From positions 64,346 through 128,345 of the forward strand of contig CAVSGZ010000010.1 in the NCBI GenBank assembly GCA_963727765.1: a stretch of 64,000 nt of DNA, given 5' to 3'. The DNA is from an uncultured Acidobacteriota bacterium. Its GTDB lineage: Bacteria; Acidobacteriota; Vicinamibacteria; Vicinamibacterales; Fen-181. The position numbers and the translations under genes were made by a program. Below, piece after piece: positions 1 to 64,000 of this stretch; the first letter of the stretch is position 1; the number at the start of each line of letters is the position of its first letter. Below the pieces are notes generated by a model that was not told the DNA's origin, made no database searches, and worked only from the letters and a program-made list of their open reading frames with translations.

Positions 1-795
1 TGGGTGGCCGTGTCGGCGCTGACGGGCGAAGGCGTCGAGAGCGTGCGGGAGGAGTTGCTGGCGCTCGCGCCGGCCGACTTCTTCGACAGCCGGCGGCTTG
101 TCGCCGACCTCGTGCCGCCGGGCGAGGTGGCGGTGCTCGTCGTGCCGATCGACAAGGAAGCGCCCAAGGGGCGGCTCATCCTGCCGCAGGTGATGTCGAT
201 CCGCGACCTGCTGGACGGGGAATCGATGGCGATGGTGGTCCAGGAGCGCGAGCTGGGGCGCGCGCTGGCACGGCTGTTGAAGCCGCCCGCGCTCGTGGTC
301 ACCGACTCACAGGCGTTCTTGAAGGTGGCGGCAGACGTGCCGGAAGACGTGCCGATGACCTCGTTTTCGATCCTGATGGCCAGGTTCCAGGGCGACCTGA
401 CCGAGCAGGTGAAAGGCACGCTCGGCATCGAGCGGCTGCGCGGCGGCGACAGAGTGCTGGTGGCCGAGGCCTGCACGCACCATCCCATCGGCGAGGACAT
501 CGGCCGCGTGAAGATCCCGCGCTGGCTCACGCAGTACGTGGGCGCCAAACTCGACTTCACGCACGTGCAGGGGCGCGACTTCCCGGTCGACCTGTCGCCG
601 TTCGGGCTGGTCGTCCACTGCGGCAACTGTGTCGGGAATCGGCGGGAGATGATGTCGCGCATTCACCGGTGCCGGATGGCCGGGGTGCCGATCACCAACT
701 ACGGCCTGACCATCGCCTACTCGCTGGGGATCTTCGAGCGGGCGCTCCGGCCCTTCCCGTCGGCGCTGGAGGCGATCGATGCCGCGCGGGCTTGA
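1..795 (+). CDS. hydF: [FeFe]-hydrogenase maturation GTPase HydF, C-terminal part (5' end outside window)
   Basis: ORF 4..795 is open to the window edge. It shows a GTPase-domain tail followed by the HydF cluster motif EACTHHP...HCGNC (CxH...HCxxC). It overlaps the hydE start by 17 nt. Confidence 0.85.
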   Translation, partial: WVAVSALTGEGVESVREELLALAPADFFDSRRLVADLVPPGEVAVLVVPIDKEAPKGRLILPQVMSIRDLLDGESMAMVVQERELGRALARLLKPPALVVTDSQAFLKVAADVPEDVPMTSFSILMARFQGDLTEQVKGTLGIERLRGGDRVLVAEACTHHPIGEDIGRVKIPRWLTQYVGAKLDFTHVQGRDFPVDLSPFGLVVHCGNCVGNRREMMSRIHRCRMAGVPITNYGLTIAYSLGIFERALRPFPSALEAIDAARA

Positions 796-1868
796 CAGCC
801 TCGATCACGATACGGTCGTGGCCTGGCTGCGCGAGGCCGACCCGGCCGAGCTCGAGAGACTCTGGGCGCGGGCCGACTTGGTGCGCGCGGCGCACGTCGG
901 CGACGCGGTCCACCTTCGCGGCCTGATCGAGATCAGCAATCACTGCGTCCGCGACTGCCTCTACTGCGGCCTCCGCGCCCACTCGGACGGGATTGTCCGC
1001 TACCGGATGTCGGCCGAGGAGATCCTTGCGTGCGCGCAGCAGGCGAAGCGCCTCGGCTACGGCACCGTCGTCATGCAGTCGGGCGAAGACCCCGGCCTGA
1101 CGCGCGAGTTCATTTCCGGGGTCATCCGGGCGATCAAGTCGGAAACCGGCCTCGCCGTGACGCTAAGCCTCGGCGAGCGGAGCGACGAGGAGCTTGCGGC
1201 GTGGAAGGCCGCCGGCGCCGACCGCTACCTGCTGCGGTTCGAGACGTCGGACTCCGAGTTGTACCGCCGCATTCATCCGTCACTGCCGAGCAGGGCGTCG
1301 GACCGCATCGCGCAGCTGGTCCGGATGCGCGACATGGGCTACGAGACCGGCAGCGGCGTCATGGTGGGGATTCCCGGCCAGACGTGGGAGATCCTGGCGC
1401 GCGACGTCGAGACGTTGCGCGATCTGGACATCGACATGATCGGGATCGGGCCGTTTCTGCCGAGCCCGCGGACGCCGCTCGGCGGCGCGGGCGCGGCGAA
1501 GCTCCGGGCGCCAGCCTTCGAGCAGGTGCCGAACGACGAGCTGACGACGCTGAAGGTGGTGGCGCTGACGAGACTGGTGTGCCCGGAGGCGAACCTGCCG
1601 AGCACGACGGCGCTCTCCACGCTCGACCCGGCGACTGGCCGCGAGCTCGGCCTGACGCGCGGCGCGAACATCGTCATGCCCAACCTGACGCCGCCCGAGT
1701 ACCCGCGTGCTGTACGAGATCTATCCGGGCAAGGCCTGCCTGCACGAGACCGCGGAGGTGTGCCACGGGTGTCTGCGGGGGCGCATCGCGTCGATCGGCC
1801 GCCATGTGGGAACCGGGCCGGGGGGACGGGCGCGTGCCGCAGGCCGACGGCTGACGGCTGACGGCTGA
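779..1868 (+). pseudogene. hydE: [FeFe]-hydrogenase maturase HydE (radical SAM), reading frame broken by one extra base at 1702-1704
   Basis: Radical-SAM motif CVRDCLYCGLR and overall BioB/HydE-like sequence. After NLTPPEY the ORF-track frame turns Arg/Gly-rich. Skipping one C of GAGTACCCGC restores YRVLYEIYPGKACLHETAEVCHGC, the typical HydE C-terminus, ending at TGA 1866-1868. Confidence 0.85.
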
Positions 1869-1880
1869 TGGCTGACGGCC
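1846..1880. repeat. Tandem heptamer array, 5 x GA(C/T)GGC(T/C)
   Basis: Read directly: GACGGCT GACGGCT GACGGCT GATGGCT GACGGCC. It creates plus-strand TGAs at 1852, 1859, 1866 and 1873, spaced 7 nt apart. Confidence 0.9.
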
Positions 1881-1889
1881 ACTCCTGTG

Positions 1890-3065
1890 TCACGCCTGCG
1901 CGAGTGCAGCAGGCGCCCCATCGGCCATCGGCCTTCGGCCCTCAGCCCCCGTGTTGAGCGTCACGGTGAACCTGCTCCCCACGTTCGGCTCGCTCTGCAC
2001 GGTGACGTCCCCGCCGTAGAGCTGCGCCAGCTTCTTCACGATTGACAGGCCCAGGCCGGTGCCGGGGATCGTGCGCGTGCGGTCGTTCTTGATCCGCACG
2101 AATTCCTGGAAGAGGCGCGACGCTTCCTCAGCCGAGAGGCCGATGCCGGTGTCGGCGACCTCGAGGCGCACGCCCCCATCGGTCGGCTCGATCGTCACGT
2201 CCACCCGTCCGCGGTCGCGGTTGTATTTCACCGCGTTGCTGACGAGGTTGTTGAAGAGGATCTCCATCTCTCCGCGATCGGCCACCACCGACACGCTGCC
2301 GGGCGCGTGCAGGGCCAGCGCAATGCCCCGCTCGGCAGCCGACTGGGCGGCCGTGTCGAACGACGCCTGCGCCACCTCCCGCAGGTCCAGTTCGACCATG
2401 TCGCGGCGTTTTTGGCCCGACTCGATCCTCGTCAAGTCGAGCAGTTCGGCGATCAGGCGCCGCATGCCACCCGAGCGGGTCAGCGCCCGCTCGATCACCT
2501 GCTGCAGCACCGCGGGATCGGTGCCGGCCGACCCGTCCTTGAGGATCTGAAGATACCCCTCGATGGCGGCGAGCGGAGCCTTCAGCTCGTGGCCGAGCAC
2601 CGAGATGAACTGGAAGCGGACCTGACGCTTCTCCTCGGCCAGCCGGCGCGCCTGCCGCTGGACCAGCAGGTGCTTGACCGCGCGCCTGATCGTCACGCGC
2701 AGTTCGTCGGGCGTGAACGGCTTGGGCAGGAAGTCGTAGGCGCCCTGCTTGGTGGCGTCGATGGCGGTCTCGAGCGTGGCGTAGGCGGTGATCATCACCG
2801 TGAGCGTGTGGTGCCCGCGCTCGTTCATCTGCCTGAGGACGTCGAGCCCGGAGATGCCGGGGAGCTTGAGGTCGAGCAGCAGAATGTCGGGCACCGCCTC
2901 GGCGATCCGCCCAATCGCCTCTTCGCCTGATTCTGCCGTCTGCACCTCGAAGCCGACCGTCGCATCCTCGGGTTCGGTCGCCACGGTGAATGAGCCGAGC
3001 ACGCGCGCCATCGCCAGCCGCATCCCCGTCTCGTCGTCCACCACGAGCACGCGCATCGTTTCCAT
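1890..3065 (-). CDS. Hybrid response-regulator/histidine kinase (REC-HisKA-HATPase_c)
   Basis: N-terminal receiver (VLVVDDE...DILLLDLKLPG), H-box HELKAPLAAIEGY, and ATPase motifs DTGIGL and GTGLGLSIV. Confidence 0.85.
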   Translation of the reverse strand: METMRVLVVDDETGMRLAMARVLGSFTVATEPEDATVGFEVQTAESGEEAIGRIAEAVPDILLLDLKLPGISGLDVLRQMNERGHHTLTVMITAYATLETAIDATKQGAYDFLPKPFTPDELRVTIRRAVKHLLVQRQARRLAEEKRQVRFQFISVLGHELKAPLAAIEGYLQILKDGSAGTDPAVLQQVIERALTRSGGMRRLIAELLDLTRIESGQKRRDMVELDLREVAQASFDTAAQSAAERGIALALHAPGSVSVVADRGEMEILFNNLVSNAVKYNRDRGRVDVTIEPTDGGVRLEVADTGIGLSAEEASRLFQEFVRIKNDRTRTIPGTGLGLSIVKKLAQLYGGDVTVQSEPNVGSRFTVTLNTGAEGRRPMADGAPAALAQA

Positions 3066-3084
3066 CTGTACCTCTGCCGAGGAT

Positions 3085-3116
3085 CATCAGATAGCGCAGG
3101 GCTTCAGCCCTGCGCC
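3085..3116. repeat. REP-like palindromic element, 32-nt copy identical to 17304..17335
   Basis: CATCAGATAGCGCAGGGCTTCAGCCCTGCGCC contains a 9-bp stem GCGCAGGGC/GCCCTGCGC with a TTCA loop. It supplies the last four codons and the stop of the receiver gene 3104..3508. Confidence 0.85.
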
Positions 3117-3508
3117 TTAACCGCCAGCAGCCTCTCGATCTCCCTCTTCAGCTGCTCGAACCGGATCGGCTTGGCCAGCACCGCGTCGGCGCCGATCCAG
3201 GCCCGCTCGGCGGCGCTCGCCGGGTCGAACACGAGGCCTGTCTCGCTGGTCACCGCCGTGACGAGGATCACCGGCAGGGCTGGCCGCGTGCGCTTGAGGT
3301 GGTGCGAGAGGATGAACCCGTCGTCGTGCTGCTCCATCATGAGGTCGAGGATGGCCAGGTCCGGCGTGAACGTGGAGAGGGCCTCTTCGGCCGCCGCGCG
3401 CGTGGTCGCCGTCGCCACCTCGAAGCCGGCGTTCTCGAGCTGGATCCGGTGCTGGAACAGGAAGTCCTCGTCGTCGTCCACCAGGAGAATCTTGGTCTTC
3501 GCGTTCAT
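3104..3508 (-). CDS. Stand-alone response-regulator receiver protein (CheY-like, no output domain)
   Basis: 134 aa with receiver signatures: KILLVDDDEDF, DLAILDLMM, and a conserved T/K region. Confidence 0.85.
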   Translation of the reverse strand: MNAKTKILLVDDDEDFLFQHRIQLENAGFEVATATTRAAAEEALSTFTPDLAILDLMMEQHDDGFILSHHLKRTRPALPVILVTAVTSETGLVFDPASAAERAWIGADAVLAKPIRFEQLKREIERLLAVKAQG

Positions 3509-3567
3509 AGGTCCCTTGACTCTTCACCTACCGGGCCGTCACGGCTCGGCCAGGCTCCTCTCCGACT

Positions 3568-5589
3568 TCAGGCGGCCGTCAGGCCCGTCGCCATGGCTTC
3601 CTCCCGGTGGCGCGGCAGGACCACGGTGAACGTGGTGCCTGTCGGCCCCGTGGCCGGGTCGGCGTTCGACTGCACCTTGATGTCGCCGCGGTGCATTTTG
3701 ACGATGCCGTAACTGACGGCCAGGCCGAGGCCGGTGCCCTTGCCAACCCCCTTGGTCGTGAAGAACGGCTCGAACAGCTTCGAGAAGTGCTCGGGCGGAA
3801 TGCCGACGCCGGTGTCGCCGACGATGACGCGCACGCGATGCGGCTCGTCCTCGGTGCGGATGGTGAGCCGGCCGCCGTTCGGCATCGCGGCGAACGCGTT
3901 GCTGATCAGGTTCACCAGCACTTGCGTGATCTGATCTGGATCGACCTCAACGAGCGGGTCGTGCTCGGCATGCTCGACCTCGATCTCCACGCCGATCGGG
4001 TGCGCGACGCCGCGAAGGCCGCGCTGCACCAGGTCCTGGAGCGAGACGTTCTGGTGCTCCACCTTGTTCTGGCGGGCGAAGTCGAGCAGGCCGGCGACGA
4101 TCTTCTTGCAGCGGTCCGCCTGCTCGACGACCATCGACAGGTCGTCGCGGTACTCGGGCTTGTCGCCGAGCTGCTCCTGCAGGAAGTGCGAGTACATGAT
4201 GACGACGCCGAGCGGGTTGTTCACCTCGTGCGCGATGCCGGCGGCGAGCTGGCCCATGCTGGCCAGCTTCTCGGAGCGCACGAGGGCGACCTGGGCGTTG
4301 GCCAGTTCCTCGTTCGACCGCCCCAGCTCGTGCACCGTGTTCCGCAGGTGCTCGATGCTGTGCGGCAGGCACATCTCCGGTTCGGCAAGGCCGCGGTAGA
4401 TGGCGCTCGCCAGCTCACGGCAGCTCGAGTAGCCGCACGCCCCGCAGTTGAGTTCGTTGGTCGGATCGGGCTTGCCCAGGTCGGTGAGCAGCCGCTGGAG
4501 CTCCTGCGGCGAGGGCACCGGCAGGCGCATGTCCTTCGAGTTGTACCGCCGCGTGAGATCGACGTCGGCGAACGACGCGATCCGCCTCTCCCACGCCGCC
4601 TCGTCGCTGCCGGCGATGCGGTTGCGCACGAACTGGCTGACGCGGGCGCGCCGGCCGAAGTGGGGCAGGTCCGAACTCATGCCGGGGCCCATCGTGCAGC
4701 CCCTGCAGAAGAGCACCTCGAGCAGCCGCGTGTCCATGAGGCCGGACTCGGCCTCCTTGATGGCCTGCGCGAACTCGGCCGGCCCCTCGGCCACCATCAC
4801 GTGGCCGGTGACCAGGTCCTCCTGAATGCCGGCCACCTGCAGCATGCCGCCGCTGATTGGAAACAGCGCGCCGCCGCGGCTGTGCGGAGGGTCGAACTCG
4901 CTCGGTTCGACGGCCGTGGAATCGACGCCGTGGGCGGCGATCATCTGGCGCAGCTCGGCAAACGTCAGCGCCTCGTCCACCTCGCCGTCCATCTCTGCCG
5001 TCTCGCGTTTCTTGGCGATGCACGGGCCGACGAAGACGATCTTCAGGCTCCGGCCGTGGTCGCGCCTGAGGAGGCGCGCGGTGGCCACCATGGGGGACAC
5101 GATGGGCGCGAGCGCAGAGGTGAGGTCGGGGAAGTAGCGCTCGACGTAGCCCACCACCGACGGGCACGTCGTGGCCACCCACAGCCGCTCGGAGTCGCGC
5201 GAGGCGAGGCGGCGGTATTCGAGCGCGACCAGCTCGGCGCCGAACGCCACTTCGTGCACCGCGTCGAACCCGAGGGCGCGCAGCGTCCCGACCACCGACC
5301 GGTAGTCGAGGTCGATGAACTCGGCCGGGAAGCTCGGGGCGACAATCGCCACCACCCGGTCAGGACCGGCGAGCAGCGCCTCGACGTCCTCCACCGCCGA
5401 CACCACGCGCTTGGCCGACTGCGTGCACACCTTGACGCAGACGCCGCAGCCGATGCACCGCTCCGGGAGCACCTGCGCTCGGAGGTCGGCGATGCGGATC
5501 GCCTTGGCCGGGCATTCGCGGACGCACTGGTAGCAGACGCGGCAGCGTTCGCCGATGGTGGAGACGAGAGGCGTGAGTTCGCGGTTCAT
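3568..5589 (-). CDS. Sensory [FeFe]-hydrogenase-like protein fused to a histidine kinase (HydS-type H-domain + Fe-S motif + HisKA/HATPase_c)
   Basis: Two CxxCxxCxxxCP ferredoxin motifs. H-cluster motifs are [15 protein letters not shown] and [10 protein letters not shown]. These are followed by CGACGYSSC...C, the H-box AHEVNNPLG, and the ATPase motifs DTGVGI and GTGLGL. The ATG overlaps the hydA stop (ATGA at 5586-5589). Confidence 0.85.
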
Positions 5590-7313
5590 ACGACGACATC
5601 CCGTGCTTCGTAGTGCGTGTGGAGCAGCTCATGGCTGACGCGCGACAGCGGCTTCCCGAGGAACTCGGCGTAGAGGCGGGCAATCGCAGGGTTCTGGTGC
5701 GACGATCGGAGCGCGGCGTCACGGTCGATCGCGTAGAGCGCCTGCATCCGCGCGCGGACGGCGTCCGGCGCCGCTCCCCGCGGCTGGCCGCCGCCGTTGA
5801 TGCAGCCGCCCGGGCAGGTCATCACTTCGATGAAGTGCAGGTCGCGTCGCCCGGCGCGCACCTGCTCGATGAGCGACCGGGCGTGGCCAAGGCTCGACAC
5901 GGCCGCCACGCCGACCTCCCGGCCCGCGATCGTGGCCCGGTGCTCTTTGATGCCCGTGAGGCCGCGCAGCGGCTGAAGCTTGAGCGAGGCCGGCGGCTCG
6001 CCCGTCAGCAGGAAGTGCGCCGTCCTGAGCGCCGCCTCGGCGACGCCGCCGCTCGCGCCAAAGATCTTGCCAGCCGAGGTGCGCTCGCCGAACGGCGTGT
6101 CCGGCGCCTCGGGCGCCAGGCTCGACAGGTCGAGACCGTGCATCCGAATCAGGCTCGCCAGCTCGCGCGTCGTCAGCACGGCGTCGATGTCGGGGCGGCC
6201 GTCACGTCCCATCTCCGGGCGGCCGGCTTCGAACTTCTTGGCCGTGCAGGGCATCACGGCCACGCTGAAGATGCGCCTCGGGTCGAGGTGCTCGCGCTCG
6301 GCGAAGAAGCTCTTGACGATGGCGCCGAGCATCTGCTGCGGGCTCTTGCAGGTTGAAAGATGGGGGATCATGTCCGGGTAGAACTGCTCGACGAACTTGA
6401 TCCAGCCCGGCGAGCAGCTGGTCATCATCGGCAGCGCGGCGCCGTCGCCCGCGGTGAGCCGCTGCACCAGCTCAGAGGCCTCCTCCATGACCGTGAGGTC
6501 GGCCGAGAACGACGTGTCGAAGACCCGCTTGAACCCCAGGCGGCGCAGCGCCGCGGTGAGCGCGCCATCAACGTCAGCGCCAGGCCTGGCGCCGAATTCC
6601 TCGGCGAGCGTCACCGAGACCGACGGCGCGTGCTGGACGACGACGAACGTCTCGGGGTCGGAGAGGGCGGCGCGGACCTCGTCGAGCGCGCTGTGCTCGG
6701 CCAGCGCGCCGGTGGGGCAGACGGCCACGCACTGGCCGCAGTTGACGCAGGAGCTGACGTTGAGCCCCTCGTCGAACGCCGGGCCCACGTGCGCGCGGCT
6801 GCCGCGGCCGATGAACTCGACGGCGCCGACCGACTGGATTTCCTCGCACACCCGGACGCACTTGCCGCAGAGGATGCACTTGGCCGGGTCGCGGACGATC
6901 GACGGGCTGGCCACGTCGAGCCGCGCCGTCGGGCGCCCGCCGAAGTACCGGCGCCTCCTGATGCCCAACTGCTGCGCCAGCGCCTGCAACTCGCAGTTGT
7001 TGTTGCGCGAGCAGTAGAGACAGTCGTCCGGGTGGTTGGCGAGCAGCAGCTCGACGAGCGTCCGCCGCGCGTCCACCGCCCGCGGCGAGTGCGTCTGCAC
7101 CTTCATGCCCGGCGCCACCGGGAATGCGCAACTCGGCACCAGGCCCCGCTGGCCCTCGACCTCCACCACGCACATCCGGCACGCGCCGCTCGGCGGCAGA
7201 CCGTCGTAGTGGCAGAGCGTCGGGACCGCGATCCCGGCGCGCCGCACCGCCTGCAGCAGCATCTCCCCGTCCTGCGCGTCCACGTTCAGGCCGTTGACCT
7301 CGATCTTGATCAC
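5586..7313 (-). CDS. hydA: [FeFe] hydrogenase catalytic subunit HydA (M3-type: 2Fe-2S, His-ligated 4Fe-4S, 2x4Fe-4S, H-domain)
   Basis: N-terminal NuoG-like 2Fe-2S fold (CHYDGLPPSGACRMC), HPDDCLYC..C, two CxxCxxCxxxCP motifs, and H-cluster motifs MMTSCSPGW, MPCTAKKFE and EVMTCPGGCINGGGQP. Confidence 0.9.
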   Translation of the reverse strand: MIKIEVNGLNVDAQDGEMLLQAVRRAGIAVPTLCHYDGLPPSGACRMCVVEVEGQRGLVPSCAFPVAPGMKVQTHSPRAVDARRTLVELLLANHPDDCLYCSRNNNCELQALAQQLGIRRRRYFGGRPTARLDVASPSIVRDPAKCILCGKCVRVCEEIQSVGAVEFIGRGSRAHVGPAFDEGLNVSSCVNCGQCVAVCPTGALAEHSALDEVRAALSDPETFVVVQHAPSVSVTLAEEFGARPGADVDGALTAALRRLGFKRVFDTSFSADLTVMEEASELVQRLTAGDGAALPMMTSCSPGWIKFVEQFYPDMIPHLSTCKSPQQMLGAIVKSFFAEREHLDPRRIFSVAVMPCTAKKFEAGRPEMGRDGRPDIDAVLTTRELASLIRMHGLDLSSLAPEAPDTPFGERTSAGKIFGASGGVAEAALRTAHFLLTGEPPASLKLQPLRGLTGIKEHRATIAGREVGVAAVSSLGHARSLIEQVRAGRRDLHFIEVMTCPGGCINGGGQPRGAAPDAVRARMQALYAIDRDAALRSSHQNPAIARLYAEFLGKPLSRVSHELLHTHYEARDVVV

Positions 7314-7323
7314 GATTGCCCCC

Positions 7324-9336
7324 TCACGCCGCCGTCACCGCGTCGAAGTGGCACACGTCGACGCACGTGCCACACGCCACGCACCGCTCGGGAATCACGT
7401 GGTGCGGGCTCTTGAGCGTGCCGACGATCGCCTCCGACGGGCAGTTCTTCACGCACACGGCGCAGCCGGTGCACTTGTCCTGGTCGATCGAATAGGTCAA
7501 CAGCTCGCCGCACGCCTTGGCCGGGCACCGCCGGTCGTAGACGTGCGCCTCGTACTCGTCGCGGAACCAGCGCAGCGTGCTGAGCACGGGGTTGGGCGCC
7601 GACTGGCCGAGGCCGCACAGGCTCGTGTCCTGGATGACCCGGGCCAGGTGCTCGAGGCTCATCACGCTCCGGAACCGCTCCAGCGCGTCGAAGTCCTTCT
7701 CGTTTCGGCGGCTCCGCGTGAGGCTCTCCAGGATCTCGAGCATCCGGCGCGTCCCCTCGCGGCACGGGATGCACTTGCCGCAGCTCTCACGCTGGATGAA
7801 GTCCATGAAGAACTTGGCGACGTCCACCATGCACGTCGTCTCGTCCATCACGACCAGGCCGCCCGAGCCCATCATGGCGCCGACGCGCTTGAGCGACTCG
7901 TAGTCGATGTCGATGTCGAGGTGGCTGGCCGGGATGCAGCCGCCCGACGGCCCGCCGATCTGCACGGCCTTGTAGGCCTTGCCGCCGGGGATGCCGCCGC
8001 CGATGTCGAACACGATCTGCCGGAGCGTCGTGCCCATCGCGACCTCGACCAGCCCGGTGCGGGCCACCTTGCCCGAGAGGGCGAACACCTTGGTGCCCTT
8101 GCTGGTCGGCGTGCCAATCCGCGAGAAGAACTCGTCGCCGCGGACGACGATCGTGGGGACGTTGGCGAGCGTCTCCACGTTGTTGATGACTGTCGGCTTG
8201 CCGAACAGGCCGCGCACGGCCGGAAACGGCGGCCTCGGCCGGGGCATCCCGCGGCGCCCCTCGATGCTGTGCAAGAGCGCCGTCTCCTCGCCGCACACAA
8301 ACGCCCCGGCGCCCTGCTTGAGCGCCACCTCGAGATCGAAACCCGAGTCAAGGATGTTCGGACCGAGCAGGCCGAACGCCCGAGACTGGCCGATCGCGTG
8401 CTGCAAGCGCGCTATGGCCAGCGGGTACTCGGCGCGGATGTAGACGTAGGCCTTCGTCGCGCCGATCCCGTACGCTGCAATCGCGAGACCCTCGAGCAGC
8501 CGGTAGGGGTCGCCCTCGATCACCGCCCGGTCCATGAACGCGCCCGGGTCCCCCTCGTCGGCGTTGCAGACCATGTACTTCTGATCCGCCGACTCCTTGT
8601 GGGCGATCGTCCACTTGGTCCCGGTCCTGAACCCGCCGCCTCCTCGACCCCTCAGGCCGCTCTGTTCCACGACTCCGCAGACCTCGGCCGGCGTTTGCTC
8701 GCGCAGCGCCTTGGCCAGGCCGGTGTAGCCGCCGCGCGCCAGGTACTCGTCGAGGCTCGCCGGATCGACGAGTCCACAGTTGGCGAGCACCAGCCGCTTC
8801 TGTGGCGCAAAGAAGGGATGCTCGTCGAGAAACGGCACATCCTCCCAGCACGTCGTCCCGTCCTGGCGGAACTGCCCGAGCGGGGAGACCGGCCACGTCT
8901 TCGCACCGCCGAACACGGCATCGAGCAGGCCCGGGACCAGCGTCTCGGTGACACGCGGAAAGCTCAGGCGCGGGCGGCCGGGCAGCTGCACGTCGACGAG
9001 CGGCTCCTCGACGCACAAGCCGATGCAGCCGACCTCGACGACCTCAGCCCGGAGGTCGGCGTGCTGGTCCAGGTAGCGGCGGACCGCGGCGCGCGTGCGG
9101 CCTGCGCCGGCGCCGAGGCCGCAGGTGCCGGTGCCGATGAAGACGATTGGGCGCTCGAGCCCCTCGCGGAGAGCTCGCGCGCGGACAGCCTGGCGCCTGG
9201 CGCGGCAGGCGTCGCTCTCGTGGCAGAGCGGACCGTTCGAGAGGCACTCAATGAGCTGGGGGCAGGGACGCGACGGCGCGTGCCAGCATTCCGGGCAGCA
9301 CGGTCCGAACGTGAACGGCGAAGGTGAGGCGGTCAT
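7324..9336 (-). CDS. hydB: NuoF-like flavoprotein subunit HydB of HydABC-type hydrogenase (FMN/NAD(H) site, Fe-S domains)
   Basis: GGGFRTGTKW and ESCGKCIPCREG match the NuoF core. There is a thioredoxin-like 2Fe-2S region and a C-terminal 2x CxxCxxCxxxC. The start overlaps the hydC stop (ATGA). Confidence 0.9.
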   Translation of the reverse strand: MTASPSPFTFGPCCPECWHAPSRPCPQLIECLSNGPLCHESDACRARRQAVRARALREGLERPIVFIGTGTCGLGAGAGRTRAAVRRYLDQHADLRAEVVEVGCIGLCVEEPLVDVQLPGRPRLSFPRVTETLVPGLLDAVFGGAKTWPVSPLGQFRQDGTTCWEDVPFLDEHPFFAPQKRLVLANCGLVDPASLDEYLARGGYTGLAKALREQTPAEVCGVVEQSGLRGRGGGGFRTGTKWTIAHKESADQKYMVCNADEGDPGAFMDRAVIEGDPYRLLEGLAIAAYGIGATKAYVYIRAEYPLAIARLQHAIGQSRAFGLLGPNILDSGFDLEVALKQGAGAFVCGEETALLHSIEGRRGMPRPRPPFPAVRGLFGKPTVINNVETLANVPTIVVRGDEFFSRIGTPTSKGTKVFALSGKVARTGLVEVAMGTTLRQIVFDIGGGIPGGKAYKAVQIGGPSGGCIPASHLDIDIDYESLKRVGAMMGSGGLVVMDETTCMVDVAKFFMDFIQRESCGKCIPCREGTRRMLEILESLTRSRRNEKDFDALERFRSVMSLEHLARVIQDTSLCGLGQSAPNPVLSTLRWFRDEYEAHVYDRRCPAKACGELLTYSIDQDKCTGCAVCVKNCPSEAIVGTLKSPHHVIPERCVACGTCVDVCHFDAVTAA

Positions 9337-9806
9337 TTCGCGGCCGCCTCCCGGCGAATCGAACGGACGATCTTCGTCGCGCGCTCAGCCGTGGCGCCGG
9401 CGTGGAACTCGCCGTTGACCGCCATCAGCGGCGCCAGCCCGCACGCGCCGAGGCACGCGACCACCTCGAGGCTGAACAGGCTGTCGCGCGTCGTCTGACC
9501 CGGCTTGATCTGGAGCGTGCGCTGCAGCGCGTTGAGCGTCTGGAGCGAGCTCTTCACGTGGCACGCCGTGCCGCGGCACACCTGGATGTGGTAGCGGCCG
9601 AGCGGCTGGAACCGAAACTGGTTGTAGAAGGTGGCGACGCCGTACACCTTGCTGGCCGGCAGGCGCAGGTGGCGGCCGATGCGGATCACCGCGTCGCGCG
9701 ACAGGTAGCCGTGCGCCGCCTGCACCTCCTGGAGCAGCGGGATGAGCGCGTCGCGGCGCCCGGGCGGGTACTTGCAGACGATGGGTTCGAGGTCTGGTGT
9801 GATCAT
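9333..9806 (-). CDS. hydC: NuoE-like [2Fe-2S] subunit HydC
   Basis: 157 aa with the NuoE pattern CRGTACHV...CLGACGLAP. Confidence 0.85.
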   Translation of the reverse strand: MITPDLEPIVCKYPPGRRDALIPLLQEVQAAHGYLSRDAVIRIGRHLRLPASKVYGVATFYNQFRFQPLGRYHIQVCRGTACHVKSSLQTLNALQRTLQIKPGQTTRDSLFSLEVVACLGACGLAPLMAVNGEFHAGATAERATKIVRSIRREAAAK

Positions 9807-9817
9807 CGGAGTCGAGG

Positions 9818-10465
9818 TTACGGACGTTCGTGCGCGTAGTACGCGACCCGGTCGAGCGCCATCATGAGATCGACGTTCTCGACGTGAAGGCCCACGGGCA
9901 CGCGCAGCCGAACGGGAGCGAAGTTGAGCAGGCCCTTCACGCCGGCCAGCACCAGTTGGTCGCAGACAGACTGCGCCTCGGCGGCCGGCACGGCGATGAC
10001 GCCCACGTGGATCTTCTCGCGGGCGATGACCTCGGTCGTCTGGTCGGCGGGGTAGCAGCGGCAGCCGTGGAGGACGCGCCCGGTCTTCTCGGGGGCGCGG
10101 TCGAAGGCCGCGGCAAACCGGATGGGCTGGCGGTTGGCGTAGTAGGCGAGAATGGCGCGCCCGAGGTTGCCGACGCCGACCAGCGCGACCGCAGTCTCGA
10201 CCGAGCGGGCGAGGACGTCGTCGATGGCGGCGACCAGGTCTGCGATGGCGTAGCCGCGCCTGGGGCTGCCGCTGAAGCCGATCGTCATCAGGTCGCGACG
10301 GACCTGGGCGGCGGTGGTGACGGCGAGGGCGGCGAGCTGGTGCGAGAAGACCTGTCGGGCGCCGTCGGCCAGCTCTTCCTGAAGGAGCCGTCTGTAGAGG
10401 CTGAGCCGGCCGATGGTGTTGACGGGGATGGTCTGGCGCGGGCTTGAGGAGGGAGTGGATGGCAT
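9818..10465 (-). CDS. rex: Redox-sensing transcriptional repressor Rex
   Basis: Winged-helix N-terminus (TIGRLSLYRRLL) and Rossmann motif VGVGNLG. The ORF track begins at GTG 10483, but I prefer ATG 10465 (MPSTPSS...). The start remains ambiguous. Confidence 0.85.
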   Translation of the reverse strand: MPSTPSSSPRQTIPVNTIGRLSLYRRLLQEELADGARQVFSHQLAALAVTTAAQVRRDLMTIGFSGSPRRGYAIADLVAAIDDVLARSVETAVALVGVGNLGRAILAYYANRQPIRFAAAFDRAPEKTGRVLHGCRCYPADQTTEVIAREKIHVGVIAVPAAEAQSVCDQLVLAGVKGLLNFAPVRLRVPVGLHVENVDLMMALDRVAYYAHERP

Positions 10466-10506
10466 ATCTGTGAACCGCCTCACACTGTGAAACAGTTCAC
10501 AGATAT
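10464..10506. promoter_or_regulatory. Putative Rex operator upstream of the rex-hydCBA operon
   Basis: The core CTGTGAA-ACAG-TTCACAG at 10485-10502 matches the Rex box TGTGAA-N4-TTCACA. It is nested in a perfect 12-nt inverted repeat, ATATCTGTGAAC (10464-10475) and GTTCACAGATAT (10495-10506). Confidence 0.6.
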
Positions 10507-10588
10507 CCTATCGCTCAACTGATTGTGGCGTCAACCCCTCCACATGGGCAGGCCGCAAACGAGGACCCGCTGCCCGCCGACCCCTTTT

Positions 10589-10616
10589 CCCTCGTCCCTC
10601 GTCCCTGACCCCTGAA
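10589..10616. repeat. Tandem heptamers CCCTCGT CCCTCGT CCCTGAC CCCTGAA
   Basis: Read directly. It shares the string TCCCTGACCCCTGA with the array at 37570-37597 and abuts the hydG stop codon. Confidence 0.8.
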
Positions 10617-12011
10617 TCAGCAGTAGACGTCCCTTTCCCCCGCCCTAACCTTGTCCATCAGTTGGATGGCCCGCTGCCTCGGCCAGTCGTCCATCGTCTC
10701 GAGCGCCTCGGCGATGCACCGGTCGCCGATCGCCCGCGTCTCAGGTGACGCATAGTCGAGCAGGTATTCCAGGAAGGTGGACAGCCCGTTGGGGTCGCAG
10801 TGCTGCTTGATGTCGCCCGGCTTGGCCAGGTCCATGAAATCGGCGCCGGTCCGGCCCAGCCGGTAGCAGCCGGTGCAGAACGACGGGATGTAGCCGAGCG
10901 AGGCCACGTCGCGCACGACCTCGTCGAGATTGCGGTGGTCGCCCAGGCAGAACTGGCTCGCGTCGAGTCGCTCGTCCTCGGTGTAGCCGCCGGGGTTGGT
11001 CCGGCTGCCCGCCGAGATCTGCGACACGCCGAGGGCGAACGTCTCCCGGCGGATGTTCGCCGATTCGCGCGTCGACATGATGATGCCGGTGTAGGGGACC
11101 GCGAGCCGCAGGATCGCCACGAGCTTGCGGAAGTCGATGTCGCTCACCGCGTGGGGAGGATGGCTCGCCACGTCCGATCCGGTCGCCGGCTCGAGGCGCG
11201 GCACGCTGATCGTATGCGGGCCGACGCCGTGCCGCCGCTCGAGATGGCGAATGTGCTGCATCAGGGCGAGCAGCTCGAACCGCCAGTCAAAGAGGCCGAA
11301 CAGCACGCCGATGCCCACGTCGTCGATGCCGGCTTCCATCGCCCGGTCCATCGCCGTCACGCGCCAGTCGTAGTCGCGCTTCTTGCCGCCCAGGTGCACC
11401 GCCGAGTAGGTCTGGTGGTGGTAGGTCTCCTGGAACAGCTGGTAGGTGCCGATCTTGCGCGCCTTGAGTTCGCGGAACTCGTCGAGCGTCAGCGGCGCGA
11501 CGTTGGCGTTGACGCGGCGCACCTCGCCGGGGCCGTCGGTCACGCCGTAGATCGTGTCGATGCAGTCGAGGACGTAGGAGAAACCCTGGCGCGGGTACGA
11601 TTCGCCGGCCACGAGCAGCACCCGCTTGTGACCCTGGTCGATCAGGATCCGCACCTCGTGCGCGATCTCCTCTTGCGTCAGGGCGCGCCGGACGAGCGCC
11701 GCGTTTCGCGCGCGAAAAGCGCAGTAGGTGCACTCGTTGGCGCACAGGTTCGAGACGTACAGCGGAGCGAACAGCACGAGCCGGCGGCCGTAGATCGTGT
11801 CTTTCACGAACTGCGCCGCGGCGAACAGCTCGCCGAGCAGCGCCGGGTCGCTCACGTTCATCAGCACGGCGATCTCGGCGGCCTCGAGGCCGTGGAGCTC
11901 CCGCGCCTTCGCCAGCACCGCGCGGACGGCGGCGGCGTCTGCGGTCCCGGCGAGTTCGAGTGTGTGGAAGATGGCAGGTTCGTCGATGAAGGATCCGTTA
12001 GTAGATGTCAT
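10617..12011 (-). CDS. hydG: [FeFe]-hydrogenase maturase HydG (radical SAM tyrosine lyase)
   Basis: Radical-SAM CANECTYCAF and a C-terminal auxiliary-cluster region, CTGCYRLGRTGADFMD...C. The ORF-track N-terminal extension is Arg-rich, so I set the start at ATG 12011 (MTSTNGSFIDE). Confidence 0.9.
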   Translation of the reverse strand: MTSTNGSFIDEPAIFHTLELAGTADAAAVRAVLAKARELHGLEAAEIAVLMNVSDPALLGELFAAAQFVKDTIYGRRLVLFAPLYVSNLCANECTYCAFRARNAALVRRALTQEEIAHEVRILIDQGHKRVLLVAGESYPRQGFSYVLDCIDTIYGVTDGPGEVRRVNANVAPLTLDEFRELKARKIGTYQLFQETYHHQTYSAVHLGGKKRDYDWRVTAMDRAMEAGIDDVGIGVLFGLFDWRFELLALMQHIRHLERRHGVGPHTISVPRLEPATGSDVASHPPHAVSDIDFRKLVAILRLAVPYTGIIMSTRESANIRRETFALGVSQISAGSRTNPGGYTEDERLDASQFCLGDHRNLDEVVRDVASLGYIPSFCTGCYRLGRTGADFMDLAKPGDIKQHCDPNGLSTFLEYLLDYASPETRAIGDRCIAEALETMDDWPRQRAIQLMDKVRAGERDVYC

Positions 12012-12150
12012 ACCCGTCTCCCAGTATACGTCCGCCGGGGTCGGTCGCCGGTGCCCGGGAGGCGCTGAAGCCGTGTGATACCATGTGAGGTCTCGACCTC
12101 GACCTCGCGGCAGCGGCGCCGATTCCTGCTGTTCCAGGACGGGCCTCCTC

Positions 12151-14913
12151 ATGCAGACCGACATCCCGAACGCCCCAACGACCCCAGGGGCCGCCCACCG
12201 CGGCCGGCATCCGCTCGACGCGCTGTTCGCGCCGCGCACGGTGGCCCTCATCGGCGCCTCTGAGGAACCTGGCTCGACCGGGCGCGCGCTCCTGTGGAAC
12301 CTCATCAGCAGCCCGTTCGGCGGCACCGTGTACCCGGTGACGCCGGACCGGCCTCAGGTGCTGGGCATCCGGGCGTACCCGTCGATCGCCTCGCTGCCGG
12401 AGCCGATCGACCTGGCCCTCCTCGCGATGCCCGCTCCGGCCGTGCCCGACCTCGTCGAGGAATGCGCGGTCGCCGGCGTGGCGACGGCCGTCATCGTGTC
12501 CGGCGGGTTCCGCGAGACAGGGGTCGACGGCCTGGCACTCGAATACCAGATCCTCGACATCGCCCGCCGCACCGGCCTGCGCATCGTCGGCCCCAACTCG
12601 CTCGGCGTGATGAGCCCGGTCTCGGGACTCAACGCCACGAGCGCCGCCACCTCCGCCCGCACGGGCAGCATCGCCTTCATCAGCCAGAGCGGCGCGCTCT
12701 CGAACGCCGTGCTCGACTGGAGCCGCAAGATGACGGTGGGCTTCTCCCACTTCGTCTCGGTCGGATCCATGCTCGACATCGGCTGGGGCGATCTCATCGA
12801 CTACATGGGCGACGATCCCCGCACTAGGAGCATCGTCATCTACATGGAGTCGATCGGCGACGCCCGCGGCTTCCTGTCGGCGGCCCGCGAGGTGGCCTTC
12901 AGCAAGCCGATCATCGTGCTCAAGGCGGGGAGGTCGACGGCGGCGGCCCGCGCCGCCGTGTCGCACACGGGCGCGCTGACCGGCAGTGACGCGGTGCTCG
13001 ACGCGGCGTTCAGGCGAGGCGGCGTGCTGCGGGTCGGCTCGATGTCGGAGCTGTTCGACATCGCCGAGGTGCTCGGCAAGCAGCCGCGGCCGCGCGGCCC
13101 GCGGCTCGCCATCGTGACCAATGCCGGCGGGGCGGGCGTGCTGGCCACCGACGCGCTGCTCGCCAACCATGGCGAGCTGGCGACACTCTCTCCCCAGACG
13201 ATCGCGGCGCTTGACGCGGAACTCCCGCAGCACTGGAGCCACGGGAACCCGATCGACGTGCTCGACGCCGCGACGCCGGAACGGTACGTGAGGGCGGTGG
13301 AACTGGCGGCGGGCGATCCGAATGCCGACGGGCTGCTGGCCATCCTCACACCCCAGCCCTCCGCCGAGCCGACCCGCACCGCCGAACTGATGCAGCAGCG
13401 CATGGCCGGCTGCTCCAAGCCGGTCCTGGCGGCGTGGATGGGCGGCGTGGAGGTCGGGGCCGGCGGCGCGGCGCTGACGCGGGCCGGCATCCCCACGTTC
13501 GAGGACCCTGACACCGCGGCGCGCGTGTTCACGTTGATGTGGCGCCACAGCTACGTCCTGCGCGGCCTGTACGAGACGCCGTCGCTCGCGGTCGACGCCG
13601 ACGGCGCGACGCCTCGGGAGCGGGTCGAGGCGATGGTGCAGGCGGTGCGCGGCGCCGGGCGCACGCTCATGACGGAGGTCGAGTCGAAGCAGGTCCTGGC
13701 TGCCTACGGGATCCCGGTCGTCGAGACCCGGGTCGCCACCGCTGAAGACGAAGCGGTGGCCTGCGCGCGCGACATCGGCTTCCCGGTCGTCCTGAAGCTT
13801 CTCTCCGAGTCGATCACGCACAAGACCGAGGTCGGCGGCGTGCAGCTCAACCTGCAGGACGACGCCTCGGTCCGCCAGGCCTACCAGCGCATCCGCGCGG
13901 CTGTGGCGGAGAAGGCCGGCGCGGGGCACATGCGCGGCGTCACGGTGCAGCCGATGATCGCGCTCGACGGGTTCGAGCTGATCGTGGGCAGCCTCGTGGA
14001 TCCGCAGTTCGGCCCGGTCGTGATGTTCGGCTCCGGCGGCCACCTGCTCGACGTCTATGTCGACCGCGCGCTCGCGCTCCCGCCGCTCAACACGACGCTC
14101 GCGCGGCGGATGATGGAGCAGACACGGATCTTCAAGGCGCTCGGCGGCGTGCCGGGGCGCCGGCCGGTGGACTTGGCGGCGCTCGAGGGCGTGCTGGTGC
14201 GGTTCAGCCAGATGATCGTCGAGCAGCCGTGGATCCGGGAGATCGACATCAACCCGGTGCTCGCCTCCGCCGACCGGACTGTGGCGCTCGACGCGCGGAT
14301 CGTCCTGCACGGGGCCGACGTCGCGCTCGAACGGATTCCACGCCCGGCCATCCGCCCGTACCCGGCGCAGTATGTCGGCGGCTGGACACTGCGCGACGGG
14401 CGCGAGGTGACGATCCGCCCAATCCGGCCCGAGGACGAGCCGCTCATGGTCGCGTTCCACGGGCGGCTGTCGGATCGGTCGGTCTACTTCCGCTACTTCC
14501 ACCTGCTGAAGCTCAATCAGCGGGTGGCGCACGACCGGCTCACGCGGATCTGCTTCATCGACTACGAGCGCGAGATGGCGCTGGTGGCCGAGCGCCGCGA
14601 TCCCGCGTCGGGCGAGCTCCAGATCATGGGCGTCGGCCGGTTGACCAGGCTGCACGGCACCACGGAGGCCGAGATCGCCGTGCTCGTGGCTGACGAGTTC
14701 CAGCGCCAGGGGCTCGGCGGCGAGCTGATGCGCCGGGTCATCGCGGTGGCGGGCGCGGAGCGCCTGACGCGGATCCACGGCGACGCGCTCACCGAGAACG
14801 CCGAGATGATCAGGCTCGGCGAGCGACACGGCTTCACGGTGTCGGCGAGGCCTGACGATCCGCAAGTGGTGCGCCTGTCGCTCGAACTCCCGCTGGAGCC
14901 TTCCTACCCGTGA
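12151..14913 (+). CDS. Pat-like bifunctional protein: ADP-forming acyl-CoA synthetase (CoA-binding + ATP-grasp) fused to a GNAT acetyltransferase
   Basis: N-terminal CoA-binding region ([12 protein letters not shown]), succinyl-CoA-synthetase-like and ATP-grasp regions, and a C-terminal GNAT ([10 protein letters not shown]). Start set at ATG 12151. The stop overlaps the hypF GTG start (GTGA at 14910-14913). Confidence 0.8.
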
Positions 14914-17246
14914 CCAGCGCCGAGACGGGACCGCAGCGCCTGCGCGTGCAGATTCGCGGAGCGGTGCAGGGAGTTGGCTTCCGGCCGTTCGTCTACCGGC
15001 TCGCCCGCGAGCTGGATCTCGCCGGCTGGGTGATCAATTCGTCGTCGGGCGTCGTCATCGAGGTCGAGGGGCCGCCCGCGACGCTCGAGCAGTTCCTGCT
15101 GCGCGTGGTCCGCGACTGCCCGCCGCGCGCCATCGTGCAGGGGACCGAGTCGGCCTATTTCGACGCGGCCGGGTTCCGCGGGTTTGAGATCCGCGAGAGT
15201 GTCGGCGGAGAGAAGACCGCGCTCGTGCTGCCCGACATCGCCACCTGCCCGAACTGCCTTCAGGACCTGGGCGACCCGACCAACCGCCGCTACCGATATC
15301 CGTTCACCAACTGCACCAACTGCGGTCCGCGTTTCTCGATCATCGAGTCGCTGCCCTACGACCGGCCGAACACGACGATGGCCGGCTTCCCGATGTGCGA
15401 GGCGTGCCGGCGCGAATACGAGGATCCGGGCGACCGCCGCTTCCACGCACAGCCCAACGCGTGCCCGGCGTGCGGGCCGCACGTCGAGCTCTGGGACGCG
15501 GATGGGCGCGTGCTCTCGACCGGCGACGAGGCGCTGCGCGCGGCCGAGGCGCGCATCACCGCCGGAAGCATCGTCGCGGTGAAAGGGCTCGGCGGGTTCC
15601 ACCTCGTCGTGGACGCGCGCGACGATACGGCCGTCCGGCGGCTGCGGCTCGCGAAGGCGAGGGAGGAGAAGCCGTTCGCGTTGATGGCTCCGTCGCTGGC
15701 CTCGATCGAGCGGCTCTGCGAATTGGGGGAGCGCGAGCGGCGCCTGCTGACCTCGCCCGAGTCGCCGATCGTGCTGCTGAAGGCGCGGTCCGCGCCCGTC
15801 GCCGATGCCGTCGCGCCGTCGGTGGCGCCGGGCAATCCGTATCTCGGCGTGATGCTGCCGTACACGCCACTGCACTACCTGCTGCTCGGCGACTTGGGCT
15901 TCCCGGTCGTGGCGACGAGCGGGAACCGCAGCGACGAGCCGATCTGCACCGACGAGCGGGAGGCACTCGAGCGGCTGCGCGGCCTGGCCGACGTGTTCCT
16001 CGTGCACAACCGGCCGATCGCCCGACACGTGGACGACTCGGTCGTGCGCCTGGCGGCCGGGCGCGAACTGGTGCTCCGCCGCGCGCGGGGCTACGCGCCG
16101 CTGCCGGTCGTGCTGGCCTCTGCCGGGCCGCCGGTGCTGGGTGTCGGGGCGCACCTCAAGAACGCGGTGGCTTTCTCGGTCGGAGCGAACGTCTTCATCA
16201 GCCAGCACGTCGGCGACCTGGAGACGGCCGAGGCATTTGGCGCGTTCGAGCGGGTTATCGGCGCGTTCGAGCGGATGTACGAGGCCGCGCCGGCGGAGGT
16301 GGCCTGCGATCTCCATCCCGATTACCTGTCCACGGGTTACGCCCGACGCCGCGGCCTGCCGGTCCGGGCGGTGCAGCACCATCTCGCGCACGTGCTGAGC
16401 TGCATGGCCGAGAACGAGATCGCGCCGCCCGTTCTTGGCGTATCGTGGGACGGAACGGGCTTTGGCCCGGACGGCACGATCTGGGGCGGCGAGTTCCTGT
16501 TGGTGACCGGGTCTGGGGTCGCACGCGTGGCCTCGTTCCGCCCGTTCCCGCTGCCGGGGGGCGATCGGGCCGTGCGCGAGCCGCGGCGCTCGGCGCTTGC
16601 GGCGCTCCAGGAGGCCTTCGGCGCCGACGCCTGGACGATGACGGACCTGCCGGCCGTGTCGGCATTCGACGAGTGGGAGCGCCAGGTCCTGCGGACGATG
16701 ATCGAACGGGGCGTGAATTCGCCGCGGACTTCCAGCGTCGGGCGGCTGTTCGACGCGGTGGCGTCGCTCGCCGGCCTGCGCCAACTGGTGCGCTACGAGG
16801 GCCAGGCGGCGATGGAACTGGAATTCGCCCTCGACGGCATCTCGGTCGAGGAGGGCTACCCGATTACGATCGGACCGACCGCGGGGCCACTGTCGGGTCA
16901 GAATGAGGAGCCGCGCGCGCTGTCGGCGCCGCCCGCGTTCGTGCTCGACTGGACGCCGCTCGTCCGCGCGGTCGTGGCCGACCTGCGGGCCGGGTGTCCT
17001 GTCGGCGTGGTTTCGGCGAAGTTCCACAACGGCCTGGCGGCGGCCGTGGTCGAGGTGGCGAAGATCGTCGCCATCGAGCGGGTAATGCTCTCGGGCGGGT
17101 GCTTCCAGAATCGGTACCTGCTCGAGCGGACGATCGACACGCTGCGCGCGGCGGGATTCAGGCCCGCGTGGCACCAGCGGGTCCCTCCCAACGACGGCGG
17201 GATCGCGCTCGGCCAGGTGGCGGCGGTCGCCTGGAATCTGGCGTGA
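14910..17246 (+). CDS. hypF: [NiFe]-hydrogenase maturation carbamoyltransferase HypF
   Basis: Acylphosphatase domain ([14 protein letters not shown]), two Zn-finger pairs (CPNC...CTNCGPRFS and CEAC...CPACGP), and YrdC and Kae1-like domains. Confidence 0.9.
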
Positions 17247-17250
17247 GATT

Positions 17251-17336
17251 GTAGGGCGGGGCTTCAGCCCCGCCTCAGGCGGCCATATAGGGCCGCCCTA
17301 CGGCATCAGATAGCGCAGGGCTTCAGCCCTGCGCCC
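17251..17336. repeat. Cluster of three REP-like GC hairpins in the hypF-hypC spacer
   Basis: GGCGGGGC-TTCA-GCCCCGCC, then AGGCGGCC-ATATAG-GGCCGCCT, then GCGCAGGGC-TTCA-GCCCTGCGC. The last 32 nt are identical to 3085..3116. A GTAGGGCGG motif recurs at about 31255-31272 on the other strand. Confidence 0.85.
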
Positions 17337-17348
17337 AGCGGAGGCGGT

Positions 17349-17602
17349 ATGTGCCTGGCAGTGCCGGGGAAGATCGTGAGCATCTCGGGTGAGGACCCGT
17401 TCATGCGGACGGCGAACGTCAGCTTCGGCGGCGTGATCAAGGAGATCAACCTCGCCTACCTGCCCGACGTCGGGCCGGGCGACTACGTGATCGTGCATGC
17501 GGGGTTCGCCCTGAGCCAGGTGGACGAGGACGAGGCGGTCCGGATGTTCGAGGAGTTGAGCCGGCTGGCGGCGTTCTCTGAAGGCGACCCGGAGCCGACC
17601 GC

Positions 17603-17606
<4 letters not shown>
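17349..17606 (+). CDS. hypC: [NiFe]-hydrogenase maturation chaperone HypC
   Basis: 85 aa with the MCLAVPGKIV N-terminus diagnostic of HypC/HupF. The stop overlaps the hypD ATG (ATGA). Confidence 0.9.
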
Positions 17607-18712
<1,106 letters not shown>

Positions 18713-18716
<4 letters not shown>

Positions 18717-19768
18717 GCGAGTCGAAACTCGTCGAACCCTCGTGCCCGGTGCCGATTGGGCAGTACGAGCAAGTGCTGATGGCCCACGGCGGCGGCGGCC
18801 GGCTGATGCATCAACTGCTCGAGCGCGTGTTCCTGCCGGCGTTCGCCAACCCGGCGCTCGCGGCGGGCCACGACGCCTCGGTGATCGAAGCCGGTGCGGC
18901 GCGCGTCGCCTTCACGACCGACTCCTACGTCGTCCAGCCGCTGTTCTTCCCGGGCGGCACGATCGGCACGCTCGCGGTCAACGGCACGGTCAACGATCTC
19001 GCGATGGCCGGCGCACGGCCGCTCGGTCTGAGCGCGGGGTTCATCATCGAGGAAGGGCTGCCCCTCCAGACGCTGGAGCGCGTCGTGTCGTCGATGCAGG
19101 CCGCGGCGCGCGAGGTCGGCGTCGCCATCGTGACGGGCGACACGAAGGTCGTCGACCGCGGCAAGGGCGACGGCGTGTTCGTCAACACGTCGGGCATCGG
19201 CCTGGTGGAGCACGCTCTCGCGATCCTGCCGGCCAGCGTCCGGCCAGGCGATGCGGTCATTCTGAGCGGGGACGTCGGCCGCCACGGGATGGCGATCATG
19301 GCGGCGCGGGAAGGGCTGCGGTTCGAGAGCGCGATCGAGAGCGACTGCGCCCCGCTGTGGGCGCCGGTGCGCGATCTGCTGGCCTCGGGCGTCGAGGTGC
19401 ACTGCCTCCGGGACCTCACGCGCGGGGGCCTGGTCAGCGCGCTCAACGAGATTGCCGGCGGCGCGGGCGTCGGGATCACGATCGACGAGCGGAAGGTCGG
19501 TGTGAGGGAGGACGTGCGGGGCGCGTGCGAGATCCTGGGGTTCGACCCAATGTACGTGGCGAACGAGGGACGGTTTGTCGCGTTCGTGCCGGCGGCCGAC
19601 GCGGGGCGGGCGGTGGAGGCGCTGCGCCGGCATCCCGTGAGCGCCGAGGCGGGAATCATCGGGAACGTGCGCGCGGAGGGCGCGGGCGTCGTGCTCGTGC
19701 GCAGCCTGCTGGGGTCCACGCGCGTGCTCGACATGCTCAGCGGCGAACAGCTGCCGCGAATCTGTTAG
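18713..19768 (+). CDS. hypE: [NiFe]-hydrogenase maturation protein HypE
   Basis: PurM-like fold ending in the HypE C-terminal motif PRIC. ATG 18713 overlaps the hypD stop (ATGA). Confidence 0.9.
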
Positions 19769-19780
19769 GATCCAGCCACC

Positions 19781-19987
19781 ATGATCTGGTCATTCGAGCG
19801 CCGCGGCGAGCGGCTGTCGTGCGAGATCCGTCGCGACGTCGACGAGCAGCACTACGAGTTCGTCGTCCGCCATCCCGACGGAGCGGAGGAGCGGGAACGG
19901 TACGAGGATCCGTCCGAGGTGATCGCCCGCTCGGTCGACGTCATGCGCCGCCTGATCGAGGACGGCTGGCGATCACCCTCGGCGTAG
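19781..19987 (+). CDS. Small hypothetical protein (68 aa) directly downstream of hypE
   Basis: Starts 12 nt after hypE with GC-rich third positions and a charged, non-repetitive sequence. I recognise no family. Confidence 0.4.
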   Translation: MIWSFERRGERLSCEIRRDVDEQHYEFVVRHPDGAEERERYEDPSEVIARSVDVMRRLIEDGWRSPSA

Positions 19988-19991
19988 CCCG

Positions 19992-20573
19992 CTACTTGCC
20001 GAAGTCCACCTTCGGTACCGCCTTCGCCTCGTCCGGGGCCTTGAAGAACGGGTATTCCTTGAAGCCGAACATGCTGCCCGTGAGGTTCGACGGGAACGAC
20101 CGCCGCAGCGTGTTGTAGGCCTGCACCTTCTCGTTGTACCGCATCCGCTCGACGGCGATCCGGTTCTCCGTGCCGGACAGTTCGTCCATCAGCCGCGCGA
20201 ACTGCTGGTCGGCCTTCAGGTTCGGGTAGTTCTCGACGATGAGCAGCAGGCGCGCCAGTGCGGACGACTGCTCGTTGGCCGCGGCGATCTTCTCGTCTGG
20301 CGTCTTCGCCCCCGCCAGCTTCGCCCTCGAGTTGGCGATCGCCTCGAACACCCCCGACTCGTGCGCCGCATAGCCCTTGACGGTGTTCACCAGGTTCGGG
20401 ATCAGGTCGTTGCGGCGCTGCAGCTGATTGTCCACCTGCGCCCACTGCGCCTTGATCCCCTCCTCCTGGCCGACGAACTTGTTGTAGGAGCAGCCGGACA
20501 GGGCGAGGGCGCTCAGGCCCATCCACGCCACCAGGGCAATCCGCCCAATGCTCGAAGCCTTCATCATTCGCAT
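19992..20573 (-). CDS. lemA: LemA family lipoprotein
   Basis: Lipobox LALSGC and LemA-type sequence (QLQRRNDLIPNLV...ENYPNLKA...RYNE). Confidence 0.85.
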   Translation of the reverse strand: MRMMKASSIGRIALVAWMGLSALALSGCSYNKFVGQEEGIKAQWAQVDNQLQRRNDLIPNLVNTVKGYAAHESGVFEAIANSRAKLAGAKTPDEKIAAANEQSSALARLLLIVENYPNLKADQQFARLMDELSGTENRIAVERMRYNEKVQAYNTLRRSFPSNLTGSMFGFKEYPFFKAPDEAKAVPKVDFGK

Positions 20574-20594
20574 CGTCGTCTCCTCCGCGTGGGC

Positions 20595-21437
20595 TTACCA
20601 GCCCGCGCCGCCGCCTCCGCCTCCGCTGCCCCCGCCGCCGAAGCCGCCAAACCCTCCGCCGAACCCGCCCCCGCCGCCGCCGAAGCCACCACCGAACGAC
20701 CCGATGCCGCTCGTCCAGCCGCCGCCGCCCCACCCGCGCCGGTAGCCGCCCAACGGGGACCTTGGCCCGCCGCCGACGGCGGCGCCCACGATTCTCATGA
20801 CGATGATCACCACCATCAGCACGATCACGAACCAGGGAGTTCCGCTTCCGCGCCGGGGCGAGGGCGCCGGCCTCGGGACGTCCTGGAGCGTGACGTGGCG
20901 GCCTTCGGCGATCCGCCCGATGAGCCTCGTGACGCCGGCGGCGAGCCCCTCGCCATATGCGCCCCGCTGAAAGGCCGGGACCATGAACTCGCGGCTGGTC
21001 TCGCCGGAGAACCCGTCAGTGACGAACTCCTCGAGCCCGTATCCAACCTCGACCCACACTCTCCGGTCGCGGACCGCGAGCAGGACCAGCAGGCCGTTGT
21101 CTTGACCCTTCTGCCCGATCCCCTGGCCGTGATTCTCGAACAGCTTGACGGCGTACTCGCGGATGTCAGCGTAGGGCGCAAAGGTCGGGACCGTGACCAC
21201 CACGACGGCGTCGCCGGTTGCCGCCTGCAGCGCGCGGATTGCGCGGTCCATCGAGGCCGCGCTCGCGGAGTCGATCACGCCGCCGAAGTCGTTGACTGGC
21301 TGCGTGAGCGTCGGCAGATCGCCCTGCGCGTCCGCCGCAAGGCTGGGGCTCCCGCCAACGGCCCAGACCAGCGCAAGCGCCAGCAGCGTGGCCAGCCGCC
21401 AGCGGGTCCGGTGGGGTCGAGGTCCTACCGTGCCCAT
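20595..21437 (-). CDS. TPM-domain protein (YgcG-like) with TM segment and Gly-rich tail
   Basis: Signal peptide, TPM-type core (VNDFGGVID...VVVVTVP...GLLVLLAVRDRRVWVEVGYG), a TM helix, and a GGFGGGG tail. Start set at ATG 21437. Confidence 0.8.
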   Translation of the reverse strand: MGTVGPRPHRTRWRLATLLALALVWAVGGSPSLAADAQGDLPTLTQPVNDFGGVIDSASAASMDRAIRALQAATGDAVVVVTVPTFAPYADIREYAVKLFENHGQGIGQKGQDNGLLVLLAVRDRRVWVEVGYGLEEFVTDGFSGETSREFMVPAFQRGAYGEGLAAGVTRLIGRIAEGRHVTLQDVPRPAPSPRRGSGTPWFVIVLMVVIIVMRIVGAAVGGGPRSPLGGYRRGWGGGGWTSGIGSFGGGFGGGGGGFGGGFGGFGGGGSGGGGGGAGW

Positions 21438-22171
21438 TCGTCCACCAGCGCCACCAGCCGCCCGACGGCCTGGAGGTAGCCCGGGAAGAACGCGCCCACG
21501 TCGAGGTCGTTGAAGCGCTCGGAGTCCTGGTGGCTGACAACCGGCCGAAGCGAGTCGGCCGGCAGCCCGAGCCGCTCGCCGGCGAAGTGGAGCAGCGCGT
21601 CGGGCGTCCGGGCGTTCACGCCGTGCAGCCGGGCGATGTTGACGAGCAGGGCCCTCAGCGGGGCGGCCGAGGCCGCGACGAGCCGCGCGAGCGCACCGGG
21701 GTCGCCATCGGTCTGAATAAAGCCCTGGCGCAGGTGCAGCAGGTGGCTGCGCGCCTGCGTTTCGCACGCGCGCCGCAGGTCGGCGTCCGCCACTGTCAGG
21801 CCCGCCAACGGGTCCTCGCCGAACACGACCACATGGCGGGCGATCATCTGGCTGAATTCGAGGGGGAAGGCGTCGAGCGAGTCGCGGAGCTCGCCGGCGC
21901 CGAGCATCAGCGGAATGGCGAGGCCCCGCTTGGCCCAGGCCGCCGACAGCGGCGCCAGGCGGGCCAGGTCCGCGTGCCGCAGCTCGTCGACCACCACGAG
22001 GGTGTGGACGTGCTCGCCGTGCCGCAACTCGCCCTCGTCGGCCGCGGGCGCGTCTCCGAGCACCCCGTGCCCCTCGTAGGCGACGAGCGCACGCAGGCGC
22101 GTTTCGAAAACGGCGCGCAGGTCGGCGAGCAGCCTGTCGACCCTCTCTCGCCAGGAACGGGCGGATACCAT
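21425..22171 (-). CDS. Hypothetical protein (248 aa), first gene of the TPM/LemA operon
   Basis: Coding-like C-terminal part of the long ORF 21425..23911. Start set at ATG 22171 (MVSARSWRER). Family not recognised. Confidence 0.5.
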   Translation of the reverse strand: MVSARSWRERVDRLLADLRAVFETRLRALVAYEGHGVLGDAPAADEGELRHGEHVHTLVVVDELRHADLARLAPLSAAWAKRGLAIPLMLGAGELRDSLDAFPLEFSQMIARHVVVFGEDPLAGLTVADADLRRACETQARSHLLHLRQGFIQTDGDPGALARLVAASAAPLRALLVNIARLHGVNARTPDALLHFAGERLGLPADSLRPVVSHQDSERFNDLDVGAFFPGYLQAVGRLVALVDEWAR

Positions 22172-22240
22172 TGGTCCTCCTCGGCGCGATTCGCCTCCTA
22201 TTCTATACGGGGAGGGGCGAGAGTCCGATACAGAGATAGA

Positions 22241-23224
22241 ATGCCATCTATGCGCCTGCGCGAGATCGAGGTTGGCTGCATCGGCGGCGGTACCGGGCTC
22301 CCGAGCCTGCTCGGCGGCCTGAAGACCAATCCCTGGCTGCGCCTCAACGCCGTCGTTACGATGTTCGACAGCGGCGGCAGCTCGGGGATGCTGCGCGACC
22401 AACTGGGCGTGCTGCCGCCAGGCGATATCCTGAAGTGCGCGCTGGCCCTCGCGCGCAACGAGGCCGAGGCGCGCCGCGTCCTGCTCTCCCGGCTGCCGAC
22501 GCTCGAGCACCAGAAGCTGGCCGGCCACACCGGCGGGAACCTGCTGCTCTCGATGATGGAGCGCCACAGCGGCGATTTCATCGCGGCCATCGACGGCCTG
22601 CGGGCGCTGCTTGGTTGTCGCGGTCGTGTCTGGCCGGCCAGCGTCGAGCAGTCGTCGATCTGCGCCGAGTTCGCCGACCTCTCCCGCACGGCGGGCGAGG
22701 TCGAAGTCGATGCGGGGCAGCGGGAGGGGAAGCAGGTCCGGCGGGTCTGGCTCGACCCGCCGCCCTGCCTGCACGGCCGGGTGGCCGATGCCATCGGGGA
22801 GTTCGAGACCGCGATCATCGGGCCGGGGAGTTTCTTCACCAGCCTGATGCCGCCGCTGCTCGTCGGGGGGATGGCGGAGGCCCTTCGCCGCGTCGAGGGG
22901 CCGATCATCCTGGTAGCCAACCTGCTGACCGAGGGCCGCGGCATGACCGGCTTCACGGCGGCCGACGAGGTGCGCTGGATTGGCGAGGCGATCGGCCGGC
23001 CGGTGGACGTCGTCGTGGTCAACACCGCCACGCCCGACCGAGAGACGCTGGAGCGCTACGATTCCGAGCAGAAACAGCCGCTCGAGATCGGCGAGCTGCC
23101 GGCGACGTGCGAGGTGGTCGAAGGGGCGTTCTGGGACGGGCCGATCGCCCGCCACTCGCGGCGGCGTCTCTCCTACGCCATCTGGAGCGTCATCGCGCGG
23201 CGGCTGCTCGACGCGCGGGGCTGA
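22241..23224 (+). CDS. CofD/YvcK family protein (2-phospho-L-lactate transferase-like / gluconeogenesis factor family)
   Basis: GCIGGGTGLPSLLGGLK N-terminal motif and family-like length. Start set at ATG 22241. Confidence 0.75.
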   Translation: MPSMRLREIEVGCIGGGTGLPSLLGGLKTNPWLRLNAVVTMFDSGGSSGMLRDQLGVLPPGDILKCALALARNEAEARRVLLSRLPTLEHQKLAGHTGGNLLLSMMERHSGDFIAAIDGLRALLGCRGRVWPASVEQSSICAEFADLSRTAGEVEVDAGQREGKQVRRVWLDPPPCLHGRVADAIGEFETAIIGPGSFFTSLMPPLLVGGMAEALRRVEGPIILVANLLTEGRGMTGFTAADEVRWIGEAIGRPVDVVVVNTATPDRETLERYDSEQKQPLEIGELPATCEVVEGAFWDGPIARHSRRRLSYAIWSVIARRLLDARG

Positions 23225-23241
23225 GCAGGGACGAGGGGCGC

Positions 23242-23961
23242 CTACGCCACCCACGCGCGGACCGTGTCCGCGAGCTCGAGGAGGCTCCTCAGCACGACGC
23301 AGCGCGATCCGAGGCCGGACGGCAGCTTCTCCTCCTCGTGCGCCCAGCTCAGCGCGGCTGGCACGTGCACGGCCGAACCGCCCAGGCCGAGCACCGGAAC
23401 AACGTCCGAGCGCGGCGAGTTGCCGACCATGAGGAACCGGCCGGGCTCGACGCCGAGGCGAGAGAGGATCCCGCGGTAGACGTCCGGCGTCTTGTGGCTC
23501 ACGACCTCGACGTGACGGAAATGCCGCGCCAACCCCGAGCGTTCGAGCTTGCTGCGCTGGTGCAACAGATCGCCCTTGGTGATCAGGGCGAGCGGATATT
23601 CGCCCGAGAGCGCCTCCAACGCCTCCCGCGCTCCCTCGAAAAGTTCGACGTCCGAGGCCAGCATCGCCTTGGCGACCTCCAACAACTCGGCGATGTCGCG
23701 GCCGGCGATCCGCCCGTCGGTCAGCCGGATGGCGGTCTCGATGAGCGACAGCACGAAGCTGCTGACGCCGTAGCCGTAGTACTGGATGTTCTGGAGTTCC
23801 GTCCGGTTGATGGCGTCGGTGAGATCCTCCTGCTCGAGGGCGACGCCACTGCGCGCGAGCATCTGCCCGAAGCGACCCCGCGCCTCGACGTAGTCGCGCT
23901 CGTTGTGCCACAACGTGTCGTCGCCGTCGATCCCGATGAGGTCGAAACGCCGCTCACCCAT
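23242..23961 (-). CDS. HAD-superfamily hydrolase
   Basis: DxD motif IGIDGDDTLW and a downstream HAD motif (MVGNSPRSD). Confidence 0.7.
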   Translation of the reverse strand: MGERRFDLIGIDGDDTLWHNERDYVEARGRFGQMLARSGVALEQEDLTDAINRTELQNIQYYGYGVSSFVLSLIETAIRLTDGRIAGRDIAELLEVAKAMLASDVELFEGAREALEALSGEYPLALITKGDLLHQRSKLERSGLARHFRHVEVVSHKTPDVYRGILSRLGVEPGRFLMVGNSPRSDVVPVLGLGGSAVHVPAALSWAHEEEKLPSGLGSRCVVLRSLLELADTVRAWVA

Positions 23962-24003
23962 GGCAGTTAGTGTACTGCGCCAGGGAAGGCCTCGTGTCAG
24001 GCG

Positions 24004-25842
24004 TCACTCGAGCGCGAGCAGGACGTCCCCCCGGTTGACATTGTCGCCCACCTCGAACGCCAGGCTGGCCACCTTGCCGTCGCGCGGTGCGGGCAGCGCG
24101 TTCTGCATCTTCATCGCTTCGATGAGGACCACCGGGTCACCCGCCTTCACGACGTCCCCGACGGCCACCATGTAGCGGAGCACCAGGCCAGGCATCGGCG
24201 CCCGAATCACCGAATCCGAGTCCACCGGTTCGACCGCAGCCTCGGTGGGCGCCGCGCCGGCTTCTGCGCCTGCCGCGTCCGGCTCGACTTCGACGCGGAA
24301 CACCTCGGTGCCCACTTTCACCGTGAAGTGCCGGGGCGCCGGTGCACCTGAAGTGGCTGAATCCGCTGTGCCCGCCGAGCCGGCCTCCACCAGCTTCCCC
24401 TTGCGCGCCCTGGCGACCATCTCCTCCTCGCGCTTCACGTCCTCCAGCGTCCGCGGCCTGGTTTCGGGCGGCGGCGTCTCGACGCCGTATTTCCACTTGA
24501 GGAAGCGCAAACCGGTGGTGGGGTAGAGCGCGTAGCACAGCACGTCGCCGATGTCCCGCGCGAGGCCCTTGGTTTCGGCCTCGGCCTTCTCGAGTTCCGG
24601 CGGCAGCAGGTCGGCCGCGCGGCCAGTGAATGGCTCGGCGCCGCGCTCGTAGCCCGCCAGCGCGAGCTTTCTGACCTCAGGATCGACGGAAGCCGGCGGC
24701 TGGCCGTAGAGGCCGTAGCAGTAGTCCTTCACCTCGTTCGAGATCATCTTGTAGCGGCCGAACAGCACGTTGAGCACCGCCTGGGTGCCGACGATCTGGC
24801 TGGTCGGCGTCACGAGCGGCGGATAGCCCAGCTCGCGGCGCGTCCTCGGAAGCTCCTCGTAGACCTCCGCCAGCCGGTCGAGCGCGCCGGCCTGGCGAAG
24901 CTGCGCGACCATGTTGCTGAACATCCCGCCGGGGATCTGGTGCGTGAGCACGCCGGTGTCGATGCCTGACAGCTTGGTGTCGTCGAGGAACTCGCGGTAC
25001 TTCGGAGCGATCCGCTCGAAGTGCTCGCCGAGCTCGAGCAGGAGGGCGATGTCGAGGCCGGTGTCGCGCGGGCGGCCGGCGAGCGCCGCGACGATTGGCT
25101 CGACGGCGGCGTGCGACGTGCGCAGCGCGAACGGCGCCAGGCAGGTGTCGATGATGTCCGCGCCGGCGTCGATCGCCCGCAGCAGCGTCATGTAGGCCAT
25201 CCCGCTCGTGAAGTGCGTGTGCAGCACAACCGGGATCGACAGCTCCTTCTTCAGCCGTCCGACCAGCGCCGCCGCGTCGTCTGGCGCGAGCAGGCCGGCC
25301 ATGTCCTTGATGCACAGGCTGTCGGCGCCCATGCGCTCGAGCGAGCGCGCCTTGGCGACGAAGTAGTCGAGCGTGAACACCGGCCCGCCAAGCGACCGCT
25401 CGGTCACCGAGTAGCTGATGGCTCCCTGGACGTGCTTGCCGGCCTTCTTGATCGCCTTGAACGCGGTCACGAAGTTGCGCTCGTCGTTGAGGGCGTCGAA
25501 GACGCGGAAGACGTCGATGCCGCACTCGGCAGCATGGGCCACGAACGCCTCGACGACGTCGTCGGCGTAGTTGCGGTAGCCGACGAGATTCTGGCCGCGG
25601 AGCAGCATCTGCAGCCGGACGTCCGGCATCAGGCGCTTGAAAATGCGGACGCGCTCCCACGGATCCTCGTTGAGGAAGCGCGTCATCACGTCGAAGGTGG
25701 CGCCGCCCCAGACCTCCATCGACCAGAAGCCGGCCGTGTTCATCTTCGGGGCGATGGCGGCCAGGTCGTCGGTCCTGACGCGCGTGGCGAGCAGCGACTG
25801 GTGGCCGTCGCGGAAAGTGAGGTCGGTGATGAGCAGGCGCAT
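24004..25842 (-). CDS. Oxaloacetate decarboxylase alpha / pyruvate carboxylase subunit B-type carboxyltransferase with biotinyl domain
   Basis: N-terminal TDLTFRDGHQSL (HMGL-like carboxyltransferase) and a C-terminal biotin attachment site, EAMKMQN. Confidence 0.85.
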   Translation of the reverse strand: MRLLITDLTFRDGHQSLLATRVRTDDLAAIAPKMNTAGFWSMEVWGGATFDVMTRFLNEDPWERVRIFKRLMPDVRLQMLLRGQNLVGYRNYADDVVEAFVAHAAECGIDVFRVFDALNDERNFVTAFKAIKKAGKHVQGAISYSVTERSLGGPVFTLDYFVAKARSLERMGADSLCIKDMAGLLAPDDAAALVGRLKKELSIPVVLHTHFTSGMAYMTLLRAIDAGADIIDTCLAPFALRTSHAAVEPIVAALAGRPRDTGLDIALLLELGEHFERIAPKYREFLDDTKLSGIDTGVLTHQIPGGMFSNMVAQLRQAGALDRLAEVYEELPRTRRELGYPPLVTPTSQIVGTQAVLNVLFGRYKMISNEVKDYCYGLYGQPPASVDPEVRKLALAGYERGAEPFTGRAADLLPPELEKAEAETKGLARDIGDVLCYALYPTTGLRFLKWKYGVETPPPETRPRTLEDVKREEEMVARARKGKLVEAGSAGTADSATSGAPAPRHFTVKVGTEVFRVEVEPDAAGAEAGAAPTEAAVEPVDSDSVIRAPMPGLVLRYMVAVGDVVKAGDPVVLIEAMKMQNALPAPRDGKVASLAFEVGDNVNRGDVLLALE

Positions 25843-25890
25843 GTCGAGGAGGATACCATTGGGAGCCGACCGTGGGTATCATCTGACGAC

Positions 25891-27132
25891 ATGACGACCG
25901 ACCGACCGCTCGCCTGGTACCGTGACGCGCCGCCGGAAGCCCGGCGGGCGCTCGGCGCCGCCTGCCTGGGCTGGATGCTCGACTCGTTCGACGTCAACCT
26001 CTACGCCCTGGTGCTCGCGGCGGTGATGGCCGACCTCGGGTTCGCCAAGTCGATGGCCGGGCTGATCGGATCCTTCACGCTCGTGGCCGCCGCCGTCGGC
26101 GGAATCCTGTTCGGCTTGGCCGCTGACCGGTTCGGCCGGACACGTGCGCTCATCGGCAGCATCCTCATCTACTCGGTGTTCACGGGCGCGTGCGGCTTCG
26201 CGCAGTCCGCCGGGCAGCTCCTCGTGTTCCGCGCGCTGCTCGGGATCGGCATGGGAGGGGAGTGGGCGAGTGGTGCGGCGCTCGTCTCGGAGACCTGGCC
26301 GGCCGAGCACCGCGGCAAGGCACTGGGGATCGTCCAGAGCTCGTGGGCGGTCGGCTACGCGGCCGCGGCCATCGTCACGCAACTGGTGCTGCCGCACTGG
26401 GGCTGGCGCGCCGTTTTCTTCGTGGGCGTGCTGCCGGCTCTGGCGACCGCGTGGGTGCTGAAGCGGGTGGAGGAGCCTCACGTCTGGCAGGCGGCGCGGG
26501 CGCGGGGCGAGATGCGGAAGCCGTCGGGCGCTCTGGCCGACCTGTTCAAGGGGCCGATGCTGCGGCTCACCGTCTTCGTCACGCTGATGAACGCGTGCAC
26601 GCTCTACGGCTACTGGGCGTTCACGCAGTGGGTGCCCGCGTACCTCGAACTGTCGCCGGCCCGCGGCGGCCTCGGGCTCGGCTCGTACAAGACGCTGCTG
26701 CTCGTCGCGATGAACGTCGGGATGTGGTTCGGCTACGTCACCTTCGGCCTGGTGAGCGACCGCGTCGGGCGCAAGCGCACCTACGTCACCTACGTGCTGG
26801 CCGCTGCCTTCTTCGTGATGGCGTACGCCTCGCTGCGCTCGCCGTGGGCGCTGCTCATGCTGGGGCCGTTTGTCGGGTTCTTCGGCGCTGGCTACTTCAG
26901 CGGGTTCGGGGCCGTCACGGCCGAGATCTACCCGACGAAGATCCGCGCGACCGCGCAGGGGTTCACCTACAACCTCGGGCGGATCGCCAGCGCGACGGCG
27001 CCGTGGACGGCGGGATCGCTGGCGGACTCGCACGGCTTCGGCGCCGCGTTCGCCACGGCGTCGGCTGCGTTCGTGTTGGCCGCGGTGGCCTGGATCTGGA
27101 TCCCGGAGACCAAGGGGCGGGTGATCGAGTAG
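25891..27132 (+). CDS. MFS transporter
   Basis: About 12 hydrophobic segments and the MFS loop motif GLAADRFGRTR. Start set at ATG 25891. Confidence 0.8.
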   Translation: MTTDRPLAWYRDAPPEARRALGAACLGWMLDSFDVNLYALVLAAVMADLGFAKSMAGLIGSFTLVAAAVGGILFGLAADRFGRTRALIGSILIYSVFTGACGFAQSAGQLLVFRALLGIGMGGEWASGAALVSETWPAEHRGKALGIVQSSWAVGYAAAAIVTQLVLPHWGWRAVFFVGVLPALATAWVLKRVEEPHVWQAARARGEMRKPSGALADLFKGPMLRLTVFVTLMNACTLYGYWAFTQWVPAYLELSPARGGLGLGSYKTLLLVAMNVGMWFGYVTFGLVSDRVGRKRTYVTYVLAAAFFVMAYASLRSPWALLMLGPFVGFFGAGYFSGFGAVTAEIYPTKIRATAQGFTYNLGRIASATAPWTAGSLADSHGFGAAFATASAAFVLAAVAWIWIPETKGRVIE

Positions 27133-27247
27133 CGGGCGCTGGGTCTGGTGAGATTCGCGCCGGCCGATAGCCGAGAACCGGCGATCGTCCACGACTGCCA
27201 CCAAACTGGCCAAATACAGGGCCGCAAGTCGAGTAGCAGCGGACCGG

Positions 27248-27445
27248 TCAGTCTTGCAGCCACTCGGGCGGCGGCTGCGGGCCGAGACGAATCCCTGCGA
27301 TATCCGGATCTTCACCGCCGGCCGCGACGTCGGGCGTGGCCGCACGGCGTGTGCTGGCCTCGGCACGGCGAGCCTGCTTCTCCTGCTGCTTGGTCCGCTT
27401 GGCCTTCTCTCGCTCGCGCTTGACGATGCTGGGTTTCGGTTTCAT
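27248..27445 (-). CDS. Small basic hypothetical protein (65 aa)
   Basis: ATG ORF with GC-rich third positions and a Lys/Arg-rich N-terminal half. No family recognised. Confidence 0.35.
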   Translation of the reverse strand: MKPKPSIVKREREKAKRTKQQEKQARRAEASTRRAATPDVAAGGEDPDIAGIRLGPQPPPEWLQD

Positions 27446-27598
27446 GGTCGACTCCCGCTGGCGGGCGTGCCACGAGCACGCGTCTCCACGCCTCGCGCAC
27501 CTGCGCCTCCGCCTGATGTCGGTCAGGTGTCCAGCTATTGTATCTGAGTGGGATGGGCGGCGACCAGCCGTTCGGCCGCGAGGGCGGGTTCGCGCCGC

Positions 27599-29572
27599 TC
27601 ATCTCCCGAGAATGCCCACCACCACGCCGGACGGCTCCGCCTTGTCGTGGTAGACGCGTTCGGTGGCTTTCTTGAAGTCGGACGCCTTCGCGTTCGGGGT
27701 GTCGACGAACGTCTGCGGGTTCAGGTCGGCCAGCGGAAACCAGGAGCTGTGCACCTGCACCATGATTCGGTGCCCGCGCCGGAAGGTATGGAGCACGTCC
27801 GGCATGTCGAAGTTCACGACTTCGACCTTGCCGGGCGTCATCGCCTCCGGCTTCTCCCAACTGTTGCGGAATTTCGCCCGGATCGGCTCGCCGCGGACCA
27901 GCTGCTGGTAGCCGGCCATCCGTTCGGTCGGCAGCGGAACATCCGTCGGACGCGTCCCGTTCGGCGCCGCCTCCGGTTCCGGGTAGTCGTTCGGGTAGAC
28001 GTCGATCAGCTTCACCACGAAATCCGAGTCCGTGCCCGAGGTCGAGACGCGCAGCTTCGGCGAGACCGGTCCCGCCACCGTCACGTCTTCCTCCAGCGGG
28101 TCGGTCTGGTACACCAGCACGTCGGGACGACGCGTGTAGTAGCGCTGGTCGGCGACCATGTACTCCTGCTCGGTGCGGCCCACGTCGGTGTACGGGATGA
28201 AGGGAACCGGGTGCGCCGGGTCGCTCACGTATTCGTCAAACGACGGCTGGGCGTCGGCCGGCGGGTCGAACGACAGCTTCCCGTTCGCGTGGAGGTAGAG
28301 TTCCCGCTGCTCGGTCCGCTTCGGCGGCCACTCCGCGAACTGCCGCCACACGTTGGTGCCGGTCTCGAACATGTAGGCTTCCGGCAGCTTCGCGTCGCCG
28401 TTGCCTTTCAGGTACTGCTCGAAGAACGGGAAGATGATCTGCTCGCGCCAGAACTCGCCCGTCTTCGATCCGAACTGCACGCGGCCCAGCCTGGAGCCGT
28501 CCCAGCGCGACCATCCGCCGTGCACCCAGGGCCCCACGACGATCGCGTTGAAGATCCCGGGGCTCTGCTGCTCGATCGCGTGGTAGGTCTTGAAGGGTCC
28601 GCTCAGGTCCTCCGCGTCGTACCACCCGCCCACGGTCAGCACGGCGCACTTCACGCCGTGCATGTGCCGCGAGAGATCGCGCGCCTGCCAGTACGCGTCG
28701 TAGGTCGAATGACGGGCCTGGTCGAGGTAGAGCCAGTTGGGTTCCTTGAACAGCGTCTCCAGCTTCGAGAGCGGCACCGCGTTCTTCAGGAAGAACTCGT
28801 ACCCGTCCGTCGTCCCGTAGTCGAACGGCGGCGTCGACGTCCTCGGCGGGACGCTCGGTTCGCCGCCGGCGCTCTTGCACGGCGGCATGCTGCAGGGCAC
28901 CGGGTCGCGCGGCCGGAACGACATGTAGAAACCGAAGTTGGCGCCCACTTGGAAGGCGCCGCCGTGGTAGCCGTCGTCGGTGAAGAACAGATCGGTCATC
29001 GGCGCCTCGGGCGACGCGGCCTTGATGGCCGGGTGCGAGTCGATGATGCTGGCCGAGGTGAAGAACCCCGGGTACGAGATCCCCCAGATGCCGACCCTGC
29101 CGTTGTTGTTCGGCACGTTCTTCAGCAGCCACTCCACCGTGTCGTAGGTGTCGGTGCTCTCGTCGACATCTTGGTTGCCCTGCGGATGGTCGATGTGCGG
29201 GCGCATCTCCACGAACGCGCCCTCCGACATGGAGCGCCCGCGGACGTCCTGGAAGACGAAGATGTAGCCGGCGCGATCGAATGTCACCGACGGCCCGAGC
29301 TGCGGGCGGTAGTTGTCCTCGCCGTAGGGCGCCACCGTGTAGGGCGTGCGCGTCATGAGGAACGGATAGGTGCGCGAGGTGTCCTTGGGCACGTAGATCG
29401 AGGTGAACAGCCGCTTGCCGTCGCGCATCGGGATGCGCGCCTCGTACTTGGTGTAATGCGCGCGCACGTCGAACTCCGGTCGTGGCGTGTCACGGTTCTG
29501 GGCCACCAGCCTCGCCCCGAGGACCGCCGCCACGACCATCACTCCGCACACCGCCCAACGTCGTCCGTTCAT
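27599..29572 (-). CDS. CocE/NonD family hydrolase (S15 X-Pro dipeptidyl-peptidase-like), secreted
   Basis: Signal peptide from ATG 29572 and the nucleophile elbow GISYPG, with family-typical length. Confidence 0.8.
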   Translation of the reverse strand: MNGRRWAVCGVMVVAAVLGARLVAQNRDTPRPEFDVRAHYTKYEARIPMRDGKRLFTSIYVPKDTSRTYPFLMTRTPYTVAPYGEDNYRPQLGPSVTFDRAGYIFVFQDVRGRSMSEGAFVEMRPHIDHPQGNQDVDESTDTYDTVEWLLKNVPNNNGRVGIWGISYPGFFTSASIIDSHPAIKAASPEAPMTDLFFTDDGYHGGAFQVGANFGFYMSFRPRDPVPCSMPPCKSAGGEPSVPPRTSTPPFDYGTTDGYEFFLKNAVPLSKLETLFKEPNWLYLDQARHSTYDAYWQARDLSRHMHGVKCAVLTVGGWYDAEDLSGPFKTYHAIEQQSPGIFNAIVVGPWVHGGWSRWDGSRLGRVQFGSKTGEFWREQIIFPFFEQYLKGNGDAKLPEAYMFETGTNVWRQFAEWPPKRTEQRELYLHANGKLSFDPPADAQPSFDEYVSDPAHPVPFIPYTDVGRTEQEYMVADQRYYTRRPDVLVYQTDPLEEDVTVAGPVSPKLRVSTSGTDSDFVVKLIDVYPNDYPEPEAAPNGTRPTDVPLPTERMAGYQQLVRGEPIRAKFRNSWEKPEAMTPGKVEVVNFDMPDVLHTFRRGHRIMVQVHSSWFPLADLNPQTFVDTPNAKASDFKKATERVYHDKAEPSGVVVGILGR

Positions 29573-29695
29573 GCGACACCCCTGAAGATGGAGACCGGCG
29601 TGCTCCGCGCCCGGTTCGGCACCCGGAGCCCGACTGGCGACTCCCGCGTTGTGAGGGGATTGTGCCACAGACCGACGGTCTGCCGCCTGGTGGCG

Positions 29696-31231
29696 CTAGG
29701 CCCCCGTCCGCTCGCGCTCCTGCACCATGTCGCGCACGATCTCGGTGATGCGCCGGAAGTCGAGCTTGCCGCTCGTCATCTTGGGCAGATCGGGCACCAC
29801 GACGAACTGCTTGGGCAGCGCGATGTGGGGGAGCGATTCGGCCATCTGTGTCATGATGGCCCGCTCCTCGACCTGGCACGTCACGGCGGCGACGATGCGC
29901 GCGCCGCGAAGCGCGTCGGGCACCTCGACGACGCAGCACTCGCAGTCGGTGGGCAGGAGCCGCTCGAGAGTGTCCTCGACCTTCACGAGCGACACCATCT
30001 CGCCTCCCACCTTCAGGAACCGGCGCAGCCGGCCCACGTGCCACAAATACCCGTCGTCGTCCATGTAGCCCATGTCGCCGGTGTCGTACCAGCCGTGGCG
30101 CAGGTGAAGCGAACTGGCTTCGAAGTCGTCGAAGTAGCCCTTCATCACGTTCGGGCCCTGGACCAGCACCTTGCCGATTTCGTTGACCGCGCACGCCTCG
30201 CCCGTGTCGTAGCGCTCGAGCCGGACCTGCACGCCAGGGATCGCCTTACCGACCGAGCCGGGCCGGTTGTGCTGCGGCGTGTTGACCGACACCACCGGGC
30301 TCGTCTCGGTCGTCCCGTAGCCCTCGTAGAGGATGATGCGGTGCTTGTCCCACCATCCACGGCGCAGCGAGTCCGGGCACTTGTCCGCGCCGGTGATCAT
30401 CAAGCGAACGGTCTTGAAGTCGCCCGGCTCCGATTTCTGCAGGTAGCCGTGGAGGAAGGCCGGCGTGCCCACCATCACCGTCACGCTCTCCTCCCGGACG
30501 GCGGAGCAGATCGACCGGAACTCGAGCGGGTTCGGGCAGGTGACAATCGTCATCCCGCGCTCGAGCGGGAGCCAGCAGTCCACCGTGAGGCCGAAGACGT
30601 GGAACAGCGGGAGGTTGGCGAGCAGGATGTCCTGCGGGCCGAAGTCGAGAATCTCCCCGAACGCCTTCAGGTTCGAGTGGATGTTGGCGTGCGTGAGCGG
30701 GACCGCCTTGGGTTCCTTCTCGCTGCCGCTCGTAAACAGGATGACCGCGTTCTCCTCGTCGTCGCCCCGCGGGAGGCGGTCGATGATCCGGTCGGCCGAC
30801 AGGGAGGCCCGAAACGCTCCGCGGATCTTGTCCAGCGCCGACGCGCTGCGCGCCATGTCTTCGAGACAGATCATCCCGTCGACCATGGGGCACTTGATCC
30901 GCTCGAGCAGGGCATGGGAGGTCAGGATCGTCCTGAACGCAAGGCGGCGCTGCGCCTCTCGGCAGTTCTCCTCGGCGCCGGTGGAGTAGTTGATCATCAC
31001 CGGCGTCCGGCCGCTGACAAGGACGGCGAGGATCGCGTAGATGCAGCCGGCGCTGGTCGGCACCATGATGCCGACAAACCCCTCGTCGGACGACTTCAGC
31101 TTGTCGGCCAGGATCAAGGCCCGCAGCAGCACGTCCTTGTAGGTGACGCGCTGGTTGGTGGCGCGGTCGATGATCGCGGTCTTCTTCTCGTATCGCTTCG
31201 CCGTGCGGATGAAACACTCGTGGAGGCGCAC
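29696..31231 (-). CDS. AMP-dependent acyl-CoA/acyl-ACP synthetase
   Basis: AMP-binding signature ILFTSGSEKEPKAV, plus YGTTE and GDMGYMDDDGYL motifs. Confidence 0.8.
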   Translation of the reverse strand: MRLHECFIRTAKRYEKKTAIIDRATNQRVTYKDVLLRALILADKLKSSDEGFVGIMVPTSAGCIYAILAVLVSGRTPVMINYSTGAEENCREAQRRLAFRTILTSHALLERIKCPMVDGMICLEDMARSASALDKIRGAFRASLSADRIIDRLPRGDDEENAVILFTSGSEKEPKAVPLTHANIHSNLKAFGEILDFGPQDILLANLPLFHVFGLTVDCWLPLERGMTIVTCPNPLEFRSICSAVREESVTVMVGTPAFLHGYLQKSEPGDFKTVRLMITGADKCPDSLRRGWWDKHRIILYEGYGTTETSPVVSVNTPQHNRPGSVGKAIPGVQVRLERYDTGEACAVNEIGKVLVQGPNVMKGYFDDFEASSLHLRHGWYDTGDMGYMDDDGYLWHVGRLRRFLKVGGEMVSLVKVEDTLERLLPTDCECCVVEVPDALRGARIVAAVTCQVEERAIMTQMAESLPHIALPKQFVVVPDLPKMTSGKLDFRRITEIVRDMVQERERTGA

Positions 31232-31267
31232 GTGGATCCTTTCGATTTGCCGGCGGGAAGGCCCGCC

Positions 31268-32287
31268 CTACACGCGGTCCTGCCCGCGCGCAGCGACGGC
31301 CGCCACCGCCGCCGCCACCTTCAGGAGCTTCGTCCGGTCGGCACTCGGGCCCGCCGCGATCGAGTCGATCTGCCGTTCCTGCTCGCGAACCGCCGCGTAG
31401 GCCGCGTCGAGTTCGACACGCGCAAAGGTAATCGTATCGCCCGGCGCCGCCTGCGCGAGGCGAGGCAGGTCCGGGCCGATCACGGTGGCGATCTTCGTGT
31501 ACCCGCCCGCCGTGCCGCGGTCGGCGAACAGGACGATCGGCACGCCGTCGCCCGCCACCTGGACGGCGCCGAACGGCGTGCCGTCGGAGACGATGTCCGG
31601 GCCGCGGAGATGCTCGATGGCGGGCCCCGTCAGGCGATAGCCCATCCGGTCCGACTGCGGGGCCACCGTGTAGCTGGACGACAGGAAGGTGTCGATGCCG
31701 CGCGGCGTGAACCGGTCCGCCTGCGGCCCGAGCACCACGCGCAGGCCCTGCGCGTGCCCATAGACCGGCCGGGATGCCTCCGGCATCCGAAGCGCGCCGC
31801 CGAGCAGCACCGGGCGATCGCCGCACAGGTGCAAGATGTCGCCCGCCTTCAGCGGCCGGCCTGCGACGCCGCCGAGTTTCGAGCGCGTGTAGGTCGACCG
31901 GCTCCCGAGCACGACGGGGACGTCGATGCCGCCGGCAACAGCGAGGTAAGCGCGCAGGCCGTCCCTGGGCTGGCCGAAGGAGAGCACCGCCCCCGCGTCG
32001 ACCAGCACCGACTGCCATCGAGGCACCGGGCGCCCGTCGAGCCGGGCGGTCAGATCGGCCCCTGTCAGCGCAATCGTGGCCGGCACCAGGAACGTCAACC
32101 GCGGGCCCACGAGCGTCACCTCGAGCCCGGCCGAGTCGTCGGCGTTGCCAACGAGGCGGTTGGCGGCGCGCAGCGAGAACCGGTCGAGCGCGCCCGAGGT
32201 CGGCACGCCGTACCGCTGGTATCCGTAGCGCCCGAGGTCCTGCACGGTCGTCAGCATGCCGCCGTCGATCACCTCGATGGCCTTCAC
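31268..32287 (-). CDS. pxpC: 5-oxoprolinase subunit C (PxpC / KipA, allophanate hydrolase subunit 2 family)
   Basis: TTVQDLGR...GVPTSGALD motif. The GTG start at 32287 overlaps the pxpB stop (GTGA). Confidence 0.85.
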   Translation of the reverse strand: MKAIEVIDGGMLTTVQDLGRYGYQRYGVPTSGALDRFSLRAANRLVGNADDSAGLEVTLVGPRLTFLVPATIALTGADLTARLDGRPVPRWQSVLVDAGAVLSFGQPRDGLRAYLAVAGGIDVPVVLGSRSTYTRSKLGGVAGRPLKAGDILHLCGDRPVLLGGALRMPEASRPVYGHAQGLRVVLGPQADRFTPRGIDTFLSSSYTVAPQSDRMGYRLTGPAIEHLRGPDIVSDGTPFGAVQVAGDGVPIVLFADRGTAGGYTKIATVIGPDLPRLAQAAPGDTITFARVELDAAYAAVREQERQIDSIAAGPSADRTKLLKVAAAVAAVAARGQDRV

Positions 32288-33015
32288 GCGGTCAGCTCCC
32301 TGGCGGTGAGCGTCCAGGTACCTGCCTTCAGGCCATCCTGGATGCGCTGGTACTCGTCGCGGGTCACCGGCACGAACCTGATATAGTCGCCGGCCTCGAC
32401 GACGACCGGCGGATGCCGGGTCGGATCGAAGAGCAGGACCGGCGTCCGGCCGATGAGCTGCCAGCCGCCCGGACTCTCCACCGGGTAGATGCCGGTCTGC
32501 TGCTGCGCGATGCCCACCGAGCCGGCGGGAATGGCCGTGCGCGGCGTCTTGAGGCGCGGCGCCGCAATCCGCTCCGACATGCCTCCGAGATAGGTGAACC
32601 CTGGGCTGAAGCCCATCATGTAGACCAGGTAGTCGGTGCCCGAGTGGACCGCCACCACCTCGTCGGCCGTCAGTCCTGCGTGCTCGGCCACAAACGGCAG
32701 GTCCGGCCCGAAATCGCCGCCGTAGGATGTCGGGATCTCGACCACGCGCGGCGGCGGCGCCGGGGTGGCGGCCAGCCCCGACTCGAGTGCTTCGAGTCGG
32801 GCGCGAAGCGCATCGAACGTCGTCAGACGAGGGTCGTAAGAAACGAGCAGCGAGCGATAGGTGGGGACCAGATCGACCACGCCGTTGGCTTTCGCCCGAT
32901 CGACGGCCATGCACAACTCGCGAACGCGGCGGTTGATGGCGGGATCGATCCGGTCGCCGAATTCGACGACCAGCGCGGCTTCGCCAGCCACGAGGTAGCG
33001 TGTCGCGTCGGCCAT
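32284..33015 (-). CDS. pxpB: 5-oxoprolinase subunit B (PxpB / KipI)
   Basis: 243 aa with family-typical YMMGFSPGFTYLG and IYPVESPGGWQLIGRTP. ATG 33015 overlaps the pxpA stop. Confidence 0.85.
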   Translation of the reverse strand: MADATRYLVAGEAALVVEFGDRIDPAINRRVRELCMAVDRAKANGVVDLVPTYRSLLVSYDPRLTTFDALRARLEALESGLAATPAPPPRVVEIPTSYGGDFGPDLPFVAEHAGLTADEVVAVHSGTDYLVYMMGFSPGFTYLGGMSERIAAPRLKTPRTAIPAGSVGIAQQQTGIYPVESPGGWQLIGRTPVLLFDPTRHPPVVVEAGDYIRFVPVTRDEYQRIQDGLKAGTWTLTARELTA

Positions 33016-33785
33016 CAGGCCAGCCCTTTCGCGCCGAGGGGCGTCAGCACCACGCCCGCCTTCTCGAGCGCGGCCCTGAGGCTGGACGCCAGCGCGACGG
33101 CGCCCGGCGTGTCGCCGTGCAGGCACAGCGTGTCCGCCTCGACGTGCACCACCTCGCCCGTGATCGCGACGACCGTGCCTTCGGTGACCAGCCGGACGCT
33201 GCGCTCGATGACCTGCCGCAGGTCGTGGATCACGGCTCCGGGCTTCGACCGCGGCACCAGCGTGCCGTCCGCCATCAGCGCGCGGTCGGCGAACGCCTCG
33301 CGGGCGACGCGCAACCCCATCTGTTCGGCCTCGTCCGCCCACCTCGAGCCCGCCAGCGCGACGAGGATCAACGACGGATCGCACTCGATCACCGCGTCGC
33401 CGATCGCACGGGCCAGCGGGCCGCCGGGAGCCGCCATGTTGTAGAGCGCACCGTGAGGCTTCACGTGCTGGAGCCGCTTGGCGCTCGTGAACGCCGTCAG
33501 GGCGCCGATCTGGTAGACGAGGTCGTCGCGCACGTCGTCCGGCGTCGCCGCGAGATTGCGGCGGCCGAACCCGCGCAGGTCCGGGAAGCCCGGGTGCGCG
33601 CCGATGCCGACGCCGTGGGCCTCGGCGAGGCACACCGTCCGCCGCATGATGGCGGGGTCGCCCGCGTGGAAGCCGCACGCGACGTTGGCCGAGGTGACGA
33701 CCTTGATCACCTCCTCGTCGAGGCCCAGCTTCCAGTCCCCGAACCCTTCGCCCATGTCGCAGTTGAAGTCGAACCTGATTGGCAT
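33015..33785 (-). CDS. pxpA: 5-oxoprolinase subunit A (PxpA, LamB/YcsF family)
   Basis: N-terminal DFNCDMGEGFG and the ACGFHAGDP motif. Confidence 0.85.
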   Translation of the reverse strand: MPIRFDFNCDMGEGFGDWKLGLDEEVIKVVTSANVACGFHAGDPAIMRRTVCLAEAHGVGIGAHPGFPDLRGFGRRNLAATPDDVRDDLVYQIGALTAFTSAKRLQHVKPHGALYNMAAPGGPLARAIGDAVIECDPSLILVALAGSRWADEAEQMGLRVAREAFADRALMADGTLVPRSKPGAVIHDLRQVIERSVRLVTEGTVVAITGEVVHVEADTLCLHGDTPGAVALASSLRAALEKAGVVLTPLGAKGLA

Positions 33786-33791
33786 CGCGTG

Positions 33792-36164
33792 TTACTCCTG
33801 TCCGGGCGGCGCGACCGGTGCCGGCGCCTCGGGGACCGGCCACGGCATGACGAAGTCGGACTCGGGCGACCACACGAACGTCTCCTGCGGCAACCAGGCC
33901 GGCAGGCGCTGCCAGCCGACGCCGCCGGGCACTCCGTACACCCGGGCCAGCACCCGCGCCTCGGACCACTTCTGCAGCGCGCCGTGGCCGACCCGCAGAC
34001 GCAGGGTCAGCCCTGCCGCCGGCACCGGCGTCACGGTCGCGCGCCAGATCCCGTCGCGGACGATGCCCCGCAGGCTGGCTTCGACGGGTGTCACACCCGC
34101 AGGCAGGACAAACGCCGCACCAGTCCCCTCGAGGCCGGACTTGACGGTGGTCTCGATGTACATGTCCTCGGTGCCGGGAATCGGCTGCGCGGCACACTGG
34201 ACCTCGAGCGGCGGCGCCACGAGTCGGGAGGCCGCCGCGCGGTACTGGAACACTCCGCCGACCGGACGGAGCAGCTTCAGCGACCGCGCGGTCGACGTCA
34301 GCGGTTCCCAGTCGCGCGGCGCGCCCTCCTTGGTGCCGACCGGAGACGAGTCGCGCTCGTGCGTGCCGGCCTCCCACCACGCCTGGCGCGCGACCAGGTC
34401 CTCGGCGAAGCGTAGCGTCCGTCGCTCAGGCCTCTCCGGCGAATAGGCCGGCTCGACCGCCATCACCCACGAGACGGCCACGACGCCCAGCAGCAGCAGG
34501 GAGGTGATGACGCTCGAGGGCAGCCAGTGCGACTGGCGCCCGATCAGCAGAATTGCCAGGCAGGGGCCGACGGTCATCGCCGCCGCGACAAGCAGCGCCG
34601 GGAACAGCCACGCCGGCGGCGCCACCGTCAACGAGCCGAAGAGACCGACGACGAACTCGAGCAGTGGCCAGACCAGCGGGATCCAGAGCAGCCCGGCCAC
34701 GACCGCCACCACGAGGGCGATGAGGCGGCCGACCGCGACATGGCGCGCCGGCAGGGCGAGCACGAGCACCGAGGCGACGAGCAGCGGCCACGTGAAGAGG
34801 TAGCCGATGCCCGGCGCGGCGCGCTGGAGCACGGCCAGCACGATCGCCCAGACCGGGAGCGCGAGCATCCACACGCAGGCGGGCAGGGCGGCGGGGCCGA
34901 CCATCACGGGCACGCTCCTCCCGAGGAGATCGAACAGCCAGAGCGCGGTTAGCGTGACGGTCAGCAGGAACAGGAGAAAGACGCCGGCCTGGCCGTACCA
35001 CGGCTGCTCGAGCCCGGTGCCGAGCCTCAACAGGGCGCACCCAAGCCAGAGCGCGCCGAAGACGATCACCACGCCCGCCAGCGACCAGATGGCCGTGATG
35101 ATGACCCGCGCCGTGCCGATCTCCTCGTGCGCCGCCAGGAAGGCCTTGTAGGTCGCCAGCAGCCCGAGGACGAACGCGATGACGGCGAAGATCAGCGTGC
35201 GGGTCGACGAGTAGGCGAACGCCGTCAGGCCCGCGACGTCGAAGAACGTGCCGTTGTCGAGCGTGCGCGCGCTGATATCGGTTGAATCGAGCCGCTCCAC
35301 CAGCCGCACGGCGTTGTTGCCCAGGGTGTTGAGCGTGGCGAGCTCTAGATTCGATGGTTCGTCGAGGTGCGTGTGGTAGGCGAACGTGTTGCCGGTGGGA
35401 GCGAAGTCGAGGCCCGGCAGGCCCCCCTGCTTGAGGACCGAGAAATCGGTGTCGTTGGGCAGGCGGTGGTAGATTTCAGTGAACAGCGAGGACCCTGCGG
35501 GGAAAGGCGCGGCCGCCGCCCACGCCGCGGCCAGCCAGGAGTTGCCCGGGCCGGCCTGGAACAGCCGCGCGGGGCCGGTCGTGCCGACAGCCTCGAAATT
35601 CACGAACGCCCGCACGGCGCCAAACTCCGGCGTGTTCCTGAGCGCGCGTGCCCCCATCAGGCCGAGTTCCTCGCCGTCGGTGATCGCGATGAGCAGCGTG
35701 TACCTCGGGTCGGGCCTCGACGCCAGCACGCGCCCGGCTTCCAGGCACACGGCCACGCCCAGCCCGTCGTCGGCCGCCCCGCGCGACTCCCATCGTGAAT
35801 CGTGGTGGCTGACGAGCGCGATGGCCTCGTGTTGCCGGCCCGGACGGGTGGCGATGATGTTGACGACGGGGACCGACAGCCCGGAATCGGTGTCGGACAG
35901 GGCTTCCTGTAGACGGACCTCGAACCCGGCCTGCCGCAGTTCAGCCGCGATGTAGTCGCGCGCCCGGTGGTCCGCCTCGCTACCCGTCGGCCTCGACCCG
36001 AACGCGGTGCCCAGCATGCGGATGTGCTTGGAGGCGCGGTCGAGCGAGAAGCCCGTGGTGGTGCGATCTCGGCACGCCGCTGCGGTGAGGAGCACCGCGA
36101 GACAGGCAACGCCGGCAACCAGACGGCGGAATGGCGGCAGCGCGGTCGAGCGAATCGACGGCAT
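33792..36164 (-). CDS. M28-family metallopeptidase fused to a polytopic membrane domain
   Basis: HHDS...DDGLGVA...TDGEELGLMGA metal-ligand pattern, followed by about 8 hydrophobic helices. Confidence 0.75.
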   Translation of the reverse strand: MPSIRSTALPPFRRLVAGVACLAVLLTAAACRDRTTTGFSLDRASKHIRMLGTAFGSRPTGSEADHRARDYIAAELRQAGFEVRLQEALSDTDSGLSVPVVNIIATRPGRQHEAIALVSHHDSRWESRGAADDGLGVAVCLEAGRVLASRPDPRYTLLIAITDGEELGLMGARALRNTPEFGAVRAFVNFEAVGTTGPARLFQAGPGNSWLAAAWAAAAPFPAGSSLFTEIYHRLPNDTDFSVLKQGGLPGLDFAPTGNTFAYHTHLDEPSNLELATLNTLGNNAVRLVERLDSTDISARTLDNGTFFDVAGLTAFAYSSTRTLIFAVIAFVLGLLATYKAFLAAHEEIGTARVIITAIWSLAGVVIVFGALWLGCALLRLGTGLEQPWYGQAGVFLLFLLTVTLTALWLFDLLGRSVPVMVGPAALPACVWMLALPVWAIVLAVLQRAAPGIGYLFTWPLLVASVLVLALPARHVAVGRLIALVVAVVAGLLWIPLVWPLLEFVVGLFGSLTVAPPAWLFPALLVAAAMTVGPCLAILLIGRQSHWLPSSVITSLLLLGVVAVSWVMAVEPAYSPERPERRTLRFAEDLVARQAWWEAGTHERDSSPVGTKEGAPRDWEPLTSTARSLKLLRPVGGVFQYRAAASRLVAPPLEVQCAAQPIPGTEDMYIETTVKSGLEGTGAAFVLPAGVTPVEASLRGIVRDGIWRATVTPVPAAGLTLRLRVGHGALQKWSEARVLARVYGVPGGVGWQRLPAWLPQETFVWSPESDFVMPWPVPEAPAPVAPPGQE

Positions 36165-36195
36165 TCGGGGATTCTACGGCACGTTGGCCCTCAGG

Positions 36196-36227
36196 GATCT
36201 GGTGATCTTGCGATCTTGCGATCTTGC
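36196..36227. repeat. Tandem octamers GATCTGGT GATCTTGC GATCTTGC GATCTTGC
   Basis: Read directly in the divergent spacer between the M28 and M24 peptidase genes. Confidence 0.85.
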
Positions 36228-36339
36228 GACGCGAGAATGTCCACTACGCCGGGAGCCGCAAGCCGCGAGCCGCTGGCCTGTGCTATGCTGCGGCGGCCGG
36301 ACCGGTGGGCTCGGATCGTGGACACGACAGGAGGCTGTT

Positions 36340-37521
36340 ATGCCGGATATCGCGCGGATCCAGGGTGAGTTGAAGGCGGCGGGCGTCGACGGGTGGCTGC
36401 TCTACGATTTTCACAATCGCGATGCCATCGCCTATCACGTGCTGGGGATGGATTACGGGAAGTTCACGAGTCGCCGGTGGTTCTACTGGATTCCCACCGT
36501 CGGCGAGCCCATCCGCCTCGCCCACAAGGTCGAGTCCACCAAGCTCGACTCGCTGCCCGGCGAAAGACGGCTCTACCTCTCGTGGCGCGAGCTGCACGCC
36601 GGCCTGAAGACGATGCTCGGCCCGGCGAAGAAGGTGGCGATGCAGTACTCGCCGATGGCGAACATCCCCTACGTGTCGACTGTCGATGGCGGCACCATCG
36701 ATCTCATCCGCTCGCTCGGGTTCGAGGTCGTCTCGTCGGCCGGCCTCGTGCAGACGTTCCAGGCGGTGCTCGACGAGGCGGGCTACCGGTCGCACCTCGC
36801 GGCGGGCGAGCGCGTGCAGCGGATCAAGGACGAGGCGTTCGCGCTCATCGGCCGCGCGATCCGCGCCGGCGAGACGCTGACGCAGTACGACGTGCAGCAG
36901 TTCATCGCCCGGCGGTTCGGCGAAGAGGGCCTGACCTGCAAGGGCGAGTTCCCGATCGTCGGCACCAACGAGCAGCCGGCCGACCCGCACTTCGAGCCCA
37001 CGCCGGCCAACGCCCGGCCGATCAAGACGGGCGACACGGTGCTCATCGACCTCTGGGCCAAGCTCGACCAGAAGGGCGCCGTCTTCTACGACATCACCTG
37101 GTGCGGCTTCGTCGGCCAGAGGCCGCCCGCGAAGTACATTGAGATCTTCCACGTGGTTCGCGACGCCCGCAACGCCGCCCTCCACTTCATTCGCGGCCGC
37201 TACGCCGAGGGGAAGAAGCTGTACGGCTGGGAAGTGGACGACGCCTGCCGCCGCGTGGTCGAGAAGGCCGGGTACGGGCCGTACTTCCTCCACCGAACGG
37301 GCCATTCGATCGGCGAGGAGGTGCACGGCAACGGCGTGAACATCGACAACCTCGAGACCAAGGACGAGCGCGAGCTGGTGCCCGGCATCTGCTTCTCGAT
37401 CGAACCAGGGATCTACCTGGCCGGCGAGATGGCCGTCCGGTCTGAGATCAACGTCTTCATCACGCCGGCGGGGAAGGTGGACGTGGCGGGAGAGATGCAG
37501 GACGAGCTGGTGTTGATCTAG
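36340..37521 (+). CDS. M24-family Xaa-Pro aminopeptidase/dipeptidase
   Basis: HRTGHSIG and EPGIY motifs. ATG 36340 is preceded by AGGAGG. Confidence 0.8.
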   Translation: MPDIARIQGELKAAGVDGWLLYDFHNRDAIAYHVLGMDYGKFTSRRWFYWIPTVGEPIRLAHKVESTKLDSLPGERRLYLSWRELHAGLKTMLGPAKKVAMQYSPMANIPYVSTVDGGTIDLIRSLGFEVVSSAGLVQTFQAVLDEAGYRSHLAAGERVQRIKDEAFALIGRAIRAGETLTQYDVQQFIARRFGEEGLTCKGEFPIVGTNEQPADPHFEPTPANARPIKTGDTVLIDLWAKLDQKGAVFYDITWCGFVGQRPPAKYIEIFHVVRDARNAALHFIRGRYAEGKKLYGWEVDDACRRVVEKAGYGPYFLHRTGHSIGEEVHGNGVNIDNLETKDERELVPGICFSIEPGIYLAGEMAVRSEINVFITPAGKVDVAGEMQDELVLI

Positions 37522-37523
37522 CC

Positions 37524-37597
37524 GGGATCGGGGATCGGGGATCAGGGATCGGGGATCGACCCCGACCTCTGATCCCTGACCCCTGACCCCTGATTCT
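37524..37597. repeat. Inverted pair of heptamer arrays: 5 x GGGATC(G/A), then TGATCCC TGACCCC TGACCCC TGATTCT
   Basis: Read directly. The arms can pair (GGGATCAG with CTGATCCC, and CGGGG-ATCGA-CCCCG). Plus-strand TGAs at 37570, 37577, 37584 and 37591 lie upstream of the SSS start codon. Confidence 0.85.
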
Positions 37598-37608
37598 CGG
37601 GAGGAACC

Positions 37609-39135
37609 GTGGGCTATTCGTATCTGTACGTGATTCTGGCCTACCTGCTGGTGATGACCGGCTACAACATCTACCGGTCGAGGCAGGTGAAGTCGCAGGA
37701 CGACTTCATGGTGGCGGGGCGCAGCCTGTCGCTGACCAAGATGGTGTTCACGCTGGTCTGCACGTGGATCGGCTCGGGCACCTTCATCGCGGGCGCCGAG
37801 TACGCCTCCTACGCGGGGTGGAGCGCGATCTGGCAGCCGGCCGGCGCGTTTCTCGGCATCGCGATCATCTACTTCATCGCCGCCAGGATCCGGACGTTCG
37901 GGCAGTACACCGTGGGCGACATCCTCGAGGTGCGCTACGGCCGCTTCGCCCGTCTGTTCGGCGCGCTCGCGCTCATCATCGCGTTCACGACAATCGTCGC
38001 CTACCAGTTCCGCGCGGGCGGCTACATCCTGAACGTGATCACCGACGGCTACATCTCGCTCCAGGTCGGCCAGACGATCACCGCGTGCTTCGTCATCGGG
38101 TTCGTGACCATCGGCGGCATGGTGGCCGTGGCGCACACCGACCTGCCGAACGGCATCATCATCGTGTCGGCCTGCCTGTTGGCCGTGCCGTTCGTCATCG
38201 CGTCGGCCGGCGGCTGGGCGCATGCGCACGTCGTGCTCGACCCGGCCAAGTTCCAGGTGTTCGCCCAGGACTTCGGCAAGTACCCGGCGCTCAAGGGGCT
38301 GGCCTACTTCCTCTCGACGCTGCTGCTGCTGATGGGCGTGCAGTCGATGTACCAGAAGTTCTACTCGGCCAAGTCGCCCGCCGAAGCGAAGAAGGCCGTG
38401 GCGATCTGGATCGTGGGCACGATCGTCGTGGAGACGATCGTGATCGCCATCGCGGTCTACGCCTCGGTGTACAACATCGAGTTCCACAAGGCCTGGGACG
38501 GCCGGGCGCTGGTGCTCAACGCGGCGCGCTACATGGTGCCGTGGCCGGTGGGGGTGCTGCTGCTCGGCGCGGCGTGCGCCGTCGTGCTCTCGACGGGCAT
38601 GAACTACCTGCTCTCGTCGAGCTCGAACGTGATGCGCGACATCTACCAGGGGATGATCAACCCGAAGGCCGATCCGACCAAGATGGTGGCGCTGCAGAAG
38701 GTGTTCATCGTCGTGATGGGCTTCTGCGCGTTCCTGATGATCTTCGTCCCGACCGTCATGAAGTCGCAGATCTCGATCCTGCAGTACGCCTACTTCGCCT
38801 ACACGATGTACGGCGTGGCGGTGACGCCGGCGCTGTTCGCGGCGCTGACCTGGAGGCGGGCGACGTGGCAGGGAGGCCTGGCGTCGATCGTCGGCGGGGC
38901 GGTGGCGACCATCTTCTTCGAATTCGTGCTGAAGGCGATCGCGCCGGGGGTAATGGAGAGCGCGAACGGCCTGACCGGCGCCGCCGCGATGGCCTCGAAC
39001 TTCGGCGCCGACCCGTGGGGGATCCCGAGCATCTACCCGTCGGCGATCATCTCGATCGGGCTGCTCGTCGTCGTCAGCCTGTTGACGCCGAAGCCCGATC
39101 CGAAGACGCTGGAGCGGTTGTTCGGAAAATCCTAA
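37609..39135 (+). CDS. Sodium:solute symporter (SSS) family transporter
   Basis: 508 aa with about 13 TM segments and the SSS-typical N-terminus (...DDFMVAGRSLS...). GTG start. Confidence 0.8.
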   Translation: MGYSYLYVILAYLLVMTGYNIYRSRQVKSQDDFMVAGRSLSLTKMVFTLVCTWIGSGTFIAGAEYASYAGWSAIWQPAGAFLGIAIIYFIAARIRTFGQYTVGDILEVRYGRFARLFGALALIIAFTTIVAYQFRAGGYILNVITDGYISLQVGQTITACFVIGFVTIGGMVAVAHTDLPNGIIIVSACLLAVPFVIASAGGWAHAHVVLDPAKFQVFAQDFGKYPALKGLAYFLSTLLLLMGVQSMYQKFYSAKSPAEAKKAVAIWIVGTIVVETIVIAIAVYASVYNIEFHKAWDGRALVLNAARYMVPWPVGVLLLGAACAVVLSTGMNYLLSSSSNVMRDIYQGMINPKADPTKMVALQKVFIVVMGFCAFLMIFVPTVMKSQISILQYAYFAYTMYGVAVTPALFAALTWRRATWQGGLASIVGGAVATIFFEFVLKAIAPGVMESANGLTGAAAMASNFGADPWGIPSIYPSAIISIGLLVVVSLLTPKPDPKTLERLFGKS

Positions 39136-39395
39136 CCCTGGCTGAAGAAGAACTCTTCCATCGCGTGCGCCATCATGTCCTGGGCCTCTTTCTGCCAGGG
39201 CATCAGGCGGTACTCGTTCAGGAGCATCCGCATCCGGTCTTCCCACATCTTCCAGGCGCGCGCCGACACGTGCTCGTAGATCCGCTGGCCCAGCTCCCCG
39301 GGCCACGGCGGCTCGGCGAGCCCCGGCAGCTCGCGACCGAGCTTGACGCAATTCACCATCCGCTCGCCCGACGGCGTTCCGCTCGACGACTGCAT
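39132..39395 (-). CDS. yggX: Fe(II)-trafficking / oxidative damage protection protein YggX
   Basis: Conserved PGELGQRIYEHVS...W..W...MLLNEYRL pattern. ATG 39395 is preceded by GGAGG. Confidence 0.8.
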   Translation of the reverse strand: MQSSSGTPSGERMVNCVKLGRELPGLAEPPWPGELGQRIYEHVSARAWKMWEDRMRMLLNEYRLMPWQKEAQDMMAHAMEEFFFSQG

Positions 39396-39426
39396 GCTCA
39401 AGCCTCCACGTTTTCCTGATGGTATC

Positions 39427-39660
39427 ATGGCCCTTGTGAGCGACCTGGCCGCCATCGAACCCGAAACCCGCCACCGCGGGTGCTGGTACGGCCGTCGGAC
39501 CCCGCACTGGCGCGAGCCGTTGACGGTCCAGACGATCGAAGACGGCCAGCTCCTCTACTGCGCTCACCCGATGATGTTTCCGGTCGTGGGCTACGCGTTC
39601 GACGTCCGCAACTGCGCGGGCTGTGACGCGTTCAGGCCGCACCACACCCGCCGCCCGTAG
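39427..39660 (+). CDS. Small Cys-containing hypothetical protein (77 aa)
   Basis: Coding-like codon bias and four Cys, including CAGC. Family unknown. Start chosen at ATG 39427. Confidence 0.35.
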   Translation: MALVSDLAAIEPETRHRGCWYGRRTPHWREPLTVQTIEDGQLLYCAHPMMFPVVGYAFDVRNCAGCDAFRPHHTRRP

Positions 39661-39763
39661 ACCGATCGGCCGCCTCAGGCGTCTAAAGAGATAAGGGCGT
39701 GCGTATTTCGATGTCCCCAACGCATCAGGTCCCGGCATCTGCCGGATACCAGGGAGGTTAGCC

Positions 39764-40120
39764 GTGAGCGAAGGACGAAAGGAACGGCGCGGGTTCGCGT
39801 CGATGTCGCCGGACAAGCAGCGTGAGATAGCCAGCAAGGGCGGGCGGGCGGCGCACCAGAAGGGCACTGCCCACGAATGGACGTCGGACGAGGCGCGGAC
39901 GGCCGGCCGCAAGGGCGGCCAGATTAGTCGCGGCGGCCGCGGTCGGCTTCGCGAGTCGTCGGAGGGAATGGGCCACCCCGTGGGCAACCCCATGCCGTCG
40001 GCCTTCGGACCTCGGGTACCTGAGCAGCGCCTCGACGAACAGGGAATGCACGTGAGACCGCGCGCGGGCCGTTCGGCAATCAGTCGACGACCCGCGCAAC
40101 CTGCACGCGCGCGTCGTTGA
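39764..40120 (+). CDS. KGG-repeat general stress protein (YciG-like)
   Basis: Repeats SKGGRAAHQKG and RKGGQISRGG. GTG start preceded by AGGGAGG. The 3' end overlaps the convergent oxidoreductase gene by 41 nt, so the C-terminus is uncertain. Confidence 0.6.
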   Translation: MSEGRKERRGFASMSPDKQREIASKGGRAAHQKGTAHEWTSDEARTAGRKGGQISRGGRGRLRESSEGMGHPVGNPMPSAFGPRVPEQRLDEQGMHVRPRAGRSAISRRPAQPARARR

Positions 40121-42101
40121 AGCAGGCGCCGGCGCCGACGTCCGACAGGGTGTCGGGCGCCAGCGCTGTCGCGGTGGCGCGGTTCGTCGTGCTCGACCGC
40201 CAGAGCCCCTTGGGCAGAGCCACCGTGCCGGGCCTCACCGTCGGTTCGATCGACAGCTTGCACAGCACCTCGCCCAGCTCGTTGAATACCCTCACGTTCG
40301 CCCCTTCTTCCAGCCCTCGCGCGCGCGCATCGAGCGGATGCATCACCAGCGCCGCGTCCGGCCGGTCCAGCTCCCCGAGTGTCGAGCTGATCGTGCGGTC
40401 GCTGGCCGGCGAAATCAGCGCCAGCGGGTAGTCGGACGACCCCGGGTCGGGCAGAAAGCAGTAGAGACCGTGGGCCGACGACCGGTCGAGCTCCTCGGGA
40501 CAAAGGTGGATCTTCCCATCGGCCGTGCCGGGCACGACGTCGATCATCTGTACCGGCGCCTGTCCGCACGGCGGCACCGGCTGACGTTCGTTCCTGAGAT
40601 CGTCACCGAATGTCCCCGGCAGGCCGTCGAGCACCTGCAGCAGCGCCTCCAGCTCTCCCTGCGGCTCCTCGCCGTCGTCGAGGCCGAGGGCGGCCAGGAG
40701 GTGGCCGAACACCTCGGGATTCGACCGCGACTCGCCGACCGCGTCGATCGCGGGCTGCACGATCTGCAGGCTGAGCGGGCCGTACGCGCGCGCGATGTCG
40801 TAGGCTTCGAGAAACGTCGTCGCCGGCAGGACGACATCGGCGTACGACGCCGTGTCGGTCATCACCTGGTCGAAGACGACCGTGAACAGGTCGGTGCGCG
40901 AAAGTCCCCGGAGCACGAGGTTCTGGTTCGGGAGCGTCACCGCCGGGTTGCAGTTGTAGACGAACAGCAACTTCACGGGCGGCTTCGCGTCCCCGGTCAG
41001 AACCCGGCCCACGTGGTTCATGTTGACGATCCGCGTGGCCGGCTCGGGCTCGCCAATCCAGGTGCGCTCGATTCCCCAAGACGACGAGTTGCTCAGCGCG
41101 AACCCGCCTCCGCGCACACCGAACTTCCCGCCGACGGCGGGCAGTGCCAGGACCGCGGAGGCCGCGCTGCCGCCGTTCCTGTTCCGCTCGAGTCCCCAGC
41201 CGCACCGCACGAGCGCGGGCGAGGAGGTGGCGTACAGTTCGGCGAACTCCCGAAGCATCGAGGCCTGGATGCCGGCCACCGTCGCCGCGCGCTCGAACGT
41301 CCACTCGGCGGCGCGTTCGCGCAGCCGGTCGGCGCCGTCGGCGTGCGCGGCGAGGAAGGCCTGGTCCGCGGCGCCCGACTCGAACAGGTGACGATGGAGG
41401 GAGAGCGCCACCGCCAGATCGGTGCCCGGCGCGAGCGGCACGTGGAGGTCGGCGTCCCGGGCGAGCGGCGTCAGCCGGGGGTCCACCACCACGAGCTTCG
41501 CGCCCTCCTTGCGGGCGGCCTGGATGAACGGCACGAGATGGATGGACGACACCGACGGGTTTGCGCCCCAGATGACAATGAGCTTCGCGTGGGCGAAATC
41601 CTCGTAGGTCACCGACGGCATCTTCCCGTAGATCGCCGCCAGCGCGGCCCCGGTCGGCGCCGCACAGACATTGCGCGCCAGGCGCGAGGCCCCCAGCCGC
41701 CTGAACAGGCGCGCGTCGGTCGCATCCTGCGTCAGCAGGCCGTTCGACCCGCCGTAGCACAGTGGAAGGATCGCCTCGCCGCCGAACGTGTCGCGCGTTT
41801 CCCTGAGCCGCCCGGCGACCAGATCGATGGCCTCGTCCCAGGTGAGGCGCGAGAACGCCGCATTGCCCTTCGGCCCCACGCGCCCCATCGGATGTTGGAC
41901 CCTGGCCGCCCCATGCACCCGCTCGCCGAAGCGACGGACTTTCGCGCAGATGAACCCGCCGGTGACCGGGTTCCGCCGCGAACCATCGAGCGTGGTGACC
42001 CGGCCGGCGCTCGTCCTGACCTCCAAGCTGCAGGAGTCCGGGCAGTCGAGCGGGCAGGCGGTTTGGGTGACGTGGTCGTGCTTGGGGCGCGATGTGGCCA
42101 T
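40080..42101 (-). CDS. Molybdopterin (bis-MGD) oxidoreductase family protein
   Basis: N-terminal 4Fe-4S motif CPLDCPDSCSL...C, plus molybdopterin oxidoreductase and C-terminal dinucleotide-binding regions. Substrate not inferable. Confidence 0.8.
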   Translation of the reverse strand: MATSRPKHDHVTQTACPLDCPDSCSLEVRTSAGRVTTLDGSRRNPVTGGFICAKVRRFGERVHGAARVQHPMGRVGPKGNAAFSRLTWDEAIDLVAGRLRETRDTFGGEAILPLCYGGSNGLLTQDATDARLFRRLGASRLARNVCAAPTGAALAAIYGKMPSVTYEDFAHAKLIVIWGANPSVSSIHLVPFIQAARKEGAKLVVVDPRLTPLARDADLHVPLAPGTDLAVALSLHRHLFESGAADQAFLAAHADGADRLRERAAEWTFERAATVAGIQASMLREFAELYATSSPALVRCGWGLERNRNGGSAASAVLALPAVGGKFGVRGGGFALSNSSSWGIERTWIGEPEPATRIVNMNHVGRVLTGDAKPPVKLLFVYNCNPAVTLPNQNLVLRGLSRTDLFTVVFDQVMTDTASYADVVLPATTFLEAYDIARAYGPLSLQIVQPAIDAVGESRSNPEVFGHLLAALGLDDGEEPQGELEALLQVLDGLPGTFGDDLRNERQPVPPCGQAPVQMIDVVPGTADGKIHLCPEELDRSSAHGLYCFLPDPGSSDYPLALISPASDRTISSTLGELDRPDAALVMHPLDARARGLEEGANVRVFNELGEVLCKLSIEPTVRPGTVALPKGLWRSSTTNRATATALAPDTLSDVGAGACFNDARVQVARVVD

Positions 42102-42206
42102 GCACACAGTCTACGACAGCTGAATCCGACTTGCCGGAAACCTCCGGTGTGATTACGATTACGCGTTCCTCTGATCGGGCAGACGCGGCGACAGGAGGCC
42201 TGTGAC

Positions 42207-43677
42207 ATGCGACCGACACTGCGGATGCTGAGCGAATCACTGGTCGAGCAGATCATCGCGGAAGGGATGGCGCTCCTGCGCGAACCCGGTGTCCGCGTCC
42301 ACAACGAGGAGGCACGGCGGTTGCTGGCCGAGGCCGGCGCCGAGGTGGACCAGACGGCGCTGGTGGCGCGGATTCCCGAGCAGCTTGTTCTGCGGGCGCT
42401 CGAGACGACGGCGCACGAGTTCGATCTCTACACGCTCGACGGACAGCCGGTCGTGCACTACGGCGGTGACCAGGTCCACTTCGACCCCGGCTCGGCCGCC
42501 CTCGCGATTCTCGACCCCGAGACCAACCGCCAGCGGGTGCCGACGACCGCCGACTTCGTGCGGCTCGTGAAGCTCGTCGAGCAACTCCCGCAGATCGACG
42601 CGCAGAGCACGGCGATGGTCTGCGGCGACGTGGTCGCCGAGATCGGGGACCTCTACCGGCTCTACCTGGCGCTCAACTTCATGCGCAAGCCGATCGTGAC
42701 CGGCGCCTTCCGGACCGACACGTGGTGGGTGATGAAGCAGATGCTCTCCGCGGCCGCGGGTGGCGACGCCGCCCTGGCCGCGAAGCCGATTGCGGTGTTC
42801 GATGTCTGCCCGTCGCCGCCGCTGCTCTGGAGCGACCTGACGTGCCAGAACCTGATCGACTGCGCGCGGGCCGGCATCCCCGCCGAGCTCGTGTCGATGC
42901 CGCTCGCCGGTGCCACGGCCCCGGTCACGCTCGCCGCCGCCGTCGTCCAGCACACGGCCGAGTGCCTCAGCGGCATCGTCATCGGGCAGCTGGCGAAGAC
43001 GGGTGCCAAGGTCGTCTGGGGGGGCTCGCCAGCCGCGTTCGACATGCGGGAAGGCACCACGCCGATGGGCGACGTCGCCACATGGATGATCGACTGCGCT
43101 GTACGCACAGGTCGGCAAGCGCCTGGGCCTGCCGACGCACGCCTACCTCGGCATGAGCGACGCCAAGGTGATCGACGCGCAGTGCGGCATGGAGTCGGCG
43201 GGCGGCACGCTGCTCGGCGCGCTGGCGGGCGTCAACATGATCTCGGGCGCGGGCATGATGGACTTCGAGAGCTGCCAGAGCCTCGAGAAGCTGGTTCTCG
43301 ACGCCGAGATGATCGGCATGACCAAGCGCCTCCTGCGCGGGATCGAGCCGAGAGACGAACCGATCGCGCTGTCGTTGTTCAAGAAGCTCGGCCACCGCGC
43401 CGACTACCTGGCTGAACCGCACACGTTGAAGTGGTTCAGCAAGGAGCTGTACCTGCCGTCGCCGGTCATCGACCGGGCCACGACCGACGGGTGGCTGCGC
43501 AAGGGTGCGACGACGGCCGCCGAGCGCGCGGCTGAGAGGGTGCGCACCCTGGTGGCGTCGTACAGGCCAGTGCCGGTGTCCCGCGAGCTTCGCAAGGAAT
43601 TGCGCGATATAGCGACCGGCGCCGCGCGGCGGTTCGGGATGGAGGCGCTGCCGCCGCTTCCCGAGGCTCAGGGCTAA
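42207..43677 (+). pseudogene. MttB-superfamily (non-pyrrolysine) corrinoid-dependent methyltransferase, frame broken at about 43095-43101
   Basis: ORF 42207.. reads MttB-like up to ...GDVATWMIDCA. The continuation YAQVGKRLGLPTHAYLGMSDAKVIDAQ... lies in the frame of ORF 43153..43677. There is no in-frame TAG. Confidence 0.75.
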
Positions 43678-43755
43678 GGGCTCAGGCCCGGAGGCTCAGG
43701 GCTCAAGGGCGTCAGGCGTAGGTCGTAAGGCGTAAGGCGTAGGCCGTAAGGCCGG
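43665..43755. repeat. About 13 tandem heptamers: GGCTCAG/GGCTAAG/GGCTCAA, then GGCGTAG/GTCGTAA/GGCGTAA/GCCGTAA
   Basis: Read directly. The first units encode the last codons and the TAA stop of the methyltransferase. Plus-strand TAG/TAA occur at 43719, 43726, 43733, 43740 and 43747. Confidence 0.85.
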
Positions 43756-43772
43756 AGTTTCCTGGAGCAGAT

Positions 43773-44423
43773 ATGTCGACAGCACTTCTGGAGCGGATCG
43801 CAGCGAGCCTCGTCGACGGGGACCCCGACGCGACGGTGGCGGGCGTCAGGGAGGCCATGGCTGCCGGCGTCGAGCCGCTGACCATCATCAACGGCGCGCT
43901 CGTCGTCGGCATGCGCACGGTCGGCGACAAGTACGCCTCGGGGGAGTACTTCCTGCCGAACCTCATCGTGTCGGCCAACGGGATGAAGCAGGCCATGGCG
44001 CTGCTCGAACCCGAGCTGAAGGCGCGTCGCCAGGAACTCAAGTCGGCGGGCACGGTGGTCATCGGCACCGTGCGCGGCGACATTCACGAGATCGGCAAGT
44101 CGCTGGTCGCGACGATGCTTGCGGCCAACGGCTTCGAGGTCCACGACCTGGGCGTGGACGTGCCGGTCGACACCTTCGTCGCCCGCGTCAGGGATACCGG
44201 GGCCAACCTGGTGGGCCTGTCGGCGCTGCTGACGACGACGATGCACGGGCAGAAGGACGTCGTCGATGCGCTGTCGAAGGCCGGGCTGCGCGCCCAGGTG
44301 AAGGTGATGGTGGGCGGCGCGCCGGTGAGCCGGAAGTGGGCCGACGGAATCGGCGCCGACGGCTGGGCGCAGGATGCCGTGTCGGCGGTGGACCTGGCGA
44401 CCAAGCTGGTGGCCCAGTTGTAG
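43773..44423 (+). CDS. Corrinoid (B12-binding) protein, MtbC/MttC-like
   Basis: B12-binding DxHxxG motif (GDIHEIGK) and an N-terminal helical cap domain. Confidence 0.8.
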   Translation: MSTALLERIAASLVDGDPDATVAGVREAMAAGVEPLTIINGALVVGMRTVGDKYASGEYFLPNLIVSANGMKQAMALLEPELKARRQELKSAGTVVIGTVRGDIHEIGKSLVATMLAANGFEVHDLGVDVPVDTFVARVRDTGANLVGLSALLTTTMHGQKDVVDALSKAGLRAQVKVMVGGAPVSRKWADGIGADGWAQDAVSAVDLATKLVAQL

Positions 44424-44439
44424 GCCCAGTTTCCCCCCG

Positions 44440-45693
44440 ATGGACATCGCCATTGTCGGCGGCGGCGCTGCGGGGCTCGCCACCGCGATCTTCGCGGCAC
44501 GCCGTCTGCCCGGCGCGCAGATTGTCGTCTTCGACGGCGCCCGCCATCCCGGCGCGAAGATCCTTGTGAGCGGCGGCGGCCGCTGCAACGTGACCAACCG
44601 CGCGGTGACGGCGGCCGACTATTGGGGCGGCGACCGTCGCGTGATCGACAGCGTTCTGCGGGCCTTCCCGGCGGCCGACACGGCCGCGTTCTTCGACGAG
44701 ATCGGCGTGAGGCTGCACGAGGAGGAGGACGGCAAGCTGTTCCCCGACAGCGGCAGCGCCCGGATGGTCCTCCGCGCCCTGCTCGACGCGGCGGAGCGGG
44801 CCGGCGTGTTGCTGCTCTCCGGCCGTCGGGTCGAATCGGTCCGCCCGGCCGGCGCGGCCGGTTTCATCGTGCAGGGCGACCGCTGGTCCGAGCAGGCGCG
44901 ACTGGTCGTCCTCGCCACGGGCGGACTCTCGCTGCCCAAGACCGGAAGCGACGGCGGCGGCCTGGCCATGGCCGCCTCGCTCGGCCATCGCGTCGTCGCC
45001 ACCACGCCGGCGCTCGCACCGTTTGTGCTGGCGGGGACGTTTCACGCCGGCCTGGCCGGCGTGTCGCACGACGCGGCCATCTCGGTCGGCGGCGCCGGCA
45101 TGCGCGCGGTGACGGTCCAGGGCTCGCTGCTGTGGACGCACTTCGGTGCCAGCGGGCCGGCCGTCCTCGACGCGTCGCGCCACTGGCATCGCGCGAAGAT
45201 CGAGGGCCGCGACGTGGACGTGCGCCTGTCGTTCCTGCCGGCGCTCGACTTTGCGGGCGCGGAGCGCCTCCTGCTCGACGGCGCGGCGGGCAGACCCGCA
45301 GCGATGCTGCGGACGATCCTCGCGGAACACCTGCCGGTGGCAGTCGCCGCGCGCCTTCCCGGCGCGGTGGACCTTGATCCCGACATGCGGCTGGCGCGGC
45401 TCTCGCGCGAGGATCGACGCCGCCTCTCCCACGCGCTCGTGTCGTGGCCCTTGCAGGTGACCGGCAGTCGCGGATACAACTACGCGGAAGCGACGGCCGG
45501 GGGCGTGGCCCTCGACGAGATCAACCGCGGGACGATGGAATCGAGAGTGTGCCCGGGCCTCTACCTTGTCGGCGAGATGCTTGACGTCGACGGGCGGCTT
45601 GGCGGATTCAATTTCCAGTGGGCGTGGTCGGGCGCGTTCGTGGCGGCGCGCGGCCTCGCCCGTGCTGTCGAAGGAGAGCGACGCGATGGCTGA
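44440..45693 (+). CDS. HI0933/BaiN-like FAD-dependent oxidoreductase
   Basis: IVGGGAAGLATA dinucleotide fold, the LVSGGGRCNVTN motif, and the C-terminal GEMLDVDGRLGGFNFQWAW. Confidence 0.75.
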   Translation: MDIAIVGGGAAGLATAIFAARRLPGAQIVVFDGARHPGAKILVSGGGRCNVTNRAVTAADYWGGDRRVIDSVLRAFPAADTAAFFDEIGVRLHEEEDGKLFPDSGSARMVLRALLDAAERAGVLLLSGRRVESVRPAGAAGFIVQGDRWSEQARLVVLATGGLSLPKTGSDGGGLAMAASLGHRVVATTPALAPFVLAGTFHAGLAGVSHDAAISVGGAGMRAVTVQGSLLWTHFGASGPAVLDASRHWHRAKIEGRDVDVRLSFLPALDFAGAERLLLDGAAGRPAAMLRTILAEHLPVAVAARLPGAVDLDPDMRLARLSREDRRRLSHALVSWPLQVTGSRGYNYAEATAGGVALDEINRGTMESRVCPGLYLVGEMLDVDGRLGGFNFQWAWSGAFVAARGLARAVEGERRDG

Positions 45694-46576
45694 GCGAGAG
45701 ACGGTTGGATTCATTGGTCTGGGCCTGATGGGCAAGCCGATGGCCCTCAATCTCATCAAGGCGGGTTACCGGCTTATCGTCCATAGCCGGAGCCGTGGCC
45801 CGGTGGAGACACTGGAATTGGCCGGCGCGCGCGTGGCGGGCGCGCCGGCTGAGGTGGCACGCGAGGCGACGGTGGTCATCACGATGGTCCCCGACACGCC
45901 GGACGTCGAGCTGGTGCTCGCGGGGCCGAACGGCGTGTTCGAGGGGGTGCGAAAGGGCGCGGTCCTTATCGACATGAGTACGATCTCGCCGGTAGTGACG
46001 CGGCGACTGGCCGCCCAGGCGGCCGAGCACGGCGCCACGCTGCTCGACGCCCCGGTCAGCGGGGGCGACATCGGTGCGATCAACGGCACGCTGTCGATCA
46101 TGGTGGGTGGCGACGCGGCGGCGCTCGAGCGGGTGAGGCCGATCCTCAACGCGATGGGCAACCCCGAGCGCGTCGTCCACATCGGCGAATCGGGCGCGGG
46201 ACAGATCTGCAAGGTCTGCAACCAGATGGCGATCGGCGGCGCCTTGGCCGCGGTCAGCGAGCTGATGGCGCTCGCGACCAAGGCGGGCGTGGACCCGGCG
46301 AAGGTGCGCCAGGCGCTGCTCGGCGGCTTCGCGGCCAGCCGCGTGCTCGAGGTCCACGGCCAGCGCATACTCGAGAAGAACTACAAGCCGGGCTTCCGGG
46401 CCGGCCTTTACCACAAGGACATGGGCATCGCGATGGAGACCGCGCGGTCGTGCGGCGTGCCGACCCCGGTGAGCGCCGTGGTGGCGCAGCTGGTGGGCGC
46501 CATGATCGCGTCGGGGCACGGAGACGACGATTATTCGGGGCTCGCGCAGGTGCTGTTCGAGATGGCGAGGGTATAG
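45686..46576 (+). CDS. 3-hydroxyisobutyrate / tartronate semialdehyde reductase family NAD(P)-dependent dehydrogenase
   Basis: GFIGLGLMGKPMALNL Rossmann motif and family-typical length. The ATG overlaps the upstream stop. Confidence 0.8.
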   Translation: MAERETVGFIGLGLMGKPMALNLIKAGYRLIVHSRSRGPVETLELAGARVAGAPAEVAREATVVITMVPDTPDVELVLAGPNGVFEGVRKGAVLIDMSTISPVVTRRLAAQAAEHGATLLDAPVSGGDIGAINGTLSIMVGGDAAALERVRPILNAMGNPERVVHIGESGAGQICKVCNQMAIGGALAAVSELMALATKAGVDPAKVRQALLGGFAASRVLEVHGQRILEKNYKPGFRAGLYHKDMGIAMETARSCGVPTPVSAVVAQLVGAMIASGHGDDDYSGLAQVLFEMARV

Positions 46577-46584
46577 GCCAGCAG

Positions 46585-46633
46585 GGCTCATGGCTCAGGG
46601 CTCAAGGCTCAAGCAAAGAGGCTCAGGGCAATG
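46585..46633. repeat. Tandem heptamers GGCTCAT GGCTCAG GGCTCAA GGCTCAA GCAAAGA GGCTCAG GGCAATG
   Basis: Same unit family as 43665-43706. It gives minus-strand TGAs every 7 nt, and the last unit contains the ATG of the next gene. Confidence 0.85.
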
Positions 46634-47143
46634 GACGCGGCTCCAGACTTCGCTCCCACCGAGCAGGCGGTCTACGACGCGCTGGCGGCGCTCGGCATCG
46701 CCTTCGAGCGGTTCGCTCACCCGCCGGTGTTCACGGTGGAGGAAGCCGAGCGCTACTGGGCGGGCATCCCGGCGACCCACTGCAAGAACCTGTTCCTGCG
46801 CAATGCGAAGGGGTCGCGGCACTACCTGGTCGTGCTCGGTCACGCGAAGAAGGCGGACCTCAAGGCGCTGTCGGCGGCGCTGGGCGACGACCGACTGAGC
46901 TTCGCGTCGCCGGATCGGCTGATGCGGTTCCTGCACCTGACGCCGGGAGCCGTGTCGCCGTTCGGCCTGATCCACGACTCGGCGCGCGACGTCATCGTCG
47001 TGCTCGACTCGGACCTGCCCGGCACCGACCGAATCGGGTTCCATCCCAACGTCAATACGGCTACGATTACGCTGCTTACGGCCGAGTTTCTGCGATTCCT
47101 CGCGTCGCGCGGGAACATCGTGAAGCGGATCGCGATGGCGTAG
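46631..47143 (+). CDS. YbaK/ProX-type aminoacyl-tRNA trans-editing domain protein
   Basis: 170 aa with the CKNLFLRN...HYLVV...PGAVSPFGL pattern typical of prolyl-tRNA-synthetase-associated editing domains. Confidence 0.7.
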   Translation: MDAAPDFAPTEQAVYDALAALGIAFERFAHPPVFTVEEAERYWAGIPATHCKNLFLRNAKGSRHYLVVLGHAKKADLKALSAALGDDRLSFASPDRLMRFLHLTPGAVSPFGLIHDSARDVIVVLDSDLPGTDRIGFHPNVNTATITLLTAEFLRFLASRGNIVKRIAMA

Positions 47144-47201
47144 CTGGCAGCGGAACGCCGCCGAAAGCCGAACGCCGAGAGCCGTCAGCCTGAGAGGACC
47201 C

Positions 47202-49161
47202 ATGTCAAACCCTGATACCCACGAAGCCGTGGCGGTCCAGCCCTTCCCGAGGTCCTTCTGGACGGCCAACGTCACCGAGCTGTTCGAGCGCGCCGCCTAC
47301 TACTCGATGGCGAGCTTCGTCGTCATCTACCTGGGGCAGCTGGGGTTCGGCGACACGTGGCCCTCGTTCCTCAACTCCACGGTGCTCTGGGGGCTGGTCT
47401 ACTTCCTGCCGATCCTCTCCGGCACCATCGCGGACCAGATCGGCTTCCGGCGGGCGCTGCTCATCGCGTTCGTCCTGCTGGCGGCGGGCTACGTCCTGAT
47501 GGGATACCCGGTGTGGTTCGGCGGGAGCGTGCTGGCGCCGACGATCGGCAAGGACTTCACCGCGAGCACCCGCGACGCGGTCGTCGTGATCGCCGCGATC
47601 CTGCTGATCGGCGTCGGCGGGTCGATCGTGAAGCCCTGCATCTCGGGCACGGTACAGAAGACCGCGGGCTCGAGGGCGACGCTGGGGTTCGCCATCTTCT
47701 ACATGGTGATCAACATCGGGTCGCTCTTCGGGCGCGGCACGGCGTTCGTCGTCCGGAGCGGGTCGAGCGTGGGCACGATCCTGACGGTCGTCGCCATCTG
47801 CTCAGCGGCGGCGGCCGGCCTCGTCGCGCTCGTCTATTGGACGACGAGGGCCGACAGGGCGAAGACGAGCGTCTTCATCCCGACTGTCGGGTTCACGCTC
47901 ATCGTCGTCGCCGGCGGCGCGACCGTGTTCGGCCTGTTCAGCGCCCGCGCGGCCGAGCGGTCGGGCCTCGACGCGGCGCGGCTCTCCTACATCTTCGCGG
48001 TGGCCGCCGTGGCCGCCGCCGTGGCGTTCTTCGTCGTGCTGTTCGCGTACCGCGAGCCCGTGATGGCGGCCGGCGCGCCGGCCAAGCCGAAACGCTCGCC
48101 CGGCCGGATCCTGATGGACATGGTGCTCGTGCTGGGCAGCCTCCGGTTCGCGCTGTTCCTGCTCGTCATGTCGGGGTTCTTCTTCATCTACAACCAGGTC
48201 TACAACGTGCTGCCGTTGTACGCGAAGCGGGTCGTCGAGACCAACCCGGCGATGGATCTGTACACGGCGGCCAACCCGTTCATGATCGTGTGCTTCCAGC
48301 TCATGATCTCGCGCGTCTTCGGCAGGATGAAGCCCATCAAGTCAATGGTGGTCGGGACGCTGGTCGTCAGCGCCGCGATGCTGATCAACCTGGCGCCCCT
48401 CTACGTCGCCGGCGGCCCGCGGGCGATCGCCGCCAACTGGCTGCCGATCGCGTCGGTGTTCATCATCATGACCGTGGCGCTCATCGCCCTCGGCGAGCTG
48501 TTCACCTCGGCCCGGATGTACCAGGTACATCGGCGCCCTGGCACCGAAAGGGCAGGAGGGGCTCTTCCTCGGCTACGCGAACCTGCCGCTCGCGCTCGGG
48601 GCCATGGTCGGCGGCCCCGTCGGCGCGTTCATCTTCAACAAGATCATGGCCAGGGGCGCCACCACGCGTCCCGACGGCCTCCTCGAGCTGGTGCAGGCGA
48701 ACAATGCCATGGGATGGCTGGTGCTGCTGGGCATCGGCCTCGTGTCGGCCGCCGCTCTGTGGCAGTTCAATCGGTGGATCGAGCGGCCGACGGTGCCGCT
48801 GGCCCGCCCGGAGAAGGCGCCGGCCGGCGTGACGATCATCGGCGTCCTCGCCGTGGCTCTCGGCGCCTGGGCGCTGGTCGAAGCCGGCCTCCTTGTCGCT
48901 TCGTTCGAGCCGACGTTCCGGACCGTGGCGCCTCTCGTCCTCCTGGTGGGGTGGACCGTGCTCGACGCCAGCGTCGGCCTGCAGATGATCAACGGCAAGG
49001 CCTGGGCTCGCGGCGTCTTCATCGTCGGCTTCCCGACGCTGTGGGCGCTGACGGCGTCGAGTTTCAGCGGCATGGCCCTGGCGGCCAACGCCGCGTGCTG
49101 GTTGCTGGGGTTGCTGATTCTGACCCGACCCAGGGCGATTGCCTACTTCGGGGAGGAATAG
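47202..49161 (+). pseudogene. POT/PTR2-like (MFS) peptide transporter, frame broken at about 48522
   Basis: N-terminal ELFERAAYYSM motif and many TM segments. After ...TSARMY the frame degenerates. Skipping one base gives RYIGALAPKGQEGLFLGYANLPLALGAMVGGPVG..., the frame of ORF 48604..49161. Confidence 0.7.
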
Positions 49162-49164
49162 CCG

Positions 49165-51114
49165 TCAGTCGAGGTCGGCCAGCCAGAGCGCGACTTCGGC
49201 GTCGGACGGCATCCGCCAGTCGCCTCGCGGCGAGAGGGCCACCGACCCGACCTTCGGCCCGTCGGGCATGACGGACCGCTTCCACTGGTTGGCGAAGAAC
49301 CGCGTCACGAACACGCGCAGCCACTTCCTGATGGCGGCCGCGTCGTAGCGCCCGGCGAAGGCCTGCTGCGCGAGCATCTCGATCTTCCTCGGCCGGCTCG
49401 CCCAGCGCGCGAAATGATAGAGGAAGAAGTCGTGCAACTCGTAGGGGCCGATGATCTCCTCGGTCCGCTGGGCGATCGCCCCGGGCTCGTCGCCGGGCAA
49501 GAGCTCGGGCGAGATCGGCGTCGCGAGGATGTCGCCCAGGATGGAGCGCGCCGGAGCGAATGCCGGCTGCGCGGCCACCCAGCCCACCAAGTGCCGCACC
49601 AGCGTCTTCGGCACCCCCGCATTCACGTTGTAGTGCGACATGTGGTCGCCATTGAACGTGTTCCAGCCGAGCGCGATCTCCGACAGGTCCCCCGTGCCGA
49701 GCACCAGCGCGTGGAGCTGGTTGGCCCGGTTCATCAGGACCATCGTCCGATAGCGGGCCTGGACGTTCTCGTAGGTGACGTCGTGCACGGACGGGTCGTG
49801 GCCGATGTCGCGGAACTGGCGGAGGCACCCTTCGGTGATGTCAATCGTCTCGAGCGTCACGCCGCAGGCCTTCGCGAGGCGCTCGGCGTTCTTGCGCGTC
49901 CGGTCGCTCGTGCCGAAGCCCGGCATCGTTTCGGCGACAATCGCGGTGCGCGGGAGTTGGAGCGCATCGAACGCGCGCACGGCGACGAGCAGGGCCAGCG
50001 TCGAGTCGAGGCCTCCCGACAAGCCGATGACGAGGTGGGTGATGCCGGCGTGCGAGAGCCGCTTCACGAGCGCCGAGGTCTGGATCGCGATGATCTCCTC
50101 GGTCCGCCGGTTTCGCTCCTCGTCGTCGCGCGGGATGAACGGCGCCGGGTCGATGGCCCGGCGAAGGGGCGCGCCCGCGTGCAGCGGCAGTTCGACGTCA
50201 ACCATCCGCCACGACATGGCGGGGAAGGCGTGCAGCGAATCGCCGAAGCTGGTCGTCCGCTCGCGGTCGAGGCGGAGGTGCTCCACGTCCACGTCGGCGA
50301 CGACCATCTCGCCTTCGGTCTCGAAGCGCCGGGACTCGGCCAGCATCGCCCCGTCCTCGGCGATCATCGCGTGGCCGCCGAAGACCACGTCCTGCGTCGA
50401 CTCGCCGATGCCGCAGGAAGCGTAGGCGTAGGCGCAGATGCCGCGCGCCGACTGCTGGGCCACGAGCGAACGCCGGTAGTCGGCCTTGCCCACCAGCTCG
50501 TTCGACGCCGACAGGTTGAGGATGAGATGCGCGCCGTGCAGGACCTGGAACGAGCTTGGCGGCAGCGGACCCCAGAGGTCCTCGCAGACCTCGACGCCGA
50601 TGACCACCTCGGATCCGGCCTGCGCCCGGAAGAGGAGGTCAGTGCCGATCGGGACGTCGTGCCCGCCCAGCGTGACCTCCGACGCGACCAGGTCGCGCGA
50701 CGAGGCGAACCACCGCTCCTCGTAATACTCCTTGTAGCCCGGGATGTAGGTCTTGGGCACCAGGCCGCGAATCTCGCCGCCGGACACAACCGCCGCGGTG
50801 TTGAAGAGATTCCCTTCGGCCGCCAGCGGGAAGCCGACGACCAGGAGCGGCCGGATAGAGGACGAGGCCTCGGCCAGCGCGAGCAGAGAGTCGACGGCGC
50901 GGTCGAGCAGCAGGTGCTGGTGGAAGAGATCCCCGGCCGTGTAGCTCGTCAGGCTCAGTTCTGGAAAGACGACGACCTGCGCGCCCTCCTCGTCGGCGCG
51001 TCGGGCGGCGGCGAGAATCTGGCGCAGGTTGAAATCGAGGTTGGCGACCTCGAGCCGCGGAACGGCGGCCGCCACCCGGACGAAGCCGAAATCCGGCCGA
51101 GGCTCCTGGGTCAT
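49165..51114 (-). CDS. nadE: Glutamine-dependent NAD+ synthetase
   Basis: N-terminal CN-hydrolase domain (FPELSLTSY) and synthetase P-loop GLSGGLDS. Start set at ATG 51114 (alternative 51129). Confidence 0.9.
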   Translation of the reverse strand: MTQEPRPDFGFVRVAAAVPRLEVANLDFNLRQILAAARRADEEGAQVVVFPELSLTSYTAGDLFHQHLLLDRAVDSLLALAEASSSIRPLLVVGFPLAAEGNLFNTAAVVSGGEIRGLVPKTYIPGYKEYYEERWFASSRDLVASEVTLGGHDVPIGTDLLFRAQAGSEVVIGVEVCEDLWGPLPPSSFQVLHGAHLILNLSASNELVGKADYRRSLVAQQSARGICAYAYASCGIGESTQDVVFGGHAMIAEDGAMLAESRRFETEGEMVVADVDVEHLRLDRERTTSFGDSLHAFPAMSWRMVDVELPLHAGAPLRRAIDPAPFIPRDDEERNRRTEEIIAIQTSALVKRLSHAGITHLVIGLSGGLDSTLALLVAVRAFDALQLPRTAIVAETMPGFGTSDRTRKNAERLAKACGVTLETIDITEGCLRQFRDIGHDPSVHDVTYENVQARYRTMVLMNRANQLHALVLGTGDLSEIALGWNTFNGDHMSHYNVNAGVPKTLVRHLVGWVAAQPAFAPARSILGDILATPISPELLPGDEPGAIAQRTEEIIGPYELHDFFLYHFARWASRPRKIEMLAQQAFAGRYDAAAIRKWLRVFVTRFFANQWKRSVMPDGPKVGSVALSPRGDWRMPSDAEVALWLADLD

Positions 51115-51138
51115 TCCAGGTGCTATCATACGCCAAGC

Positions 51139-51621
51139 ATGCCAAAGTCTCCGCCGTCGACGCCCGCCGTGCTGTTCCTGCGCGGGCAGGGCGTGACCTT
51201 CTCCGAAATGTCGTATCGGTACGAGGAGCGGGGCGGGACAGCGGTGGCGGCCCGAGAGTTGGGCGTGCCCGAGCACGCGGTGGTCAAGACGCTCGTCATG
51301 GAAGACGATGCCCGCTCGCCGCTCATCGTCCTGATGCACGGCGACCGGGAAGTGTCCACCAAGGCGCTTGCCCGGCAGATTGGCGCGCGGTCCGTGTCGC
51401 CGTGCAAGCCCGAGGTGGCCACCCGGCACACGGGATACCTGGTCGGCGGCACGTCGCCTTTCGCCACGCGCAAGCCGCTGCGCGTCTATATCGAGCGGAG
51501 CATCCTCGGCCTGCCGATCATCTATCTCAACGGCGGCAGCCGCGGCTTCCTCGTCGGAGTTGCGCCGGCCGATGTCGTCCGGGTCCTCCGCGCGATGCTG
51601 GTGGATGTGGCGATCGGATAG
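51139..51621 (+). CDS. ybaK: Cys-tRNA(Pro)/Cys-tRNA(Cys) deacylase YbaK family protein
   Basis: 160 aa with the KTLV...V..GD.EV..K......GGTSPF pattern. ATG 51139 is divergent from nadE. Confidence 0.8.
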   Translation: MPKSPPSTPAVLFLRGQGVTFSEMSYRYEERGGTAVAARELGVPEHAVVKTLVMEDDARSPLIVLMHGDREVSTKALARQIGARSVSPCKPEVATRHTGYLVGGTSPFATRKPLRVYIERSILGLPIIYLNGGSRGFLVGVAPADVVRVLRAMLVDVAIG

Positions 51622-51626
51622 GCCGG

Positions 51627-52016
51627 CTATCTGAAGAAATCCACTACCGCGCGCGGCAGGTAGCGGGACAGGTTGTAGGAATCGATGTCCGGCGCGAGAA
51701 AGAAATAGGCCGCCAGGGCGGCAGCGAGCGCCATGATAATGAGCCAGGGCGCGGACAGGAATCTGGACTGCACCGCGCGCCTTCCGAGGACACGCAGAGC
51801 CAGCCCTGCCGCGAGGAGGCCGAGCGCGATGGGCACATAGGGCAGGACGGTCCGGGAATATCCCGTCAGCATGATGACGCCGATGGCACCGACTCCCGCG
51901 AGAAACGCCCACAAGGGTCGGTGCGGCCCAGTGGACGGCGGCGGAGCGTGGTCTCCCATCCACAGGGCGAGCAGGTCCGGTTTCGAGCCTGCGTCGCCGC
52001 TGTTGCGCCTGCCCAT
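51627..52016 (-). CDS. Hypothetical membrane protein
   Basis: Three hydrophobic segments. Start uncertain. No family recognised. Confidence 0.4.
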   Translation of the reverse strand: MGRRNSGDAGSKPDLLALWMGDHAPPPSTGPHRPLWAFLAGVGAIGVIMLTGYSRTVLPYVPIALGLLAAGLALRVLGRRAVQSRFLSAPWLIIMALAAALAAYFFLAPDIDSYNLSRYLPRAVVDFFR

Positions 52017-52040
52017 GGTTCCTGCCTCCTCCCGCCGTGT

Positions 52041-53979
52041 CTATCGATCCGGCGCGAAGTACCCCTGCCTGCTGTGTACCACAATTCCGGCCGTGCGTGT
52101 CCTAATTTCCACCGTTCGCCATTTGCCGTCGCGCGACGAGTTGGTGGAAGTGTAGCCAATGACATACCGGTGGCTGAGGTTGTCGACGATGCGCGCGTAC
52201 TGCGCGGACAACTCGGCGACCTCCTGGGGGAAGTAGGCCTGGCCCCCGGACACCGTGGCGAGCGCCGTCAGGCGCTCCGGATCGATCTTGGTGCCGAGGC
52301 CGACGGCGAACGCGGTGACGTCGACCTCGCGGAACAGGCCGATCACCTGCTCCCACGTGCGGGTGCTGCCCGGCCCCGTGCCCGGGTTGTCCTCGTCGCG
52401 GCCGTCGGTCAGCACGACCACGGCCTTGCGGCCCGTGTACCGCTTCAGCATCAGGACCGAGTCGCACAGGGCGTCGTAGAGCGCCGTGCCGCCTTCGGCC
52501 TCTGTACGCCGCGATCGCCTGGAGCGTGGACTCGCGCTCCTGTGTCATGCCGTGCGCGACCATCGACCTGTCGGCGAACGTGATGACCCCGAGCCAGTCC
52601 TCGGGCCGCAGCGCCCCGACGAACGCGGTCGCCGCCTCCACCACCTGGTCGGCGCTCCGCTTCATGCTGCCGCTCTGATCGAGTGCCAGCACCATCATGA
52701 CCGGCGTCGTCGCTTCCTGGAAGGTGTCGATCTTCTGTTCAACGCCGTCCTCGACGACGATGAGGTCGTCTTTGGTCACCTCGAGGAAGCGGCTCTGCAG
52801 ATCCATCGCGGTGAATTCGAGCGCCGGCTTCACCGGGGGAGGCTTTGGGGCGAAGTAGCCGGGCCGGGCCTTGACCATGAGGTCCGGAGCATGGGGCCGA
52901 ACGGCGATCGTGCGCCAGGTGCCATCACGGCGCTGGTTCGCGGGCGTGTAGGAGATGAGGTAGCGGAGCTGTGCGTCAGAGGCCAGCACGTCGTAGACGT
53001 CCGGCAGTTGGTCCGGCCTCGACGGAAAGAAGTACTTCCCGTTGGTCGCCGAGGCGATCTGCTTCAACTCATTGTGGCTCTTCAGCGAGATGCCGGCGAC
53101 GCCGCCGATGCCGACGCAGTAGACTGTGATCCCCTGCGCCTTGACCGCCGTCACCGCGTCCTCGAGCGAGGCGCGGCTGTTCTCGTCGTAGCCATCGGTG
53201 ATGAGGATGATGACGCGCCGGCCCGGTGTCGTGGACAGCCGCCCAGCCAGATCGATCATCGAGTCGCGCAGCGCGGTGCCTCCCTCCGCGGTAATCGCCT
53301 GAACGGCTTCGGCGATCGTCCGGCGGTCGTTGGTGGGTCCGGTGATGGCTCTCAGCCGGAGCGAGAACGGCGCGACGATCACGCGGTCGCGCGGGCGGAG
53401 GTAGGTAGCCAGCCTCCCGGCGGCCTCCTGCACGAAGTCGATGTTCCTCGACATGCTCTGGCTGCCGTCCACGAGCACGGCAAACGTCGTGGGGATCGCC
53501 TCCTGCGCCACTAGGTCAGGTTTCTGCGGCTTCCCGTCTTCCTCGAGCACGAAGTCCGAGGCGGTCATTCCCTTGACCGGCCGGCCGGCCTTGTCGTAGA
53601 TGGCCGCGTCGACGAGGACGCTCGTCACCTCGGTGATCTCGCTCAACTCGTAAGGGTCGAGGACGACCTGGTCGCGGCCAACCTCCCCGTCGGTTCCCTT
53701 CGCTTCGACGACGATAACCCGGCGCTCGAACGGATTGGAGTCGGTCCATTCGACGGAGTAAGGTGGGCCCGCCGTGACCGAGCCCTGCGGTTTGCCGTCC
53801 ACGCTGAAGCGGACCTCCGAGACGGTCTGGCCCTTCTGGGGTTTCACCTGCGCGACGATGCGGATGGTGCCGGGCGTGCCGGTGCGGCCGAGCGGGGAGG
53901 TGATGCGGACGGAGATATCTCCAGCGGCCGCGGGCGCGGCCGTGAAGAGCGCGATCAGGACGGCGGCGAACAGCGGCAT
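52041..53979 (-). pseudogene. Secreted protein with two VWA domains (acidobacterial VWFA-related type), frame broken at about 52503
   Basis: Signal peptide and two DxSxS MIDAS motifs (VLVDGSQSM and LALDQSGSM). After ...LQAIAAY the frame is lost. Skipping one base gives EAEGGTALYDALCDSVLMLKRYTGRKAVVVLTDGRDE..., the frame of ORF 52041..52451. Confidence 0.75.
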
Positions 53980-54010
53980 GTCGCAGGGCCTCGGGTCTTG
54001 GCTCGCATTC

Positions 54011-55336
54011 TCACGCGTACTCCGGTTCCCGCTCGGCGTCGTTCACGAAGTAGCTGTTGCAGGCGGCCTCGAGCAGCGGCCGAGTCAGTCGTCGCTCGAC
54101 GCCGGTGTAATCAGCCATCGCGAGCGCCTGGTTTATCAGGTCGCGGGGCTGACACCCGCGCAACGGGATGTGGCGCGGATGGAAGTAGTCGCGGAGCAGC
54201 CCTTCGACCATGGCCTCGTCGAACTCCACGCCGACCTCCGCGCAGTAGTTCCTGAAGATCGCCAGGAAATCACGGGGCGTCGGGCTCTCGGCGAAGACCT
54301 TGAACTGGATGCGTCGAAAGAACGCTTCGTCCACCAGGTCGGCGGGCCGCACGTTGGTGGCGAACACGATGAACGTGGTCAGCGGGATGTCGAACTTCAA
54401 TCCGGTCTGGAGCGTCAGGTAATCGTGGCCGGTCTCGAGCGGCACGATCCAGCGGTTGAGGAGATCGCGAGGGGCGCAGTGCTGGCGGCCGAAGTCGTCG
54501 ATCACGAGCACGCCGCCGTTGGCGATGACCTGCACGGGCGCCCGGTAGAACCCGACCGACGGCGCGTAACTGGCTTCGAGGCTGTGGAGCATGAGTTCGC
54601 CGCCGACGACGATGGCGGGGCGCCGACACCGGACCCACCGGCGGTCGGGCTGCGGACCCTGATCCAGGCACGTCCGCTCGGTGCCGGCCTCGGGCTCGGG
54701 CACCGTCTCGTGGGTGACCGGGTCGTAGAAGCGGATGATCGCGCCTTCGACCTCGAGGGCATGCGGGATCGCGATGTCGCCGTCGAGCAGTCCGGAGATG
54801 GCCTGGGAGATGGCCGTCTTGCCGTTGCCGGGCGGGCCGTAGACGAACAGCGAACGGCCGGCGCGGATGGCCGGGCCGAGCTGATCCAGGACCCGGTCGG
54901 ACAACACCAGGTGGCGATAGGCGGCGCGCAGCCGGCTGGGTGTCACGTCGTTGACCGTCGTCTCTCGGAAGCGGCGCATGTAACTGCGGTACTGCTCCAG
55001 CGGGACGGGCGCCACGCCGACGTAGTGGTTGCTCTGGAGGAACAGCGCGGCGCGCTCGCGCCCCGCGTCCGAGATGCGGTACCTGAAGGCCGGGCCGCCG
55101 AGCACCAATCCGTTGACGACCTCGCAGTGACGCTGCGCCTTCAAGTCGTCGAGGGCCGGCTCGAGAACGGAGAACGGCAGGCCGAGGCGCGCCGACAAAT
55201 CGGCGCCGCTGATGGTGCCGGCCAGGTGGAGCGTCTTGAGCACCAGCTGAACCAGCAGGCCGACGTTCAGACCCGACTCGGCGACGGTGGCGGGGGCTGG
55301 CGGCGGTTCGACGTACGGGCGCTCACCGGCGTTCAT
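54011..55336 (-). CDS. AAA+ ATPase with N-terminal winged-helix-like domain
   Basis: Walker A GPPGNGKT and Walker B VLVIDDFG. Start set at ATG 55336 (MNAGERPYV). Confidence 0.7.
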   Translation of the reverse strand: MNAGERPYVEPPPAPATVAESGLNVGLLVQLVLKTLHLAGTISGADLSARLGLPFSVLEPALDDLKAQRHCEVVNGLVLGGPAFRYRISDAGRERAALFLQSNHYVGVAPVPLEQYRSYMRRFRETTVNDVTPSRLRAAYRHLVLSDRVLDQLGPAIRAGRSLFVYGPPGNGKTAISQAISGLLDGDIAIPHALEVEGAIIRFYDPVTHETVPEPEAGTERTCLDQGPQPDRRWVRCRRPAIVVGGELMLHSLEASYAPSVGFYRAPVQVIANGGVLVIDDFGRQHCAPRDLLNRWIVPLETGHDYLTLQTGLKFDIPLTTFIVFATNVRPADLVDEAFFRRIQFKVFAESPTPRDFLAIFRNYCAEVGVEFDEAMVEGLLRDYFHPRHIPLRGCQPRDLINQALAMADYTGVERRLTRPLLEAACNSYFVNDAEREPEYA

Positions 55337-56282
55337 AGTCACTCTCTCCGTCCGGATGCGCGTCAGCCAGCCGGCGGGCCTGAGCGGCACGTTCGGCCAC
55401 GAACGGCAAGCCGGGCTCGAGCGACGCCGCGCGGCCGAACGCGGCGGCCGCGGCGCCGAAGCGGCCCTGCGCCATGTGGAGGACGCCCAGGTTGTAGGCC
55501 ACGGCGGCCGGATTGCCCGCAGCGGCGAATTCACGCTCGGCGCCCAGGAGGTCTCCCTGGACCGCGTAGGCCAGCGCCAGGTTGTTGCGGGCGGGCGCCA
55601 GGCCAGGCTCGATTGCCAGCGCCCGCCGGCACGCCTCACCCGCGGCGGCGCCGTCGCCCTCGGCAATCCACGAATAGCAGACGTTGTTCAGGGCGTAGGC
55701 CGCGCGGGGATCCAGAGCCAGGGCGCGCTCGAACTGGGCGCGGGCCTGGCGGTGCTTGTCCAGTGCCTCGAGGATTGTGCCGAGGGTGTTGTGGGCGGCG
55801 GCGGAATCTCGCGCAAAGAACACGGCGCGCGACGCGGGTCCCATCGCCCGATCAGGGTAGCCCCAATCGCGCCAGATCCGGGCCATGCCGTCCCATGCCG
55901 CGGCGTTCCGCGGCTCGAGCTTCGATGCCTGCGAGTAATGCTCGAAGGCCTGATCCAGGATCCCGGTGGCCCTGTACGCGTCGCCCACGGATATGTGGTT
56001 CTCCGCCGTCGGATCGACGGACAGCCACGCCAGCGACTCCTGGAGGGCTGCGGACGAGCGTTCGACGGTGCCAAGGCCGGGAAGCGACAGGGCGCGGCTC
56101 GAGTGACCGCGCCCACACAGTTCGGGGATCGTGCGACGACACGTCTTCCGTGCCGGCTGCCGGAACAGGCGTCGGCCGGGCTGGCGGCTGGCCGGACGGC
56201 AAAGCCACTTCGGCCGGGCCGCGCCGACGCGCATCCAGACACCAGCAGCGTCTACGGCCAGAACGACCTTGTACCGGTTCAT
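55323..56282 (-). pseudogene. tadD: TPR-repeat lipoprotein, TadD-like; N-terminal region needs frame corrections
   Basis: The C-terminal 240 aa are clean TPR repeats. From ATG 56282 (MNRYKVVLAV), skipping one base at about 56252 yields the lipobox TLLVSGCAS. At least one more shift is needed to rejoin the TPR frame. Confidence 0.6.
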
Positions 56283-56498
56283 GGCGATGGGGCGCTTAGG
56301 AGCGCGCCTTACTTGCCGTCGGCCTCTTCGCTTGCGCAGCCGCGCGCGGCGCCGCGCAATATAGGCCACCAGGAGCACTGCCGCCACGACGAGCAGAACC
56401 GACATTCAACATTGCCACTCCTCCTTCGCCGGCTTGGCCGGCACGACACGCTTGCTGCCATGCCGACCGCCTTCGCTCTTCGAGCTACGGCGGACAAG

Positions 56499-56558
56499 CT
56501 GCCTACTGCCTACCGTTCGACTCGCTTCGCTCGCTCAGGGCCAGCTGCCTACCGCCTA
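56499..56558. repeat. Heptamer units CTGCCTA x2 ... CTGCCTA CCGCCTA flanking a CTCGCT-rich spacer
   Basis: Read directly. Minus-strand TAGs at 56505, 56512, 56551 and 56558 close all three frames at the tadC 3' end. Confidence 0.75.
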
Positions 56559-57495
56559 ATTGCCCATCTGCGAGAGCGCCTGTATCAGCCTGAGCACCGC
56601 GGGCCCGAGGACGACGATGAAGAAGGCGGGGAAAGAGGCACAGCACGAGCGGGAAGACGAGCTTGACGCCCACCTTCGCCGCGGCCTCTTCCGCCATCTG
56701 CCGGCGCCTGGTCCGCATGCTATGGGACAGCGCCCGCAGCGCCTGGCTGACGCTTGTGCCGAACCGGTCGGTCTGGACCAGCATCGCCACCAGCGCGCGA
56801 ACGTCATCCACCTTCGTCCGCTGCGCCAGGTTGCGGAACGCTTCCATCCTGGGCTTCCCGGCACGCGTCTCGGTGATCAGCACGCGGAGTTCCTCCGCCA
56901 GGACCGGGTAGGCAAGCGCCAGCTCGTCACTCGCCTTCACCACCGCCTGGTCGAGGCTGCTCCCGGCCTCGAGGCACACAATCAGCAGGTCGAGGACATC
57001 CGGCAAGCCGTGGCGGATCTGCAGGCGCCGTTTCGCCACCTGGCGATCCAGGAACAGGCCAGGCAACAGGTATCCGACCACCCCGCCGAATGCGGCGGCG
57101 ATCCAGCCGTTCCGCGTGGACCAGCCGAACACGAAAAGCGCGAGCCCGCCGAGCACGACCGGCAGGACGAACAGTCGCGACGAAGAACCACGCGGGCGGC
57201 CAGTCGGCGTCCGGTAGCCCGCGTTCGCAAGCCGCCGCTCGAACCCCGACATGTCGCGCGCCGACTTGGGAAGCCAGCCCGCCTCGCTCGGCTCGCCACG
57301 TTCGGCGCGCGATGGCGTCGCTTTTGTGAGCGTCCCGCCGCGGGCCGGACGGGCCGGCTGCAGAATGTCCTGCAGGCGCCGGCGCTCTGGCGCCTGCGAC
57401 GAGAGCACTCGCGACGGCGGCGAGCCCCACCAGCAGGGCCACCGACACGAAGACCGCCGCGACCGCGACGATGAGTTCGACAGGGAATCCTGCAT
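56556..57495 (-). pseudogene. tadC: Tad pilus inner-membrane platform protein TadC (GspF-like), at least 3 frame breaks
   Basis: Conserved core LPDVLDLLIVCLEAGSSLDQA...TDRFGTS. The N-terminal TM helix (FPVELIVAVAAVFVSVALLVGLAAV) and the C-terminal TM helix (AFFIVVLGPAVLRLIQALSQMGN) lie in other frames. Confidence 0.65.
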
Positions 57496-57514
57496 GAGCG
57501 GTTGCCCCGCGCCC

Positions 57515-58480
57515 TCAGTAGTCGATCCTGACGAGACGCCGGATGACCAGCATCCCGATAATCTGCAAGCCCAATTCCGATGACGAGCATCCGGATCCCA
57601 GGCAGAGTCCTCGACCAGCGTGCGCAGGTAGTCCGGGCTGGTGACCATGAAGATGGCGGCCAGCGCCGGCGGCATCCCCGCGAGGATGAAGCCGGTAGTC
57701 CTGCCGTGGGCGCTCTTCACCTTCACCTCGCGCTTCAGCGTGAACCGGTCGCGGATGACCGACGCCAGGTTGTCGAGGACCTCCGACAGGTTTCCGCCCG
57801 ACTCGCGCTGCGTCAGCACGGCGGTGACGAAGAAGCGCGCGTCGAGCAGGGGCACGCGCTCTGCGAAATCGCGCAGCGCCTCGTCGAGCGGCAGGCCGTA
57901 GTTCTGGCGGTCGTACAGCAGTCGGAATTCGCCGGCGATCGGCTGGGGCAGTTCCTCGGCCACCATGCCGAGCGCCGTCGTGAAGGCGTGGCCAGCCCTG
58001 AGGGCCCGGCTCAGGAGATCGATGGCCTCGGGGAACAGCTCCTCGAACCTGGCGATCCGCCGGTCGCGCATCCAGACGAGCACACCCGCCGGGATGCAAC
58101 ACGGCGATGCCCCCGAGGATCAGACCGACCCAGGCGAAACGAAAGAACGACTGGCCGGCCAGGAACCCGATCGCCGCGAGCAGGGCCGACGAGAGCACGA
58201 CGACGCCGACGGTTGTCCTGACCCCCGCCTGCTGGATGAGCTTCCGCAGGGGCTTGATGAGATCCTGCCTGTGCGCCAGGAGATTTTGAATGGCCGGGAT
58301 GCTGCTCAGCCGCTCGGCCTCCTTGACCAGCGCCACGCGGGCGGCCTTGGCCGGCTTCGGCCGCGCGAGGCGCTGTCTGAACGCGGCGTTCTTCGCCCGC
58401 TCGGGGCGGAGGACGAGCGCCCAGTAGGCGCCAAAGACGATAACGAGGACGAATGCGAAGACGAGGAATGGCAGCAGCAC
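57515..58480 (-). pseudogene. tadB: Tad pilus inner-membrane platform protein TadB (GspF-like), at least 3 frame breaks
   Basis: N-terminal TM plus the core RFEELFPEAIDLLSRALRAGHAF...ESGGNLSEVLD (in the frame of ORF 56503..58083). The C-terminus LQIIGMLVIRRLVRIDY is back in the first frame. Confidence 0.7.
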
Positions 58481-58499
58481 CGACTATGTCTCCCGTCGT

Positions 58500-59823
58500 C
58501 TACCCGATGACTTTCACGTGCTCGAACATGTCCATCGGCAGCCGGTGGCCGGCCGTCGCGAGCCGCTCGCTGCACCGGGGGCGGATCCCACTGGCCCTGA
58601 AGCGCCCGCACACGCGGCCCTCCGCGCTGATGCCCGTCCGGTCGAACACGAAGATGTCCTGCATCGAGATCATGTCGCCTTCCATCCCGGTGATCTCGGT
58701 GATGGAGGTGACCTTCCTGGTCCCGTCCGCCATGCGGCTCACGTGCACGACAATCTGGACGGCCGAGGCGATCTGCTGGCGGACCGCCCGCTCGGGGATG
58801 TTCAGGTTGGCCATCGCCACCATCGTGTCGAGGCGGTGCAGCGCGTCGCGCGCGCTGTTGGCGTGAACGGTGGTGAGGCTGCCGTCGTGGCCGGTGTTCA
58901 TCGCCTGCAGCATGTCGAGCGCCTCGTCGCCGCGCACCTCGCCGACGATGATGCGGTCGGGCCTCATGCGGAGCGCGTTGATGACCAGTTGGCGCTGGCG
59001 CACCGCCCCCTTGCCCTCGATGTTCGCGGCGCGCGTCTCGAGGCGCACGACGTGGCGCTGGCGCATCGTCAACTCGGCCGCGTCCTCGATCGTGACGACC
59101 CGCTCCTTGTCGGAGATGAAGCCGGAGAGCATGTTCAGCAGCGTCGTCTTGCCCGCGCCCGTGCCGCCCGAGACGATGACGTTCAGCCGGGCGGCGACGG
59201 CCGCGTGGATGAAATCGAGCATCGGCTGCGTCAGCGAGTCGCGTTCGACGAAATCGGCCGGCCCCAGCTTGTCGGTCCGGAATCGCCGAATCGACAGCAC
59301 CGGGCCGTCGAGAGCGAGGGGCGGGATGATCGCGTTCACGCGCGAGCCGTCGGCCAGGCGGGCATCCACCATCGGACTCGACTCGTCGATCCGGCGGCCC
59401 ACCGAGCTGACGATCCGCTCGATGATCCGCATCAGGTGGGCGTCGTCCTTGAACACGATGTCCACCGGCTCGAGGAGGCCGTGCCGCTCCACGTAGACCT
59501 GGTCGAACCTGTTGACGAGGATGTCGGAGATCGCCGGGTCGGCCAGCAGCGATTCCAGCGGGCCGAGGCCGAACAACTCGTTGAGGACGTCCTCGCCCAG
59601 CGTCTGCCGCTCGAAGAGGCTGAGCGGCGTCTGGTCGCTCTCGGCCTCGAGCATGTCGGCCACCAGGCCGCGGATCTCGGGCTCGGCTTCCTCGCGCCGC
59701 GTGCGCGTCAGGCGCTCGAGGTTCAGCCGGTTCAGGAGTCCCTGGTGGACGCGGGACTTGATCTCCTGGTACTGCGGGTGCCTGGCATCGACCGCCGGTG
59801 GCGTGGTGCGTCGTCATCACCAT
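58500..59823 (-). pseudogene. cpaF: Tad pilus ATPase CpaF/TadA; the N-terminal start region is out of frame
   Basis: Walker [11 protein letters not shown], Asp/His boxes, and the conserved [21 protein letters not shown] upstream of the ORF-track start. There is no in-frame start codon unless the frame shifts near 59770-59815. Confidence 0.85.
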
Positions 59824-59854
59824 GTCCGTGTGGCCCTTCAGTTGCGACGTCCTG

Positions 59855-60961
59855 TCAGGAGGCCGAGGAAGCCGCCCGACGTCCTGGGCCGTCGTCGGAC
59901 GCCGGCAGGCCCGCCAGGTCGCGCGCGATCTGGCGGAACGAGCCGGCCAGCGCGCAGTGGTTGCCCAGGCTCACCGGCTGGCCGCTGTTCAGCGCCTCGA
60001 CAGCGCGCCGGTAGTCGGACGGCAGCACGTACTTCACCTTGACGCCGATGGCGCGCTCGATGTCGGCGCGGCCGATGCCGGCCGACCCGTCGTGGCGGGC
60101 GACGGCCACCACCACGCGCTCCTTCCCGTAGCGCAGCCGCAGGCTGGCGGCCATCCGGCCGGCGTTCTTGACCGTGGCCAACTCCTGGTTGGCGACGATC
60201 ACGATCCAGGTGGTCGGACTCCAGCGCCTCGAGGGCTGCCGGCTCCGAGCGCGGGACGTCGAGCACCGTATAGCTGTAGTGCCGCTTGGCGAACTCGACG
60301 AGCGACCGGATCCGTCCGCTCTCGACCGGCCCCTGGAGGGCGAGTCGGCCGACGCCAGCAGGTCGAGGTGCAGCTTGCTCCTGACCACCAGGCTCCGGAG
60401 GAACCCTTCGTCGAGCCGGTGCACGTTCTCGATCGCGTCGGCCACCGAGAAGCGCGGCTCCTCGCCGAGAAAGAGGCCCGCGTCGCCGGTGGACATGTGC
60501 AGGTCCATCAGCAGCGTCCGCCGGGGGCCGCCCGGCTCAACTCGATGGCCACGTTCACCGCCGTCGTCGTCGTCCCCACGCCCCCCTTGGCGCCGATGAA
60601 CGCGAAGACCTGGCCATCGGTCGCGCCCTGCGGCCACCCTGGACACGGCCGCCTCGAGCTCCACCGGGTCGAGCGGCTCGGGCACGCATTCGCGGATGCC
60701 CGCGCGCATCCCCTCCAGCATCAGCGTGGGGGCGAGCGTGGAGCAGACGAGGATGAAGCCGCAGCCGGAGGCCTCCCGCGTCATCGAGGCCACGAACGGC
60801 GGCAGATGCTCGAGCGTCCTGGCGTCGAGGACGAACACGTCGCCGCTCGCCGGCTTACGCTGGGCGGCAGCCGGCTCGTCCAGCGACAGCACTGTCCGGC
60901 CCGGCTGCTTCAGCAGAGAGGCGATCTTGTTGTCCGCGCTGCCGACGACGATCACCTGCAC
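59855..60961 (-). pseudogene. cpaE: CpaE/TadZ-like ParA/MinD-family pilus assembly ATPase with N-terminal REC-like domain, 4 frame breaks
   Basis: The deviant Walker A FIGAKGGVGTTTTAVN and the segment PVESGRIRSLVEFAKRHYSYTVLDVPRSEPAALEALES lie in alternative frames to the rest of ORF 59855..60961. Confidence 0.7.
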
Positions 60962-60995
60962 CAGTCCTCCAGGAACCAGGCAACCTAGAGTCGTC

Positions 60996-62429
60996 CTACT
61001 GCTTCTTCACCGGCGGAGCCGGTTTCTCGTCCTTCTTCACGGGCGGCGCGTCAACCAGGCCTCCGCCTCCCTTGAGCTCGGAGCCGATGCCATTGCCGGG
61101 AAGGAACCGCTTCGAGTTCGTGGGCAACGGCGGCACCTCGTCGGGCTCGAGCGGCTGCACGAGATGCGGCGTGATGAGCACCATCAGCTCGGTCTGCTGC
61201 TTCTGGTCGGACTTGCTCTTGAACAGGTTGCCGATGATCGGGAGGCTCGAGAGCAACGGGATCGCCGACCCGTTTTCCTGTGTGACGTTCTGGAGCAGGC
61301 CCGCGATGGCGAACGACTGCCCGTCGCGAAGCTCCACGTCGGTCTGCGCCCGTCTCATGATCAGCGCGGGAATCCTGTAGCCCTGCAGCGTGATGCCGTT
61401 GTTGAAGTCGAGGCTGCTGACCTCCGGCTCCACCTTCAGGCGGATCAGGTCGCCCGCGATTGTCGGCGTGAACTTCAGGCGCACGCCGAACTCCTTCCAC
61501 TCAATCGTGATGGCGTTGGTCAAGCCCTGGACGACCGGGACGGGGAACTGGCCCCCGGCCAGAAAGCTGGCTTCCTGCCCGTTGTAGCGCGATCAGATTC
61601 GGTTCGGCGAGGCTCTGGAAGTACCCCTTGGTCTGGAGCGCCTGGATGACGGCGCCCACGTTGTGTTTCGTGTTGAAAATAAAGAGGTTCAGGAAGTCGC
61701 TGAACGTCAACGACGGCGGGGTGGCCGAAGTGTCGAAGCTCGGTGCCGCAAACTGCTGCGTGGTGGTCCGGCAAGGAAGTTCTGTAGCCGTTGGCGCCGG
61801 TGAAAAACGACACGCCCAGCTCCTGCAGGGCATTGCGGTTCACCTCGGCGAAGCGAACCTGCAGCATCACCTGCTGGCTCCCGTTGGCGCCAGGGAGCTG
61901 GAGCAAATTCAGCACCTTCGCCTTCGAGGCGCTGGCCTTGGCGATCTCGCCCGCTTTCAGCATGACGGCCGTGCTCGAGACCCGGCCGGACAGGATGACG
62001 GCGTCCTCGTTCGAGTCAACCTTGATGTCCTCGCCGGGGAAGAGCGCCTGGAGCTGCTGCTGGAGCGCGCTGACGCCCGCTTCGACCACGATGTCGTACT
62101 GCCTCCGCGTGCCGGCGCCCCAGACGATCAGGCTGACCGTCCCGGCGCTCTTGCCGTCGAGGAGGATCTGGCGTGGCTCGACCGCCGTGGCATCGGCGAT
62201 CGCCGGGTTGGTGACGGCGAGCCGCGTGATGTCGAAGTCGGTCGTCATCACGCTCGACCGGCCGGCGGTGAGCAGGATGCGATCGACGCGCGGCGGCACG
62301 TCGGAAGCGACGGGTGCCGACGCCTGGACGGCCGGGGGCGCGGCCGGGGGCTGCTGCGGACGGCGCCTGCGCCGCGAGCAGCGCCGGAACGGCAAGCACC
62401 ATCATGAGGCTGGACAGATGGCGGGTCAC
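60996..62429 (-). pseudogene. cpaC: Tad pilus secretin CpaC/RcpA, at least 3 frame breaks
   Basis: Signal peptide (MTRHLSSLMMVLAVPALLAAQA), BON/N-domains, and the secretin C-domain (EASFLAGGQFPVPV...IPLLSSLPIIGNLF). These are spread over ORFs 62016..62429, 61520..62395, 61501..61833 and 60996..61523. Confidence 0.75.
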
Positions 62430-63266
62430 TTGATGATCTCCTGGGCGCGCTTGGCGGCCCTGATGGTTTCAACCGTGTAGGCTGGGGCGGCGGAGGCGGA
62501 GGGCGCCTTCACGATCCTCCGGCTCTCGGACGCCCTCGCGACGGTTGGCGGCGGCGCGGGCGGCCCGGTCAGGCCGGCCAGGCTCGCCGCCCAGCGTGAC
62601 GGTCGGGGCGCTGTCGAGGGGTTCCGCAGCACGAGGATGAGCCGGCCGGCCGTGGCGGCGAGGGCAATCTTCTCGGCATCCGCGGGCAACGCCAGCAGCG
62701 TGACGACCGTGCTCGGGATCGGCTTGCCGTCCTTGGCCTCCTGCTGGTCGTAGCGCGTGCCCGCCGTGAGGACCTCCAGGTTGCTGACGATGGTCCGGTC
62801 CTCGTGTCCTGCTGGTCGGGGACGGTCCCAGCACGTCTACGCGCGTGCCGGGCACGGTGAAGCCGGCCACCGCCACGACTTCGTCCACCTTCACCGAGAT
62901 GGCGCGCATGCCGGTGGGAATGGTCGGCGGAAGGCCGGCGCCCGCCCCACGCGGCGCGAGCTTGCTCTCGGTCAGCGGCTCGTTTTCAACCACGGGGTTC
63001 AGGAGGCCGCGCCCAACGACGTCCTCGATCTTTACCAATGCGCCCGCCACCGGGCTCTTGATCGGCCACGCGATCAGGCGGACGTCGCCGGGGCCGATCA
63101 GCGAGCCGACCGGCAGGGCCTTGGCGGCCACGACGACCTGCTGGGTGGCGATTTCGACCTCTTTTACCGGCATGCGCTGGACCGCGCGGTGCACGGCGAA
63201 GCTGGCCAGGCCGGCCGCGGCCAGGGCCACCACCAGGACGATGAGTGTCCGAACTTCCCGGTTCAT
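62426..63266 (-). pseudogene. cpaB: Flp pilus assembly protein CpaB/RcpC, at least 2 frame breaks
   Basis: MNREVRTLIVLVVALAAAGLA anchor, a SAF-like region, and then TIVSNLEVLTAG...VVTLLALPADAEKIALAATAGRLILVLRNP in other frames. ATG 63266 is preceded by GAGG. Confidence 0.7.
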
Positions 63267-63310
63267 GCTCAACCTCAACGCGGCGCGCCAGCGGCCCCCA
63301 AGCGGTAAAA

Positions 63311-63830
63311 CTAGAGCGCCGCGAACAGACCCGCGGTAATCGGCAGCGCGTAGGGCAGCCTGGGGCTCGTGCTCGTCTGGAGCGTGATGCCATCGAGCGG
63401 CCGGAGCCCAGCGACTCGCCAGAAGCCAAGGAGCGTCCAGATGTTGGCGAACGCCGTGCGCAGGAGACCCCCGAGCCACAGCGACGACAACGGCCATGAC
63501 GCCGCCAGCGAGGGCGGCGTAGAGCGCCGTCCACGCCACGCCCGCCGGGCCGAGCCACGCGCCGAGCGCGGCCATCAGTTTCACGCCACCAGCTCCATGC
63601 CGCCCAGAGCGAAGAGCGGGAAGAACAGCCCGAACCCCACGGTGGCACCGGCAATCCCGGCGCCTGCTCCAGCCAGGCCAAGCCGCTCGATCCTATGTGA
63701 TACAACACACCGGCGATGCCCACCGGAACTGTCAGCAGATTCGGGATCCGGCGCGCTCGTTTATCGAAAAAACAGGCCACAAGTGCGAGCGCGACGGCGG
63801 ATAGAGACCAAGGTATCGGGGACTTCTCGA
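63311..63830 (-). pseudogene. cpaA: A24-family prepilin peptidase CpaA/TadV, at least 3 frame breaks, 5' limit uncertain
   Basis: First Asp motif FFDKRARRIPN, then GFGLFFPLFALGGM, VKLMAALGAWLG and the C-terminus LLRTAFANIW...ITAGLFAAL in three different frames. Confidence 0.65.
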
Positions 63831-63883
63831 GGCCGCTGGAGCGGGGGTCAGCCGACTGCCGCCCCCCCAGCGCCTGCCCTGGA

Positions 63884-64000
63884 TTACGAACCCAGGACAG
63901 TTACGGCGTTGCCGAAAAGGTTGTTAATCGCGGTGGCGGTGTTCGCCATTGCAACGATGCACGCGATGGCAAGGAGGCGCCGCCAACAGCGCGTATTCGA
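63884..64000 (-). pseudogene. flp: Flp/Fap pilin, C-terminal part (5' end outside window), one frame break
   Basis: The reverse strand reads (I)EYALLAA and then, after skipping one base near 63977-63983, LLAIACIVAMANTATAINNLFGNAVTVLGS*, which is the Flp motif. Confidence 0.6.

Follow-up and report, generated by a model that had tools for sequence, protein, structure and literature searches.

A candidate H2-sensing histidine kinase with a HydS-like [FeFe]-hydrogenase input domain, encoded beside hydABC in an uncultured Acidobacteriota bacterium

A gene that joins an [FeFe]-hydrogenase domain to a histidine kinase, next to the genes of a catalytic hydrogenase, bears on two questions: whether H2 is in fact sensed by 'sensory' [FeFe] hydrogenases, and by what route the signal is passed on. 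The sensory role of these enzymes is called putative in reviews (PMC8924675), and the C-terminal cluster of TamHydS was found to be redox-silent towards H2, the mechanism being left unresolved (PMC13104023). Neither of the two enzymes examined to date has an output of its own that could be measured. A sensing module wired to a histidine kinase would give a simple read-out, in that autophosphorylation and phosphotransfer could be compared between samples with H2 and without it; the value of such a sensor lies in an assayable test of hydrogen sensing. To our knowledge the kinase-fused type is so far known from genome data only, in which it is common.

The first-pass annotation had placed a single multi-module ORF of 673 aa at 3568-5589 and left its strand unstated; the ORF starts with ATG and occupies 3568..5589 on the minus strand of the window, the whole stretch of 64,000 nucleotides that was analysed (coordinates below are on the minus strand unless indicated otherwise). 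Pfam searches, proposed beforehand as a check, matched Fe_hyd_lg_C, HisKA and HATPase_c, with module matches far above chance throughout, and the same architecture was found in homologues of 58-92% identity. The N-terminal 2x[4Fe-4S] ferredoxin domain (residues 13-58; 5416..5553; Pfam Fer4 families) carries the dicluster cysteines C16/C19/C22/C26 and C45/C48/C51/C55, all eight of which were invariant in 40 homologues (57-91% identity). After the H-domain come a helical extension that is not a PAS fold by AlphaFold2 and Pfam (residues 303-379; 4453..4683) and a C-terminal cluster motif (PF04060, residues 380-409; 4363..4452; Pfam FeS E 1.7e-10), whose cysteines C382, C385, C390 and C407 were likewise all invariant in the 40 homologues. 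The two 4Fe-4S ferredoxin motifs and the extra C-x2-C-x4-C...C motif read at first pass are thus both present, the latter being exactly Cx2Cx4Cx16C, which is also known from sensory hydrogenases of groups C and D (PMC8163306).

The H-domain (residues 78-302; 4684..5358) matched PF02906 (Fe_hyd_lg_C) at E 6.9e-44, scoring 150.8 bits against a cut-off of 22.1. Structure prediction, the other check proposed in advance, gave an AlphaFold2 model of the H-domain with pLDDT >90, and Foldseek matched it to the [FeFe] hydrogenases CbA5H, DdH, T. kivui and T. maritima HydA and CpI at approximately E 1e-22 to 1e-17. The H-cluster positions were taken from HMMER alignments to the CpI and T. kivui / T. maritima HydA structures and are given in CpI numbering. 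'ATTCP' aligned on TSCCP (T141 = C299, C142 = C300), a second segment on MPCxxKKxE (G188 = M353, C190 = C355, K193 = K358) and 'LFCRGC', with a one-residue deletion, on MxCxxGC (L293 = M497, C295 = C499, C298 = C503). The ligand cysteines C142, C190, C295 and C298 were invariant in the 40 homologues, in which position 299 was T/S/N/P and never Cys; the profile and the structure alignments agree with the initial reading that the domain keeps its four ligands and has Thr in place of the proton-relay Cys. The group A proton pathway C299-E279-S319-E282 is replaced by T141, Y125, A161 and R127, and the exchanges M353 to G188 (Gly invariant) and M497 to L293 are those of sensory hydrogenases. In the wider direct-kinase clade Cys stood at 299 in 0/26 sequences and each ligand Cys was kept in 25-26/26, counts that are approximate because the architecture classes follow simple motif rules. 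By sequence, the predicted protein has every residue needed for a complete H-cluster, for two [4Fe-4S] clusters at the N-terminus and for one at the C-terminus, and it is without the rapid proton route that catalytic enzymes use.

We consider it extremely unlikely that the H-domain is a relic, binding [4Fe-4S] only or nothing and serving an ordinary kinase as a structural dimerisation unit or scaffold (cf. Nar1/NARF). Hydrogenase-like proteins without a 2Fe site do exist (Nar1/NARF-type), and the Leu at M497 and the one-residue deletion in L3 would agree with such a loss. H-cluster motifs were also hard to find in some group C1 sequences in the mSystems survey (PMC11406978). Set against this are the invariance of all four ligands and of the equivalents of CpI P231, S232, P324, K358 and E361 in the 40 homologues, the family-wide conservation of the CxxC spacing and of Leu at 497 under clear purifying selection, and the adjacent maturase genes. 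HydE, hydF and hydG flank the sensor/hydABC module: hydG (10617..12011; TIGR03955 E 3.8e-157) on one side, and on the other, both on the plus strand, the C-terminal part of hydF, cut by the window edge (4..795; HydF_dimer and HydF_tetramer domains), and an adjoining radical-SAM gene (779..1861; Pfam Radical_SAM), which from its position is probably hydE. The likely ATG of hydG is at 12011; the mechanical ORF reaches 12326, and TIGR03955 matches residues 110-567 of this long ORF.

The sensor combines the N-terminal 2x[4Fe-4S], an H-domain without C299 and the C-terminal Cx2Cx4Cx16C (definition: PMC8163306), and its sensory-type substitutions match those reported for TmHydS and TamHydS (PMC8163306, PMC10055695). 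TmHydS of Thermotoga maritima (group C, M2f, putative sensory) likewise has these three modules, no proton-relay Cys and Gly at M353, and group C genes of its type are often found in one operon with a group A hydrogenase (PMC8163306, PMC10055695). However, TmHydS lacks a kinase and carries a PAS domain at its C-terminal end, whereas in the sensor HisKA/HATPase_c follow directly after the cluster domain without a PAS; the two also differ at positions 299 (Ala in TmHydS, Thr in the sensor) and 497 (Ser and Leu). TamHydS of Thermoanaerobacter mathranii (group D, M2e) resembles the sensor in having Leu at 497 and the C-terminal cluster motif but neither a PAS nor the proton pathway of group A; it ends after the cluster domain, any kinase being a separate protein, whereas the sensor continues for ~265 residues that form the kinase. 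The M353 position is Ser/Thr in group D and Gly in the sensor, and this, with the added kinase, sets the sensor outside that group. The first-pass statement that the studied sensory enzymes are PAS-linked is correct for TmHydS but not for TamHydS, a group D enzyme without PAS (PMC8163306). A point against an H-cluster in the sensor is that M497L in CpI impaired 2Fe insertion (work cited in PMC10055695), although TamHydS naturally carries Leu at 497 and is active.

A PAS domain was sought in residues 303-463 with Pfam at E<=10 and none was detected, only FeS and HisKA being matched; the search was able to see such domains, because PAS-containing relatives were detected by it. In the AlphaFold2 model the stretch from residue 303 to the kinase consists of helices alone, and C407 is separated from H454 by only 47 residues with no PAS between them. 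[quoted passage not shown]

The kinase half consists of a HisKA dimerisation/phosphoacceptor domain (residues 445-507; 4069..4257; Pfam E 3.9e-14), with H454 in AHEVNNPL, and a HATPase_c catalytic domain (residues 550-660; 3610..3942; Pfam E 4.2e-25), both above the Pfam cut-offs. The complete HisKA/HATPase_c kinase that had been read at first pass was borne out: the N, G1, F and G2 boxes are intact within the ~265 residues past the cluster motif, and H454, N560/N564, D592-G594-G596, F609/F610 and G618-G620-G622 were invariant or nearly so in the homologue alignment. These matches showed a kinase of the NtrB/ZraS-like type, predicted to be catalytically complete. Among solved structures the cytoplasmic domain of ZraS is the closest (E 1e-34 over 225 residues), and the NCBIfam AtoS and ZraS models matched residues 431-665 at scores far below their equivalog cut-offs (216 vs 646 bits for AtoS, 183 vs 479 bits for ZraS), the kinase core alone being common. 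Compared with ZraS, AtoS and NtrB the sensor has an entirely different input domain and no membrane anchor.

The cluster domain is joined to the DHp helix by a predicted coiled-coil (signalling-helix) linker (residues ~410-444; 4258..4362), with a conserved a/d hydrophobic pattern at 412/415/419/422/429/436 and polar N426 and Q433 at 'a'. Because the AlphaFold2 monomer had pLDDT <50 at residues 407-455, the coiled coil was read from sequence periodicity and not from the model. The spacing from C407 to H454 was 47 in 117/117 close homologues measured; distant homologues had 33, 40, 47, 54 or 68 residues between the last Cys and the phospho-His, the shifts being multiples of 7, and 26/29 distant direct fusions fell in the same length class modulo 7. 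This constancy, together with the shifts by multiples of 7, points to a rigid coiled-coil link between the cluster domain and the kinase, and argues that a heptad-phased helix joins the last Cys of the cluster domain with the phospho-His. The heptad-locked linker offers a concrete structural hypothesis of how the signal would leave the hydrogenase part.

Upstream of the sensor lie hydA for the catalytic [FeFe] hydrogenase subunit (5586..7313; NCBIfam NF040763, 798.8 bits), hydB for a NuoF-like flavoprotein subunit (7324..9336) and hydC for a NuoE-like 2Fe-2S subunit (9333..9806), the last two by Pfam and NCBIfam. The hydA product matched T. kivui HydA1 at E 1.8e-175; its TSCSP was considered as a lost cluster ligand and this was rejected, since A. 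woodii HydA1, an active enzyme of solved structure (7q4v), has the same motif. HydA lay directly upstream of the sensor gene in 56/62 related loci, and hydB and hydC were present in 50/53. The hydA TGA stop overlaps the sensor ATG (gtcgtATGAacc), as had been pointed out at first pass, and locally this is correct. However, the hydA-sensor gap in ~55 related loci was about 0-500 nt, mostly <150, and 268 nt in the closest relative (92% identity). Because the gaps in relatives reach ~500 nt the ATGA overlap is not a family trait; translational coupling as such a trait was rejected, and only same-strand adjacency was kept.

The direct hydrogenase-kinase fusion is an architecture already recorded, in HydDB group C and as 'BfuT' (mSystems 2024). 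HydDB lists a putative kinase-linked group C subgroup and names C1 'histidine kinase-linked' (PMC5037454), and a similar kinase-fused protein was placed in C3 (PMC11406978). 'BfuT' is a His-kinase-containing group C3 hydrogenase encoded downstream of bfuA in sub-type V clusters, in Hydrogenedentota and in the cultured Caldithrix abyssi DSM 13497 (WP_006928132.1) (PMC11406978). By its published description, which is from genomes only, BfuT likewise has a hydrogenase-like and a histidine-kinase domain and is encoded directly after hydA/bfuA of a HydABC-type cluster; a Hydrogenedentota locus among the related loci had 58% identity to the sensor and the same gene order. The first-pass annotation had called a histidine-kinase-linked subclass only predicted, which agrees with the putative HydDB subgroup (PMC5037454), but the novelty it implied was overstated because a kinase-fused, hydA-adjacent group C protein had already been described from genomes (PMC11406978). 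In that paper the terms 'response regulator' and 'Rex' have 0 occurrences, and the missing PAS, the coiled-coil link and the two receiver genes go unmentioned (PMC11406978).

The first of the two receiver genes, 59 nt downstream of the sensor gene, encodes a stand-alone receiver (REC) of 134 aa (3104..3508; Pfam Response_reg) with D11-13, D55 and K112; the second encodes a receiver-HisKA-HATPase_c protein of 391 aa with an N-terminal receiver (1890..3065; Pfam and motif read). The module order rex-hydC-hydB-hydA-sensor kinase-receiver-receiver/kinase was conserved in >10 phyla, the loci spanning Acidobacteriota, Caldisericia, Hydrogenedentota, Planctomycetota, Myxococcota, Gemmatimonadota, Ignavibacteriales and others, and no DNA-binding response regulator was found in the conserved module. 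REC followed the sensor in 60/65 loci and the REC-kinase was downstream in 64/64. These counts bear on the reading of the protein as a working HydABC subunit, engaged in catalysis or electron transfer, with a kinase domain that regulates the enzyme locally and without a signalling cascade. The position directly downstream of hydA, with overlapping stop and start codons in the window, would fit such a role, as would the low H2 turnover retained by TmHydS and TamHydS (PMC8163306), and the mSystems 2024 survey calls the protein the T subunit (PMC11406978). We nevertheless regard a working subunit as very unlikely: none of the positions of the group A proton pathway is retained, the overlap with hydA is not conserved (gaps 0 to ~500 nt), and no such chain is listed in the solved HydABC complexes that were found among the structure matches. 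Moreover, the two receivers are linked to the sensor more faithfully than hydA itself, which points to phosphotransfer signalling.

The operon begins with rex, encoding an NADH/NAD+-responsive repressor (9818..10465; NCBIfam Rex E 6e-58); the gene probably starts with ATG 10465, the ORF as listed having GTG 10483. Two tandem putative Rex operator boxes, TGTGA-N6-TCACA (10469..10501, unstranded; motif matches), lie just ahead of it; the motif had 2 matches in the window against 0.03 expected, and boxes occurred at the same position in 23/57 related loci. Just upstream of the boxes a motif search found a sigma-70-like promoter, TTGACG-18-TAGGAT (10505..10534), the only promoter-like site in 1500-12400, and no terminator-like site was found at any junction from rex to the last gene. 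A sigma-54 promoter (TGGCAC-N5-TTGC) was also sought, in view of the NtrB-like kinase and of the fusions to sigma-54 activators in relatives; its matches were at chance level, none of them inside the operon, and a sigma-54 promoter driving it was rejected.

A more serious alternative, though still unlikely, is that redox state or oxygen is sensed instead of H2, the kinase reading the FeS clusters with the H-cluster secondary. The N-terminal ferredoxin-like pair could be charged by ferredoxin or by HydABC, or the C-terminal [4Fe-4S] could be O2-labile as in NreB. FeS-based kinases such as NreB exist, the sensor has three accessory clusters with the C-terminal one next to the kinase helix, and the hosts are soil/sediment Acidobacteriota and other likely facultative lineages. 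The unresponsiveness of the TamHydS C-terminal cluster to H2 (PMC13104023) points the same way. However, the strict conservation across phyla of the H-cluster Cys and the CN-/CO-contacting residues is hard to explain without H2 chemistry, the sensor is tightly linked to hydABC and the maturases, and the operon already has a dedicated redox sensor in Rex.

Judged from its sequence, the protein is probably a soluble sensor kinase of the cytoplasm that takes its input from a sensory [FeFe] hydrogenase of group C type (HydS-like), within a proposed H2-signalling relay. The first-pass proposal, a candidate sensor kinase for H2 or redox state linked to the HydABC enzyme encoded upstream, is favoured by the invariant H-cluster and CN-/CO-contacting residues, the lack of the group A proton pathway, the flanking maturases and the adjacency of hydA in 56/62 loci. 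In the mechanism that we propose, HydE, HydF and HydG, encoded beside the operon, would install the 2Fe subcluster, and H2 would be bound and slowly split at the H-cluster, so that the H-domain and the C-terminal cluster domain change in redox state and/or conformation; the redox-relay version of this step may be wrong and a conformational route used instead. The dimeric coiled coil would carry the change to the DHp helices, where it would switch autophosphorylation at H454. Both conserved receivers encoded downstream, one in the stand-alone REC protein and one in the second kinase, would then accept the phosphate and set the level or activity of HydABC, or of linked fermentation genes, by H2 pressure, while Rex would in addition gate transcription of the whole operon on NADH/NAD+. 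The regulatory [NiFe] hydrogenase with its HoxJ kinase (HydDB group 2b; PMC5037454) shares this logic, a slow hydrogenase serving as the H2 receptor for a histidine kinase that controls hydrogenase expression, but its metal site and fold are unrelated, and sensor and kinase are separate proteins, HoxJ having a PAS-like domain (PMC8163306), whereas here they form one polypeptide.

The rex-hydCBA-sensor-REC-REC/kinase cassette suggests how widespread soil/sediment bacteria may match NADH-linked H2 production to ambient H2. In a broader form, which we hold tentatively and at slightly under even confidence, the H-domain and the C-terminal [4Fe-4S] would be a self-contained, PAS-independent H2-sensing input module that drives output domains (here the kinase) mechanically through a phase-locked coiled coil. 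Sensor kinase, stand-alone receiver and receiver-kinase would form an obligate relay of three proteins that is fed by this module and travels with HydABC across >10 phyla as a mobile 'hydrogenase with its own H2 feedback' cassette. In relatives the apparently homologous N-terminal module was followed by a PAS-kinase, a GAF-GAF-kinase, a sigma-54 AAA+ activator (with or without PAS) or PAS alone. Several entries of the 'other' class had ~240-270 residues past the cluster motif and are probably direct kinase fusions too.

The 673-aa sensor ORF that the first-pass annotation had placed at 3568-5589, with its strand left unstated, lies on the minus strand. Because the G+C content of the window is ~70%, long spurious ORFs are common in it; this one starts with ATG, has 673 codons and, unlike such an ORF, gave strong Pfam profile matches all along its length, to a Fer4 dicluster (residues 13-58), Fe_hyd_lg_C (78-302, E 6.9e-44), FeS PF04060 (380-409), HisKA (445-507) and HATPase_c (550-660). 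The reported overlap of its ATG with the stop codon of hydA was also found, TGA and ATG sharing four bases in the junction gtcgtcgtATGAaccgc. Alignments with close relatives begin at residue 1 and the start in these relatives stands apart from the hydA stop, which supports the start codon of the sensor. Since the hydA-sensor gap in related loci varied (mostly 0-150 nt, up to about 500 nt), we regard the 4-base overlap as a local feature. The observation on this gene was confirmed, and its earlier interpretation as a candidate direct H2 or redox sensor kinase is supported.

Residues equivalent to those of the reference [FeFe] hydrogenase CpI were taken from HMMER alignments to solved [FeFe] hydrogenases, with the register verified on printed coordinates (CpI 'TSCCP' = T297-P301). 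The four cluster-ligating Cys had been recognized correctly and are C142, C190, C295 and C298 (CpI C300, C355, C499 and the bridging ligand C503), the last two standing one residue closer through a deletion. The contact residues P85, S86, P166, K193 and E196 correspond to CpI P231, S232, P324, K358 (the CN- contact) and E361, and all ligand and contact residues were invariant in 40 homologues (57-91% identity). The Thr noted in place of the proton-relay Cys is T141, aligned with CpI C299, and this position was T, S, N or P but never Cys in the same homologues. The second-sphere residues M353 and M497 are replaced by G188 and L293, the proton pathway residues E279, E282 and S319 by Y125, R127 and A161, and the extra Cys motif proved to be exactly Cx2Cx4Cx16C (C382, C385, C390, C407). 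Changes at C299, M353 and M497 are published for putative sensory enzymes, with Gly as the commonest replacement of M353 (PMC10055695); such enzymes also lack the entire proton pathway and have Cx2Cx4Cx16C as a C-terminal motif (PMC8163306). Judged from the aligned residues, the sensor follows this published pattern. In the AlphaFold2 model the H-domain had pLDDT >90, and the best structural matches were [FeFe] hydrogenases (about E 1e-22 to 1e-17). A minor alternative is that the H-domain is a cofactor-less relic. By the first three defining features the putative sensor belongs with the group C (HydS-type) sensory hydrogenases, although recent papers describe that group by a PAS domain (PMC11216029, PMC13104023), which the sensor lacks. 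It does not belong to group D, which has Ser/Thr at M353, because it carries Gly there and a kinase.

The HisKA/HATPase_c kinase is complete, as had been proposed, with the H-box (H454), N, G1, F and G2 boxes present and invariant. Its closest solved relative is the cytoplasmic domain of ZraS (E 1e-34), also the best structural match of the C-terminal part of the model. In the second DHp helix (ADRCKKIV), C494 (about 4108-4110) and the adjacent R493 were likewise invariant in 40/40 homologues. [quoted passage not shown] This negative is meaningful, since the same search detected PAS in relatives that carry one. The last cluster Cys and the phospho-His are 47 residues apart in each of the 117 close homologues measured, and their spacing was 33, 40, 47, 54 or 68 in 26 of 29 direct fusions (50%-identity representatives), lengths that differ from one another by whole heptads. 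Columns 412, 415, 419, 422, 429 and 436 of the sensor are uniformly hydrophobic, and the conserved Asn426 and Gln433 occupy 'a' positions. We infer that the linker forms a continuous dimeric coiled coil in which register matters, like the signalling helices of other kinases; this reading rests on sequence statistics, because the monomer model is unreliable at residues 407-455 (pLDDT <50).

To survey outputs, the N-terminal 430 residues were compared with their relatives, and the nearest 150 representatives at 50% identity were examined by simple motif rules and, for 10 examples, by Pfam scans. The N-terminal module was followed by PAS alone (the classical M2f form, the largest class), by a kinase directly, by PAS and then a kinase, by two GAF domains and then a kinase, by a sigma-54 AAA+ activator with HTH directly, or by PAS and then a sigma-54 activator, and the direct-kinase proteins grouped together in a rough neighbour-joining tree. 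These varied outputs and this grouping suggest that the module behaves as a portable input domain that works without PAS. Relatives P0152, P0186, P0154, P0198 and P0169 carry the ferredoxin, H-domain and FeS module with sigma-54 AAA+/HTH (direct or via PAS) or with two GAFs leading to a kinase; the sigma-54 fusions would be one-component H2-responsive transcription activators.

A protein search returned >100 full-length proteins of identical domain composition (58-92% identity), and a scan of species-representative genomes gave 75 loci, of which 68 encode a sensor-kinase of full length. The closest relatives are from metagenome-assembled genomes of Acidobacteriota (Vicinamibacterales); more divergent copies, at about 40-58%, were seen in Caldisericia; Hydrogenedentota; Latescibacterota; Holophagae and Thermoanaerobaculaceae; Myxococcales; Phycisphaerae and Planctomycetota; Gemmatimonadota; KSB1; Ignavibacteriales and Melioribacteraceae; Riflebacteria; and Bacillota. 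Among loci with enough flank, hydA was directly upstream of the sensor gene in 56/62, hydB and hydC upstream in 50/53 and rex upstream in 35/53, while a receiver was directly downstream in 60/65 and a receiver-kinase downstream in 64/64, a more faithful linkage than that of hydA. A minor rival is that the sensor is a true HydABC subunit.

On the minus strand of the window the order from upstream to downstream is hydG, an intergenic region, rex (9818-10465), hydC (9333-9806), hydB (7324-9336), hydA (5586-7313), the sensor gene, a stand-alone receiver (3104-3508) and a receiver-HisKA-HATPase protein (1890-3065), the last two within 1890-3508; hydF and a probable hydE converge on the operon from the opposite side. 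Two tandem TGTGA-N6-TCACA boxes (TGTGAACCGCCTCACA and TGTGAAACAGTTCACA) were found at 10469-10501 against 0.03 expected, and we take them to match the Rex operator consensus. The sole sigma-70-like site within 1500-12400 sits just upstream of them, in the promoter region of rex (10469-10534, minus strand), no operon gene junction scanned has a terminator-like site, and the tandem boxes recur at the equivalent place in 23/57 related loci, including nearly all those from Acidobacteriota. From this arrangement we infer one Rex-gated operon reaching from rex to the second kinase. Because the GTG listed as the rex start is overlapped by the boxes, translation of rex probably begins at the ATG at 10465 instead.

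In the mechanism that we propose, H2 would first bind, and be turned over slowly, at an H-cluster installed by the maturases. This would alter the redox state and/or conformation of the unit formed by the H-domain and the C-terminal cluster, an effect that the coiled coil would relay to the DHp helices, and phosphate would then be transferred to the two conserved receivers. We do not commit to a redox version of the second step, because the C-terminal cluster of TamHydS, a studied group D enzyme, does not change its redox state with H2 (PMC13104023). The main rival is a redox or O2 sensor acting via the FeS clusters. The constant linkage of the second kinase to the sensor (64/64 loci) suggests a two-kinase relay with its final output outside the cluster; the only DNA-binding regulator in the conserved module is Rex. 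The domain order of the second kinase is like that of Leptospira LvrB.

A putative C1 subgroup, 'histidine kinase-linked', is already listed in HydDB (PMC5037454), and 'BfuT', a C3 protein with a His-kinase domain whose gene lies just downstream of bfuA, was described from Hydrogenedentota and Caldithrix abyssi in a survey of 2024 (PMC11406978); in the literature searched we found no paper with biochemistry on a kinase-fused form. The sensor gene therefore adds one member to a type already known from genome work. What this analysis adds is the direct, heptad-locked link, the receiver and the receiver-kinase as obligate partners, control by Rex, and the range of output domains to which the module is fused. 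The finding will not surprise specialists, yet it gives a good handle on an open question.

Several features of the neighbouring genes were also recorded. HydA, labelled 'NADH-dependent, group A6' by NCBIfam, reads 'TSCSPGW' at residues ~296-304 where 'TSCCPGW' is canonical, which by simple register puts Ser where CpI has the ligand C300; the solved A. woodii HydA1 (7q4v) shares this motif, which is thus a natural variant of HydABC-type enzymes. HydB begins with the NCBIfam domain 'NuoF prefix CCxxC' (residues 13-51) and has a 2x[4Fe-4S] ferredoxin domain at its C-terminus. The mechanical hydG ORF (10617-12326, minus strand; 569 aa from a GTG at 12326) probably reaches too far upstream: the HydG profile covers its residues 110-567, an ATG at 12011 yields a 464-aa HydG, and the extension overlaps a divergent gene starting at 12085. 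The adjoining region 12085-17246 (plus strand) encodes a protein of 942 aa in which an ADP-forming acyl-CoA synthetase is fused to a GNAT acetyltransferase (Pat-like), and then HypF. Since HypF serves in the maturation of [NiFe] hydrogenases, an enzyme of that type is probably present in the genome as well.
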